In this document: positions 1-64,000 of the stretch, in pieces
How positions within the stretch are numbered: position 1 is the stretch's first letter
Layout of the letters: each line of letters begins with the position of its first letter
Assembly (NCBI GenBank): GCA_004431415.1
Contig: QPMI01000408.1
Location: 434,001 to 498,000 of the forward strand
Direction: 5' to 3'
Length of the DNA: 64,000 nucleotides
Origin: Cyanophora paradoxa CCMP329
Lineage: Eukaryota > Plantae > Glaucophyta
The notes under the pieces: model-generated
The model's database searches: none
What the model saw: the letters and a program-made list of their open reading frames with translations, nothing else
What the model was told of the DNA's origin: nothing
Program-made: the position numbers and the translations under genes

Positions 1-3000
1 CCGCAGATGCCAAGATCGCCAAATATCTCGGGTTCCCTCTGGAGCTAGTGCATGACCGGTTTTGGAATAAAAAGACTGCTGCTCTCGTTCTGCGCGCACA
101 GTCAGTTAACCGGAATCGGATGCCTCTACGCTCTGGTGTTTTACTTGCGTGGGCTGCTATTGTGGGATCACTACATTATCCGCTGTATATTTTAGAACCG
201 GGAGGTGATCGTTATAAAGCTTGGAGTAATTTAATCCGCAACTTTTCGGGTGTACGCGGCTCCGTATCTACATATGTTACGGCGCTTCCGTTTAAAGACG
301 GTGGATTAAATTGCCCAGATATTGTTACGTTTTCGCTGGCTTTAAAATCTAAATGGCTTGCCTTCCTTAACGACCCGGCCTGTTCAGCTCCTTGGAAGGA
401 ATATATTCAATACCAAATAGACCGTCAGTTGGCTCCATTCTCTTATGCTAATGTCATTTTGGGGCTTGATGTGTCTGCCATCTTGCCAAGATTGCATTTG
501 CCACCGCTTTGGCAGATGCTGTTTGAGGCGTGGCGAGATCGTCAAGCCGTTGCATCTCCTACAACCGTGCATCAAATTTTGACCCAGCCTATTTTTCTTA
601 ATCCTTTATATGTTCTTCCTAGTGACATTGCAGCACAGACACATACTGAGTTTGCGAGAGCCGGTGTACAGCGCGTCGCTGACATTTGGGATGTACAGTT
701 GCACCGATTTCGTGCTCCCCCTGCAATGCTAGTTGATTATACTGCTGCCTTTGATCAAATTTGTCGTGCCCTGCCATCCAGTTGGCTTACAACGCTTACT
801 GCTAATGCCGTACCGGAACGTTTCTTATGGTATAAATCGAAAGATGATAAATATGTGTATCTGAGGGGTCCCTCGGGCTTTTTTGTGGCCTTCCCTCTTT
901 TTGAAGGTGAGATTGTCCCACGGGTGTTGGATTTCGTCCCGTGGCCCCGTGGCCGCCCTCCAGATCCGCTCTTGTACCCTGGCGTACCAGCTGGCCTCTT
1001 GCCGCTTCATGTGCTCTCCTCCCAGTATTTTATTTCTTTGCGCAGAGGTTCGCGTCCAATTCTGGTTTCGCTTGGCACGGGTTCGACAGCTACGCTTTCC
1101 TACAGCAATTTTGCTTTCACATTCGATAAGATGCTCACGCTTCAGGGCTTTTCTGTTCGGCGCTTTTACCAGCTCGAGGTACAGCGACTGTGGCGGGTGC
1201 GGAGTAGGGCTAAGATGCCTTCAGAACACTGGGGTCTGGATCTCCCTCTTAATCGCGTGTCTCAGCTCGTCGCCCTTCGTGCCTTTCCTATGCTGTGGCT
1301 CGATGTCCTCTTCCGTCTCCGATATAAGGCTTTCCCATCTTTACAACGGCCGCCGGTCGCGGCTATTTTTTGCCGCGCTTGTAATGATGGGCAGCATCGT
1401 TCAGTGCGGCACGTTTTCTTTGATTGCCCTGTGGTGCAGGGTTTTTGGCGGGCCATGCATGCTGAGCTCACATCCTTAGCAGAGGCTTTGCCCGAGGACG
1501 TGCAGCCCTCTTTACCATTGCCTCCTATTACGTTCTCCGCTATTCTAGATCCACAAGTTCCCGGTGTTGCGGGGACATTGATCACATCTTCTGTGGATGC
1601 CGATTTCTGTGTTCGGTATCTCGGTTATATTTTGGCGGGCATTTACGCAATTTTTCAGCTGTCCCGTGCATATCTCTCACCCGATAATTTACTTGCTGAG
1701 CGGGTACCAGTGTACTCCGTTAATGCTCTGCTAAACCTGTGGAAACGTTTTCTGGATATTCTCGAGATTACGTTGCCTCCTGCTGTCGAGCGCATTGAGC
1801 TTCTTCGTTTACGGCATTTAGGGGAGGGCTCTGATTACGATGGTTCAAACCCTGAGTCACGTGACCGCCCTAGCCCCCCTCAATCTATTTTTGATGCGAG
1901 CTTCTTTTCTGTGCGCGGAGCTATCCCTCTACAGCGCTCGGGCCCCCCAGCAGTCGCGGTCCCGGGCCCCCCTACAGTCGCTACCCCTAGGCCTGCTACT
2001 ACAGTTAATGGCGTCGGCGTGAATCCTCAAGTTCAGCACATTGCGAGGCCATCTGCTAGCGCTGATACAGCTTCGGTCCCGGCTCCCTCGAGTTCTCGTT
2101 TGAGCTCGTCTGCCGATGCTAGCGCTAGCGCCGCTTCTGCCTCCACATTAATATGCCCTATTTGTGGGAAGAACTTTCAGTCTTCTGCTGATCGTGACCG
2201 TCATGTTCGGGCTGATAAACATCCTGCTAACGCCCGTGGCGTTCGCCGACCTCGAACCCCTCTAGTTCAGAGAATCCTCCAGATCCTGTGCCTCCTGCCC
2301 AGCGCCCCCGCCTCCAGTCTCCGGATCCGGCACCCCCAGTGCTTGCTCCAGCTCCTGCAGCTGCGGCTACATATGCCGAGCCCCGTCAGCCTGTTCCGAC
2401 TTTGCGACGGATTCGCTCCCCTGCACCCTCACCGTCGCCACCTGCTCAGCGGCTCCGTACTTCCCTGCCCCCCCCTAGTCCTTCTCTGATACCTTCCGTT
2501 TCACGAATCCGCCGCCCCCGGTCTCCGTCGAATTCAACCTTGCCTCCCGATGCCGATCCGTCCCCTGTCCATGTGTCTCGGCGCCTGCGGCTTTCCTCTC
2601 CTGTACCTTCGGCTTCCGGGGGATCCCCTCTGGCTGTCCCGCCAGATCCACCTCGCCCGCCGGTTCCTGCATGGCCCCCTTTGATTCATGATAGTCTTGT
2701 ATCAATCTTCGCTTCACCTCAACTTAGTTTACCCTCAGTTGTTTTGCCGTCACCTCCATCAGATGCTTCATCGATGTTAGTTAGGAGCACTGGCCCCCTC
2801 CACCTTCCAGTTCCTCGTGTATTCCATGCCTTCCCTGTACCTTTGATTCCGTTCCCTTTGTCGTTAGCTCTGCCTCTTCCTCCTCCATCTCTCACTGTTA
2901 GCCCTCAGGCAGTTCCGCCTCTTTATCTTCAGCGACCGTCAGACCGTATAGTTTTTGGCAGCGAGTATTTTGTGTATGGTGACGTTCCTCGTGTGTACCC

Positions 3001-3555
3001 TTCTCTCTCTTCTACTTCGCTATATTTGCCTCTCCCGCCTGGTTCAGCCCCATCGTCTGCCTTCCCTGTCACTACTGGCTTGCGTTTCGCCCCTCCTCTT
3101 ATACTGCCGATTCCGAGTCTGCACCCGAGCTCTGCCCCTTTCCTCGTGTCGTCCCCAGTTCCTCAGATTAGTCTTCAGCCGTCCATTGTTTTACCAACTC
3201 TACAATCTCGATTCCGTTTAGACACTCCGCCAGCTTCGACTTTCCCCTCTAGTGGTGTCCTACGTTTCGCCTCTCCTACTGTTCTACCGCCTTTGCCTCC
3301 TGCGACTACGTCTTCTAGTTCTGCTGTTAGCTCTGTCTTGTCGTCTTCGTCTAGATCTTCGTCTTCGACTGTAGTTCCTCGTGCTCGTTCTCCTTATTTG
3401 CTGCGTCCCCGTGCTCCTCGTCGTTCTAGTGTGACTAGTACTTCTGCATCGACGCCCTTGAGCTCTTCTACTCCTTCTCCTCGTGCTCGTTCTCCTTATC
3501 TTTTGCGTTCTTCTGATCGTGTCCTTTCTCGTGATCCCTCTTGATTCTGTATATA
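1..3555 (+). mobile_element. Non-LTR retrotransposon (L1/Tx1-like LINE), 3' part; runs off the window start and lacks its last ~100 nt and poly-A
   Basis: Intronless and lower in GC than host genes. Frame open from window start: KYLG (end of RT domain), GGLNCPD post-RT motif, and a CCHC zf-RVT finger CRAC...RSVRHVFFDCPVVQGFW. Homologous copies at 3626-5468, 19185-19232 and 39657-39876. Confidence 0.88.
3..3544 (+). CDS. LINE ORF2 C-terminal part: RT thumb, zf-RVT, C2H2 finger, Pro/Ser-rich tail; apparent 1-nt frameshift in the C-run near 2257-2260
   Basis: ORFs 48..2489 and 2288..3544 overlap. The minus-strand copy has one more C at this site and reads through (RPRTPSSSENPPDP), so the frames join into one ORF ending at TGA 3542-3544. 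Confidence 0.7.
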
Positions 3556-3625
3556 CGTTATTAATAAGACGTTATTAATAACGTTATTAGTAACATTATA
3601 ATAATATATTATTAACATTATATAA
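3556..3625. repeat. AT-rich palindromic filler between the two LINE tails
   Basis: Repeated cgttatta(a/g)taa; perfect palindromes acgttattaataacgt (3569-3584) and ataatatattat (3601-3612). Confidence 0.75.
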
Positions 3626-5468
3626 TTTTTTTTTTGAGAGACTACGGTGGGGCGAACCCCCCGTAGGTAGTGATATTAAAGACAACAAAGCAATCACAAA
3701 TCAAAGATACAGTAAACTAGCACAAAATATATACAGAATCAAGAGGGATCACGAGAAGGGACACGATCAGAAGAACGCAAAAGATAAGGAGAACGAGCAC
3801 GAGGAGAAGGAGTAGAAGAGCTCAAGGGCGTCGATGCAGAAGTACTAGTCACACTAGAACGACGAGGAGCACGGGGACGCAGCAAATAAGGAGAACGAGC
3901 ACGAGGAACTACAGTCGAAGACGAAGATCTAGACGAAGACGACAAGACAGAGCTAACAGCAGAACTAGAAGACGTAGTCGCAGGAGGCAAAGGCGGTAGA
4001 ACAGTAGGAGAGGCGAAACGTAGGACACCACTAGAGGGGAAAGTCGAAGCTGGCGGAGTGTCTAAACGGAATCGAGATTGTAGAGTTGGTAAAACAATGG
4101 ACGGCTGAAGACTAATCTGAGGAACTGGGGACGACACGAGGAAAGGGGCAGAGCTCGGGTGCAGACTCGGAATCGGCAGTATAAGAGGAGGGGCGAAACG
4201 CAAGCCAGTAGTGACAGGGAAGGCAGACGATGGGGCTGAACCAGGCGGGAGAGGCAAATATAGCGAAGTAGAAGAGAGAGAAGGGTACACACGAGGAACG
4301 TCACCATACACAAAATACTCGCTGCCAAAAACTATACGGTCTGACGGTCGCTGAAGATAAAGAGGCGGAACTGCCTGAGGGCTAACAGTGAGAGATGGAG
4401 GAGGAAGAGGCAGAGCTAACGACAAAGGGAACGGAATCAAAGGTACAGGGAAGGCATGGAATACACGAGGAACTGGAAGGTGGAGGGGCCAGTGCTCCTA
4501 ACTAACATCGATGAAGCATCTGATGGAGGTGACGGCAAAACAACTGAGGGTAAACTAAGTTGAGGTGAAGCGAAGATTGATACAAGACTATCATGAATCA
4601 AAGGGGCCATGCAGGAACCGGCGGGCGAGGTGGATCTGGCGGGACAGCCAGAGGGATCCCCCGGAAGCCGAAGGTACAGGAGAGGAAAGCCGCAGGCGCC
4701 GAGACACATGGACAGGGGACGGATCGGCATCGGGAGGCAAGGTTGAATTCGACGGAGACCGGGGGCGGCGGATTCGTGAAACGGAAGGTATCAGAGAAGG
4801 ACTAGGGGGGGGCAGGGAAGTACGGAGCCGCTGAGCAGGTGGCGACGGTGAGGGTGCAGGGGAGCGAATCCGTCGCAAAGTCGGAACAGGCTGACGGGGC
4901 TCGGCATATGTAGCCGCAGCTGCAGGAGCTGGAGCAAGCACTGGGGGTGCCGGATCCGGAGTCTGGAGGCGGGGGCGCTGGGCAGGAGGCACAGGATCTG
5001 GAGGATTCTCTGAACTAGAGGGGGTTCGAGGTCGGCGAACGCCACGGGCGTTAGCAGGATGTTTATCAGCCCGAACATGACGGTCACGATCAGCAGAAGA
5101 CTGAAAGTTCTTCCCACAAATAGGGCATATTAATGTGGAGGCAGAAGCGGCGCTAGCGCTAGCATCGGCAGACGAGCTCAAACGAGAACTCGAGGGAGCC
5201 GGGACCGAAGCTGTATCAGCGCTAGCAGATGGCCTCGCAATGTGCTGAACTTGAGGATTCACGCCGACGCCATTAACTGTAGCAGCAGGCCTAGGGGTAG
5301 CGACTGCAGGGGGGCCCGGGACCGCGACTGCTGGGGGGCCCGAGCGCTGTAGAGGGATAGCTCCGCGCACAGAAAAGAAGCTCGCATCAAAAATAGATTG
5401 AGGGGGGCTAGGGCGGTCACGTGACTCAGGGTTTGAACCATCGTAATCAGAGCCCTCCCCTAAATGCC
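3626..5468 (-). mobile_element. 5'-truncated copy of the same LINE with intact 3' UTR, terminal hairpin and poly-A
   Basis: 3728-5468 is the near-identical reverse complement of 1813-3555. Poly-T at 3626-3635 is the poly-A tail. Homology ends abruptly at 5468. Confidence 0.9.
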
Positions 5469-6925
5469 ATTTTCCAGGTTATTAGTAATTCCATCACTGG
5501 CTCCAAGGCCCTGAGGCTGAGGGCAGGCTGAGGGCCTGAGGCCCGCGCCATCATTTAACGTTTAACCGCAGGTGCAATTGGCGCGGAGGCCCGGAGGGCC
5601 GGAGGCCGTGACACACTCAATTGAGATTCAAAGATTCAGAGTTCGAACTGATTCGAGTGACCCGTTGTGGGAACTTGTCGGGAGTCGGGACTCGCCGAGT
5701 CGGAAGTTGTGGCTCGAAGCCTCCGATCGCGAGGCTCGCGAACCGACATTTACATGACAGCGAGTCGATCGCGAGCGCTGCGCATGCTGTCGGTACTACC
5801 TGGTAGTACTGCATACGTAAACGTAGGAATCTTCGACAGCGTCTTTATCAACTTGCCAAGTTGCAATTGGCAACTTGCAAGTTATTTCGTCTGTATTCGT
5901 CAGACCTGCACTGTGACGAATATTTGCATGATTCTCTTGAACGGAAATTTTGCATGGAGAGGGGTACTAACGGCTGACCCGTCCATTGCGGAGTCGCGGG
6001 GCTGACGAAAATTTGATGCTGTCGAACCATATTTTCGTCACGATTTTCGGGTTTTGTCGAAATTAAGTCTCGATGAAAATTTCTACGTTTACAGTACGCG
6101 TACCCCTTATCAAGCTCCCTCCTGCACGCGCGCATGCAGTGCGCCGCGCAGTGCGCGCACTAGTGAGTCTAGTGACACGTGCACGGTGACGTCGACTCTG
6201 CAGAGTCTGCACTGACTCAGTGAGTCTGCGCATGCAGGCGCTGCATGCAGGCTCTCTGCCGCAGTGCCAGCTGCAGGCTGCCACTGCCTGCCAGCCTATA
6301 GCTAGGGCCTGTGCCAGGCTGCGCATGCAGCTGAGAGCCGCTGAGCGTTGCCGCAGCCTGGCAGTGCATGCGCTATATATGCGCATGCGTACTGCGGTAT
6401 GCGGCGCCATGCGCGCGCGCATGCGCCGCGGCGCCGCTGCCGCAGTGCGCATGCCACAGCCGCTAGCGCTGAGCCTGCCAGCTGCAGGCTGTGCCAGGCT
6501 CTGCCAGCGCTAGCGCACGCGTACGTCGGCCCCATATGCATCGATATCTTCGAATTCGCGCCGCGGCGATCACGATCCAGGGAATCGGCAGGGATCCGGA
6601 CCAGAGTCGCGCGCTGGTCCGACGGTACCGGTCATGATCAAGATCGATATCTCAGCGAAGCAGGTAGCCTAGTCTAATCTGCTGACGGTGCGCGGCCGCG
6701 GCCGGTCATGCCTGCAATTGCAACTGGCAAGTACTCTAGAGCGCCACAGCTGAGTGCGCAGTGCCGTGCAGGCTCAATTGCAAGCTTAAGCGGCCGCGGG
6801 TTGTAGCCGGCGCGCGCGCCTGTAGGCTTCATCATGAGAGGCGCGCGCGGGGACGCGCCGTGGCGCGCGTCTTAAGCTTCATGCACCAAAGGCCCACCGC
6901 GGCGGCCCTGGATGTCCTGCGACGA

Positions 6926-9900
6926 ATGGAGGGCGGCCGCGGGCTTCCAGCGGCTGGCGATGACCCCTTGCCGCTGCGCGCGCGCCGCTCCTCGGGCGGG
7001 AGCGCCGACTCCTCGGCAGACTCGGCACGGGGCCCCACCCAGCGCGCCAGCATCTTCTCCAGGCAGTCCATCGAGCAGAGCTTCTTCGGTGATCGCCCGC
7101 CTCGCCGCGCGCGCGCGCCGCGCCCGCGGCCGGCCGCGCCATCGATCTCTATGTGCTTATAATATGGTCGTTCCGGATCCTCCGCAGCGGTTCTCTTCGG
7201 TGCGAATGTGCCCCGGCTCCTTGGCCTTGGATTGCTGAGGCACTCGGCGCTCGCCGAGTCGCTGAGAGGCTGGCTTCTCGCCGCAGTCATGCGGAGCAAA
7301 GGCGGGAGCGGGGGCAGGGCCAAGCTCCTGCTGGAGCTCACAATCGTCCTGCTCGGTCCGCCAAATTTGCGACCGCCAATATTAATTATAATCGATATCC
7401 GGCTCGGCGCGGGGACAGCGTTGCTCTGTTTGAATATTTATTTATATCCTAACTGACCATATGCACGGCCTTCCTTCGATTCTGCACAGACTGGATCCAG
7501 GCGAGCGGGGACGCCGGCGCGCGCCGCCGCTCCCGCGCGCGCGCCCTCACGTGCACGGCCCGTGTCGCAGATTCTCGCCTTCGTGTCGGACGGCGCCCGC
7601 TTCGGCTGGCACCCGATCCCCTGGCTCGGCGACTCGCTGCGGGTCCGCCGCCCCCCCCAGGCCCGAGCCGTCGGCCCGGCCCGCCCCTGAATTCTCGCAT
7701 GCGCAGCCTCTCTTCGAGGTCGTGCCGGGGCGCTTCGTGGCGATCCGGGGCTACAGCACCTACCTCGCCTTCTTCGCCGTGGTCGTCGCCGCGATAGGCG
7801 CCGCGCTCGCCAACTCCCTCTGGGTCCTCCACGCCTTCCAGATCAACGAGGTGGCGGCGGCCCGCTGGACGGCCGCGCGCGCCTGCATCGGCCTCCGTCT
7901 CATGCGCGCGGTCGCTCCCCCGCGCAGTTCAAAGCGCTTTGGCCCGTGAAGACCCTCAAGCTCGTCGTCTCCGTCTTCTTCAAATGTGCGCCCCGCAGCT
8001 GCCAGCTGCAGCCGTCGGCCCCCGCGCCTTTGACGGGCCGCCTGACGCGCACGCCCCGCGGGCAGCCTTCTACCTGTCCTCCCTCAACATCCTCCTCATG
8101 TCCCTCGACTGGTGCCCGCCCCCTTCCGGCCGCGGCCGCCTCTACCGCCCCCCCTGATCATGAGCGGCCCCAGCTCCTACTTCGACTCGAGCTCCGCGCC
8201 TCGCTTCCACCTGACCCGCTTCCCCGACGTGGCCTGCTGGGTCCGCCCGCGCCGCCCGCCGCGCCGCGCCGGCCGTGCGGGCCCTGAGCCTCCGCAGGGC
8301 TTCCCGAACGCCCTCGTAGCGGTCGTCTCCATCGCGGGCGCCCTCTGCGTCCTCGGCTTCGCCCTCTCCGTGCGCCCCGGCCCGCCGCGCCGCCCCCGCG
8401 ATTGCGGGCCGTCCCCTCGTGGCGACCGTCGGAGGGCGTTCGAATTTCGGAAATTCGCGCAGCTGGCGATCATCGACCTGGACCCGAACCCGTACACGAA
8501 GGACGCGCTCAGCACCGCCACGGCGCACGCCACCTTCTACGGTCCGCCCCCGCGCCCGCCCGCTCGGGATCGATCGATATCGCACTAGAACTGATCGCGG
8601 GCGTCGCCGGCGTCAGGCTCGGCGTGCCGGGCGCTGCTGGCGGTCCTCGTGCTCGTCTTCCGCAGCGTGCCGGCGCTGGTGGCCCTCTCCGTCTTCGCCG
8701 TCTCCGGCTACCTTTTCCTCTCCATCGCCTTCTACCTCCCCTAGTCCGTCCTTCGATCCCGACGCTTTGTTTCCATTAATATTGTCCCTCGCCCTCTGAC
8801 GGCCCCGCAGCTACGCCTCCTTCATGAACGAGCTGCGGGCCGCCCTGTACGCGACCTGCGCCTGGGCGGCCGTCTGCGCCTTTGCCGTCTCCGTCGCCCC
8901 CTCGGGCTCCAGCGTGGGCGTCACGGTCGCCCTTTTCGCGGGCGGGGCCGTCGCGGCCGTCGCGGGCTGGCGCGCCACCGCCTTCCGCCTAGGCCGCCTC
9001 TCGAACCCGGCCCGCATCGCCTACAACCCTTCCATGGGCTACACCGTCCGGGGCCGCTACCGCCGTCCGCACGAGGTGGAGGTGGCGGCGCGCTTCGTGC
9101 GCGGCTTTGCGTCGCGCGCGTGGGGCGAGGACACGAGCAAGCAGCAGGAGGACGCCATGGCCCTCGAGAAGGCCATCATGCAGGTCCACGCCCGCCCTTG
9201 AGCTTTATTTTCTTTTGCAACGGCGGGCCGCTCACAATCACGTGCGCTTTCCTGCGCCGCTGCAGGCGGACGCGGTGTACCAGCACGGCCTGCGCTGCTT
9301 CGCCAAGTCGGCCAGCGTCTACCTCGCGTACGCGAACTTCCTCCGCACCTACTCCAACAACGCCCAGGTCAGCGTGGCAGAGTCGCGGGATTCTGGCAGA
9401 CTTTGACGGGCCGCGATCGGCGGGGCAGGTAGAGAGCACGTACGTCGACGCGGCGCGGCACCTGCCGCTGGACTTCTCGATGCGCTTCGCGGTCTTCCGG
9501 AAGGACCGGGAGCGGGAGTCGAGCGCGACGACGGGGGCTGACGGCGCGATGGACCTCGTCTCGTTCGTCGAGTTCCAGAACCGCTTCCGCCTCGCAAAGG
9601 AGGGCCACTCGCGGGCGCTGCGCACGACGCGCCTCTTCTGGCGCAGCCTCCTCGAGGACGACGACGCCACCGCCCTCCTCAAGGTCCCCGCCCCCCGCTC
9701 GTCCCCCGCCGACGCTTCAATTTCCGCCTCAATTTCCGCGCAGATATCGGAGGCGATGCGGCTCGTGGACGCGTACGAGACGCAGGCCGAGAAGAACTAC
9801 CTGGTGCCTCCCCTCTCGCCGCTTGGCGCCGCTTGTGATCATGATGAGGTCCGTTAATTATAACGCGACGGCGGCAGGCGCTCATCGAGAAGCACCCGAC

Positions 9901-12900
9901 CTCGACGCGCCTGCTTCGCGCCTACGGCTCTTTCGTCGAGACCGGTGCAATCGTCTCTTCCGCCACACGGCCGCGCTGCCAGCTTCTACGACCTCTAGAC
10001 CTGACCTCTTCTGCAGTCAAGAACGACGTGCACGGGGCGGACGAGTACTTCCAGCGAGCGGACGCTCTGGAGGAGGAGCAGTCCAGGAAGACGGCGTGCG
10101 TCCTTGATCATATATATGCATGAGCGTGTTGCAGCGCTCTTCTCTTTGCGCTTCGCTTTAATGGGGTCGATATCGATCGCCGCGAACGCGAGCAGGGCGG
10201 TGGCGCGGCAGGGGTACGAGAACTCGACGGACGCCGTCGTGGTGATGAACGCCGAAGAGATCATCACATCCGTGAACGCAGTCGCGTGCAAGATGTGCGT
10301 GGCTCTCTTTCTGTGGAACATTTTTGTCTATACATTCAACAGGGGTGATTGTGCCCTGACAGGTTTGGCTATCGCAAAGCGGAGATGGTCGGCAAAAAGG
10401 CGCGACTCTTTCTCTGTTGCTTTCACCCATGCCACGGCGACAACGGCCCTTTCAATGGCGCTCCCATAACCTCCTAGCAGATCACGATTCTGATGAGCAG
10501 CCCGTTCAAGGAGCGCCACTACAGCTACGTGCGATCCTACCTGCGCACGGGCGTCGCGAAGGTAACGCTGGGAAAGAGTATGGCAACGCCGGCGTTCCGC
10601 CCCGCCCGACGCGGGTGCCGCAGGTGGTGAACGTGGCGCGCGAGATCCCGGCGCTCCACCGCGACGGCCACCTCTTCCCCATCCGCCTGTGCGTGCACGC
10701 GGGATCTGCGTTTGATATATATATGTATAGAATACATACTATGATATCAGCCGCCAGCTTCCCCGTCTTAAGCTTTCTGCTCGCCCCCCTGATCATGAGG
10801 CGTCTGATGCGTTCTGCCTATGCGCACCAGCTTCGTGACTCGTATCGACTTCTCTGGCTTGCCTGTGTTTGTCGGGTCCCTCCGACGCCTCCCCGATGAG
10901 GTGCGGTTTTAAATTCGATGATCAAATTAAAGCCCAGGACCGGATGCAGTGCTCCCATATGCATCTTCGCCAGCTGGTCACGAGCCCCCGCAGAAACCGT
11001 TTCTGCTGGCGGACGCGGCGGGGCGCGTGTGCGGCTGCAACAAGCTCATGGCGGAGCTGTACGGGTACGGCGTCCTCGAGTTCGGCCGTCGCGTCACGCA
11101 CGTCCGGGTTCGCGGCACCCTATAGCTAGGCCTCGCTCTCGCTTCGTGAGGCGTCCCTGATCATGAGCGGGCGCATGCAGGACCTGGTCACGCCGCGCTT
11201 CGTCCCTCTGCTCGCTCCGCAGCAGCAGCACGGCCTCGGGTGGATGGCCGGCCTCGGGTCGCCTATCGCGCCCGTGGCCGGCGCCGTCGCTGGCCTCTCC
11301 CGAACCGTCAGCAACAGCGACGGGCCTTCGTACCAGTTCCATTTCGAAGGCGAAGGCCCCGAAAGGAGCCCGCCCCGGACCGCGCTTGCGCAAAGAACAA
11401 CGAACTCTGCAGCTGGGGGACAGCCGCTGAGCCCCGCGGAACTGGTCTCGAGCCCCGAGCGCAATCGGGAGAGGCCGCAGACCCGCCCCTTCCTTCGCGT
11501 CGACATCAACGCCGCGCGCAACGCCGACTTCGTGTACAGGATGGACGAGATGGTGCCTCGCCCCGTTCGCCTCCGCCGTGTGCATCTTTGCCCTGACGTC
11601 GGTGCAGGGCAACTACGAGGTGGAGGGCGTGTCGCACGACGGGTGCGCTCGCGTTCGCGCTGTGCGCCACTCGTGATCGCAGTGCACGCTCACGTTCGGG
11701 CGGGCCAGGGCTGTCTTCTCGGTCTCCGCAAAGCTGCAGCGTATGTTCGAGGGAGACCACACGGTGCCCGGCGGCCTGCGCTTCCCATTTACATGGCCAG
11801 CCATCGCTCATCGCTCAGCCTTCGCGCGCCCAGGTCCTCCTGGTGACCATGAGGGCGCGCGAGGAGGCGGATCCGGAGGGCGTCGTCACGATCGACGACG
11901 CCGGGCGCATCAAGTCGGTCAACCGCCACCTCTGCGACATGTTCGGGTTCGCCCGCCGCCCCTTGCGACGCGGACGCTAGCCTCGGCCCTCATTACGAGG
12001 CGGGGGCAGGTACACGCCGCGGGAGCTGGTTGGCGAGCGCGTCGAGATGCTCATGCCGGCCCCCTTCTCCTCCTACCACCAGAAGTGCCCTCCCTTCCAA
12101 TTCCATCCGCCGCGTCGTGAGAAACGGCTTGAGGCTTATTGAGCGCATCATGATCACAGGTACATCAGAAGCTACCTCGAGACGGGCCGGGCCCGCTTGA
12201 TCGGCAAGGCTCGAGCAATGGAGGCCCTTCACAAGGACGGATCCTCGTTCCGCACGCGGCTCCTCGTCAGCCGCTGCGACGTCGACGGGCGCACTCTCTT
12301 CTGCGGAAGCTTCACGAAGGTGCCTCCAACTGCAGTGTCGGCCGCTATCTCTGTGCGTACGTATACCAAACGGGGGCAGGTCGCGCCGGCGGATGCGGCG
12401 GGGGAGGAGGACATCGACGTCACCATCGACCAGCACGGCATCATCCAGGCGAGACGCACCCGTCGTCCGCGTGGCCTCCCGGACTGACGGGATTCGAGCG
12501 CCGCAGAGCGTGCGGGGGCCGTTCATGGGCGCTTTTGGTCACAGATTGGGGGACGTTCTCAAAAGAAGTGTTAATATGCTGATGCCGAGTGCGCAAACGC
12601 CCGATCCTCTCGCGATCGTCGCACACATGCACATTCAAGTGGCTAACGCTCAGCGGCTAACGTCTGCGGTTGTCCAGAGCCACACGCGGAGAAGCACGAC
12701 GAGTACATCCAACGGTACCTGGCGGACCCCTCCAAGTCCCGAATCATCGGCACGGGCGGCCGCTCCGTCGAAGCCCTGGTGCGCTTTGGAATGTGTTGAG
12801 GATCGAGGGCCGGGCGGCATGGTCTGCGATTTTAAAATTTACCCCCACGCAGAACAAGAGCGGGGCGCTGTTCCCCATCCACCTGGAGGTGTCCCGCAAC

Positions 12901-15900
12901 GACTCGCTCCGGGCGGAGGGCGTCGTGCTCTTCTCCGCCAGCATCACACCCCTGCGAGACCTCGACGGCATCCTCTGCACCGGTGAGCGCTGCGTTAACG
13001 TTCCGTCGATCCCGACGGCCTCGTGCCACGTGCACGTTCCGTCGATCCCGACGGCCTCGCGCGCGCGCGGGGCAGACCTTGTGGGGATGATCACGAGCTG
13101 CAACGCCGGCCTCTGCCACATCTTCGGCTACCGCTCGCCCGAGGAGCTCAAGGGCCGCTCCGTCAACGTGCCCGGGCCCCCTCTCCTTTCCGCCGCCCGG
13201 CGCGACGTTCGTCGGCGATCGTGAGACGCTGCGCCAGATGCTGATGGACGACGAGCTCGCGAAGGAGCACGACGGCTACCTCCGCGACTACCTCACGAAG
13301 GGGCCCACGCGGGTGCGAGCGCCGCGCCGTCTGCGAACGCGGTCGATCGTCGAGCGATCAATCGCGCGATGCGCAGAACGTGGTGGGCAGTCGGCGGCCG
13401 CTGGTGGGCCTGCACAGCAGCGGCTTCCGCATCCCGATCTACATGGAGCTCTCCCACGTCAAGGTCCGCAGCTGCCGCAACGGCGCCAACGGGCGCGCCC
13501 GACGGGGGCGCATTCGCAGGTGGGCGCGGCGGAGTACTTCACGGCGCGCGTGTGGCACCGGCCGCAGGACTCGCCGGTGGCGCCGCGGCTCAGGGCCGGG
13601 GCGCGCTCCCTCCGCATCGAAATCCCGCGGTCGACGTCGGATCACGAGCAGCCGCCCCTGCCCGGGGCCCCGGTCATCGCCACAGCAAGCTTGGAGCCGA
13701 CGTCGCCCACGAAGCCTCCAGCGATTGCGCTGCCGCCGGCGACAACGGTGCGCACGTCGGGCCGTCGATCGCGCCGCTCGAATCCGAATTCGCCACCGAA
13801 CGCACACTCCGCTAATCTTGAGCTTTGCGATTGCGCTTGTAACAGCCGGGGTCGATGGCGAGCCCGCACTCGGATGGGCCGGAGGCGTCGCTGTCGCCGG
13901 GAGGCTCTTCGAACTCGCGCGCGCCGTCGCGCACCGTGCCCCCGTGCGCCCCCCACCTCGAGCTCCGCGGTTCCTTCGGGCGAGATCGATCGCAGGAGCG
14001 AGAGGAGCGTGATCGAGTTTCTTCGTGTGCCGAGCATCGGCAACCTTGGCGGCGCGGAGCCGGGGACCGAGGGGGGGGGCGGGCGCGTGAGCTTCCGCAC
14101 GTTGGAGCACCGCGGGGGCCTGAACAGGAGCCCGTCGGGTCTGGAGGCGGGCGGCGCTCTCATTCTGACGGACTACTCGGACGCTGAAGGCCTCGGGGCC
14201 GTGGGCGCCGGGGCGCCGCAAAGAGAGGACGGCGGCGCCACGAGCCGAGGGCCGCGGGCGCCCTCGCGCGCATCCCGCTCGCGCTCGCGGTCGCGGTCGC
14301 GGTCGCGCCTGCACTTCGCATCCGACAACGAGGCCGAAGCCTCGGGGGCCGAGGGCGGCGCCAGTGATCGTGCGGGAGGCCGGGGAGGCCACGTGCGTGG
14401 ACCTCCAAATCTTTGAATTTGTGCTGACGCTCATGATCAACAGACCACGCGATCACGGCGGTCGTCACACGCCTCGGTCCGCGTGCCCGCCGAGTCGGAG
14501 GCGGAGACGGAGTTCGGGGGCACGCACCGGTCCGCGCTGCACGCGTACGTGCCGGTGCAGACCGACCTGGACCCGGACTTCCCTCGTGGGGGGCCCGGGC
14601 CCGCCTCCGCCAGCCCCGACGGGGCGGAGCTCGAAGAGGGGCCGGCGAACCCGTCGTTTGGGTCGAACGTGCGGAGCGTGCGGCTGCGGTGGCGGGCGCG
14701 CGTGCTCAAAACGCTCGCCACGCGCTCGGACCCCGCCGTCGAGCGCCTCTGGCGCAGCATCTACATCGGCATCGCCAGTGCGCCCGCCGCGCGCCCCGGC
14801 CCCCACACCTCTTCCCCGCCCCGCCCGACCCGGCCGCAGTCATGGGCGTGATGGCGCTGGCGGCGTTCATTGCGGTGGAGGCCATCACAAACGCCTTCGA
14901 GTCGATGATCACCGACTTCAGGTCCGCTCGAGCGGTGTTTGCTTGCAGCTGCTTGGCTGTGCGACCCGTCTGACGGCGCCCCGGCCCGGGCCGCGCAGCC
15001 TGTCGAGCGAGCGGGCGGTGCTCTCGCAGTCGCTCACCCTCGAGGCCCGCTCCCTCGCCCTCGCCCTCGGCGACACCGTGCCGCCGGCCCCGCCCCGTCC
15101 CGCCCTCCCCGCCCCGCCCGGCGCCGACGCCGGCCGCAGGCTGCTCTGGCGGCCTCCGCGGGGCGCGTCGAGGCGATGGCCGTCCGTTTCGCGGAGATCT
15201 TCGAGGTCCGCGCGAATGCCGATGCGAAATTAAATGGGCGCTCCGCCGGCGCCTCATGATCACCGGGCGGGGCAGAGCATGTCGCGGGGCGCGGAGGGGG
15301 GCGGGCTGTACGGGGCGACGCGGGCGCTGCGGGCCCTGCTCGAGGGGCCCGCCTCGCTCGCCCTCGTCGAGCTCCGCAACGGCGAGCGCCGCGCGGTGCC
15401 GGCCGGCCTCTGGGCCGCCGCCCAGCGCTTCTCGCAGGTCCGCCCAGGTCCTGGCGTCGCCGTCGCTGCCTTTGATTTGCGATTGCAATTGATCGCCGAC
15501 GCGAGCAGCACGCGATTCTGCTGGCGGCCGACGGGAAGGGCGCCGCGGAGTCGCAGGCCGTGGCGGTCAACGGCACGGTGCGGCCCCGCACCGCCTCTGA
15601 GAGTGCTTCGGCGCCTCCAAATTAAAGTGAAACGCTGAATATTTATTCATTCCCGCTGGGACTCCAGGACGGCCAAGGCGGCCTCTCGGCGCTCCCCGGC
15701 GGCTGCCTCGCCGGCGGCCCGCTTTGCCCGAGCTGGCTCTTCGTCGCTGCCAACGGCGCCAGCGGCGGCGGAGGTGCGCGAGCCACGCCGCATCGAGGGG
15801 CCGGATCGTGACGCGCGGGGGCAGTGTACGACGGGCTGCTGCGGGCGACGGAGCTGCACGCGGCGCGGATGGACGCCACGCACACGATGCTCGAGGCGCG

Positions 15901-18769
15901 CCCCGCCACGCGGCCGCCCGCCTCCCCGCCGGGGCTCACTCTCGCGCAGGCGGTGTACGTGGGGACGTTCGTGGCGTCGGCGGCGGTGGTGGGCCTGCTG
16001 GCGCTGCTCTCGTTCGGGCCGGTGCGGCGGGTGCGGGAGGACCGGGACGCCGTCATGGAGCTCTTCCTCGCCATCCCCAAGCCCGTCGTCCGCGTCCTCG
16101 CCCGCCGCCGCGCCGCCGCCCCGGAGAGCAGGCCCGCCCGCCCCGGCCATGGCCAACCCCGCCCCCGCTCCCGGCGCCGGCCGCGCTGACCGTCAGCGGC
16201 GATCGCGATCGCGCGCAGCGAGTCCGAGTCGGAGGGGGAGGATGGGGAGGACGGGGAGGAGGCGGAGGAGGGGGGGAGGAGGAGGGGAGGGAGGCTCGCA
16301 GTCCTCGGGCGGCGACGGCGACCGGCCCGCCTCGCCCGGCCGGCGCAGGTGCCCACGGCCGCCGCGTCGACCCGCGGTGACGTTGTGGGGCCGCGCTGGG
16401 CTGACGCGGGGCCCCCGGGCCGGGGTGCAGGGAGCACGACCGGGAGCGCATGCATATGCGGCGCAATGACGAGCGGCGCGACGCCGCCATCCAGGTCCCC
16501 CCGCCCCCGCCCCCGCCCCCGCCCCCAGCGCCGGCCGCCGTACGCGTGGCGAGCGCCTCGGCAGATTTCGCGGGCGCTGGAGGAGGCGCAGCTGGCGGCG
16601 GCGGCGGAGCGCGCCCTGCAGATGCGCTCGCGCTCCTCGTGGCGCCTGCGCCGCGACGCCTCCTTCGGCAGGGGCGCCGGGAGGTGCCCTCGCCCGCCCG
16701 GCGGCACCGCCCGCCCCGCTGACTCGATCGCGAAATTATCAAACCCGCCGGGCCGCCAGCTCGGGGCGGGCGCGGGCCCCGCTGAGCATCGAGCGGATCG
16801 CGGCGGCGGCGGGCGCCGGGTCCAGATCCGGCTCCGTGCGGGTCCGGCGAGCCGCGCAGGGCGGCGAGGCCGGCCTTTCAGTCTCGAGCTCGCAGGCCTC
16901 CCCGTCCGCCCGCGGCCGGCGCGTCTCGGCGCTGGGCGTGCACGCGGTGGCGGCGGCGGCGAAGGGCGAGCGGCGGCCGACGCACCCGGGCACGGCGCGG
17001 CAGTCGCGGGACGTGCAGGTCGTCGAGATCTCGGCCCGCAGCGAGTCGACGGCGGCCGCCAGCTCCAACCCGAGCGCCGGCGGCGCCGCCGTCGTCGCCG
17101 TCGCCGGCCTCGGCCTCCTCTCGGCGCGCCTCGGCTCTCATCTATCTGCCCCGCCGGCTCTGTCATCTCATCTATCGTTGCGCGCTCGCAGAGCCGCTTC
17201 CTGCGCCGCCGGCGGAGCGTGGACCGGGAGCAGGCCTCTCCCGATGGCGCCGGCACGCCCACGGGCCCCGATCGCGATCGCGAGCAGGAGCCGAGCCCGG
17301 GCGGCGCTCGCGATCGCGATCGCGCCTCGGACGCCCCGCGCCGCGTCGTCTCGCCCCCGGCCCGCCCGGCCTACCACGGCAAGGGCTCCGAGCGCCTCTT
17401 CCGTCAGGTGCTGCCGCCGTGGCGCCGCCCTTCTCCTCTGCCCGCCAGCCACGTGCACGCTCGCCCTTATTTGTCTTCGATCTAAATTTAGATCGTGCTG
17501 CGGTTCACCGTCTCGAGCCTCGTCATCACCGCCGCGTTTGCGCTCATTTTCGCCGCGGGATTCAGCGTCAACGAGGTGCGCTCGGAGCTCGGTCGCGCGC
17601 GCGAAATAAAATATTTAAAATTTGGGAACAAGAGACTGTCCGGATCCGGGGATCCTCGCTCGCCTTCCTCGCCCGCCCGTGATCGCGACGGCAGGAGGCG
17701 GACCGGCGGACGCAGGACCTGCTGGCGGCGGCCCAGAGGCGCGCCATCGCCTCCCACATCGTCGTCCTCGCCCGCGAGGCGGGCCCCGCCCCGGCCTCCC
17801 CTCGTTCCGCCCCGCGGCTGATCGTGACGGCGGCGCGCGCGCAGGTGACGCTGCAGGCGGCGCCGCCGGGCCAGCCGGCGGCGGCCGCGCCGGCGCTCTC
17901 CGCCGCGGAGGCGGCGGGGCTGCTCGCGGCGAGCGCGGCAGCGCTGCAGGCGGCGCACGCGGCGCTGGCGCCGCAGCGGGCGGCCTCGGCGGAGCTGCTG
18001 GCGCTGAACGCGGCGGGGGCGTGCCTGCGGGCGCCGCCGGCCAACTGCAGCGACGCGGGCGTCCGCTCGCCGCCATCCTGACGCGCGGCCTCGACGCCCT
18101 CGTCCCCTTCTACGCGGAGCAGGCGGAACTGCTCGCCGAGGCGCCCGAGGCGGGGCGGACGGCGCGCTCGGCCGCCTTCCGCTTCGTGTGGGCGGCCGGG
18201 CGCGCCGACCTCGCCGACGGGCTCGCCGCCGCCGAGGCCGCCCACGAGACCATCGCCCGAGCCGCCGTGCGCCCGCCGCCCGCGCGAGCGCTGTGCATGT
18301 GCGCGCTCGGGCGGGGCGCGGCTGAGCGGGGGCCGGGGCCGGGGCGGGGGCAGGTGCACCTGGTGGGCCCCGTGCACGGCGGGCTGCTGGCCGTCGCGCT
18401 GGTCGCCCTCCTCGCCTCGCTCGCCCTCCAGCGCAAGATGTGCCGCCGCCTCATCGACGAGGTCCGCGCCCCACGACCGCGACCGGCGCCGGTTTCGATC
18501 CGGCGCAATCGCTTAATTGCAACGGCCTGCTGACACTTGCCGTTTACGTTGTGCAGTGGCGGCGGACGCACAACCTGCTGCAGCTGATCCCCGCCGAGGT
18601 CTCGGTGCGCGCTCAGTGACCACCCCCTTTGGCGCAGCTCGCCTCTCGATCGCGAATTCGAGCGCTCACCTTAAGCTTGCGCCCCGTTTCGTTTCAGGAC
18701 AAAGTGGACGCGATCCGGCGGTACCTCGAGTCGCACGACCCGTCGGGCGCAGTTTCTTCGAGAAGGTGA
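6926..18769 (+). CDS. TmcB/TmcC-like large membrane protein: N-terminal multi-TM region, TPR-like region, at least 4-5 PAS domains, C-terminal TM segments; multi-exon
   Basis: Spliced peptides include hydrophobic TM exons; HEVEVAARF; SASVYLAYANFL; MDLVSFVEFQ; YLALIEKHPTSTRLLRAYGSFV; PAS motifs (AVVVMNAEEIITSVN..FGY..EMVGKKITILM..HRDGHLFPI; VVTIDDAGRIKSVN..HKDGSSF; HDEYIQRYL..NKSGALFPI; HDGYLRDYL..HSSGFRIPI); C-terminal RRTRNLLQLIP. Start and stop are approximate. Confidence 0.8.
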
Positions 18770-19184
18770 TCGTAATAAATAAACGAAGTAGTAATTAGCC
18801 ATCAAGGAATCAGCCGCGCTTTGCTTTTTTACTTTTCAGTGCGCACCCGAGGCATCAGCTCGCAGGGTGAAAACATCCGGAGCAGTAGCGCAGCTTGAGT
18901 AAGGATGCCATGATGAAGACCCGAAAGGTCGAAATAGGCATCGTGGCAATACTAGAAAAAGTAGTTTAATTTGCGTAGGTAGCAATAGGCACTACGCGGT
19001 TTTGTTTTGCGTTTCTATGCGTGGTTTTCCCCGTTCGCACTCATGAGCTCGGTGTCCTTCAACAGTTTGTTCAGGTCCTAGGTTCGCAGGTTTATATCTT
19101 GTGCATGCCATGTAAATGTACTACGGTAAAGCATTGTTGTTGTTCATCTAGCATTATCAGCCTGACTAGTGTTTTTTTCTAGCA

Positions 19185-19232
19185 TTTTTTTGAGAGACTA
19201 TAGCTACGGTGGGGCGAGCCCCCCGTAGGTAG
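19185..19232 (-). mobile_element. Very short LINE 3'-end remnant (terminal hairpin + poly-A)
   Basis: tttttttgagagactatagctacggtggggcgagccccccgtaggtag matches 3626-3670 apart from a 6-nt insertion and small changes. Confidence 0.8.
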
Positions 19233-19890
19233 GAACTACCGTACACATTAACTACGGTATACTCAAATACCTAGAACCTTCAATTTTCTTTCGCTACAAC
19301 TTGGCAACCTTTCTTAAAGAGTAATTTCAATTTTGCAAGAAGCGCAGAGATGATTATAGTCTGCTGCCAGGCTGATGAGTGCAAAGTTAGAGTACGCAGG
19401 AACAGCCTCTACAATAGATGCTGAGGTCTAGGGCCACTGTAGTAGCCAATGATTACGAGGTTACGCTTGGTCTTTTTGTGACTGAGTCGCTCACAGTAAC
19501 TAGTTCTTTCGAGGTCTCACACAGGCTAACACAGCGCTAGCTCGCTCATTTGCATGATCAGCCCCGCCCCGTGCCACGGTGGATTTTGCGAAAAATTGGC
19601 TGGATCCGGAATTCCAAGTTCGAATTTTGCAGAAAATCGGCTAGCGCTAGCGCTGGAGGTACGTATACGGTGATATCGATGCTACACAAATTAAAGCCGC
19701 ACGTGATCATTGGCTCACCAGCGGCAATGGCCCCTCGCGCGCACTGTAGAGTGCCCAGTGTTTAATCCAACAATATCGATATCGATTGCCCCAGTGCGAT
19801 CCGACAGACACTTGGATAAGAAGTGGTGCGTTCACGGTCACGTGGTCCGTCAAAAAACAAGTGCCTACGAGCATCAACTACATCGCACTA

Positions 19891-19972
19891 CTAGGGGCAG
19901 CAACTACAATATGCAAGTACAAGCTTAAGGAGGCGTTGGAGGAGCACGTGCAACGCCGGTTCGGCCCAACGG

Positions 19973-20003
<31 letters not shown>

Positions 20004-23000
20004 CGATCGCGAGTCGCACCCGCGGCGCGGCGCCCCGCCGCTGCGCTGCCCGAGCGAGCGGCCCAAGCCCTGGGCCTTCAAAAGACCTTTGGATCCCCAG
20101 GGCACTCCCCCCACTGCGCATGCAGGCACTTCGCCGCCTCAATCACCGCCGCCGGAAGGCACTCCCCCCACTGCACATGCCCGAACCGGCGATCCGTCAG
20201 CCGAGACGCTTACGAGCACGTTGCGGGGCGGCGGGCGGGGCCGGACCTGGGCGGGGGGCAGCCGGCGAAGGTCTCCGCAGGTGAGGACGGGCGGGGAGCG
20301 CGCCGCGAGACGGGCCACGGCCACGCCCATGTCCTGGGCCGAGAGCCGTCGGCGGAGGGCGGGGCAGGGCGGGCGGGCGGGGCGGGGGCACCTCGCGGGT
20401 GACCGTGAGGCCGGCCTCGAAGGCGAGCGCCGCGAGGGCCTGCCGCACTGGCATCGCGTCCGGGAACACGAAGGCGGTCGGGTCCACCGGCGGGACGGAC
20501 GCGGCGCGGGCGCGGCCGGGCCGGGGCCGGGGCGGCGGCCGCGGGCGGCGGTGTCGCGGGAACGACGGCGGCGGGCGGCGGGGAGGGGCGGCAGGGGTTA
20601 CGGGCGCCGAGGGGGCGAGCAGCGGGGGCGCCTCAGGGGGGCCGCATGCGCCGTGGAGGGCATCGACGGGGGGGAGGGAATCGAAGCGGGGAGGGGGCGA
20701 GGGGCAAGGGGGCGAGCAAAAGCGCCCCCGGGGGCGGCAGCGGGCGCCGGAGCAGCCGGAGCCGCCGTTGCCGCCGCCGCCGCCGCCGGGCCGCCGGGGC
20801 CCCGGGCCGGCGAGGCCGGCGAGGTGGCAGGCGGGGACGCCAGCGGCAAAGGAACGCTGGGCCTTGCGAGGGGCGGAGGGGCCGAGACGGGGCCGGGGCG
20901 GCGCAGGGCGTTCCTCGCTGCGGGGAGGCCGTTCGGGGAGGGCGGCCGGGGCGGGAGAGACGGCGGCGGGGTACCAGGCGACAAAGCAGACGGGGGCCGG
21001 GGGGCGAGGAAGGGAGGGGGCAGGGGCTCCGCGGGCCTGATCCTGACCGCCTGGAGCGGGGCCGGGGCGGGGCCGGCCGAGGGCGGGCCGGAGGCGCCGG
21101 GGCGGGCTGGCGGCGCGTTGGGCGAGCGCCAGAGCAGAGAAAGAGGCCACGGCGGGGCGGCCGCGGACCGGAGCCGGGGCCGGGCCGGGGCCAGCGACGC
21201 GCCGGACGGCCCGGGCCCCGCGGCGATGGCGCCGGGCGCGGCTGCGCCGGGCGCGCCGGGCGCGCCGGGCGCCGCCCGCCGGCTTCGGAGGCAGGGGCGC
21301 CAGAGCCGCCGCAGGAGCCACTGCCGGAGCAGCCGCCGGAGCCGCGGCCCGAGCCAACGGAGACGCCGCTGGAGCCGCCGCTGGAGCTGCTGCCGGAGCC
21401 GGCGCCGGAGCCGGCGCCGGCGCCGCCGCCACCGCCGGAACAGCTGTCGGAGCCGCCAACAGAGTCGCGGCCGCAGGTGCCGCCGGGGTCAATACCTGAG
21501 CAGCCGCCGGAGATGCTGCCAGAGCAGCCACCGCAGTTGTCGACAGAGGCGCTGCTGAAGACGCCACCGGAGCTGCCGCCGGAGCCGCCGGAGCCGCCTT
21601 CGGATCTGCCTTCTTAGCTGCTTCCAAGTCCGCTGCCAGAGACACGACCGGAGACACGGCGGCCGAAGCCGTCGCCGGAACCGGCACCGGAGCTGCTGCT
21701 GAAGCCGCCCCCGAGGCCGCCACCAGACCCGTGGCGGCCGCTCTCGTTGAGGCCGCCGCTGAAGCGGCCGCCGGAGTCGCCACCACAGACGCCGACCGAG
21801 CAGCCGCCAGAGCCGCTGCCGGAGCAGCCGCTGGAGCCGCGGCCAGAGACGCCGCCGCAGCCGTCGCCGGATGCGCCACCGGGGCGGCCGCTGCCAGAGC
21901 CACGAGAGACACGACCGGAGGCGCTGCTGGAGGGGCGCTCGGCGGCTCCGTCGGACCCGCTGCTCTCCCAGCAGCAGCGTCGCTGGCTGCAGGCCCGGGC
22001 GGCGGGAGGACTGCCACGGGCCCTGGCTCGAGACGAGGGGCGCCAGCCGGAGTGGCGGCGGGCGGGGCGGGGGCCGCGGGGAGAGGCGCCGCCTGAGCAG
22101 CAGCGGCGGCCGCTGGGGACGACGGGCCGGCGGACGCGGCCGGTCCGGGTCCAAGGGGAGGGGCCAATGCTGCCGGCGCGGCGACCGGGACCGCGTGCGC
22201 ATGCCCCGGCAGAGCCACGGCGGGCGAAGCTCCGGCGCGCGCAGAGGCTGCGAGAGCGGAGGGCGCCGACGGGGCGGCCAAGGTACGTGCCGCCACGACA
22301 GAGGGGTCCGGTGGGGCTGCGGCGGGCGTGCCGGGGGCGGGGAGGGACGAGGCGGGGGAGGCTGGGTCCGCACGGGTCGGAGGAGGGGCAGCAGAGGGCG
22401 CCGGGCGCGCGGCGGCGGCAGGGGCCGATGCGGGGCTAGGGGACGGGGCGCGGGGGAAGTTCGGTGGAGCCGGCACGGCGATGGCCGCGGGGGGCGCGGC
22501 GGCGGGAACGGGAGCGGGGCGGCAGAGGCGGCCGACTCAGCGACCGGAACCAAGAGCCCGGGCGGGGCTGCGGCGGGGAGGGGGGGGAGGGGGCGCCCGC
22601 GGAGGCGGAGGGGGCGGCGGCCTCTGTAACGGCAGCGCCGAAGAGGACGCGGCGACCGGCGGCGACGGGAGGTGCGCGAGGGAGGTAGGGCGCGGGAAGG
22701 GCTCCAGACGCTCGCCCGGCGCCTCCGCTCCGGCGGCGGGGCCAGCGGAGGCTGCCGGGTCCGGCGTCCGCGGCGTGCTGGGGGCGCTCGAACCCCGCTC
22801 CGGGGCGGTGGCCGGCGGCGCGCTCGCGGGCGGGGCGGCCACGTGCAGGGGCCACCGCCCCAGCCAGATGGGCGGCTGCAGCGGCAGCGCGGTGGGGGCT
22901 GCCGGGACCGGCGCCCGCGGAGCGATCGGCACGGGCGACCTCGCCGGTATGCGCCCGCCGCCCACTGCGCCGACGTCGCCGCCCCGTCGGCGCCGCCGCG

Positions 23001-26000
23001 TCGGCGCCGGCCAGAGGCTGCTGCGCGGCTTGAGCGGGCGCCTGCGCCAGCTGCGCGAGGGCCGACTGGAGCACCCGCGTGGCAAGTGCGTCCGCGGCGC
23101 CCTGCGCGCGCCTCTGCGCCGGCTGCTGCACCGGCTGCGGCGGCTGCGGCAACGGCCGCTGCTGCTGCTGGTGGAAGTGCTGCAGAGCAGGGTGGGGCGC
23201 CCGAGTCGCCGAAGGCCGGGCCAGCAGCTGCTGCGCTTGCAGCACGTGGAGCGGCTGCGGCGGCTGCGGCGGCTGCGGCGGCTGCGGCGGCGGGTGCAGC
23301 AGCGCCTGTGCGTACTGCTGCAGCGCGTGCGCCTGTGCCTGCGCCGCCGCCGCCGCCACCCGCTGCGCCTCCCCGGGCTGCCACGCCTGCGCCGGGGCTG
23401 CGGCGGCGGGCTGCTGCTGCTGCCACTGGCGCTGGGCGGCGCGGTGCAGGAGCGTGGCGACTTGGCGCGGGCTCTCCCGTAGAGTGCTAAGCACGCCCAG
23501 GAGCTCGTAGAGGTGCTGCGCCAGCTGCTGCTCCGCCCGCGGGCGGCTGCGCCCCGCCGCGTCGAGTCCCCCCAGCTCTTGGAGCACCTCCCGCAGCTTG
23601 GCGTGCACCTGGGGCGCAGCGTGAGCGCAGGCGGGGCGGGGCGGGGCGGGGCGGGGCGGGGCGGGGCGCGCCTGCAGCAGCTGGATCTGAAGGTACGGCG
23701 CCATGAACTGTGGCGGCGGCGGATCGGAACGCATCGCATCGGCGGCGGCGGCGAGGGGCGCGGGGCAGGAGGGCGCGCACGAGCGGGTCGGCGGCGAAGA
23801 GGGTCCGGTCGACCGGGCCGAGGGCGAGCGCCAGGATGTTCTGGACGGCCCGAAGGCCCGCCGCGACCCGCGCCAGCAGGGACCGCCGCACCTGCCGCCC
23901 CGGCGCGTGGGCCGGCGCGAAGGCGGGAGCGGGGGCTGCGAGGAAGAAAAGCGTACCAAAGGGTCCGCATGCGTGCAGAACGCCTGCAGTGAAAGCGGTC
24001 AGAGGGGGCGGCGCTGGAGGAGGGGTACGGGCGAACCCGGAAGGCTTCGAGGAGGGGTACGTAGCACGCGGTGCCCCCCGTGGCGTGGAACGGGCCCGCG
24101 TCCAGCGAGCCGGGCTGCGGGGCGGCCTCAGGCGCGCAGGAAGAAAGGGGGGGGAGGGGAGGGGCCAAGGAGGGGTACGCGCCTCTGGGGGCTGGAGCAG
24201 GAGCTCTCGGGCGGGGTCCAGGTCGAACAGCGCGGCGGCGGGAGGGAAGGGGACGGGTATCGCGACGGGCGCGGGGGCCGGGGCCGGGGCCGGGGCCGGG
24301 GCCCGAGAGGATGAGGAGGCGTAGGCGGAGGAGGAGGAGGAGGAGGAGGAGGAGGCGGGCTGCGCCGCGGCCGCGGCCAGGCCGGCGGCGGGCTGCATGC
24401 CGGCCAACCGCTGCGGCCGAGAGGAAGTGGATGAGGAGGCCGCGGCGGCGGCGGCTGCGGCGGACGCGGCGACGGCCGCCGCGGCCGCCGCGGCCCTCTG
24501 CCGCTGCTCGGCGACCGCCGCGGCTCGCTGCCGCTGCTCGTGGACCGCCTGCAGCTCCGCGTGGCGCGCCTCCGCCGCCTCCTGCGCGCCCGCCCGCCCG
24601 CCCGCCCGCGTGAGCCGCTCTCCGCCGGCGCGGCGGCGCGGAATCGTGTACCCGGGTGTCGTAGAGGTTGCGGAGTAGAATGAGGAGGTCGTCGAGGCAG
24701 GGGTACAGCTGCAGGGCGCTGGGGCCGCCGGCGCCGGCCTCGAGCGCGGCGGCGACCTCGTCCAGATCGCGCAGCACGGCCAGCGGCGTGGTGGTGCGTA
24801 CCTCCAGTCCGCCCCGCTGGCCAGCGCGTGAGCGGGGAGGCGGCGGAGGGGGGGAAGGGCTAAGGGGCGTACCCGGCCGTCGACGAAGAAGAGGAGCGGG
24901 GCGGGCCCGAGGGGGGCGCAGGCGGCGGCGAGGAGCGCGGCGGCCTCGCGGAGGCTCGCGGCGGCGCGCGGGGCGAGGCCGGCGTCGGCGGCCCGCGGCC
25001 CGCCGGCCGCCAGCGCGTCCCGCACTGCTATGAGCTCTGCAAAGGGCGCGAGGATCGCCTGGAGCAGCCGGCGCTCGGGGGGCGCCGGCGCGCCGGCGGC
25101 GGCGGGCGGCGAGGCGCGCGGGGACCCGCGGGGGAGGCCCGAGGCCCCTCGCCGCGGATCCTGCCTGCGCGAGCGAAGAGGGCGCGGAGGCCTTGGCGGT
25201 GACGCGGGAGGAGCCGTCGGCGACGGCCCGCGGGCGCCAGCGCCGGCGACGGCCCGCGGGGCGCCAGCGGCGGCGCCGGGAGGGTGTCGGTGCAGGACGG
25301 CGCTCGCGGCGGCCTCGAGGGCGATAGCGCGGCGCAGCGCCGGCGGGGGCACCGCCAGCGCCGGGAACGAGAGCCCCGGCCCGTCCCGGCCCCTGGGGCG
25401 GCCGGCGGGGCGCCGGGGTCCGCGACGCGGCGGCGGGAGCGACGGCGGCTTCGGGTGCCGCCGGGGGCGCTGCTTCCGTCTCCGGCGCCGGCGCTGCAAG
25501 CGCCGGGGCCTGTGATGCGGTTATGGGAGCGTCGACGGCGGATTCCGCCGGCACCGTGGGCGCCTCTGGCGCCGGCGGCGCGAGCGGCGGAGCCCACGGC
25601 ACGGCGGGAGGCGCGGCGGCGGATTCCGGCGGCGCCGCAGTAGACGGAGCCACCGGGTCGGGCGCCGCGGCGACCACCGCCGTTGCCTCCAGCGCTGCGA
25701 GCGGCGAAGGCTGCAGAGGCCGCGCCACGGAGGGGAGTGCGACGGCGGCCCCGGCGCCGCCACCGGCGCCGCCACCGCAGACAGAGACAGAGACGCGGCC
25801 GGGGGAGCGGCGCGGCTGGCGGGAGCGGCGCGGCCGGCGATGCGGCGGCGGGAGCGACGGCGGCTTCGGGCGCCGCCGGGGGCGCTGCGTCCGTCTCCGG
25901 CGCCGGCGCCGCAAGCGCCGGGGCCCACGAAGCGGTTGGAGGAGCGACGACGGCGGATTCCGCCGGCACCGCAGGCGCCACCTCCGCCTCTGGCGCCGGC

Positions 26001-26522
26001 GACGCGAGCGGCGGAGCCCGCGGCACGACGGGAGGCGCGGCGGCGGATTCCGGCGGCGCCACCGCAGAGGGGGCCACCGGCGGCACAGGCTCCGGCTCGG
26101 GCGCCGCGGCGACCACCGCCGTTGCCTCCAGCGCTGCGAGCGGCGAAGGCTGCAGAGGCCGCGCCACGGAGGGGAGTGCGACGGCGGCCCCCGGCGCCGG
26201 CGCCGGCCCCGCTGCAGATAGAGCCAGCGGCGGCACTGGCCCCGGAAAGGGCGAGGCCGCCGCGGCCAGCGGCTCCAGCGCCGAGACGCCCTCGCCGCCC
26301 CCGTCTCCATCCCCGTCGTCGCCCTCGTCGTCGGTCACTGGGATGGAGGCCCCTGCGCGGGCGTCGGGCCGGCGGGAGGGCGAGCGGGCGGGCGGGCGGG
26401 GCGCACCGCCCGAGGAAAAGCTGGGCGCGGGGCTCCCGAGCGGCCGCCCATCCTGTGGCATCGCCGCCGGAGCCGGCGACTGCGACGCCGACGGCGGGGC
26501 CGAGGGCAGAGCCCCGTCCTCG

Positions 26523-26554
<32 letters not shown>

Positions 26555-29500
26555 AGCTTCTTCTGAAGACGCCGCCACCGGCAGCGCTGGTGCGAGCAGC
26601 TCCTCCGCCGGAGCAGCTGCCGCCTGCGACGCCGCCGGGACGGCCGCTGCCGCCGCCACCGTCGCCTCTGCCGCCGCCCGCAGAGCCGCTGCAGGGGCGA
26701 CAACACCTTCCGCAACCACGAGCTCAGTCATCCCCGCCGCCTCCGCCTCCGCCACCGCCTCCATGAGCGTTTCCAGTGCTGTCCGCCCAGCCGCTGCTGC
26801 CGGCGCCGCTGGTGCCTTCGGCGACGTCGCCGACCCCGACCCTGTCGCTGAGCCCGCCGCTTCCTCTGGCGCGGACGGCGCTGCCACTCTCGCCGCCCTT
26901 GCCGCCTCCACGATCATTTCCTTCGTAGCCGCCGCTTGGATCACCGCCGCCAGATTCGCCGTAGACGCCTCCGAACGTTCCCGCTTTGCGTCTCTCTCCG
27001 ATTGCGCCGCCACCGTCAACGCAATCGCCTTCGTCACCCACGACGCCTTCCGCACTGCAGGCGCCGCCGTCGCCTCCCGCGAGGCGGCGGACGGCGACGC
27101 CTCCCGTGCCGCGGCCACCGCCGCCGCCTCCCGTGCGGCGGGCGCCGGCGACGCCTCCCGTGCGGCCGGTTCCGGCGACGCCTTCCGCGTGGCCGGCGAC
27201 GCCTCCCGCGCGGCGGGCGCCGGCGACGCCTCCCGTGCGGCGGGCACCGCCGCCGCCTCCCGCGCGGCGGGCACCGCGCCGCCTCCCGTGCCGCGGGCAC
27301 CGCCGCCGCCTCCCGTGCCGCGGGCACCGCCGCCGCCTCCCGTGCGGCGGGCGCCACCGCCGCCTCCCGCGCGGCGGGCACCGCCGCCGCCTCCCGTGCC
27401 GCGGGCACCGCCGCCGCCTCCCGTGCCGCGGGCACCGCCGCCGCCTCCCGTGCGGCGGGCGCCACCGCCGCCTCCCGCGCGGCGGGCGCCGGCGACGCCT
27501 CTTGCGCGGCGGCGGCAGGCGACACCTCCCGCGCGGCGGGCGCCGCCGCAGACGCCTTGCGGGCGCGGCGGTCGGAGAGGCCTCCTGCGCAACCGGCGCC
27601 GCTGCAGCTCCCGCCCGGCGGGCGCCGCTGCATCCCGTGCGGCGGGCGCCGCCGCCGCCTCCCGCGCAGCGGCCGCCGCCATCGCCTCCTGCACGGCGGA
27701 CGCCGCCGCCGCCTCCCGCGCTGCGGGCGCTGCCGCTGCCTCCCGCGCAACGGGCGCCACCAACGACTTCGGCGTGGCGGGCGCCGCCGACGCCTCCCGT
27801 GCGGCATGCGCCACCGCCGCCTCCCGTGCCGCAGGCGCCGGCGACGCCACCCGCGCGGGCGCCGGCGACGCATCCCGAATGGCGGCCGCCGCCGACGCTC
27901 CTGCGCTGCGGACGCCACCGCAGCCTCCTGCGCGGCGGGCGCTGCCGCCGCCTCCCACGCAACAGGCGCTGCCGACGCCTCCCGCGCGCGGGCGCTGTTG
28001 CCGTCTGCCGCGCAATAGGCGCTGCCGCCGCCTCCCGCGCAACGGACGCCACCGACGCCTCCGCGCGGCGGCGGCCGGCGACGCCATCCGCGCGGCCGGC
28101 GCCGCTGCAGCCTCCCGCGCGGCGGGCGCCGCCGGCGCCGCAGCCTGGGACGGAGGCCTTTCCGACGAAGGCCTTCCGGCCGGGGGCACGGGCGCGGGCG
28201 CGGGCGGGGAAGCCGCTGGGCCCTCACACGCGTGCGCCGGGCGCTCGCCCCCTCCGCCGCCCTTCTCTCTCAGCTTGGCCGCCATCATCGCCGCAGGGCC
28301 GACGCCAGCCTTGGGCGTCCGGGGGGCGCCTCCGGCGGCCGGCCTCGGCGCACCCCCCGCGTCCCTCGCCGGGGGCCTGTCGGGGGCGTCACACGGGGAA
28401 GCGAAATGGGAGAGGGGGTACGAGCGCGGCGCACGGGACAAACAGGAGCGAGGGTGCGGAAGCGGACGACGCCGCTGGAGGGGCGGGGCCGCTGCGGGGC
28501 GGTGAGGGGGCGGCAGGGCCACGGGCGACCGGGCGCGCGCACGTGGATACGGTCGCATCGGAGGAGCCGGAGGAAAGCCGGCGGCGGGGCGCGACGCTGA
28601 AGCGCGGGAGGCATCAGCGGCGGACCTCACGGAAGGAATGTGGGGGAGGGCGCACGAAGAAGCGGCCTCGGGGGGCGGGTCCCCGGTGGGGCGCCGGATG
28701 CCCGAGCTGCCCCGCTTGAGGCGGGAGAGGGGTATGTCATCGTCGTCGTCGTCGTCGTCGCTGTCCCGGGCCGCCGGAGGAGGGGCGGGGGCGGGGGCGG
28801 GGGCGGGGCGGGGGCGGGGGCGGGGGCGGGGCGGGGGCGGAGGGGGTACGCGGGGCGAAGCAGAAGACGAGGAAGAGGAGGGACCGCGGGGCGAGGGGAG
28901 GGGGAGGGGCCCGGGCCGCGGCCCGGGGCGAGGCGGCGGCGGGGGCGGGGCGCCGCGGGGCGAGGGGGACGGGGAGGGCGCCGTGGGCGCGGATCGCTTC
29001 ACGAAGATGGCGGGGGCTGGCTCCGGTTCCGGGGCAAGGCGTGGGGCGAGGGGGCGAGGGAGGGCACGCCCGGGATCGTCACTGCGAGGCGCCCCGCCGG
29101 CGCGAGGCGTGGGCGGGCCCGGAGGCCGGCTGGCCGACTCCGCCGGCGGCCGCGCGGCCGGCGCGAGCGCGGGCGCGGGAGGGGTCGCTGGGTGGGCGGC
29201 ACGCGCTGGCGGGTCGGGAGGAGGCGGGAGCGGGCGGGGGCGCCGCGCTCGGGGCGGGCCCAGCAGGCCCTGCCGCCTTCTTCGGGGCGCGGGGGCCGGC
29301 GGGGCTACAGGGGGCGGCGCCGGCGGGTCGGCCCGCTGCAGACCCGGGGCCGGCGGGGCGCGAGGGGCGGACCGGCAGGTTCGCCGGCTGCGGTCTGGGG
29401 AGGCGAGGGGGCCGGGGCGGCGGGGGGGAAGAAGCGACGAGCCGGTCGCTGTCGTTGACGGCGAAGGGGTCGAATCCGGCGGAGGCCCCTTCCCCTTCCC

Positions 29501-31647
29501 CTCATCCCTCGGCCCGCCCCTCCGGCGGTCGGGCCGGAGCCGGGCCGGGGCAGGGGCCGGCTCCGCGGGGCGCTCCGGCGTGGGCGGGGCGGCGGGCCGC
29601 GGGGGGCTCGGCGTCAGCGCTCGCGCGGGGCTCGGGCTCCGCGGCGGGCGAGGCGGCGGCGGCGGCACCGCCGGAGGCGGCGCCGGCAAAGGCACGGCCG
29701 CCTCTGCCGATGCCTCCCGCTCTCCTCGCGCCGCGGCGGCCGCTGCCCTCGGCCTCCCTCGCCAGGCCGCCGCGCGGGCTGCCGGGCGCGGCGCCTCGCC
29801 GCGCCGCTCGCGCCCGCCCCGCCGGGGGCTCACGCTCCGGCTCCGGGCCCTCCTCTGCCGCCGCTCGGGGCTCCGGCTCCTGCTCCGACTGCGGCTGCGG
29901 CTGCGGCGCCGGTCCCGCCGGCCGCCCCGATCCTGGCTCCGGCTCCGGCTCCGGCTGCGGCTGCGGCTCCGGCTGCGGCTCCAGCTGCGGACCCTCCGTC
30001 GCTGCCTGCGCGGGCTGGGGCTCACGCTGCGACTCCGGCTGCGGCGCCTGCGCCCCGGGCTCCGGCTTCTGCTCCGGCTGCGGTCCCGGTTGCCGCCCCT
30101 GCTTCGCTTCGCGTCCCGCTCCCGCTCCCGATCCCGCTCCCACTCCCGCTCCCGATCCCGCTGCAGTGGCTCGGGCGACCGTTCGGCTGCCCGCCGCTTC
30201 CGCTCCGCAGACCCTGCGGGCTTCGTCAGAGGCCGGCCACCGCCGCGCGAGGGCGGACGCTGCAGCACCGATGGCGTTCGTGCTGCGCTCGGACTCCTCC
30301 CGCACCGCCGCCGCGGGGGCGTCTGCGCATGCCGTGCGTTCCACCACTTGGATGCGGGCCGTCACTTCCGCGGCACGGGCCGTCGCTTCGGCGCGAGCCG
30401 CGTCCCGGTACCCTCCCCAGCCCAGGGGCAGGGCAGCCCGAACCACGGCCGCGGCGGCGACGCGGGCGGAGACAGCCGCCGTGGGCGGCGAGGTCGCCGA
30501 TGAGAAAGGAGCCGCAGCCGCCAGCCGCGCCGCGGCGGGCGCGTCCGGCGCTGCGCGTCGGGCCGCTGCCGCGGGCGAGGCCGCCGCCGACGCCGGTGCC
30601 GCTGCGGCTGGGGGGATCGCTGTTGAAGGTGCAGCTGAAGGCCGGACCAGCGTTGCAGGCGAGGCCAGCACCGCGCCGGCGGGCGAGGCCGGTGGCTGCA
30701 CCCGGGTCAGAGCGGGGCGGGGCGGGGCGGGGCGGGGCGGGGCGGGCGGAAGCGCACGGGGCCGGACTTCGCGGGCTCCTCCAGAGACGTGAGGAGGTCC
30801 AGGAGGGCGGCGGCGCTCGAGTCTACTCCCGCCTGCTTTGCCTGCGGCCCGTCAGTCTCCGAGTCGGCGGAGGCGACGGCGGCGGAGGCGGCGCGGGGCG
30901 CGAGCGCACCGCGGGCGGCTGTTCGAGGGGGACGGGTCTGTACTGCGGGGGCGGGTCCTCGGGGAGAAAGATGCCGGCATTCCCGGAGGTCGTCCTCGCG
31001 AGGGGCCGCCTCGGATTCGAGAGCGAGAAGCGGACGGCGGGCTTGCTGGCGGGCGCTTCGCTCAAGGTCGGAGCGCTCGCGGGGGCAGCCGAGCTGCCCG
31101 CCGCGGGCGTCGGCGGCTCATGGATCGGCGGCGGGGGCGGCGGGATCGGCGCCGGCGGCTCCGCCGACGCGGCGGGTGCGGGGAACCGGAGTGGGGAAAT
31201 AGGCGCGCGCGCAGGCGCGGGCCGCGACAGCGGGGACACAGGAGCCACGGCGGGCCGCTCTGCGGCTCTGGCTGGAGCGGCTCTGGCAGTAGGCGCGGTG
31301 TGCGCGGTTTGGCCCTGCGGCGACGATGCTGCGGGCGGGGAGCCGGGCTGTGCGCCGCTGGCTCCAGACGCTGTGAGAAGGTTCGCCCCGCGCGCTTCTG
31401 CATCCTCGTGGCCCTGCAGCAGCCCTCAGCGTCAGGGGCGTCGAACCGCGGGAACCGCGGGAATAGTGGGTGGGCGGGGCGAGCGTGCCTGCAACAAGAA
31501 AGGAGGGGCGGGGAGAGGTTGTGGGTTCGGCAGCCGCACAGTACGCTCCTTGCGCGCCAAGCAGTCCTCCACGAAGAGCGGCAGCACCAGCCGAAGAGCG
31601 CTGAGCCGGTCCGGCGGCGCTGAGCCGCTTCCCAGAGACACTGACAT
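19891..31647 (-). CDS. Large multi-exon hypothetical low-complexity protein (Pro/Ala-rich, RS-repeat block, AREA repeats, Gln-rich segment); may be more than one gene
   Basis: Long minus-strand frames with GT/GC..AG-flanked globular-looking exons (DRLSALRLVLPLFVEDCL; LQLYPCLDDLLILLRNLYDTR; VHAKLREVLQEL..HLYELLGVLSTL; TAFVFPDAMPVRQALAAL). No recognisable domain. Boundaries uncertain. Confidence 0.45.
25431..26190. repeat. Internal tandem duplication, ~410-bp period
   Basis: ggcggcgggagcgacggcggcttcggg at 25431 and 25845; gttgcctccagcgctgcgagcggcgaaggctgcagaggccgcgccacggaggggagtgcgacgg near 25682 and 26121. Confidence 0.8.
27060..28140 (-). repeat. ~27-bp coding minisatellite (AREAAAVPA-type units)
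   Basis: Many gccgcctcccg(t/c)gcggcgggc(a/g)ccgcc units. Confidence 0.8.
29850..30160 (-). repeat. RS/RD/RE dipeptide repeat block
   Basis: ctccgg/ctgcgg and tcccgc hexamer runs that translate as RSRSRS and RDRERE on the minus strand. Confidence 0.7.
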
Positions 31648-32107
31648 GCTTATAGTGCCTCCGCGAGCGATTGGAGGGTGTCGAGGCGAGCGGCGGCGAG
31701 TCCAGAATCTACCAACCGCGAACAAGAGTACGCTCTCGCCGGTGTACGGGCCAGCGAGGAAGCGCTCAAACCACAAGAGCTCATCGTGGAGCTTCTTCCG
31801 CACGCAGGGGCGACGTGGCGGAACTAGCGCCTATTGGTTGTTTTGACCGCTTGGCATTCGCGCTGAGTTGATCGCTCACCGGTGCTCTACAGCGCATTCT
31901 GCAACGCTAGCGCTCTGGGGCCCTGCTGGCGCTGACTGGCCTTGTGCCCGCGACCCACCCCCGGCTGGGCGCTCTGGGAGTTGAACCAGAGCCTTCATCA
32001 TCGTTTGGGGGGTACATTTGTGCCGCAGTGCGCGTGTTCAGTTGCAATGGATGCCCCGGTGCTTCGGTGCCTCTAGCTTGGCATCGGCAGCTGCAGAAAA
32101 GCCTGCA

Positions 32108-35100
32108 ATGACGGCGTCGCCGCAGCCGCAGCCGGCGCCGCAGCTGAACAGTAATGTCTACGTGTCGGCGACGCTGCTGGAGAACGGCGATGTGGATGCT
32201 GGCTTCGTGCTCGCGAGAGTGCGGGCGATTTCGCCGAACGGAGCGTTTCTCACCGTCGCGCTTCCGAACGGCGCGGACGCAAGCGTGCGCCGGTCTGAGG
32301 TTTATGAGCCCAATCCTCCAATTGCCGGCGGAGTGCCCGATATGACGCAGGTAGGCACACCCGATATGCCGCGCCTGCATGCGCGCGCACCGCTGACCGC
32401 TGACCGCTGCATGCATATGCGCTTGCAGCTGACTCATCTAAACGCCGCCGCTCTTCTTCAGAACGCGCGATGCCGATACGAAACTGATCTCATCTACAGT
32501 TCGTCGCCGCTCGCAATCCCAGGGCCGCCAGGCCTGCGACCTCGCGCCGGGCCTGAGCCTTCCGCATGCGCAGCTTACACGGCCTACATCGTGCTGGCGC
32601 TCAATCCGTACAGGCAAGTTGCGAACGCAAGCGCCTCGCCGGGATGGGCCGTTCGCCCGCTAATACGCCAGCAGGCCGCTCCCCATCTATGGTCGGGACG
32701 AGATGGACAGGTCAGCCCGCCGCCCCCTCCCCCCCCCCTTCTTCCCCCCCATCTTTCCCCCTCCCCCCCCCCCCCCTCCTCCTCCTCCTCCCCTCCCCCC
32801 CCCCCCCTCCCCCCCCCCGCCCCCTCCTCCTCCCCCCCTCCCCCCCCCCCCCCCCCCCCCCCCCCTCCGCGAACGTTAACGACGGCGGGGCAGGTACCGC
32901 GGGCGGCCGATGGGTGCCCCGGAGCTCCAGCCGCACGTGTACGCCCTGGCGGACCGCGCTTTTCGTTCGATGAAGGCCGAGAAGCAGAGCCAGAGCATCC
33001 TCATCAGGTGCCGCAGTGCCGCAGTGCGGGCTTCGCCGCCGCTCTGGTAGCCCATGAGACGCGTGCAGCGGCGACTCCGGAGCGGGAAAGACTGAGACCA
33101 GCAAGGTGAGCCAATCGGCCTAGCGGGTGCATCTCTGCTAACTCGCGTTTCCTTCTTCGCAGATTGTGATGCAGTACCTGGCATACGTGGGCAGGGCACC
33201 CGGGGAGACGGAGGAGCTAGGGAACAGGGTCCTGGAAAGGTAATGCACCCCTAGCCGCCTCCGATTTGCCGCGCACCGACCGTCGCCCCCGCAGCAACCC
33301 CGTGCTGGAGGCGTTCGGCAACGCGAAGACGCTCCGCAACAACAACTCCTCCCGCTTCGTGCGCCGTCGCCGGCTTCAGAGTAGCGATGCGAGGCTCCGG
33401 AGGTCCGAACCGGGGAACCGCAGGGCAAGTTCATGAAGATCTTTTTCAGCGCCGAAGGCCTCATCATCGGCGCCGGCATCGACACATGTGAGCCGCCCGA
33501 CCCGGGCGCCGTGCAGGCGCTGCCGCGCTCCGCCCCCGCTCACGGAGGGTACGTCAGACCTTTTGGAGCGCTCGCGCGTGACGCAGCACGACCACGGAGA
33601 GCGCAACTACCACGTCTTCTACCAGGCGCGTCGCCCCTACCGCCTCTACCCCCCGCCCACCCGGCCCCTCCCCCCGCCTGATTTTTACCCCACCCCCCCA
33701 CCCCTCCCCTCTTTCCTCGCCTCCCAATACTACAGCTCTGCGCCGGCGCGAGCGACGCGGAGCGCCGTGCGTGCTTCTCCTGCTATTAGACCCCACGCCG
33801 CCGACCGAGGCCGCGCAGAGCGCTACCGCATCGGCCGGGCGGACGAGTTCAAGATCCTGAGCCAGGTATCTTTCGTCCCGGCAAGCCCGTGCGGTCCTTT
33901 CCTCTCTTCGCAACCCAAAGCCAGTCCTCCCGGCAGGGCGGCTCGACAAAGGTCAAGAGGGTCGACGACGCGGCCGACTTTCATCGCATGCGGGTGCGGC
34001 CGTACCCCCCGCACGAATTTGTACCCCCGTCACGCGCCGCCCAGGAAGCAATGGCGCGTGTGGGGATCGGGGAGGACGACCAAGCGAACGTCTTTCGGTC
34101 TGCCGTACCCTCGTCGCTCGCAGCCTCGCGGCATCGCGGCTTTGGCCGACCGCTCGCGCAGTGTCCTGGCTGCAATTCTCCACTTGGGGAACCTGCGCTT
34201 CGTGACGGCGCCGGGCAGCGGGGGCGAGGCCTCTGTTGTCGAGAGCAAGGGGGCCGACGGGGGCCACCTGCTCGCGGCCGCGGATCTGCTCAAAGTGGAC
34301 CCCGCGGACCTCGAGCAGGCCCTCTGCCACAAGACCATCTGCCCGAGGAGTCCCTCCCGCGACGCCGACGCCGTCAAGCGGAACCTCAAGCCTGCCGAGG
34401 TCCCCCTGAGCGTCTCCCGCACGCGCCTCGCCGCAGCGCCCCCTCACGCGCACTTAGGCGGAGGCGAGCCGGAACGCGCTGGCGCGAGCGATCTACCAGC
34501 GCCTCTTCGACTGGCTCGTCGCTCGCATCAACTCCAGGCAAGGCCCCTTGAAACTTCTCTCTCTCGAGCCAGCGCCCAGACCCGTGCAGCTCACTGCGCG
34601 CCCCGCCCCGCAGCCTCGAAGTGGAGCAACCCTCGCACGAAGACTCGCAGCGGTCGTTTGCTGCGGAGCCGCCCCCAAGCACTTTCATTGGCGTTCTTGA
34701 CATCTTCGGGTTTGAGTCGTTCGAGGTGCGCACGTCTTTCGAACGACTCGAACAAAGGGGCCTCCCTATATATATGGCTAATTGTGTGCGTGTGCAGCGG
34801 AATTCTCTCGAGCAGCTGTGCATCAATTACGCGAACGAGCGCCTACAGCAGCACTTCATTGCCCAGGTGCCCTGTGCGCTGGGAAGAGGGCAGTACACCC
34901 CTCCTAACCCCCCTTCAGGTTTTCAAGCAGGAGGCGGACATCTACGCGCGCGAGGGCATCGCGGTGCGCGGCGGCCCGGGCCGCCTCCGCTGCAGCTTCA
35001 GCTCTAAGCTTCGATCCTCTCGTGCGGCCCACAGGTGCAGCAAGCCGGGTACGCCGACAACGCTGAGACCATCCGCCTCATCGACAAGGTGTGTCCTCCG

Positions 35101-38100
35101 CCCCGGCCCCTGACACGACTAGTGCTCACGACTTTCAACTGGCAGCGGCCCGGGGGCGTCTTCGCGCTGCTGGACGAGGAGTGCCGCCTCCCCGGCGGCT
35201 CCGACCGCGCCCTCGCCGGCAAGATCCACGCCAACCTCGCCTCGTCCGCCCCCGTTGCCTCTCTCCCGCTTCCTTTTGACGAACCTTCTGACTGTGGGCA
35301 GGCACCCTCGGCTGCTGGCGCCGCCCACCAAAGCCCGGCGCGCCCCTTCTCGCACAAAGGACGAGGCATTCATCGTACGCCACTACGCCGCCGACGTGCG
35401 AAGCGCATCCCCTCCCGCCGTCGCCTCGATTCCCGCCGTGGAGTCATGATCATGATTCCCGTCGATTCCCGATTCCTCGTCGTTCTCAGGTGACGTACGA
35501 TGTGGCGGGCTTCATGGAGAAGAACAGCGACGCGCTGCACGTCGACCTGCTTGCCCTCGCTGCCTCCTCCAAGTGTCCCCTCATGCACGCCCTCTTCCCT
35601 CCACCGGCGCCTGCCCCGGGGGCCCGCGCCGAGCATTCGCCCCCCCACTCCATCTGGTCCAGTTTCTCCACCGCCATCGTGGCGCTGCTGCGCTCAATGT
35701 TCCTCGTAACTTCTCCCCGCCCCCACCCATGTCTGACACGCGTACGTTCATCGTCTGACACGGGGACCCCTTCAAGGGCCAGTCGCCCTCCTTGTCCCGC
35801 GTCCCCAGCGTCTGCAGCAAGTTCAAGGTCGGCTGCACGTTAAACTTGCCACTCTCTCCACCGAATTCGAAGCTCGCGTGCACGCGCAGTCCCAGATGGA
35901 CAACCTCATGAAGGACATCGGACTCACTTCAAGCCACTTCATCCGATGCATCAAGGTCTCTTTTCGGACCCTGCCCGACACGCGCCCCGCGCTCGTCTTT
36001 CGTCTCGAAACCGAACGCGAGCCGCCGCAGCCGAACGACGAGCAGGCGCGGCGCCGTTTCCACGGACGTTCGGTCCTCAACCAGCTCCGCGCCAGCGGCA
36101 TGCTTGAAGCCATCCCATTACTCCATGCTGGGCGCGCCCCCTCGTCTTTGCCGCCATCCCGTGCACCCCTCACTCGCCTATACAGCTACCCTACTCGCTG
36201 CACTTTCGAAGCGCTCTATCAGCGGTGCCTGCAGCCCCGGCCCTGACGACCCCACTCCCTGTCTCGGCGCTGACTCGACGCAAGCTACAAGTCGAGCGCG
36301 CCAGAGGCGCTCCGGAAGCTGAAGCCGGCGCGCTTTGCGGAAGTTCTCCTCGTCGCCCTCGGCGTGCCCCGCTCCGACTTCAAGGTTCGAATTCCAGCCG
36401 CGCCGCTTGCTTGGCGATTCAAGCCGCGCACGGGGGCTTACAGCGCGGCAGGTGGGCCTCACGTGCGTCTTCTTCCGCTCGGGCAAGCTCGGCGTCGTCG
36501 AAGAGCTCACCCAGGGCGCCATCGGGTGCGCTCGCGCTCGGGTGCGCTGGGTGTCCCTCCCTCACAGTGGCGCCGGCATGCGCAGGCATCTCGCCGAGGG
36601 TGTAGCTGAGCATCTCATGGGGCTCGCCCGCAAGCGCTGGACAGGGGCCCTCTGGGCCGTCCGGGGCGCTCTCCGATGTACGGCACACGCGCGCGCGCTC
36701 TCTCTCCCGAACTGCACCTAATCATCGACGCCGCCGCAGTCCGACGAGTCGCCCGGCGTGCGCGGGCACTTGCGCGGCTCATCGCATTTGTCCGCGTAGT
36801 GCGGGCAGCTATGCGCGCCTTCCTCCGGCCCTTACGCCGCCTCCGCCTCCGCCGCATCCACATCAGCGCGGCCGCTCTCCTGATCCAGTCAGGTGCGCCA
36901 GCGCCGCACCAGCTTGCGCTGGGCCGCACACCGCATTTGTCCCACTCCGGTGCAGCGTGGCGGACGCATGCAGCAGTGCTGCAGCGGCGCCAGGCATTGG
37001 CGGCGGCACGACTACTGCAGGCGACGTGGCGAAGCCTTGCGGCGCAGCAGTGCCTGACAGAGCGGCGCGCAGAAGCAGCCCTTGCCGCGAGCAGCTTCAC
37101 AGTAATCAACGCCACGGCTGCCGTTGCTGCCGGCGGCCTCATTGACGACTGCAGCGTCACAATCATTGACGGCCTCGCCCCAGCAGCAGCTGCCGATCGC
37201 GACCTTACCCCGGCGACGGCTGCCGTTCCCAGCTCGGCCGCCGCCGCCGACCCCACTCTGTCCACCGCCAAATGCCCTGCCCCGGCCGCCGCCGAAAGCC
37301 CCACTCCTGCTGCCTCCATTGATCCCATCCCGCGGCCGGCTGCTGCTGATCATGACGATCCCACTTCGGCCGCCGCCGAACACTCCTCCCCTGCTACCTA
37401 CGTTGATCCCATCCCGCGCCCGGCTGGAAATGCTGAGGAGGCGGCCGTACCCCCGATCCTTTCTTTCGTACCCCATCGCGTATCCTCGACTGAGCAGGTT
37501 CGGGGCGTTTATACTTTCTTTCAATACGGCACAGATCCGACGCGCTTCTGCAGGCACAGCGGCAAGATTTAGATGGGGAGAAGCGGCCGCGAAGGAGCTC
37601 TGGGCCGGGGTCTGTCACTTCAAGCCTTCGTCAATGGCCTTCTTTGACAGGGTAAGGGATATCTAGGGCTTGCGACGCTTCATGAGGTATATTGATTTCA
37701 ATTCCGCCATCAGCGCTGAAGGGAAGGGCTGGGTCGACGAGGAAAGGAAGCTGGACCTGAGGAACTCGGGGCTGAATGAGTGGCCGACAGCGGAGATCGA
37801 GTCCGTGGGTTCCGGGCTTATAGAAGAGCTGGATCTGCGCGGCAACGAGCTCACAAGAATCCCCGGGGAGGAGATCGCAATGCTGACTTGCCTACAATCG
37901 TTGTGGTTGAGCAGAAACTCGCTGTCGTCCATACCGCCGGAGATCGAGCAGCTCGCGGGCCTCTGCGTGCTCTGGATCAGCAGCAATAACCTGACAACGC
38001 TGCCAGCTGAGATACGGCGGCTTACAAACTTGCATAAGCTTGTGGTGGACAAGAACCGGCTTGTAGCATTGCCACCCGAGATCGACCAGCTGACAGGTTT

Positions 38101-39601
38101 GCAACACCTCGACATCAGCGGCAACCAGCTCGAGGTCCTGCCGTCAGAAATCGGACAGTTGACGAGTTTGAAGACATTACTGTTGAGCCACAACAAACTA
38201 GTCGAGCTTCCAGCGGAAATTGGGTGCCTTGCGAGCCTGCGTATTCTTCGCGTCAACAACAACAAGCTGGAGACGCTGCCGCCGTCCATGGCACGGTTCT
38301 ATGATCGCCCAGACTTCCAGCTCGAGATAGAACACAACCCTCTCAATGGCCTGCCTGAGCACGCTCGGCTTTCTGGCATGGCAGCTCTCATGTATCTTCG
38401 CTCCTTGCCTTCCTCCTCCGACCGTGTGAGTTGTAAATGCTGTTGCGCTCGCGATTGCTTTTCTATGTACGTCTGACCTGACCAATCTGTTTCCCCTGCA
38501 GAGGCGCCAGACTTCGAACCGAAAGCGAACGCCCGCAACCCCGCTCACTGGCCATAATGGTTAGCACATCTGCTGTTATTCAACATTGGACACGCTACCT
38601 CCTGATCACTCTTTGCAAATTGTTCTCGCAGATTTAGACGAGCAGGATCAAATCGTTGTTGCCGGCCCATCCACTCCACCCACGGCCCCTATGCGCCACC
38701 CATCTCCGAGTCCGGGTCGGCCTGACAAGAAGTGGGACTGCTTCATAAGGCGCGCCTCCAGGATCTCTCGCCTTCAACCCCGCCCCCCCCCCCCCCCCCC
38801 TCCCCCCCCTCCTCTTTAGCTTACTACCCCGGCGCCCTCATGCCTCGCGATTGGGCAGCTATTCGCACGAGGACACGGAAATCGTCAGCAAGTACTGTGA
38901 AGTCCTACGCGCAGCCAATATTTTGATATGGTTTGCCGAATCGCGCTTGCTGTGCATGCTCGCCGGGTTCCCCAGACCGGGTACCGCGGCCGGCAAGCTG
39001 AAGTGAACCGTTGAACGTTTTTCGCAGGATGGATTGCACATCCATAAAGTCCGGCCAGAGATGGCTGGACCGAATTGCGGTGCATTTGTTTTAGTTGGAG
39101 CGTTTTTAGTCGTATTGCTCGCCTGATCATGAGCGTTTTGTAAATTACCCAGGAAGCCATGCAGTGCTGCCGGTCCTTCATCTGCTTCCTCTCACTTCCG
39201 TACCTCAAATCTGAGAACTGTGACGACGAGATGCATTACGCGCACAAGTTGCGCCTTCGAATGTTCCCTGGTCAGCGACCGCAGTCCATCTCGCGATCTC
39301 GCGAATATACCTACATGCTCACTGTACATGTTGCCGCCGCAGTGTGGCTTGCAGACCACAAAAGCAATGCCGCGGCCGTGAGGCGAGTTCTGCCACCAGC
39401 CTACGATGCACGTTTGCTTGGAATTCGTTCTGCATGCGCACTCTGTCGTGCTGCTAAACTGTGACGCGGTCGCAGTTCATGTTGAATAAGACGCACTGGA
39501 CGGAGCAGCACGGCAGAGGACCCGCTGCCATTCGCGCGGCAGCGAACTATCTCGTCGAAGGCATTCAAGACTTTCTCGACGATCTGTCCATACGTAGCTG
39601 A
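32108..39601 (+). CDS. Myosin (class VI-like motor) - IQ - LRR - TIR fusion protein, ~40 introns
   Basis: Spliced motor motifs: [16 protein letters not shown]-loop GDSGAGKT (33070-33093), [76 protein letters not shown] motifs IQSAWR and LQATWR. LRR exon about 37714-38424. TIR: [40 protein letters not shown]. Every junction from motor to TIR is phase-compatible. An alternative in-frame ATG lies at 32051. Confidence 0.85.
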
Positions 39602-39656
39602 TATCGATTGCAGTTGCAATTGGCCATATGCATCGGGCCATTGCAAAGAATTGCCA

Positions 39657-39876
39657 TTGAGCTCTTCTAGATCTACTACTTCTCCTTGCGCTCGTTCTCC
39701 ATATCCATTGCGTTCATACGATCGTGTCCCTTCTCGTGACCCCTCTTGATTATGTGTCTTGCGATTGTCTGTCTTGCTATTGTCTGCTATCTTTTGATTT
39801 ATGATTCTTTCAATTTGTTATTCTTTAGTATTACTTTTTACGCGGGGTTCGCCCCACCGTAGTCTCTCAGAAAAAA
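39657..39876 (+). mobile_element. Diverged 5'-truncated LINE fragment (ORF end, 3' UTR, hairpin, poly-A)
   Basis: gatcgtgtcccttctcgtgacccctcttga matches 3515-3544; ends ggggttcgccccaccgtagtctctcagaaaaaa. Confidence 0.85.
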
Positions 39877-40659
39877 TGCTTGGCCACTAGTACTACTTAG
39901 AGCAGCATATATTGCAACCGATAAGACTAATTCAATGACGAGTCTCGATCCGGAGTGCCGGATATCGATCGGAGACTCGGAGTACCTCTGATCTAGATCT
40001 GCTGCGTACGCGTGCTCGCGCTGGCCATGTGCATCATCTTATAGTTTTAATGCATGGGCCGAGCCGGGGCTCCTGCAGCTGGGTCGACGCGTACGTACGC
40101 GTCCTACGGTACGTGGACATTGACGCTGGCCATGGATTGCGACCGTCGGATCGGACGTCGACCATATGCATCGATATCACCGAGTCATGATTTGACTCAG
40201 TGATGCCACATACAAGAGGATCAAATTAAAGCGAACCCGACTTAAAAGCTTCGGACGCCGCGACGGAACCCGGCCCGGGATCCGGAGCCTCGGAGCCCCG
40301 CGGCGGGGTACCGTAGATCTACTATAGCTAGGCTAGCGCTAGGACGTTAACGTTAACCCAGCTCGAGATCCGGATCAGATCGATATCGATATCGATTTTC
40401 AAAGACTTTAAAGTTGCTCGAGCTCTCTCCCCGGGCCCGCGGCCGGTAGAGCCGGTTGAGTACCCCTCTCCCCCTAATGCGCATGCGTGTTTCGAATTCA
40501 AAGTTTGTATTTGATTTCCAGGCTTGAATGCATATGTATCCGTGCTTCATTGTAATTTCAAACGCGGGAGTGAAGCTTAACAACTTGGCAAGTCGGTACG
40601 CAGCGGTACGGGCGGGGGCCGCGGCGGTACGGCGGCCGCGGGCGGGGGCCGCGGCGGCC

Positions 40660-42230
40660 CTACGCAACGGCGAAGGCGCCGGCGGCGAGGGCGGCGGGGA
40701 GGGCGGGCCCGAGGGGGCGCGGCCGCCCGCTCCTGCTGCTGCAGCTGCTGCGGCGGCGGCGCGGGGCGAGGGCGGGGCCGGGGCGCGCCCGGCGGCGGCG
40801 CGGGCGGCGGCGGCGTGGGTCCAGACGGGCGGCCACGCGTCCTCCTCCTCGCTGTCGTCGCTGTCCGACCAGTCGCGCCGCGGGCCCGCCGCGGCCGGCG
40901 CGATGCCGAAGCCGCCCGGCGCGGCGGGGGCGGGACCGGCGGCGGGCCCGGCGGCGGGGGCGGGGGCCGGGCTCCACTCCGCTAAAGAGTCGGCCTGGGC
41001 GCCGCAGCGCTCGAGCAGAGCGGCGAAGCACTTGCCGGCGCCCGTCACGCTCTGCTGCTCCAGGCTCGCCTCCAGCGCGTGCGACAGCTCCGCCACGCTC
41101 TGTACCCCCCTGAGCGGGGCCCGGGTACCCGTTTCGATGACGGGCGGCGGACCTTCTCGAGGTCGCAGATGAGCGTCGCGAGCTCGCGCTTCGTGGGGCT
41201 CGCCGTGCAGTGGAAGAACGCCACGTACCCGCACTTGAGCACGTGCCAGCTCTGGGGCGCGCGGTTCAGGGGGGTACGGAGGCGGAGGGGGGGTACGGGC
41301 GGGCGCGCCTGGAGGACGGTTGCGGTGGCGCGGCCGAGGATGGCGCCGCGGCGGTGGGAGGGTCGGCGGGGCGGCGGCGCGCGGCGTCGGGGTCGGCGGC
41401 GGGGCAGGAGCGGGCGCCGCAGCCGCAGGCGCGGGCGACCTCCTGCGCCTCCGCGTCCGACATGTCGACGGCCCGCAGCCGCTGCAGCAGCGAGCGCTCC
41501 CGCCTCAGGTTGTTCGAGTGGAAGAGGTACCTCCTGTACATGTGCACTGCGGGCCCGGCCCCCCGGATCGATCGCGAGCGAGCGGGGGGCGCGGGGCGCG
41601 GGGCGCGGGGCGGCGCGCACGGTAGTGGGCCATCGCGCTGGTGCGCCCCGTCGCCGTCTCGCGCTTGCAGAGGTGCAAGACCTTCTGGTCGTAGCACCTG
41701 CCCGGGGGGCTCAGCGGGCGGCGGCGGCGGCACCATCGGCTGCGGCGGCGGCGGCTGCTGCGGCGGCGACGCGCACCAGAGGTCTCCACACGCCCAACAG
41801 AACTCCGTTAGGCAACCACTACAGGTCAGGTGGTTGTAGCCGGGGGCTGCGGGGCGCGGGGCGCGGGGCGCGGTCAGCGCCGATCGCCGGGGAAGGGCGG
41901 GCCCTGGCGCCCGCGCGAGCTTCGGGGAGCGGATGGCGCTGGTCACTGGGAGAGCGCGCTCTGGCCGGACGAGGGGAGGGGCGCGCCGCTATCGAGACGG
42001 GCGGGGCCGGGAAGAGGCGCGGCCTTTTGGAATGCTCGCGCGGCGTGACAAGCGCGGGTCTCCCTTCAGCTAGGAAGCTCGCAGCTAATATGCAGAACAA
42101 CTCCGACCACTCCCAGGTGAGAGGGAACCCCCGGCGGCGGATCGGCCGCGAAGGTTCTCCAGGCGGGGCGCGGGGGAAGCACGCACTGTGCGGCTTGCTG
42201 GGCGCGACGTTGCATGCCGGGCAAGGCACC
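40660..42230 (-). CDS. Degenerate Ariadne-family RBR E3 ligase (RING2 remnant + Ariadne domain); possible pseudogene
   Basis: YNHLTCSGCLTEFCWAC resembles RING2. AHYLHMYRRYLFHSNNLRRE, ATVLQSWHVLKCGYVAFFH and DLEKSVAELSHALE resemble ARIH Ariadne-domain helices. No clear RING1. Boundaries uncertain. Confidence 0.6.
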
Positions 42231-42655
42231 TGATGCCGACAGCAGCAGTCAGCGTGCTGCGCCCGGCCCTCTGGGCGCGCGCCAGCTCAAGTTCGCGCTC
42301 ACACTATCGAATGCTGCGAAGTTGTCCCCGAGCTTGGTGGCCCCTGTGCGGGCACAGTGAGTCATTCGTGGGCGCACACGGCGACCCTGGCCGCCCGCGT
42401 GATCGTGCGCACATGACCCCGCATCTTCACACTTGGCCGGAGCATGGGCGGGCAGCCCGCACTGACACCTGCTACCGCTGGCGCTGCTGGCGCTCTGTGT
42501 GCTCATCCGGGCGCTTCTGGGCTTTGAATTCTGGCTTCGATCCTTTGTAGACGGGTACAGTGTGACAGCTCCATCGACGCGCGGCCAAGGCGCGGCGCAC
42601 CAGAGAAGCGTGCCGCGGCTCTGCGGGTTGGAGCGGAGGAATGGAGGGCCACGGC

Positions 42656-43684
42656 ATGGCGAACGCTGCCGCTGCGTTCCTTCAGCTCGTACAGCAGCCG
42701 CAGCTCCGCGGGGCCGCCGCCAGCGCCTCGGCTTCGATCGATAGCTCCGCGCGCTGCGCAGCGGACGGACCGGGCGGGCCCCACGCGCAGGTGCGAAGGG
42801 AAAAGCGTACACGACCCCGCTGACCCCCGCCCGCGCGGCCAGCGGGCTCCACCTGCGATATCTTGGCTCTGCTGACTTCGTTTTGTCGATTACGCAGGGC
42901 CACGGCCTTCGCACGCGCTTCTGCGGCACGGGCTTGCGCGTGCGCCGGCCGCGGGTGATTGGCGGCGCCCGGCTCGCCCCGGAGTGGGGCTGGGAGCCGC
43001 CCGCACCGCCGCCTGCCTCGTTCATTCCCGCGGCCGGCAGCGCCGCTGGCCCGTCGGGTCCGACGGAGACCCTGGCGCCGCCCCCGCCGCCGGCGCGCAT
43101 CCCGACCGCCGACGAGCGCGCGGCCGCGGCCGCCGTGACCGTGCTGCGGAGCCCGCGTAGAGCCGCGCGGCGCCCCCGGGACGCTCCCGCGGCGGAGGAA
43201 GAGCCGACCGGCGCGCGCGATGACGACGAGGAGGACGAGGAGGAGGAGCCGGGCGGGGAGCCGCGGCGGCGCTGGCGGGAGCGGTACGAGGAGCTGCGGG
43301 CGTTCGTGGAGGAGCACGGGCACGCGCGTGTACCCCGCTCGCACGGCGCCCTGGCGCACTGGTGCCTCTGGCAGCGGCTCCGGCGCGACGACCTCTCCCC
43401 CGAAAAGAAGGCCCTCCTCGACGTGCGCGGATTCGAACCCGCGCGCCCTTCGCTAACGGCGTACCCCAGGCGGTGGGCTTCGCGTGGAACCTGCGGGGGG
43501 ACAAGTGGGAGGCGATGTACGAGGACGCGAAGGCCGTCAAGGAGGCCCTGAAGGCGCGCCGTACCCCCCCGGGGCTCCGTCCCTGCGGCTCTGAGACGGC
43601 TACAGGTGGAGCGCCTGAGGCCGTCGGAGCTCGGGTCGTCGGCGGCGGCGGCGCTGGAGGCGGCCGGCGGGGGCAGGCGCGGCG

Positions 43685-43719
<35 letters not shown>

Positions 43720-46700
43720 GCGCTGCGGGCGTGGATTTACCGGCAGCGGATCCAGCACAGGGGCGGCCGGCTCTCCGCGGAGCAGGAGGCCAAGCTGGAG
43801 GCCCTGGGGTGCCTCGATTCGGAAGACGAGGCGGAGGGGGCCGCCAGGGGGCCCGGCCGGCCCCGCAAGGGCGCCGGCGCGGGCCGCGCGCGGCAGGCGG
43901 CGGCGGCGCGCCCTTCGCAAGCCGACGTGCTGCGGTTCGGGTCCCGCTGGGAGGGTTTCTACGCGGCGCTGGCGGAGATGCGGGCCCGGCACGGGCACTG
44001 CAACCCCCACTCGAGCCGCGACGGCGACCCCCGCGGTACCCCCTCCTCCCCTCCCCTCCTCCCCTTCTCCTGAAGCGGGGCAGGCGAGCTGGCGGCGTGG
44101 GCGGACCGGCAGCGGGCGCTGCGGCGGCGCGGCGCCCTCGCCCCGCACCTCGTCCGCCGCCTCGAGCAGATCGACTTCGGGTGAGGATCACGAGGGCCCG
44201 GCGCGCCTCAGACTTGGGCCCGGGCTCACCTTAGCGGGCGCAGGTGGTCGCGGAACGAGGCGCGCTGGCGCGAGAACTTCGCCCGCCTCGCCGCCTTCAA
44301 GGTGCCCGGGCCGGCGGGAGGGCGAGCGGGAGGGCCAAACATGACCTAGAGATCCTTAGAGGGCGCACAAAAGCTTAAGCTGAAGCTCTATGAGATCCTT
44401 TAGATCAGGTCCTGAAAGAAACCCTTAGAGGCCCGAGCTGCGCTGAGCCTCGCGCCCCCTGCGGCAGGAGGAGCACGGGCACTGCAGCGTGCCGCAGCGG
44501 TGGCCGCGGGACCCCGCCCTCGCCCGCCTCGTCTCCAACCTCCGCACCTGGCGCAAGTCCGGCCTCCTCGCCCCCGAGCGCCAGGCCGAGCTCGACGCCG
44601 TGCGCCCCGCCCCGACGCCGCGAGCTCGGGGGGGCGGGGGGACGAGAGGGGTCTAGCATGGGCCAGGCCAGGCCGGGGTAGGCTAGGATAGGAGGCCTCC
44701 CTGCGCCCGCACCGCACTTAGCTCCCCTTCCCTCGCTAGCGAGCTCGGTGCGGTGCCTGCCAGGCTACGCTAGGGTAGGGTAGGAAAGGACAGGCGAGGC
44801 TAGTTCCCCCTCCAACCCCCTCCCCCCGCCCCTCCCATAGCTCGCCCCCCCTCTAGCCCCCCGCCGCCCGCCCCGCCCGCCTCACCCGCGCGCCGGCGCA
44901 GATCGGGTTCGAGTGGGGCGTGTACGCGGCGGAGGAGGCGGCGCCGGCCTCGCTGGTGCGGCGGCTGCAGGAGTACCGCCGGCGCCACGGGAGCGCCAAC
45001 GTCCTCCGCCCGCCCACCGCCGCCGCCGCCGCCGACCCCGAGCTCCCCGCCCTCCGCCAGTGCGCCCCGCCCCGCCCGCCCGCCCTCCTTGCCTGGCTAG
45101 GCTAGAGGGGGGGGGCCCAGCGACCCCTCTGGCCCAGACGTCCCTAGGCGAGCCCGCAGAAGCAAGCAGTGCCCCCCTCTAGCCTAGCCAGGCAAGGAGG
45201 GCAGGCCGGCGGGGCGGCCCTCCGCCAGTGCGCCGCGCCCCGCCGGCCGCGCCCCTCGCTCCCTTGGGGCCGGCGAGGCTAGAGGGGGTCACTGGCCGCT
45301 TCTGGGGGCTAGGAGAGATCTAGAGGCTCGGCTGCGCTCTAGAGGCGCTCTCGGCACGTCTGGCCCAGAGGTCGATAGGCAAACCTCGCCCGCTTCTGCG
45401 GGCTAGGAGAGATGCTAGGCTGCGCTCTCGGGACGTCTGGGCCAGAGGGGCCGCCGCCCTCCGCCCGCAGCCGTTCCCACCTTCCTCCGCAGGTTCGCGT
45501 ACCGGATGGCCCGGCGCTGGCGCGAGGGCGCCCTACCCCCGGCCCAGGCGAGCCGCTTCCCTCCCCCGCCAAGCTTTGTATAGATAGCTGACTCGGGGCG
45601 CAGCTGAAGGCGCTGGGGCGGCTGGGCCTGCTGGATGCCTTCGCGCAGATCCGGCGCCACGCCTCCCGCCGCTCCTGGGCCGACTAGTCCGCCCCCGCCC
45701 TTCCCCCCATCCTTCCATCCAATCTGAGCCGCCCGCCCGCCCGGCAGCTACGAGGAGCTGAAGGCGCTGAGGGAGCAGCAGGGCCACTGCAAGGCGCGCC
45801 CGCCCCCGGCGCCCCCTCTCTTCTTCTACGGGGTCAAGCTGAGCTGAGCCCTGCGTCAGGTGCCGCGGAAGGCGAACGCGCTGTACGTGTGGGCGCACAA
45901 GCAGCGGCGCTACGCGGCGCTGGGCGCCCTTCCGGCCTCCCAGCGCGCGGCGCTCGAGGCGCTCGGCTTCGAGTGGGGCGGGCCCTCCTCCTGGGACGCC
46001 CGCTTCGCCCAGGTGAGCTCGGGCTCTGACGGATAGAGCCTAGACTAGCCACGCCCCCAGCGGCCGCCGTGCTCCACGACCAGGCGTCCTCCCCCCACGC
46101 CGACCCGCGCTCGCAGCTGTGCGCGTTCGCGGACGCGGCGGGCCACTGCCGCGTGCCGCCGGAGGAGGCGGCTCTCTACAAGTGGGCCGCCTACAACCGC
46201 GCCCGCCGCCGCGCCGGCCGCCTCCCCGAGGACAAGGTGCGGCCGGGCGCGGGCCGGGCGGGCGGGGGATGGCTGCGATTGCGCCCCATGGGCGGTGCTC
46301 TCCCGCCCCGCGCCGCCCCGCGCCGACTGGGCGGGGCGGCAGGTGCGGGCGCTGGAGGCGCTGGGCTTCCCCTGGGAGCCCGAGCGCGCGCGGGCCGAGG
46401 CCGAGGAGGAGGCCCGCGCGGGGGCCGAGGAGGAGAGGGCGGCCGCGGCGGAGAGGGCGGCCGCGGAGGAGGAGGAGGAGGAGGAGGAGGAGGCGGACGT
46501 GGCGGCCATCGAGGCCGCCCTCGAGTCCGCAACGCGGTGCGAGTCCGCTAAGGCGGAGGGGTACCGGTCTAGGACGAGCTGGTTTCTTTCAGAGGGGACG
46601 AGGGAGCGAGGGGGGGGGGGGGGGGGGGGAGGACGAGCTGGTTTCTTTCAGAGGGGACGAGGAGCGAGGGGGGGGGGGGGGGGGGCAAGGGAGTTTGGGG

Positions 46701-48652
46701 GGGGGGGGGGGGGGGGGGGAGAGGCGCGCGCGGGCGGGCGGGCGGGAGCGCACTCGCACGCTCGCGCGGTAGCAGGGGAAGGAGGGGCCTAGTACGAGGT
46801 GGTTTCTTTCCTAGACCGCGCGCGCCACGGCGAGCCTGCGCGAGAGAAATGAAGGGGGCGGGCGCGGCTGAAGCCCCCTTCTCTTTCGCGCAGGGAGCTG
46901 GAGCGGGAGGCCGGCATCCAGCCCGCCGCCTCCCCCCCCCCCCCCCTCGGGCCCGCGCTACGCGGTGCCGGAGTTCCGGCCGCCCTTCGACGACAGCCTC
47001 GAGATCCCCGCCGACCGCCTCCCCTACAGGCCCGCCCCCTCTTCCCTTCTTTCCTTCCTGTCTTCCTCCCCCCTGACTTCTATCCTGTAGCTTCGAGGAG
47101 GCGCTGTGGCACGCCTTCAAGTCCGTCCGCGCCGCCGCCCGCGCCTCCTTCCTCCGCAACTCGGTACCCCCCTCCCCCTCCCTCTATCTGACGTCGGCGG
47201 CCCAACGTGACGGCGCGCGCCCCGCCCAGGTCGAGATCTCGCTGCCCCAGGAGGACCCCGACGACAAGCACCCCCTCCTCCGCGCCGTGCGCGTACCCCC
47301 TTTCCGCTACAGCGTACCCCCTCCCCCAGCGAGCGAGCGAGGCGTGCCCCCGGCGCGTAGGCGCGGGAGATGACGTACCACTTCGCGCGGGAGAGCCAGC
47401 TCTTCGCTGGGCCCAAGATCCGCGGCCGCACCGTCAAGGTTCGATCCCGTACCCCCCCCCCCCGCGGTCCCCCCCGCCCCGGCCAACTCATTCCTCCCCC
47501 CCCCCCCGCCCCTCCAGGTCTTTTTCTCGGACGCGGGATCGGCAGCGCTTGCGCGGCGCGAATGGGGGGAGTACCTGGGAGATCTCCCGTACAAGGCGCG
47601 GAACGCCGTACCCCGCTTCCATTCCCCGTGCCCCTTCGAGCCGCCGCGCAGATCTGCTTCTTCCGCACTGGCGGCATCGGCGATGCCGTCGACCGCGGCG
47701 ACGAGGTACCACTGTACCCCCAACCGATCGTTCCCCCATTTCCTTTTTTGAGCCGGGGCGGCGGTAGGCGGTCATCGTGGTGGGGCCGTACCCCCCGGAG
47801 TTCGAGAACGTGGCCCGCATCGCCATGCAGGCCAGTGCCCCCTGCCCTTCTGTACCCCTCCCCTGGCCGCCCCGCCGAATCGAATCGCGTACCCCCCACG
47901 CAGGCCCAGGCTCTCGTCCGGCCCTTCGTCCTGCTGAACCACAACCTCACGCGGGGGCCCCAGGGGCAGCGGCCCACGGGCGTACAGGGTGCGCAGCCTG
48001 CCTCCTCTCCGTCGCCCCCCGATCCGAGCTTGGTTCAACCTCTCCGGCAGCGCGGGCGACGGCGCAGTTCCTCGAAACGATGCAGACGAGCTACTGCCTC
48101 AAGCACTTCCACTCGGGGTGCGCCTCCGCTCGCCTCTGCGCGCGCGCCGCGCTCGCTCACTCGCCGGCGCCCTCTCCAGTATCATCGTCTTCCGCTCCTT
48201 CCCCTCCAACTGGCAGGTCGTCTCCGTCTCCGAGGCCAACCCCGAGGCGAGCGCGTACCCCCCCTTGCGCTCCGCGTACCCCCCCTGAGAGGCGGGCCGC
48301 GCAGGAGTACAGCGTCGTGAAGGAGATGGTCAACCGCCCGACGCGGGCCGACATCACCCTCGTGCGCCGCGCCGCGCCTTACCCCTTTCCGCATCTCTTC
48401 CCCCGACTCACCCCGACCCCCCGCAGGCTCTCCAGGAGCTTCTCGGCACAGAGCGGTGCGCCCCTCTGCTCCCCCTCCGCCCCGCCCCGCCCCGCCCCGC
48501 CCGGCCCCGACGCGGCGCGAAGGTACGCGGCGTTCGAGGGGGCGGGGGGCGCGGGGCGGGAGGAGGAGGGGCCCGGCGTGGCCCCGCGGAGCGCGTGGGA
48601 CCGCTTCGCCGCCTTCGTCTCCCGCGTCACCGGCCTCGACGTCTTCCAGTAG
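42656..48652 (+). CDS. Putative plastid protein with ~7 helicase-associated (HA) repeats fused to a C-terminal DUF1995 domain
   Basis: N-terminus MANAAAAFLQL is Ala/Ser-rich. HA repeats W..RYEEL..F...HGH..VP....L..W...QR.....L.......L..LGF.W span 43270-46375. DUF1995-like motifs LPYSFEEA, VFFSDAGSAALARREW, RPFVLLN, YCL, VFRSFPSNWQV and RPT. The fusion needs one fewer C in the run at 46932-46946. Confidence 0.7.
45049..45460. repeat. Intronic fold-back / duplication structure
   Basis: gccctccttgcctggctaggctagagggggg (about 45082-45112) is inverted at about 45172-45202. The exon end and donor gccctccgccagtgcgcc occur at both 45049 and 45217. Confidence 0.65.
46571..46810. repeat. Intronic tandem repeat with G-runs
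   Basis: ggacgagctggtttctttcagaggggacga at 46572 and 46631; partial third copy near 46794. Confidence 0.7.
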
Positions 48653-49711
48653 TAGCCCCGCGTCGCCCTCGCCCCGCAGCCGGCGCCGACGCCGGCGGCC
48701 GGACCGACGTCGCTGCGCATGCTGCGTCGCCGAGAGGGGCGATCCGCCGAGCCTCAGACCCACGCCGGCGCCGCATGCGGCCTCGTTGCTGCGCCCAGAA
48801 GAGCGAGCCGCCGAGTTTCAGAGCCGCGTTGTAGAGTAGGGCCCTTTATTTTGTAAAGAAGCTTAAGATGTGAAGCGCGCACATGCGCCGCCACTGCAGC
48901 TGCGTCGTCAGCTGCGCCACTGAGGAGAAACCCCGGCCTCGAGCTCCCGAGGCTGCGCATGCCTTTAGCTAGCTCGAGGAGAAGGGGCCCTTCCCCCTTC
49001 CTTTCCCTTTCACCCCTCTTTGCCCCCTTTCCCCCCTTCTTCTAGCTCGAGGAGCGGGCCACCCCCCGGGCCCCTTTCCCCCCTTCCCCCCCCCCCCTTC
49101 CCCCCCCCTGATCCCAGGGATACAGGTCGTCTGTTTGCAGCAGAGCTCGAGTGGCGGGCAGCAAGCGGCCGCGACCAGTGCGTACGCGTAGGAGTTGTCG
49201 CGGCGCGGCGCTGTGCCTTAGTACTACGGTACGGCAAAGTGCAGGTGCGGCGGGCGCCGCGGCGGGGACGGGCTTGCCTCTCCTGTCAATTGCAACGCGC
49301 GCGAACGCAACGCGCCCTGAAATCGAACGCAGATTATAAGGGAAGCAGAGCGGACACGATTTGCATTAGCACACAACCACAACTACTAGGAGTTTCACAT
49401 CGCCCAATTTATCTCTCCGACTAGATAACACTGAGGACCGTCGAGTGCTGTGCTCTGTCTAAATGGTAGGTTTGGTGCTGGGCTATCTGTATATCTAGCT
49501 ACACTGGAGGTCTGAAATAGGTTTGTAGCTAGCTTTAGCTATAGGTAGCTATTTATCTGTCGCTAGCGCTAAGTCTGATCTGCAGCTATTTTGATTTGTA
49601 TACTAGGGTCCCTGAAAGTGAAAAGGAAAGGAAAGTAGCTAGAAAAGGAAAGGAAAGTGAAAAGGAAAGGGAAGCAGAGCGACTTATTACCTGAATTTGT
49701 GGTGCAGCAGA

Positions 49712-52474
49712 ATGCAGGTGCGCGTGCAATTTGCGGCCGCGAATTCGTCATTAAAAAATTTCCGGACCGCGTGCGCGCCGCGCCGGCTTAGTATCGGACA
49801 GCGCGCCGTGTATCTTCTCAATGCTTTAAAATTTATTGCCTGCTGATCGCGAGGTGCGCGCGTAGGAAAGCCGAGAGGTCGAGCGCGCGGCGAAGCGAGC
49901 CCGCGCCGATCGCGAGCTGGAGACACTGGTACCTGCAGCCACGCCTCCGGATCCGCAAGCGGCAACAACGATATCGATCGATGCACTGCCCGATAAGATA
50001 ATGACCTCCTTATTCAAGGCGCAAGGTCTGCGGGAGAGCTGGCCCCTTCGCGGCGTGTGCAGGTTCGCATCGCTCAAGTTTTTCATTAACCGCCGGCGAC
50101 TCTAGATCTAGATCTAGCCGCTGAGCGCTCGATCGCGATCTAGATATATGCGCTTTGAATTAATTTTTAATTTATAACGTATAACTGATTTTAAGGACAC
50201 TGGACCGCAGGCGGTGGCGGCGGATGGTGCAGGAGATGGAGTGGCCGAGCTTCGAGCTTCAGATCGAGGGCGGAAAATCGACCGACTGGATTGCACCGGC
50301 TCCGGATCCGCGGCGGGCTGCCCCCAGCTCTTCGAATTCGTCCACGCTCCGCCGTGAAGACGTCTACGATTCGGTCTCAGCGCTCTTCGATCAGCGAAAG
50401 CTGCGGCTCAGTGCGGGGGCTAGTGTCGTCCTCAAGCCGGAGCTGGCGGCAGCCGTTCCAGCCTTCGGCGAGAAGGATCCGGAGAAGAACTTGGCTGCGG
50501 CGAAGCAGAGCCACCTGCGGACGGTAGCAGCGGCGTGCAGGCTCCTCGCAGCGATCGCCCGCAGCCACAGCGGCCCGTCGCAGCCCAGCGTCGCCGTCGA
50601 GCTCCGCGCAAAGGGCGCCAGCATTCAGATGCACAAAGTAAAGGGATACGTCGCCCTCACGAAAATCCTCGCGAGCGATTTCGCGTCCGAGTACCTCCTC
50701 GGAGCCCTGAGGGCGATCGCCGCGGGCCCGGGCGGCCGTAGCGACCTGGAGAGCCTCAGCGTCGGCCTCGTGGTCGAAACCGACCCGGAGCTCAAGCCCC
50801 CAAGGATGTTCGAGCCGCCGAAGGCCGCCGACCTGCGCGCCGCCCTCGCCCCCTTCGACAACCTGCGCTCCCTGGCCATCTCCTTCGGTTCTCTTGACGT
50901 GGGCATCACAGCAGAGACGGCGACGGCCATCGCCGGCGCCTGCCCGCTCCTCCGCGCCTTCAGATGCGGCCTCCATCGGCCCTCTGTCAACGCGGTCCTG
51001 GCGGCCCTCGCGCCCCTGGGGCGCCTTGAGGAGCTGTCACTGCCGATGGACGGCGGCGAGTACGCATGCGACATCTCCGACGGAGTGCTGGCGCTCGCGG
51101 AGGGCCCCGCCGGCAGGACCCTCCGCCGCATCGCGCTCGCTCGCGATCGCGATCGCGACGTCGCGACGTCGACGTCGACTTCGAAGTGCGTTCGGAAGCC
51201 TGCAGCTGATAAATTAATTACAAATGCTTCGTTATATATTTAGCTAGGAATTCGCTAGGAACTCGATATATTGATTGCGGCTCAATTTTCTGGCAGAAAC
51301 TCGAAGGGCCGCCGCGGGCGCGGGCGTGGGCGCCAGCAGAGTTTCCTGAATTCGTCCGACGAGGACGCATCGCGGCCCGTGTTCGAGCCCTCCGGCGCCG
51401 CCCTCCTCGGCCTCTGCCGCATGCCCAACCTCGAATCCGTCTACCCCCTCCGGGTGAGGCCCCGGAATCTGTTTTCATATCATCGATATCCGGATCCATG
51501 TCGGAATTCATGATCAGCCGTCGGAGTCTTCAATTTTCTTAAGATTCTACCTACTAGGCTAGATATCCTCCATGTCGCAATTTATCTGGCGACGTCAGAT
51601 CCGATCCGGAGTCTTTGAATTCAATGATTTAATTTCTTTAGATTTGAATTTGATCTTGACCATGAGCCCCTCCGCATTATATTTTTGCGCAGCTCGACGC
51701 TCGCGCCGTGGCCCCCGGGGACGTCCTGGCCCTTGGGGGCGCCGCGGGCCTGCGCGAGGTGCACCTCGCCCTCGACTTCGGGCGCTGCTTCGGGGCCGAC
51801 CGCGACCGCGCCCCGGGCCTCCTGCGCGCCCTCGGCGAGGCGCTCTCCTCCCTGCCCCGCCTGGAGCGGCTCAGGCTGGGGCTGGACGGTGGGCGAAATT
51901 TAATCGCAATGTTAATCTAGAAGATCTAGAAGACCTAGAATAATGCTGCTGAATGCGATGGGGGGCGCGGGCATGCGCAGGCGTCGGGCGCCACGTTCCC
52001 CCGGAGGGCGTCGCCACCCTCCTGGGGAGCCCCGGCGCGCGGCGCGCCCTGACGGACCTGCGCCTGGAGCTCGCCGACCGGCCGCTCTCCGGGGCTGAGG
52101 CGGCGGCGATCGCGGCGCTGCCCGCCCTCGAGGGGCTGCGCCTCCCCGTCGAGCCCAGCATGGAGCTCGGCTCCTGCCCCCCGCTCGAGCCCTTCCAGGT
52201 ACCGGTCCCTCTGATTTCACTGCATGCGCAGTGTTAAATACTTTTGTAATTTCGCGACGAGCGAACGCATCTGAACGGCGTCCTCGTTTGCCAGACGCTC
52301 GCCAGGATGCGCCCCGAGGTCGCGGCGAGCGTGTACCTGCACTGGGAGGAAGGGGACTGGGAGCTGGAGTCGAATGCGTCGGAGATCGCGGACGACCTGG
52401 AGCTCCACAGGGAGCTCAGGGCCGCCGTCCGCCGCATGTTCGCGGGGCGCCGCCCCGAGCGGCTCCGCTGGTGA
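49712..52474 (+). CDS. F-box / RNI-like LRR protein, multi-exon
   Basis: Spliced MQ|ESREVERAAKRAR..IDALPDKIMTSLFKAQGLRESWPLRGVCR|RWRRMV (F-box), followed by LRR-like units (NLRSLAI, CPLLRAF, RLEELSL, LPRLERLRL). Stop TGA at 52472-52474. Confidence 0.7.
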
Positions 52475-53101
52475 CGGCGGACCACTCATGATCAGTGACG
52501 CGACGACGTCAACGGATATCGATCTCTCGAATTCAAGCGCACGCGCAATGGTCTCATGCGCCTCATTGTATTCCGCTAAAATAAACGTGGTTCCTCTCTT
52601 CTTCGGTCTTTATTAATAACGAGTTGCAATTGGAAGCGCTGCGCCTGGTAGGCCGCTCCGAGTTTCTAGTATACGTATGCCATGCACATATATGGGGCAG
52701 CGACTGCACTGCGGAATGCGCAATGGCAGGGCAGCGAAGACACGAGGCGCACGCTGCCGCAGCCCGCGCCTGGCCGCCCGCCCTCGTACGCCGCACCCTA
52801 GCCTGGCCTAGGCTAGCCCAAGCCCCGCCCCCCCCCACCCCCCCCCCTCCTCGACCTCTCCGAGAACCAGATCGGCCCCGGCGGTCCGCACGCACCCCCG
52901 TCCCCAACCCTACCTCCCTTCCGCCCCTCCCCCCCCCCCCCGCCCCCCCCCTCCCCCCCACCCCCTCCCCTTCGCCCCCTTCGCCCCCCCCGTTCCCCCC
53001 CCCCCCCCCCGCCCCCCCCCCCCCCGTTCCCCCTCCCACCGGCGCCGCCGCTGTCCTCGGCCGTTCGCAGACCTCTCTTCAAGAGCGCCCCGGATCCGGA
53101 G

Positions 53102-54919
53102 CTACTCGGGGACGTAGTCCAGGAGGACGTTGCAGGCCGGCTCGAGGGCGCCCGCCGCCCCCAGCTCGCCCACGCCCGCCCCGGGCTCCAGGTGCTCGCC
53201 CCGTCCACCGCCGTCCCCGCGAAGAGCCGAAGTTTCTGCCCGGGCCCGCCATAAGGGCAGGAGGCAGGGAGGGGGGGGGGGGGGGGGGAGGGGGTGCGAG
53301 ATAGCCAGCTAGCTCAGGCGTGACTTCGGGGTGTGGCCCAGAGCGGGGTGGGGCTGGGCCCGCTGGGAGCTGGGCGGGATAGAAGGTAGAAGGGGCAGGC
53401 ATGTGAGGGAAGGAGGCAGGGGGGAGGGGGGGGGTCGGGGAGGGGCGGGGGGGGAGGGGGGAGAGGGGAGGGACAGGGGAGGGCGGGGCGAGATAGCCAG
53501 CTAGCCCAGGCGTGACTTCGGGGTGTGGCCCAGAGAGGGGTGGGGCTGGGCCCGCTTGGAGCTGGGCGGGATAGAAGGTAGAAGGGGCAGGCATGTGAGG
53601 GCAGGAGGCAGGGGGGGGGGGGGCGGGGAGGGGCGGGGGGGGGGAGGGGGGAGGGGGAGGGACAGTGGGGGGGGGGGCAAAATAGCCAGCTAGCTTAGGC
53701 TTGACTTCGGGATGATCCAGAGCGGGGTGGGAGCTTGGCAGGCTAGAAGAGCACAGCTGACCGGGGCGGAGATCTGGTTGTTGTTGTTCTGCGGGAGAAG
53801 AGAGGGGCGGCGGGGGTGGGGGTACGAAGGTCAGGGAGGGGCGTGCTGAGGACAAGGGGGTGCGCGAACAGCGAGCTTGAGCATCTCCGCGAGCGCATCG
53901 ACCACCTTGCCGATCTTCCACGCCCGCGAGACGTATACCCCCTGGAAAGTACAGGGTCGGACCAGGAGGGGGTACAGGAGAGCGCGGGGCACCTTTGGGT
54001 GCTTGCTGTACCCCGCGACGCCCCCGTCCTTCGCCTCCCCTTTGCTCGCCGCATCGGGGTAGTAAACCTCGCTGCGGGGGGTACGAGGGTCATGGGGGTG
54101 GGGAAGAAGTTCGAGGTGCAAAATCTGGGGTTGGCGGTGGGGTGGCTTACAGGTAGAAGCGCTCCTCGGGGGGCACGGAGCCCAGGGGCACCGCGAACGA
54201 CTTTAACCTCATGAGAGCCACTTTGGCAGCCGTCGGGTTCTGCGGTTGGGGGGGCGGGCGGGCGAGATGGGGCGTGAGGGCCCCCGGCGCAAGGGATCGC
54301 GCGCTAGCTATAGGGGGCGAGGCGAGGGGCGAGGGGTACCGTCGACTTGGCCCTGCTGAGCTTGGCCAGCGCCTCCGCAACGAGCTTCTTCTCCTTCGGG
54401 AGCTGCCTCCGCGCCCGCGGCGCCGCCCTCGCGGGGCACGCGTGGTCCTCCGGGTGTCTGTGCTTCTGCGGGAGCGGAGCTAAGCGACGCGTGGCACATC
54501 TCTGCGCGATCGCCGCACCAGGCAGAGCGCTGCGGATGCCGCAATGCGTGGGCGAGGCGTGCGCCGTCAGGCGGGGCCGCCGCGCCTTCAAGCGGCCGCG
54601 TACGCGCACCTTGCTTGCAGCCACCGCAGACGACGCCCCCGATGAGCTTCTCTGCGCACTGCTGCACGGCGCAGCCCGTCCTGTAGATCGCCTGCGAGGG
54701 TTCGGAACTCGTGTGCCCCACGGCGACGCAGTCGTGGCCGGCCCCGTCCCCCGCGATGTCCCTGGGGTGCCGGCACGGCCCGCAGAAAGCTGCGAGAGTC
54801 AGCGCTCCCGCGCGCGGGGCGCGCGGCTGCCGCTCACCTTTGCTGCAGCGCGTGCAGACGGCCGGGAGGAAATCAGTCGAAGCGCACTGGGCGCACACCC
54901 TTCCGATCTCCAGCTCCAT
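53102..54919 (-). CDS. ZFAND1: AN1-type zinc finger protein (ZFAND1/Cuz1-like), multi-exon
   Basis: MELEIGRVC..C...DFLP..C..C...FC, a second AN1 finger with HRHPEDHAC, KVALMRLKSFAV, VPPEERFYL, WKIGKVVD, NNNN..KLRLF (UBL-like tail). The last exon has an apparent 1-nt frame error. Confidence 0.8.
53299..53735. repeat. Intronic tandem repeat, ~190-bp unit, 2.3 copies
   Basis: atagccagctagc..aggc.tgacttcggg near 53301, 53493 and 53682. Confidence 0.8.
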
Positions 54920-55040
54920 CGCTATGAGGTGAGCAGCTTGAAGTTCAAGACTTCAAGTGGCGGTCCGGGTACGAAAACCAACAGGCGTCGGCTTGGCAAA
55001 CGCGTAGGGCAGCTTGCGGCGCGCAGGACAGCGCAGCACG
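54920..55040. promoter_or_regulatory. Probable bidirectional promoter between ZFAND1 and TVP23
   Basis: Divergent start codons about 120 bp apart. Positional inference only. Confidence 0.5.
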
Positions 55041-55928
55041 ATGTCGGCGCAGCCCAGCGGTAACATGGCTCCGGCCGCGGCCGCGCAGCCGGCGGCGCCG
55101 TCGAAGTACAAGTACACGGGCAGCCACCCCATCGCGGCGACATTCCACGTGCTCTTCAAGGCCTCTGCGCTGTTCATGTACATGTTCTCCTCCCTCTTCA
55201 CCGACAGCTTTGTAACCAACTTTGTTATCATCACCCTTCTTCTCGCGTTCGACTTCTGGACAGTAAAGGTTCGCGCACCACCGTGCATTGTCGGAGAAGC
55301 GCTTAGCTTGCCCCTACGGACCGAAGCCATATGAAGCGCTCGCGCCGTCTGACCGCCCGCCCCCGCGCTCGCCCGCCGGCGCCGCCCACCGCGCGGCCTG
55401 GCTGCAGGCGGGTGAATGCACAAGCGCTCTGACCGTTCGACCGCGCAGAACGTCACGGGCCGCTTGTTAGTCGGCCTGAGGTGGTGGAACGAGGTCAAGG
55501 AAGACGGCAGCAACGAGTGGATCTTCGAGTCGGCAGGGGTGCGCTCGGCGCCAGCTAGCATCCGTTTCCATCTTATAGCTCTCCGATGCCCACAGGAAAC
55601 GAAGACGATCAGCTCGTCGGACAAGACCATCTTCTGGGGCGCCCTCCTCATCGCCCCCGGCCTCTGGGGCCTGTTCGCCTTCACGTGCCTGTTTACATTC
55701 AAGTTCCAATGGCTCACTGTGGTCATCCTGGCGCTCGTCCTGAACTGCGCCAATGTCGTCGGCTATGTGAAGTGCAACAAAGGTCCGTTCTCCTTTTCTT
55801 CTCTTTCCCCGAAACGAGTCCTCTGTTACGTTGACTGACTACTCTCTGCAGACGCGAAGAAGAAGGTCCAGCAAGGTCTGGCGACCGCGTCTCTCACAGC
55901 GCTAACAGGATGGTTCTCGCGTTCGTAG
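55041..55928 (+). CDS. TVP23: Golgi membrane protein TVP23/ECHIDNA (DUF846), 4 exons
   Basis: HP...FH..FK, LLLAFDFWTVK|NVTGRLLVGLRWWNEVKEDGSNEWIFES, FW..L, ANVVGYVKC. Confidence 0.92.
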
Positions 55929-56335
55929 CTGTAGGTAGAAACCGCCCCTCCATTCGCGTTCCTCTTCCTTCCTTTCCTCCTGCACTATATTTTTGTCGAT
56001 CAGCAGCCCTTTGAATATTCTCGTCGATCCGAATTCGAAGCCCTTCGCACGCCGTGCCGCCCACACATCGGCCTTAAGCTTACAGCATCTAGCGCAGCCA
56101 GCATGGACGGGAATTGTCAGTGCGCGGCCTGGCCGTGCGCGCTGAACTGGAGAACGCCGAGTCGTGCTGCACTGTGCGGCTGCTATCTGGTTGACATAGA
56201 ACTCCCGTGCCACAGAGCGCCACGGCGTGCGAGGCCGGCACATGCATGCTCCCCGTGGACAGTTCAAGGACCGCACACTGGTACGCACGAAGACCCTAGT
56301 TACTAGTTTATTGCTACAAAGGACATTCAAGCTTT

Positions 56336-56644
56336 TCACTTGAACTTGCTCGAGAAGCCCGAGCCAGCGCTGCCCATCTGAGCGGTTGAAAATAAGTGAC
56401 GCACGGCGGATGCGCGGAACGAGAGCAGAAGAGCGAACCTTCTGGGCCTGGCCGGCGGTCTGGGCGGCCTTCTCCTTCGCCTTGGCGAGGACGATCTCGC
56501 GGATGCAGTCGATGTCAAGGAGGAACGCGAAGCAGCCCATCTGGGACTTCGCCGCCTTGATGAGCGCCTCCTCGGCCGCCTTCTCTGTAAACCGAAGACG
56601 TCAGACCGCGAGCGCGAAAGCTGGGTTGAGCTGGCGACACCCAT
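56336..56644 (-). CDS. Small hypothetical protein (~63 aa, 3 exons)
   Basis: ATG G|gt..ag|AG splicing gives MEKAAEEALIKAAKSQMGCFAFLLDIDCIREIVLAKAKEKAAQTAGQAQK|MGSAGSGFSSKFK*. Strong GC3 codon bias. Confidence 0.6.
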   Translation of the reverse strand: MGVASSTQLSRSRSDVFGLQRRRPRRRSSRRRSPRWAASRSSLTSTASARSSSPRRRRRPPRPPARPRRFALLLSFRASAVRHLFSTAQMGSAGSGFSSKFK

Positions 56645-57273
56645 CCCTTCACTACTTCGTTTAGCGTCGAACCACACGGGGCACGCCTCGAGGCGATCAT
56701 AGATAGCTTTCTAGATCGACGATTCCATCGAAGCTAGGCGTCACAAGCATGACGCTGCCGGACAAGCATGCGGGGTGGTCGGGGCCGTTGGGCCGTTAGA
56801 GTGCAATGCGGTCCGGAGGACGGAACTCACAGCCACGCATCTTAGGTGATTATTCTCTTTCGAAGTAGCGCAGCTCGCGGAGAATCCGGAAATGTCGAAA
56901 AGCCTCGAAAGCCCGGTTTTAGGTTCGGGGAAATGCTATCGGCCGGCCCGGGTCCCACGATGGAGAAAACGCACCAGCCGCGGACTGGATCTTGCCCTGG
57001 GCCGCGCCCATGGCCGCACCGCCCGCCGCGCCGCCGATGTTGGGACGGTTGAACATGGCTGTGAACTGGGCGGGCCGGAATCGCGTCAGCGCGAGTGACA
57101 AAGTGTCCGAGAGGGTCGAGCGAACGTCAGAACGCACGTTCTCGGAAAAGTACGAGTCTGCGAAGGGGGTACAAACGCTCGTCGCCGGAAAGCGACGTAC
57201 CCGCTCGAGCCGTTGTCGATCCGAGAGAGCCAGCAGCGGCAGCCTCAGAGGCTCCACCGGCCACTTCTGGATC

Positions 57274-58592
57274 ATGCCCGGGCTTCCAATTATCGAGCTT
57301 GGTGACCCGATTCCCAAGTTGGTCGCGCACAAGGAGTTCGAGCCAGATTCCGTGGAGGATGGCCAGCTGACACCTAGAGAGAGGCACGGACTACACGGGC
57401 AGCTCCAGGTGCGCCGCGCAGCACTCGCTCGGAGCTCGGAGGCGCCAGGGGTCCGATTCGGCGACCTGACGAGCGCGCGCGCACGCCAGATTCAGCTCTT
57501 TTCCGGAAAGGGCTTCGAGGGCACGAACAGTGAGCACCCCCCCCGCGCGCATGAGACGCGAATCGGCCACGCGGCGCTAGTAGTCCCTCGTGCCCGGTAC
57601 CGGGCCTGCCGGCTCTCGCGCGCATGCGTACGCTCCCTCCCTCCCACACATTCGGCTTCCGCAGATGCAGTCGTGCTGTTCAGCGTCGGAGAGGAGCAGG
57701 CGGAGACGCCTTACACGCGGCGGGACCCTCACACCGGGCTCTTCTCCTTCAACCAGGAGCACGCGTTTGAGATTGAGCCTTTCTCGTACCCGAAGATATT
57801 TATCAAGGTTTACGACAGTGACAGGAGGAAACGCATCGGTTCGCTGCCGCGCCGCCTCGCTGATTCTCGAAATTGATCCGCTGATCACATCGCACACATT
57901 GCAGGAGCGATCAAGATGGGATACGTGCGGATGGCGGCGCGAAGCCCGCCGGAATCGGAGCTGTGGGTGAGCGTCGCCACGCCGGCTTCGCGGCGCCGCG
58001 AGGCGGGCGACTCGGCGGGCCCCGTCTCCGGAGATCTCCACGTCCGCGTCCGCTTCCTCCACTCCCGTGCGCGCGCGTACCCCGCCCGAGATCCGATTCG
58101 CGTACCCCCGTCGCCCTCCGACCCGGCCCTGCAGCGGACTCGGAGGGGTTCGTCGCCTCTTCGCCCCAGTTCGCCACGCCGCCCCCGGGGTCCCCGGCGC
58201 TCTCGCAGCTGCGGTCGCGGCGGCCGGCGGGAGGGCGACCCCCCGGACGCGGGCCCCTCCTCTCGACCCCCTCAAAGGAATGGGGCTCCCCGGCGGCCCC
58301 GACCACGCGATCCTTCACCGACCGGCGCGCCTCCGCCTCCGCCTCCAACGGCGGCGGCTGGCTGGCGCGCATCGGGCTGAAGTGCATACCCGACTCCTGG
58401 AGCTGCTGGGAGGATCAGTGCGTCTTCTGGGAGAAGCGGCGGGCGGGCGGGGAGTACGCGAATCCGACGCCGCTCCCCGCCATCACCGTCTCCCCGACGG
58501 GTACCCCCCGCTCCGTCTCCCTCGGCTCGGCGCCCTCCTTCTCCTCGTCCGCCCCCCTCGTCACCCGCACCGGAAACCGGATCGTCCTCTGA
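57274..58592 (+). CDS. C2-domain-like protein, paralog 1
   Basis: GQLQ|IQLFSGKGF..DAVVLFSVGEEQAET..FNQEHAFEI..IKVYDSD..IG..LWV..GDLHVRVRF fits a C2 beta-sandwich pattern. Confidence 0.6.
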
Positions 58593-59359
58593 CCGCGCGC
58601 CCCCGAACTCCAGCTTGCCCAGATAGCGCGCTCAAGCGCGCCGCGCAGCGAACCTCGACTCATGCCCAGGGCTCAATCCAGCACTGGTGTACGATCGATA
58701 TGCTAGCTATAGCTATTCGATAGAGATTTCATTATACTTCTGTTCGCAGATATTGCATTATTCCATCGGCGCCACGGCCGCGGGCCGCGCCCGATGCATA
58801 TGCTTTGTTAGTTTGTAATATTTATTGTGCAGACGTCGACTTTGCGCACGCGCATGCAGTTGAGATGTGTCGACGTCCGGCATGCGCATGCCATGATGTC
58901 GACGCGGAAACGCGCGCGCGCGTACGCAGCGCTTGGCCGCGCCGGGCGCCTGCAGCTGCAGCTGTGCGCACGTGCACCATGATTATGATTGGATCAGCGC
59001 TAGCGCTAGCTAGATCTGCGCATATGCATGCGCATGCGCATGCCGCGGCCGCGGCCGGCCGCGGGCGCCTGCGCACGCAGCAGCTGCCGCAGTGCGCCTC
59101 AGGGCCTCGCGCGCGCTCCGGCGCGGACCGCGCCGGCGCCTTCAAGGCTTAAGCTTGCGCATGCATGCATATGCAATTGACGGCGAGGGAGTGGCGGCCC
59201 CGGCCCGGCGGCGGACTCGGGAGCGTTGGAACGTTGGGGGGTACGTCCACTCTAGCAAGTTGATAGCTAGAGACGTTATCGATCGGTGACGCAGCAGACA
59301 CACCAGCGAGCACATATAAACAGAACCAGCGCGCGGGAACAGCGTGGCTGCTAGGGCGC

Positions 59360-61224
59360 ATGCCGGCGCATGCCGGCGCCGGCTACGAACACATCCAGCA
59401 CAAGGAGTTCGCGCTCGATTTCTCGCAGGATGGTCAGCTGACGCCCAGAGAGAGGCACGGGCTTCACGGGCAGCTCCAGGTGCGCCCTGCGGGCTCGGCG
59501 GTCGGGTCCGCGACGAGTCTCGAGAGTTCACTGCAGCTCGGCGCTTGGCAGGTCGAGCTTTTCTCGGGCAAGGGATTCGAAGGCACGAAACGTGAGCACA
59601 TGCCTCGCAGAATCACTAGCAGCCGCGCTGCGCCCAGCCGCTCAGCTGTAGCTAACTTAGTATACGTAGTAACTAGTACTCAAGCTAACGCCGGGCCCGC
59701 AACCTGCCTTGCAACCCTTCCATGCACAGCCAACCCTTTCTCCGAGGCACTCATTCGGCTTCCGCAGATGCAGTCGTGCTGTTCAGCGTCGGGGAAGACC
59801 TGGCGGAGACTCCCGTCGCGCGGCGGGACCCTCGCACCGGGCTCTTCGAATTCTCCTTCAACCAGGAGCACGCTTTCGAGATTGAGCCCTTCTCGTACCC
59901 GAAAATACTGCTCAAGGTGTACGACTGCGACAACAGCAAGCGAGTCGGTGCGCCGCCGCGCCGCGGCTTTGGATTATGGAATTTGATCCGCTCGCGGCGC
60001 CGCGTCGCAGGGGCGATTAAGATGAGCTATAACGGGATGGCGGTGCGAAGCCCGCCGGAATCGGAGGTGTGGGTGAGCGTCGCTACGCCGGCTGCGCGGC
60101 GCCACGAGGTGGGCCCCGTCTCCGGAGAGCTCCACGTCCGCGTCCGCTTCGCCCACCACCGTGCGTGTACCCCCGCTCGAGCCTCGCGTACCCCCGCCGC
60201 CATCCGACCCGGCCGTGCAGCGGACTCGAGCGGATTCGTACCCTATGCGCCCCAGTTCAGCATGCGCACGCCGGCCCCCGCGCCCCGCGGGCCGGCCCCC
60301 GCGTCCCTGCGGTGGCGGCGCTCGAGCTCGGGAGGCCCAGGGGCACGGGAGCCCCTCCTCACGAGCCCCACCCGCGGCCGGGATCCCTTTCCCGCGAGTC
60401 CTTCGCCCGGCCGCGATCCCTTTCCTTCGAGCTCGAGCACTCCGACCGTTCGCGGTCTCTTCCCTTCAAGCCCCCCACCCGGCCGCGACCCCTTCCCCTC
60501 GAGCCCCACGCCCAGCCGCGAGCCCCTTCTCGCGAGCCCCACGCCCAGCCGCGAGCCCCTTCTCGCGAGCCCCACGCCCAGCCGCGGCCGCGACCGCGAG
60601 GCCCTCTCCACAAGCCCACCGGTACCTTCGCCCGGCCATGGCCACGAGGGCCCCCCCATGGCCACGAGCCCCGCGCCCGATCCCCGTCCCCAAGGGCCTC
60701 TCTTTGCGGGCCCCGCGCCGGCGCCGCCCTTCGCGATATCGATCCCCGCGAAGGAGCGGGGCGCCCCGGCGCCGGCGCCCGCGGCACCGGCTCCGGAGCA
60801 GTGGGGCCCCCGGAGCCTCCCTGTAGCTATAGCGCCGGAGCAGGGCCCTCCACTCGCGAAGCAGTGGGGCCCCCCGGAGGCCGCGGCCCCGGGTGCACGA
60901 TCCGTCGCCGCCCGCCGCGCCGCCGCCGCCGCCTCCAGGGGCGGCGGCGGGTTGGCGGCGTGCTTCACGCTCAGCTGCAAGGTGCCCGACTCCTGGACCT
61001 GCTGGCACTACTTCTGGCAGACGGGGCAGGCGGCCCCGGGCGGCCCGGCCCGTCCGCCGAGCCCGCTGGCTCCGAGCCCACGCCCCTACCCCCCTCCGGA
61101 CCCCCCACGGGCTCCCCTACCCCGCGCTCGGACTCCGGCTCCCTCGGCTCTGTCCCCTCCTTCTCCTCGTGCGCGTACCCCGCCATCGAGCCCCCCACCC
61201 TCGCCCTTTCCTTTGTTTTCGTGA
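59360..61224 (+). CDS. C2-domain-like protein, paralog 2 with an expanded Pro-rich tail
   Basis: Same exon structure as 57274-58592 (HKEF..DGQLTPRERHGLHGQLQ..., PDSW.CW). Repeats REPLLASPTPS / RDPFPSSP. Start uncertain. Confidence 0.6.
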
Positions 61225-61657
61225 CCGTCCTCGCAGCGGGGCGCATCTGGTCAGGTGATCGGCGTCCGAGGCTCCGGATCCCAATGATCTATAGCTATAC
61301 TAGTTTATTCGTGTTGATTGAAGTCGTCCATGATCACAGTCCTCATGCCTTGCATATGCATGTAGTGCAACATTGTAGCCTAGTAGTACTAGTGCAAAAC
61401 GCAGTGCAAACGTTGACCGCTTTTCACTACTAGCCCAGTAGTCTAGTCACTGAGTGTTGCAGTACGGAAGTGTTTGAATTTCCTGTGACCTTTACGCAAA
61501 TTAGTGCAAATTTTCCTTGCAACTGAAAACTGTACATGCATGATGTATTGTAGTACATGCATGATGTATTGTAGTACAGTATACGTATGTACCGTAGTAG
61601 GCGTGTTTCAAATCACAATATTTTGATCATGATCGAGCCTCGTGGCGTGCCTGTTTG

Positions 61658-62178
61658 GGGAGTTGCCTCCGCGCCCGCGGCGCCGCCCTCGCGGGGCACG
61701 CGTGGTCCTCCGGGTGTCTGTGCTTCTGCGGGAGCGGAGCTAAGCGACGCGTGGCACATCTCTGCGCGATCGCCGCACCAGGCAGAGCGCTGCGGATGCC
61801 GCAATGCGTGGGCGAGGCGTGCGCCGTCAGGCGGGGCCGCCGCGCCTTCAAGCGGCCGCGTACGCGCACCTTGCTTGCAGCCACCGCAGACGACGCCCCC
61901 GATGAGCTTCTCTGCGCACTGCTGCACGGCGCAGCCCGTCCTGTAGATCGCCTGCGAGGGTTCGGAACTCGTGTGCCCACGGCGACGCAGTCGTGGCCGG
62001 CCCCGTCCCCCGCGATGTCCCTGGGGTGCCGGCACGGCCCGCAGAAAGCTGCGAGAGTCAGCGCTCCCGCGCGCGGGGCGCGCGGCTGCCGCTCACCTTT
62101 GCTGCAGCGCGTGCAGACGGCCGGGAGGAAATCAGTCGAAGCGCACTGGGCGCACACCCTTCCGATCTCCAGCTCCAT
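61658..62178 (-). pseudogene. ZFAND1: 3'-truncated ZFAND1 copy (AN1 fingers only)
   Basis: The duplication breakpoint removes everything after RRQLPK. A 1-nt deletion lies near 61976. Confidence 0.7.
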
Positions 62179-62299
62179 CGCTATGAGGTGAGCAGCTTGA
62201 AGTTCAAGACTTCAAGTGGCGGTCCGGGTACGAAAACCAACAGGCGTCGGCTTGGCAAACGCGTAGGGCAGCTTGCGGCGCGCAGGACAGCGCAGCACG

Positions 62300-63184
62300 A
62301 TGTCGGCGCAGCCCAGCGGTAACATGGCTCCGGCCGCGGCCGCGCAGCCGGCGGCGCCGTCGAAGTACAAGTACACGGGCAGCCACCCCATCGCGGCGAC
62401 ATTCCACGTGCTCTTCAAGGCCTCTGCGCTGTTCATGTACATGTTCTCCTCCCTCTTCACCGACAGCTTTGTAACCAACTTTGTTATCATCACCCTTCTT
62501 CTCGCGTTCGACTTCTGGACAGTAAAGGTTCGCGCACCACCGTGCATTGTCGGAGAAGCGCTTAGCTTGCCCCTACGGACCGAAGCCATATGAAGCGCTC
62601 GCGCCGTCTGACCGCCCGCCCCGCGCTCGCCCGCCGGCGCCGCCACCGCGCGGCCTGGCTGCAGGCGGGTGAATGCACAAGCGCTCTGACCGTTCGACCG
62701 CGCAGAACGTCACGGGCCGCTTGTTAGTCGGCCTGAGGTGGTGGAACGAGGTCAAGGAAGACGGCAGCAACGAGTGGATCTTCGAGTCGGCAGGGGTGCG
62801 CTCGGCGCCAGCTAGCATCCGTTTCCATCTTATAGCTCTCCGATGCCCACAGGAAACGAAGACGATCAGCTCGTCGGACAAGACCATCTTCTGGGGCGCC
62901 CTCCTCATCGCCCCCGGCCTCTGGGGCCTGTTCGCCTTCACGTGCCTGTTTACATTCAAGTTCCAATGGCTCACTGTGGTCATCCTGGCGCTCGTCCTGA
63001 ACTGCGCCAATGTCGTCGGCTATGTGAAGTGCAACAAAGGTCCGTTCTCCTTTTCTTCTCTTTCCCGAAACGAGTCCTCTGTTACGTTGACTGACTACTC
63101 TCTGCAGACGCGAAGAAGAAGGTCCAGCAAGGTCTGGCGACCGCGTCTCTCACAGCGCTAACAGGATGGTTCTCGCGTTCGTAG
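62300..63184 (+). CDS. TVP23: TVP23, duplicate copy
   Basis: Exons match 55041-55928. Confidence 0.88.
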
Positions 63185-63591
63185 CTGTAGGTAGAAACCG
63201 CCCCTCCATTCGCGTTCCTCTTCCTTCCTTTCCTCCTGCACTATATTTTTGTCGATCAGCAGCCCTTTGAATATTCTCGTCGATCCGAATTCGAAGCCCT
63301 TCGCACGCCGTGCCGCCCACACATCGGCCTTAAGCTTACAGCATCTAGCGCAGCCAGCATGGACGGGAATTGTCAGTGCGCGGCCTGGCCGTGCGCGCTG
63401 AACTGGAGAACGCCGAGTCGTGCTGCACTGTGCGGCTGCTATCTGGTTGACATAGAACTCCCGTGCCACAGAGCGCCACGGCGTGCGAGGCCGGCACATG
63501 CATGCTCCCCGTGGACAGTTCAAGGACCGCACACTGGTACGCACGAAGACCCTAGTTACTAGTTTATTGCTACAAAGGACATTCAAGCTTT

Positions 63592-63900
63592 TCACTTGAA
63601 CTTGCTCGAGAAGCCCGAGCCAGCGCTGCCCATCTGAGCGGTTGAAAATAAGTGACGCACGGCGGATGCGCGGAACGAGAGCAGAAGAGCGAACCTTCTG
63701 GGCCTGGCCGGCGGTCTGGGCGGCCTTCTCCTTCGCCTTGGCGAGGACGATCTCGCGGATGCAGTCGATGTCAAGGAGGAACGCGAAGCAGCCCATCTGG
63801 GACTTCGCCGCCTTGATGAGCGCCTCCTCGGCCGCCTTCTCTGTAAACCGAAGACGTCAGACCGCGAGCGCGAAAGCTGGGTTGAGCTGGCGACACCCAT
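63592..63900 (-). CDS. Small hypothetical protein, duplicate copy
   Basis: Matches 56336-56644. Confidence 0.55.
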   Translation of the reverse strand: MGVASSTQLSRSRSDVFGLQRRRPRRRSSRRRSPRWAASRSSLTSTASARSSSPRRRRRPPRPPARPRRFALLLSFRASAVRHLFSTAQMGSAGSGFSSKFK

Positions 63901-64000
63901 CCCTTCACTACTTCGTTTAGCGTCGAACCACACGGGGCACGCCTCGAGGCGATCATAGATAGCTTTCTAGATCGACGATTCCATCGAAGCTAGGCGTCAC

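Follow-up and report, generated by a model that had tools for sequence, protein, structure and literature searches.

A spliced gene for a myosin with an LRR-TIR tail

The 64-kb window (the whole stretch of DNA analysed) contains one real spliced gene of Cyanophora paradoxa in which a myosin motor, an LRR array and a TIR domain are encoded together (Table 1). Of the introns in the 41-exon model, which are 51-183 nt long, 34 are GT-AG and 6 are GC-AG, and the coding sequence of 4,644 nt includes no internal stop, the sole stop lying at 39599-39601. The encoded protein is the same at all residues as the public entry P0001 (EukProt EP00741 tig00020553_g10595.t1), which was annotated independently. 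No other myosin, LRR or TIR pieces were found within the window.

Spliced contigs were recovered from three runs belonging to three studies, and these runs are probably RNA. The joints 37497/37554, 37651/37714, 38425/38502 and 38559/38632 and every joint in the TIR-encoding part were present in these contigs, and the spliced joints were absent from all contigs of a DNA run. Both disputed joints between the motor and the LRR array were crossed by spliced contigs in the three runs, and a 3.7-kb spliced contig extended from the motor to beyond the TIR stop. A GC donor after 39407 closes the penultimate exon in the spliced contigs. An exact look-up of contigs encoding the myosin-LRR-TIR protein found none. 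As a single DNA contig spans 35141-38770 without a break, a misassembly at the seam between the motor and the LRR array was ruled out.

The single myosin-IQ-LRR-TIR reading frame proposed in the sequence-only reading is upheld by the spliced contigs and the identical public model, and the four motor-LRR-TIR joints it had given are all present in the sequence and in frame. The TAA near 37653, which it had considered as a possible transcript end, belongs to the intron 33 donor site and is removed by splicing.

Table 1. Features of the myosin-LRR-TIR gene (positions in the window)
Position	Strand	Feature	Evidence or remark
32108-39601	+	Whole coding span, 41 exons, 1,547 aa	Identical to tig00020553_g10595.t1; spliced contigs
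32108-32350	+	Exon 1: N-terminal SH3-like beta subdomain of the myosin head	Beta strands in model; aligns with paralogue N-termini
32336-36478	+	Myosin motor domain, aa 77-797, exons 1-29, myosin-VI-like, without insert 1	Pfam, PDB, tree, alignment
33070-33093	+	P-loop GDSGAGKT (E to D, common to paralogue g14119)	Alignment
33338-33358	+	Switch I, NNNSSRF(G)	
34699-34716	+	Switch II, DIFGFE	
36515-36741	+	Insert-2-like segment, aa 810-844	Gap-free alignment to myosin VI
36883-37047	+	Two degenerate IQ-like motifs, from aa 892 and aa 915, across intron 31	Sequence
37060-37651	+	Ala/Pro/Ser-rich linker, aa 930-1108; seam of motor part and LRR-TIR cassette	
37714-38425	+	Exon 34: LRR array, family N-cap GKGW..E.KLDL, seven canonical 23-aa repeats and C-cap	Pfam
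38730-39595	+	TIR domain (TIR_2 type), aa 1398-1546, exons 36-41	Pfam, AlphaFold pLDDT 91, Foldseek
39216-39218	+	Asn1467 at the WxxxE tryptophan position	Alignment
39228-39230	+	Glu1471, catalytic-position glutamate (NCDDE), GAG	Alignment
39602-39800	+	Transcribed 3' region	Contigs continue beyond 39800

The motor is related to class VI myosins

A complete myosin head, as had been claimed, was recovered by Pfam Myosin_head in the full protein (E 4.7e-220, profile positions 2-679 of 679), and the P-loop, switch I, switch II, relay, SH1-SH2 and converter expected of a member of the myosin superfamily are all present. Three of 112 conserved motor columns deviate, compared with 1-5 in other myosins, and AlphaFold modelled the motor with a pLDDT of 83. 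In a quick motor-only tree of 42 rows, the branch leading to the motor was 0.18 long, compared with 0.13 in its sister. Exon 15 alone gave a weak pointer to myosin IE, to which the full motor gives no support.

The best PDB match was a class VI myosin both by sequence (120 bits over aa 680-862, compared with at most 77 for other classes) and by fold. Exons 28 and 30, queried singly against the PDB, gave no match, and the class VI match came only with the public protein entry. In the same quick tree the motor fell inside the clade of VI and VI-like myosins (SH-aLRT 98) and outside class VI proper (SH-aLRT 100). The alignment to myosin VI was gap-free through the converter and insert 2, with approximately 9 of 39 positions identical, and W831, W836 and F844 keep the 1-6-14 spacing of the class VI calmodulin site; the equivalent of W787 has been lost, being Gly825. 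AlphaFold placed a straight helix through insert 2 at low confidence (pLDDT 56-78). Because the motor is myosin-VI-like and has an insert-2-like segment, movement towards the minus end is possible.

In contrast to MYO6, the protein has a longer neck, no insert 1, no SAH and no three-helix bundle. The absence of insert 1, near the nucleotide pocket, was seen by alignment and is shared with the choanoflagellate class VI rows. Neither SAH nor the MYO6 cargo-binding tail gave a Pfam match in the protein, and tail charge is low. The LRR-TIR tail takes the place of the cargo-binding domain of MYO6 and of the RUN domain of other VI-like myosins, which are known with RUN tails in Emiliania and Thecamonas (PMC3942036). 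Cyanophora myosins have been classed as orphans and haptophyte VI-like myosins kept out of class 6 (PMC5583752).

Of the two IQ motifs described earlier, both are visible but degenerate, reading IQxxWR and lacking both the G and the final R, and Pfam IQ found no match in the protein. The linker that follows contains an internal duplication (37283-37342 and 37367-37426, 85%). No coiled coil was found in the tail, so a single molecule is probably not a processive walker.

The LRR array and the TIR domain

The LRR array was confirmed by a Pfam LRR_8 match of 74 bits in the full protein, and the initial count of about eight or nine repeats was refined to seven canonical repeats and two caps. Its N-cap is 50-58% identical to those of P0006 and P0174. 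The presence of a TIR domain was likewise confirmed, with a Pfam TIR_2 match at aa 1402-1489 scoring 64 bits against a curated cut-off of 28 and a five-stranded TIR fold recognized by Foldseek. The GAG codon singled out as encoding the NADase glutamate is that of Glu1471, which aligns with E208 of AbTir and the corresponding Glu of Cat1, and the NCDDE and SY-S/A-H motifs around it are retained. The residue four positions before it is Asn1467, and Asn is found at this position in all members of the Cyanophora LRR-TIR family to which the tail belongs.

Amongst solved structures, the closest TIRs by sequence included the assembly-activated NADases Cat1 (E 1e-8) and AbTir, and the top fold match was the active AbTir assembly 7uxu. 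The adaptor TIRs of MyD88, MAL and TLR were also among the sequence and fold matches. The likening of this TIR to those of SARM1 and TNL proteins stands as far as the fold and the catalytic-position Glu are concerned, but the domain is of the bacterial TIR_2 type and belongs to a Cyanophora-specific clade. Assignment to the SARM1 type was rejected, as the sequence ranking is headed by Cat1, PdTIR and AbTir and the shape ranking by bacterial TIR_2 clusters.

AbTir is inactivated by E208A and its activity requires assembly; every tested cyclic-ADPR-producing TIR has an aromatic residue at the WxxxE position, W204A lowers AbTir activity, W-to-A abolishes the activity of the plant L6 and ROQ1 TIRs, and a non-aromatic residue is commoner among TIRs that are inactive or produce only ADPR (10.1101/2022.05.07.491051). 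As Asn1467 replaces the tryptophan and is not aromatic, the TIR, if active, would probably yield linear ADPR, and a cyclic second messenger is unlikely. NADase activity is known for TIRs from several protists (10.64898/2026.04.20.719644), and virus-resistant Gephyrocapsa shows induction of both TIR and LRR genes (PMC12489294).

Relatives in Cyanophora and origin of the tail

The motor is 69% and 48% identical to those of the paralogues g14119 (P0014) and g12171 (P0015), respectively, which also have the insert-2-like segment and IQ neck, and 42-45% identical to the VI-like myosins of Diphylleia and Rigifila (CRuMs). None of these has an LRR or a TIR. The tail of g14119 is rich in Glu, Arg and Lys (60%, compared with 12% in the LRR-TIR myosin) and that of g12171 ends in a RUN domain.

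The tail (aa 1111-1540) aligned end to end with the 403-aa stand-alone LRR-TIR protein g1888 (40%), from residue 2 of g1888, which has the same LRR N-cap. The TIR fell on an ordinary branch in a Cyanophora clade (SH-aLRT 97), and it shares this clade and NCDDE with an LRR-TIR/TIR_2 family (g1888, g12663, g9058, g23880, g22320, g8207 and g15004) that is without a motor and is itself uncharacterized. The first TIRs of two tandem-TIR paralogues lack the Glu. The N-cap/LRR cassette and the TIR are reused across the genome in LRR-TIR, SAM-TIR, TIR-TIR-beta-helix and TIR-only combinations. Judged by these alignments, a stand-alone LRR-TIR gene of a Cyanophora-specific family has been copied in its entirety onto a duplicated myosin.

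The motor and the LRR-TIR are both known parts, and their combination is apparently new. The earlier statement that no such architecture was known stands, in that no second myosin-LRR or myosin-TIR protein was found in incomplete searches of databases and the literature. These searches also revealed no orthologue, so that a single gene from a single species is known; scanning metagenomes with the TIR as query gave no relative and an ESM Atlas search by features no usable match. Literature searches on myosin with TIR, and on Cyanophora with TIR, found nothing relevant, and the text and supplements of myosin surveys, figures excepted, do not mention TIR or LRR.

The TIRs of AbTir, Cat1, SARM1 and plant TNLs share with this one the fold and the helix C catalytic-position Glu, but here Asn stands in for the WxxxE Trp and there is no SAM, NB-ARC, coiled-coil or CARF oligomerizer; no NB-ARC/NACHT or NTPase beyond the myosin was matched by Pfam in the protein. 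The LRR precedes the TIR, as it does in Toll-like receptors and bacterial LRR-Roc-COR-TIR proteins. Unlike the former, the protein has no evident signal peptide or LRR-TIR membrane helix, and unlike the latter it has no Roc-COR GTPase, with a myosin ATPase at its N-terminus instead. The linker between LRR and TIR (aa 1340-1397) is Pro/Ser/Arg-rich, and the protein does not qualify as a Toll-like receptor or NLR.

Possible functions

TIR enzymes are activated by being brought together, in SAM rings, NLR resistosomes, coiled coils or ligand-bound filaments. The reading we favour, tentatively and at slightly less than an even chance, is that a duplicated VI-like motor and an LRR-TIR together form an NADase positioned by actin and switched by clustering, which acts in cell-autonomous defence or stress. 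In the order of events that we infer, a duplicated myosin-VI-like Cyanophora gene would have shed its charged tail and then taken a complete LRR-TIR gene of the expanded TIR family, spliced in frame through the low-complexity linker. Because the motor motifs are intact and there is no coiled coil, the product would be a monomeric actin-binding ATPase. The motor would place the LRR-TIR switch on actin filaments, possibly towards their minus ends, and binding of a ligand or cargo by the LRR would cluster several molecules on one cargo or filament, allowing their TIR domains to assemble. By analogy with AbTir, Cat1 and SARM1, the assembled TIRs would cleave NAD+ to nicotinamide and linear ADPR, the likeliest setting being a cell-autonomous defence or stress response.

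Cargo binding is the normal role of myosin tails, and the LRR-TIR may instead be a non-enzymatic adaptor through which the myosin transports or tethers other TIR proteins of Cyanophora, or a partner bound by the LRR, via TIR-TIR and LRR contacts, like the RUN or cargo-binding tails of its relatives. We consider this unlikely, though a serious contender: the paralogue g12171 ends in RUN, related TIRs that could act as partners are numerous in the genome, the domain lacks the active-site Trp and adaptor TIRs are among the matches, but Glu1471 and both flanking motifs have been kept where other copies in the family lost the Glu, and enzyme and adaptor roles are compatible. Given the extensive shuffling of LRR-TIR and TIR modules in the genome, a fusion of little adaptive weight is also conceivable, in which a spare myosin upstream of a wandering LRR-TIR gene was joined to it by read-through splicing, with the halves not yet functionally coupled. 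The many other combinations of the cassette and the TIR, the occurrence in a single species, the low-complexity seam with its recent internal duplication, and an insert 2 and IQ motifs that have eroded slightly further than those of the sister g14119 are consistent with such a nearly neutral, lineage-specific event. However, 1,547 codons in 41 exons contain no stop or frameshift, the motor, LRR and TIR motifs are intact, there are no long branches and the start Met of the LRR-TIR family is missing from the spliced form. The nearest LRR-TIR relatives seen are 40-58% identical, though clustering at 50% identity may hide closer ones. On balance we regard this alternative as rather unlikely.

It is very improbable that the locus yields two products, a tail-less myosin ending at a stop (37570-37572) on retention of intron 32 and, starting internally, a separate LRR-TIR mRNA, with the long form minor or a contig artefact. 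A contig spanning two genes is no proof of a single transcript, there is an in-frame ATG within intron 33, and run X19 covers only 37198 onwards, with the same share of words in X20. Against this, X15 and X17 each have one contig that runs from the motor exons to the 3' end, from which both seam introns have been spliced, with at least 101 nt on each side, and no intron-retaining contig was among the matches listed. The X19 contig itself splices out intron 33 with its ATG, leaving Met1164 as the first in-frame start, and 3' bias accounts for that contig equally well.

A more specific form of the favoured NADase reading, which is distinctly unlikely as a whole, is a minus-end VI-like archaeplastid motor with its own pattern-recognition LRR and NAD+-cleaving TIR, in which NAD+ depletion would be switched on once the protein clusters on actin or on cargo that it has captured, such as an invading particle. 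If true, an immune enzyme would be wired straight to an actin motor. A myosin in cis would be a new means to place or cluster a TIR, and the protein would link NAD+ signalling with actin in a single-celled alga. Whether myosin-VI-like motors outside Holozoa run backwards could also be tested directly with this protein, and the answer is relevant to the dispute over how old class VI is (PMC3942036 versus PMC5583752).

Gene structure and transcripts

Three-frame translation of 31000–41000 revealed small exons with myosin motifs, together with a single LRR exon of 712 nt and TIR sequence divided over six short exons. With borders fixed by coordinates, the 41 exons formed a frame without internal stops, separated by 34 GT-AG and 6 GC-AG introns of 51–183 nt. 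The spliced model was searched exon by exon, the joined form being used for the frame check and for comparison with the fetched protein. Single exons matched Myosin_head, LRR_8 (E 1e-29) and TIR_2 (E 9e-4 over 39 aa) in Pfam. With TIR exon 39 as the sole query, a public 1,547-aa protein (P0001; EukProt EP00741 Cyanophora paradoxa tig00020553_g10595.t1) was recovered that is identical to the model, bearing out the in-frame splicing of myosin, LRR and TIR proposed in the sequence-only reading. The gene model is therefore already present in public annotation, as a bare identifier. Annotated isoform t2 differs from t1 by a 4-residue insertion. All whole-protein analyses were run on P0001.

Coordinates of the gene and of other features in the window
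Feature	Position	Strand	Observation
Myosin-LRR-TIR gene	32108–39601	+	ATG to TGA; 4,644 nt, 1,547 aa
Intron with poly-C	32711–32893	+	Long poly-C tract
Intron 12	33865–33937	+	Alternative acceptor yields the 4 extra residues of t2, at the metazoan myosin VI insert 1 site
Seam joints	37497/37554, 37651/37714	+	Splice the myosin half to the LRR exon
Intron 33	37652–37713	+	Contains an ATG that shares the frame of the LRR exon; spliced out in all contigs seen
Intron with poly-C	38750–38858	+	Long poly-C tract
Glu1471 codon	39228–39230	+	GAG
Upstream gene, divergent	20000–31650	-	80% GC; long Arg/Ser- and Ala/Pro-rich frames; no Pfam match; likely start some 450 nt away from the ATG of the myosin gene
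Downstream gene, convergent	41266–41946	-	IBR half-RING match under the Pfam cut-off on the ORF; candidate RBR-type E3 ligase
Window start	1–5400		Lower GC (about 51–56%), strong AT skew; long ORFs (813, 418, 233 and 259 aa) that match nothing in Pfam; a foreign or mobile element is possible

Between 35900 and 39700, six runs guessed to be RNA contained 0.37–0.56 of the words, the share expected of spliced RNA. Contigs, not reads, from three RNA-type runs (the RNA label being a guess) and one DNA run were mapped on 34000–39800, skipping the poly-C run at 38771–38818. Both seam joints were present in all three RNA-type runs, from three studies, flanked by at least 101 nt on each side, and were absent from the contigs of the DNA run. 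RNA-type contigs likewise showed every joint from the LRR to the TIR and within the TIR. One 3,716-nt contig of run X15 comprised pieces from 35490, in the motor, to beyond 39800, and its 523 nt between 35706 and 36739 equal the summed length of exons 24–30. A single DNA contig spanned 35141–38770. The refuting case named in the sequence-only reading, a transcript that stops at the TAA near 37653, is not borne out: this TAA sits in the donor of a spliced-out intron. In run X19 the spliced contig starts at 37198 with nothing mapped upstream, which may reflect 3' bias or transcription starting within the gene; the share of words is equal in run X20. In a spliced RNA starting at 37198, Met1164 would be the first ATG in frame.

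Motor domain

The Myosin_head profile was covered in full (aa 77–797), and the P-loop GDSGAGKT, switch I, switch II, relay and SH1-SH2 were all found. Three of the 112 conserved motor columns deviate, all conservatively (1–5 in other myosins). For aa 680–862 the best solved relatives were all myosin VI (107–120 bits, against at most 77 bits for other classes), with an alignment free of gaps across the converter and insert 2, and Foldseek with the predicted model also ranked myosin VI top. Closest to the motor were the Cyanophora paralogues g14119 (69%) and g12171 (48%; C-terminal RUN domain), followed by Diphylleia and Rigifila myosins and then choanoflagellate class VI. In a motor-only quick tree without bootstrap, the three Cyanophora myosins clustered (SH-aLRT 99) and formed a clade with class VI and CRuMs proteins (SH-aLRT 98), Cyanophora lying outside class VI proper. 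RUN-tailed VI-like myosins occur in Emiliania and Thecamonas (PMC3942036), whereas Cyanophora myosins have been classed as orphans and a deep class VI is disputed (PMC5583752); the motor is therefore VI-like and stands outside class VI as filed. At least three genes for VI-like myosins are present in Cyanophora, and the Diphylleia and Rigifila (CRuMs) motors are similar, with an insert-2-like segment and an equally long neck (Cyanophora and CRuMs proteins together: P0014, P0015, P0016–P0019, P0133).

In classes V, VIII and XI an IQ follows the converter at +24/25, whereas class VI and this myosin show helix breakers between +16 and +24 and RW at +36/37. Beyond the RW, W831, W836 and F844 follow the 1-6-14 spacing of the calmodulin site in insert 2 (PMC4914028); insert 2 is responsible for direction reversal (10.1101/078626). 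Counting against reversal, MYO6 W787 is replaced by Gly, insert 1 of class VI is missing, and AlphaFold, using a mixed-class alignment without calmodulin, predicted a straight helix (pLDDT 56–78). Minus-end movement has about an even chance.

Neck and LRR-TIR tail

IQ-like motifs begin at aa 892 and again at aa 915. Neither matched the Pfam IQ model, to which the g14119 equivalent scores weakly. Of the domains expected from the sequence-only reading, Myosin_head, LRR_8 and TIR_2 were recovered, the IQ motifs being only IQ-like. Similarity to g14119 extends across the neck and then fades into an internally duplicated Ala/Pro-rich linker with 12% Glu/Arg/Lys, versus 60% in the corresponding g14119 stretch. 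A single molecule is probably non-processive, since no dimerising element is evident in the protein.

Residues 1111–1540 aligned with the entire g1888, a 403-aa stand-alone LRR-TIR, from its residue 2 (40% identity), and the LRR N-cap shared 50–58% identity with g1888 and with three g15428 cassettes. The cassette starts three codons inside exon 34 and lacks the start Met of the family. The TIR scored 64 bits against TIR_2 (cut-off 28), and its fold was predicted with pLDDT 91; AbTir (7uxu) was first of 151 significant fold matches, and the matches listed were all TIRs. The nearest TIR sequences were other Cyanophora genes of several architectures, forming a clade (support 97) among bacterial TIRs, and the shape neighbours in the Atlas were bacterial TIR_2 clusters. 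The Cyanophora family (P0002–P0008) shares the motif NCDDE and includes TIR-only, SAM-TIR, LRR-TIR and TIR-TIR-beta-helix forms.

Glu1471 aligned with AbTir E208 and the Cat1 Glu, confirming the intact catalytic-position Glu; two paralogues with tandem TIRs have lost this Glu in their first TIR. The WxxxE Trp is replaced by Asn. An aromatic residue occupies this position in every cyclase TIR tested, other residues occurring in ADPR-only or inactive TIRs (10.1101/2022.05.07.491051), so the TIR, if active, should produce linear ADPR and NAD+ loss.

Architecture and proposed function

Among proteins of 850–2,700 aa, this protein was the sole match to the TIR region. Among the best 120 matches listed, PF00063 was found in none of the other 119 to the LRR region, and LRR or TIR families in none of the other 119 to the motor region; only this gene joins the motor to LRR or TIR among 283 fetched proteins. 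Because such searches detect shared words, they are not exhaustive and could overlook a myosin whose TIR is unrelated to this one. A literature search also found no myosin-TIR fusion, in keeping with the earlier remark that no described myosin-LRR-TIR architecture was known to its author. The gene is real and its architecture was not found elsewhere in the searches run.

One spliced frame holds intact motor motifs and a TIR fold with its Glu, and both halves stem from Cyanophora gene families. We tentatively favour, at somewhat under an even chance, an actin motor with a switchable effector tail: the putative actin-binding ATPase would carry an LRR that may bind a ligand, and clustering on cargo or filament would switch the TIR to cleave NAD+ to linear ADPR. 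A role in defence would fit by analogy with active TIRs in protists (10.64898/2026.04.20.719644) and with the TIR and LRR induced in virus-resistant Gephyrocapsa (PMC12489294).

A tail acting as a non-enzymatic cargo adaptor is unlikely, and a nearly neutral fusion, in a genome that shuffles TIR modules freely, slightly more so. Two separate products from the locus are improbable beside contigs joining motor to TIR; unspliced or internally started RNA with the intron 33 ATG could potentially give a stand-alone LRR-TIR product. The architecture is made of two known kinds of part and was found in one species, and the Diphylleia, Rigifila and Cyanophora motors widen the VI-like myosins past the lineages named in PMC3942036.
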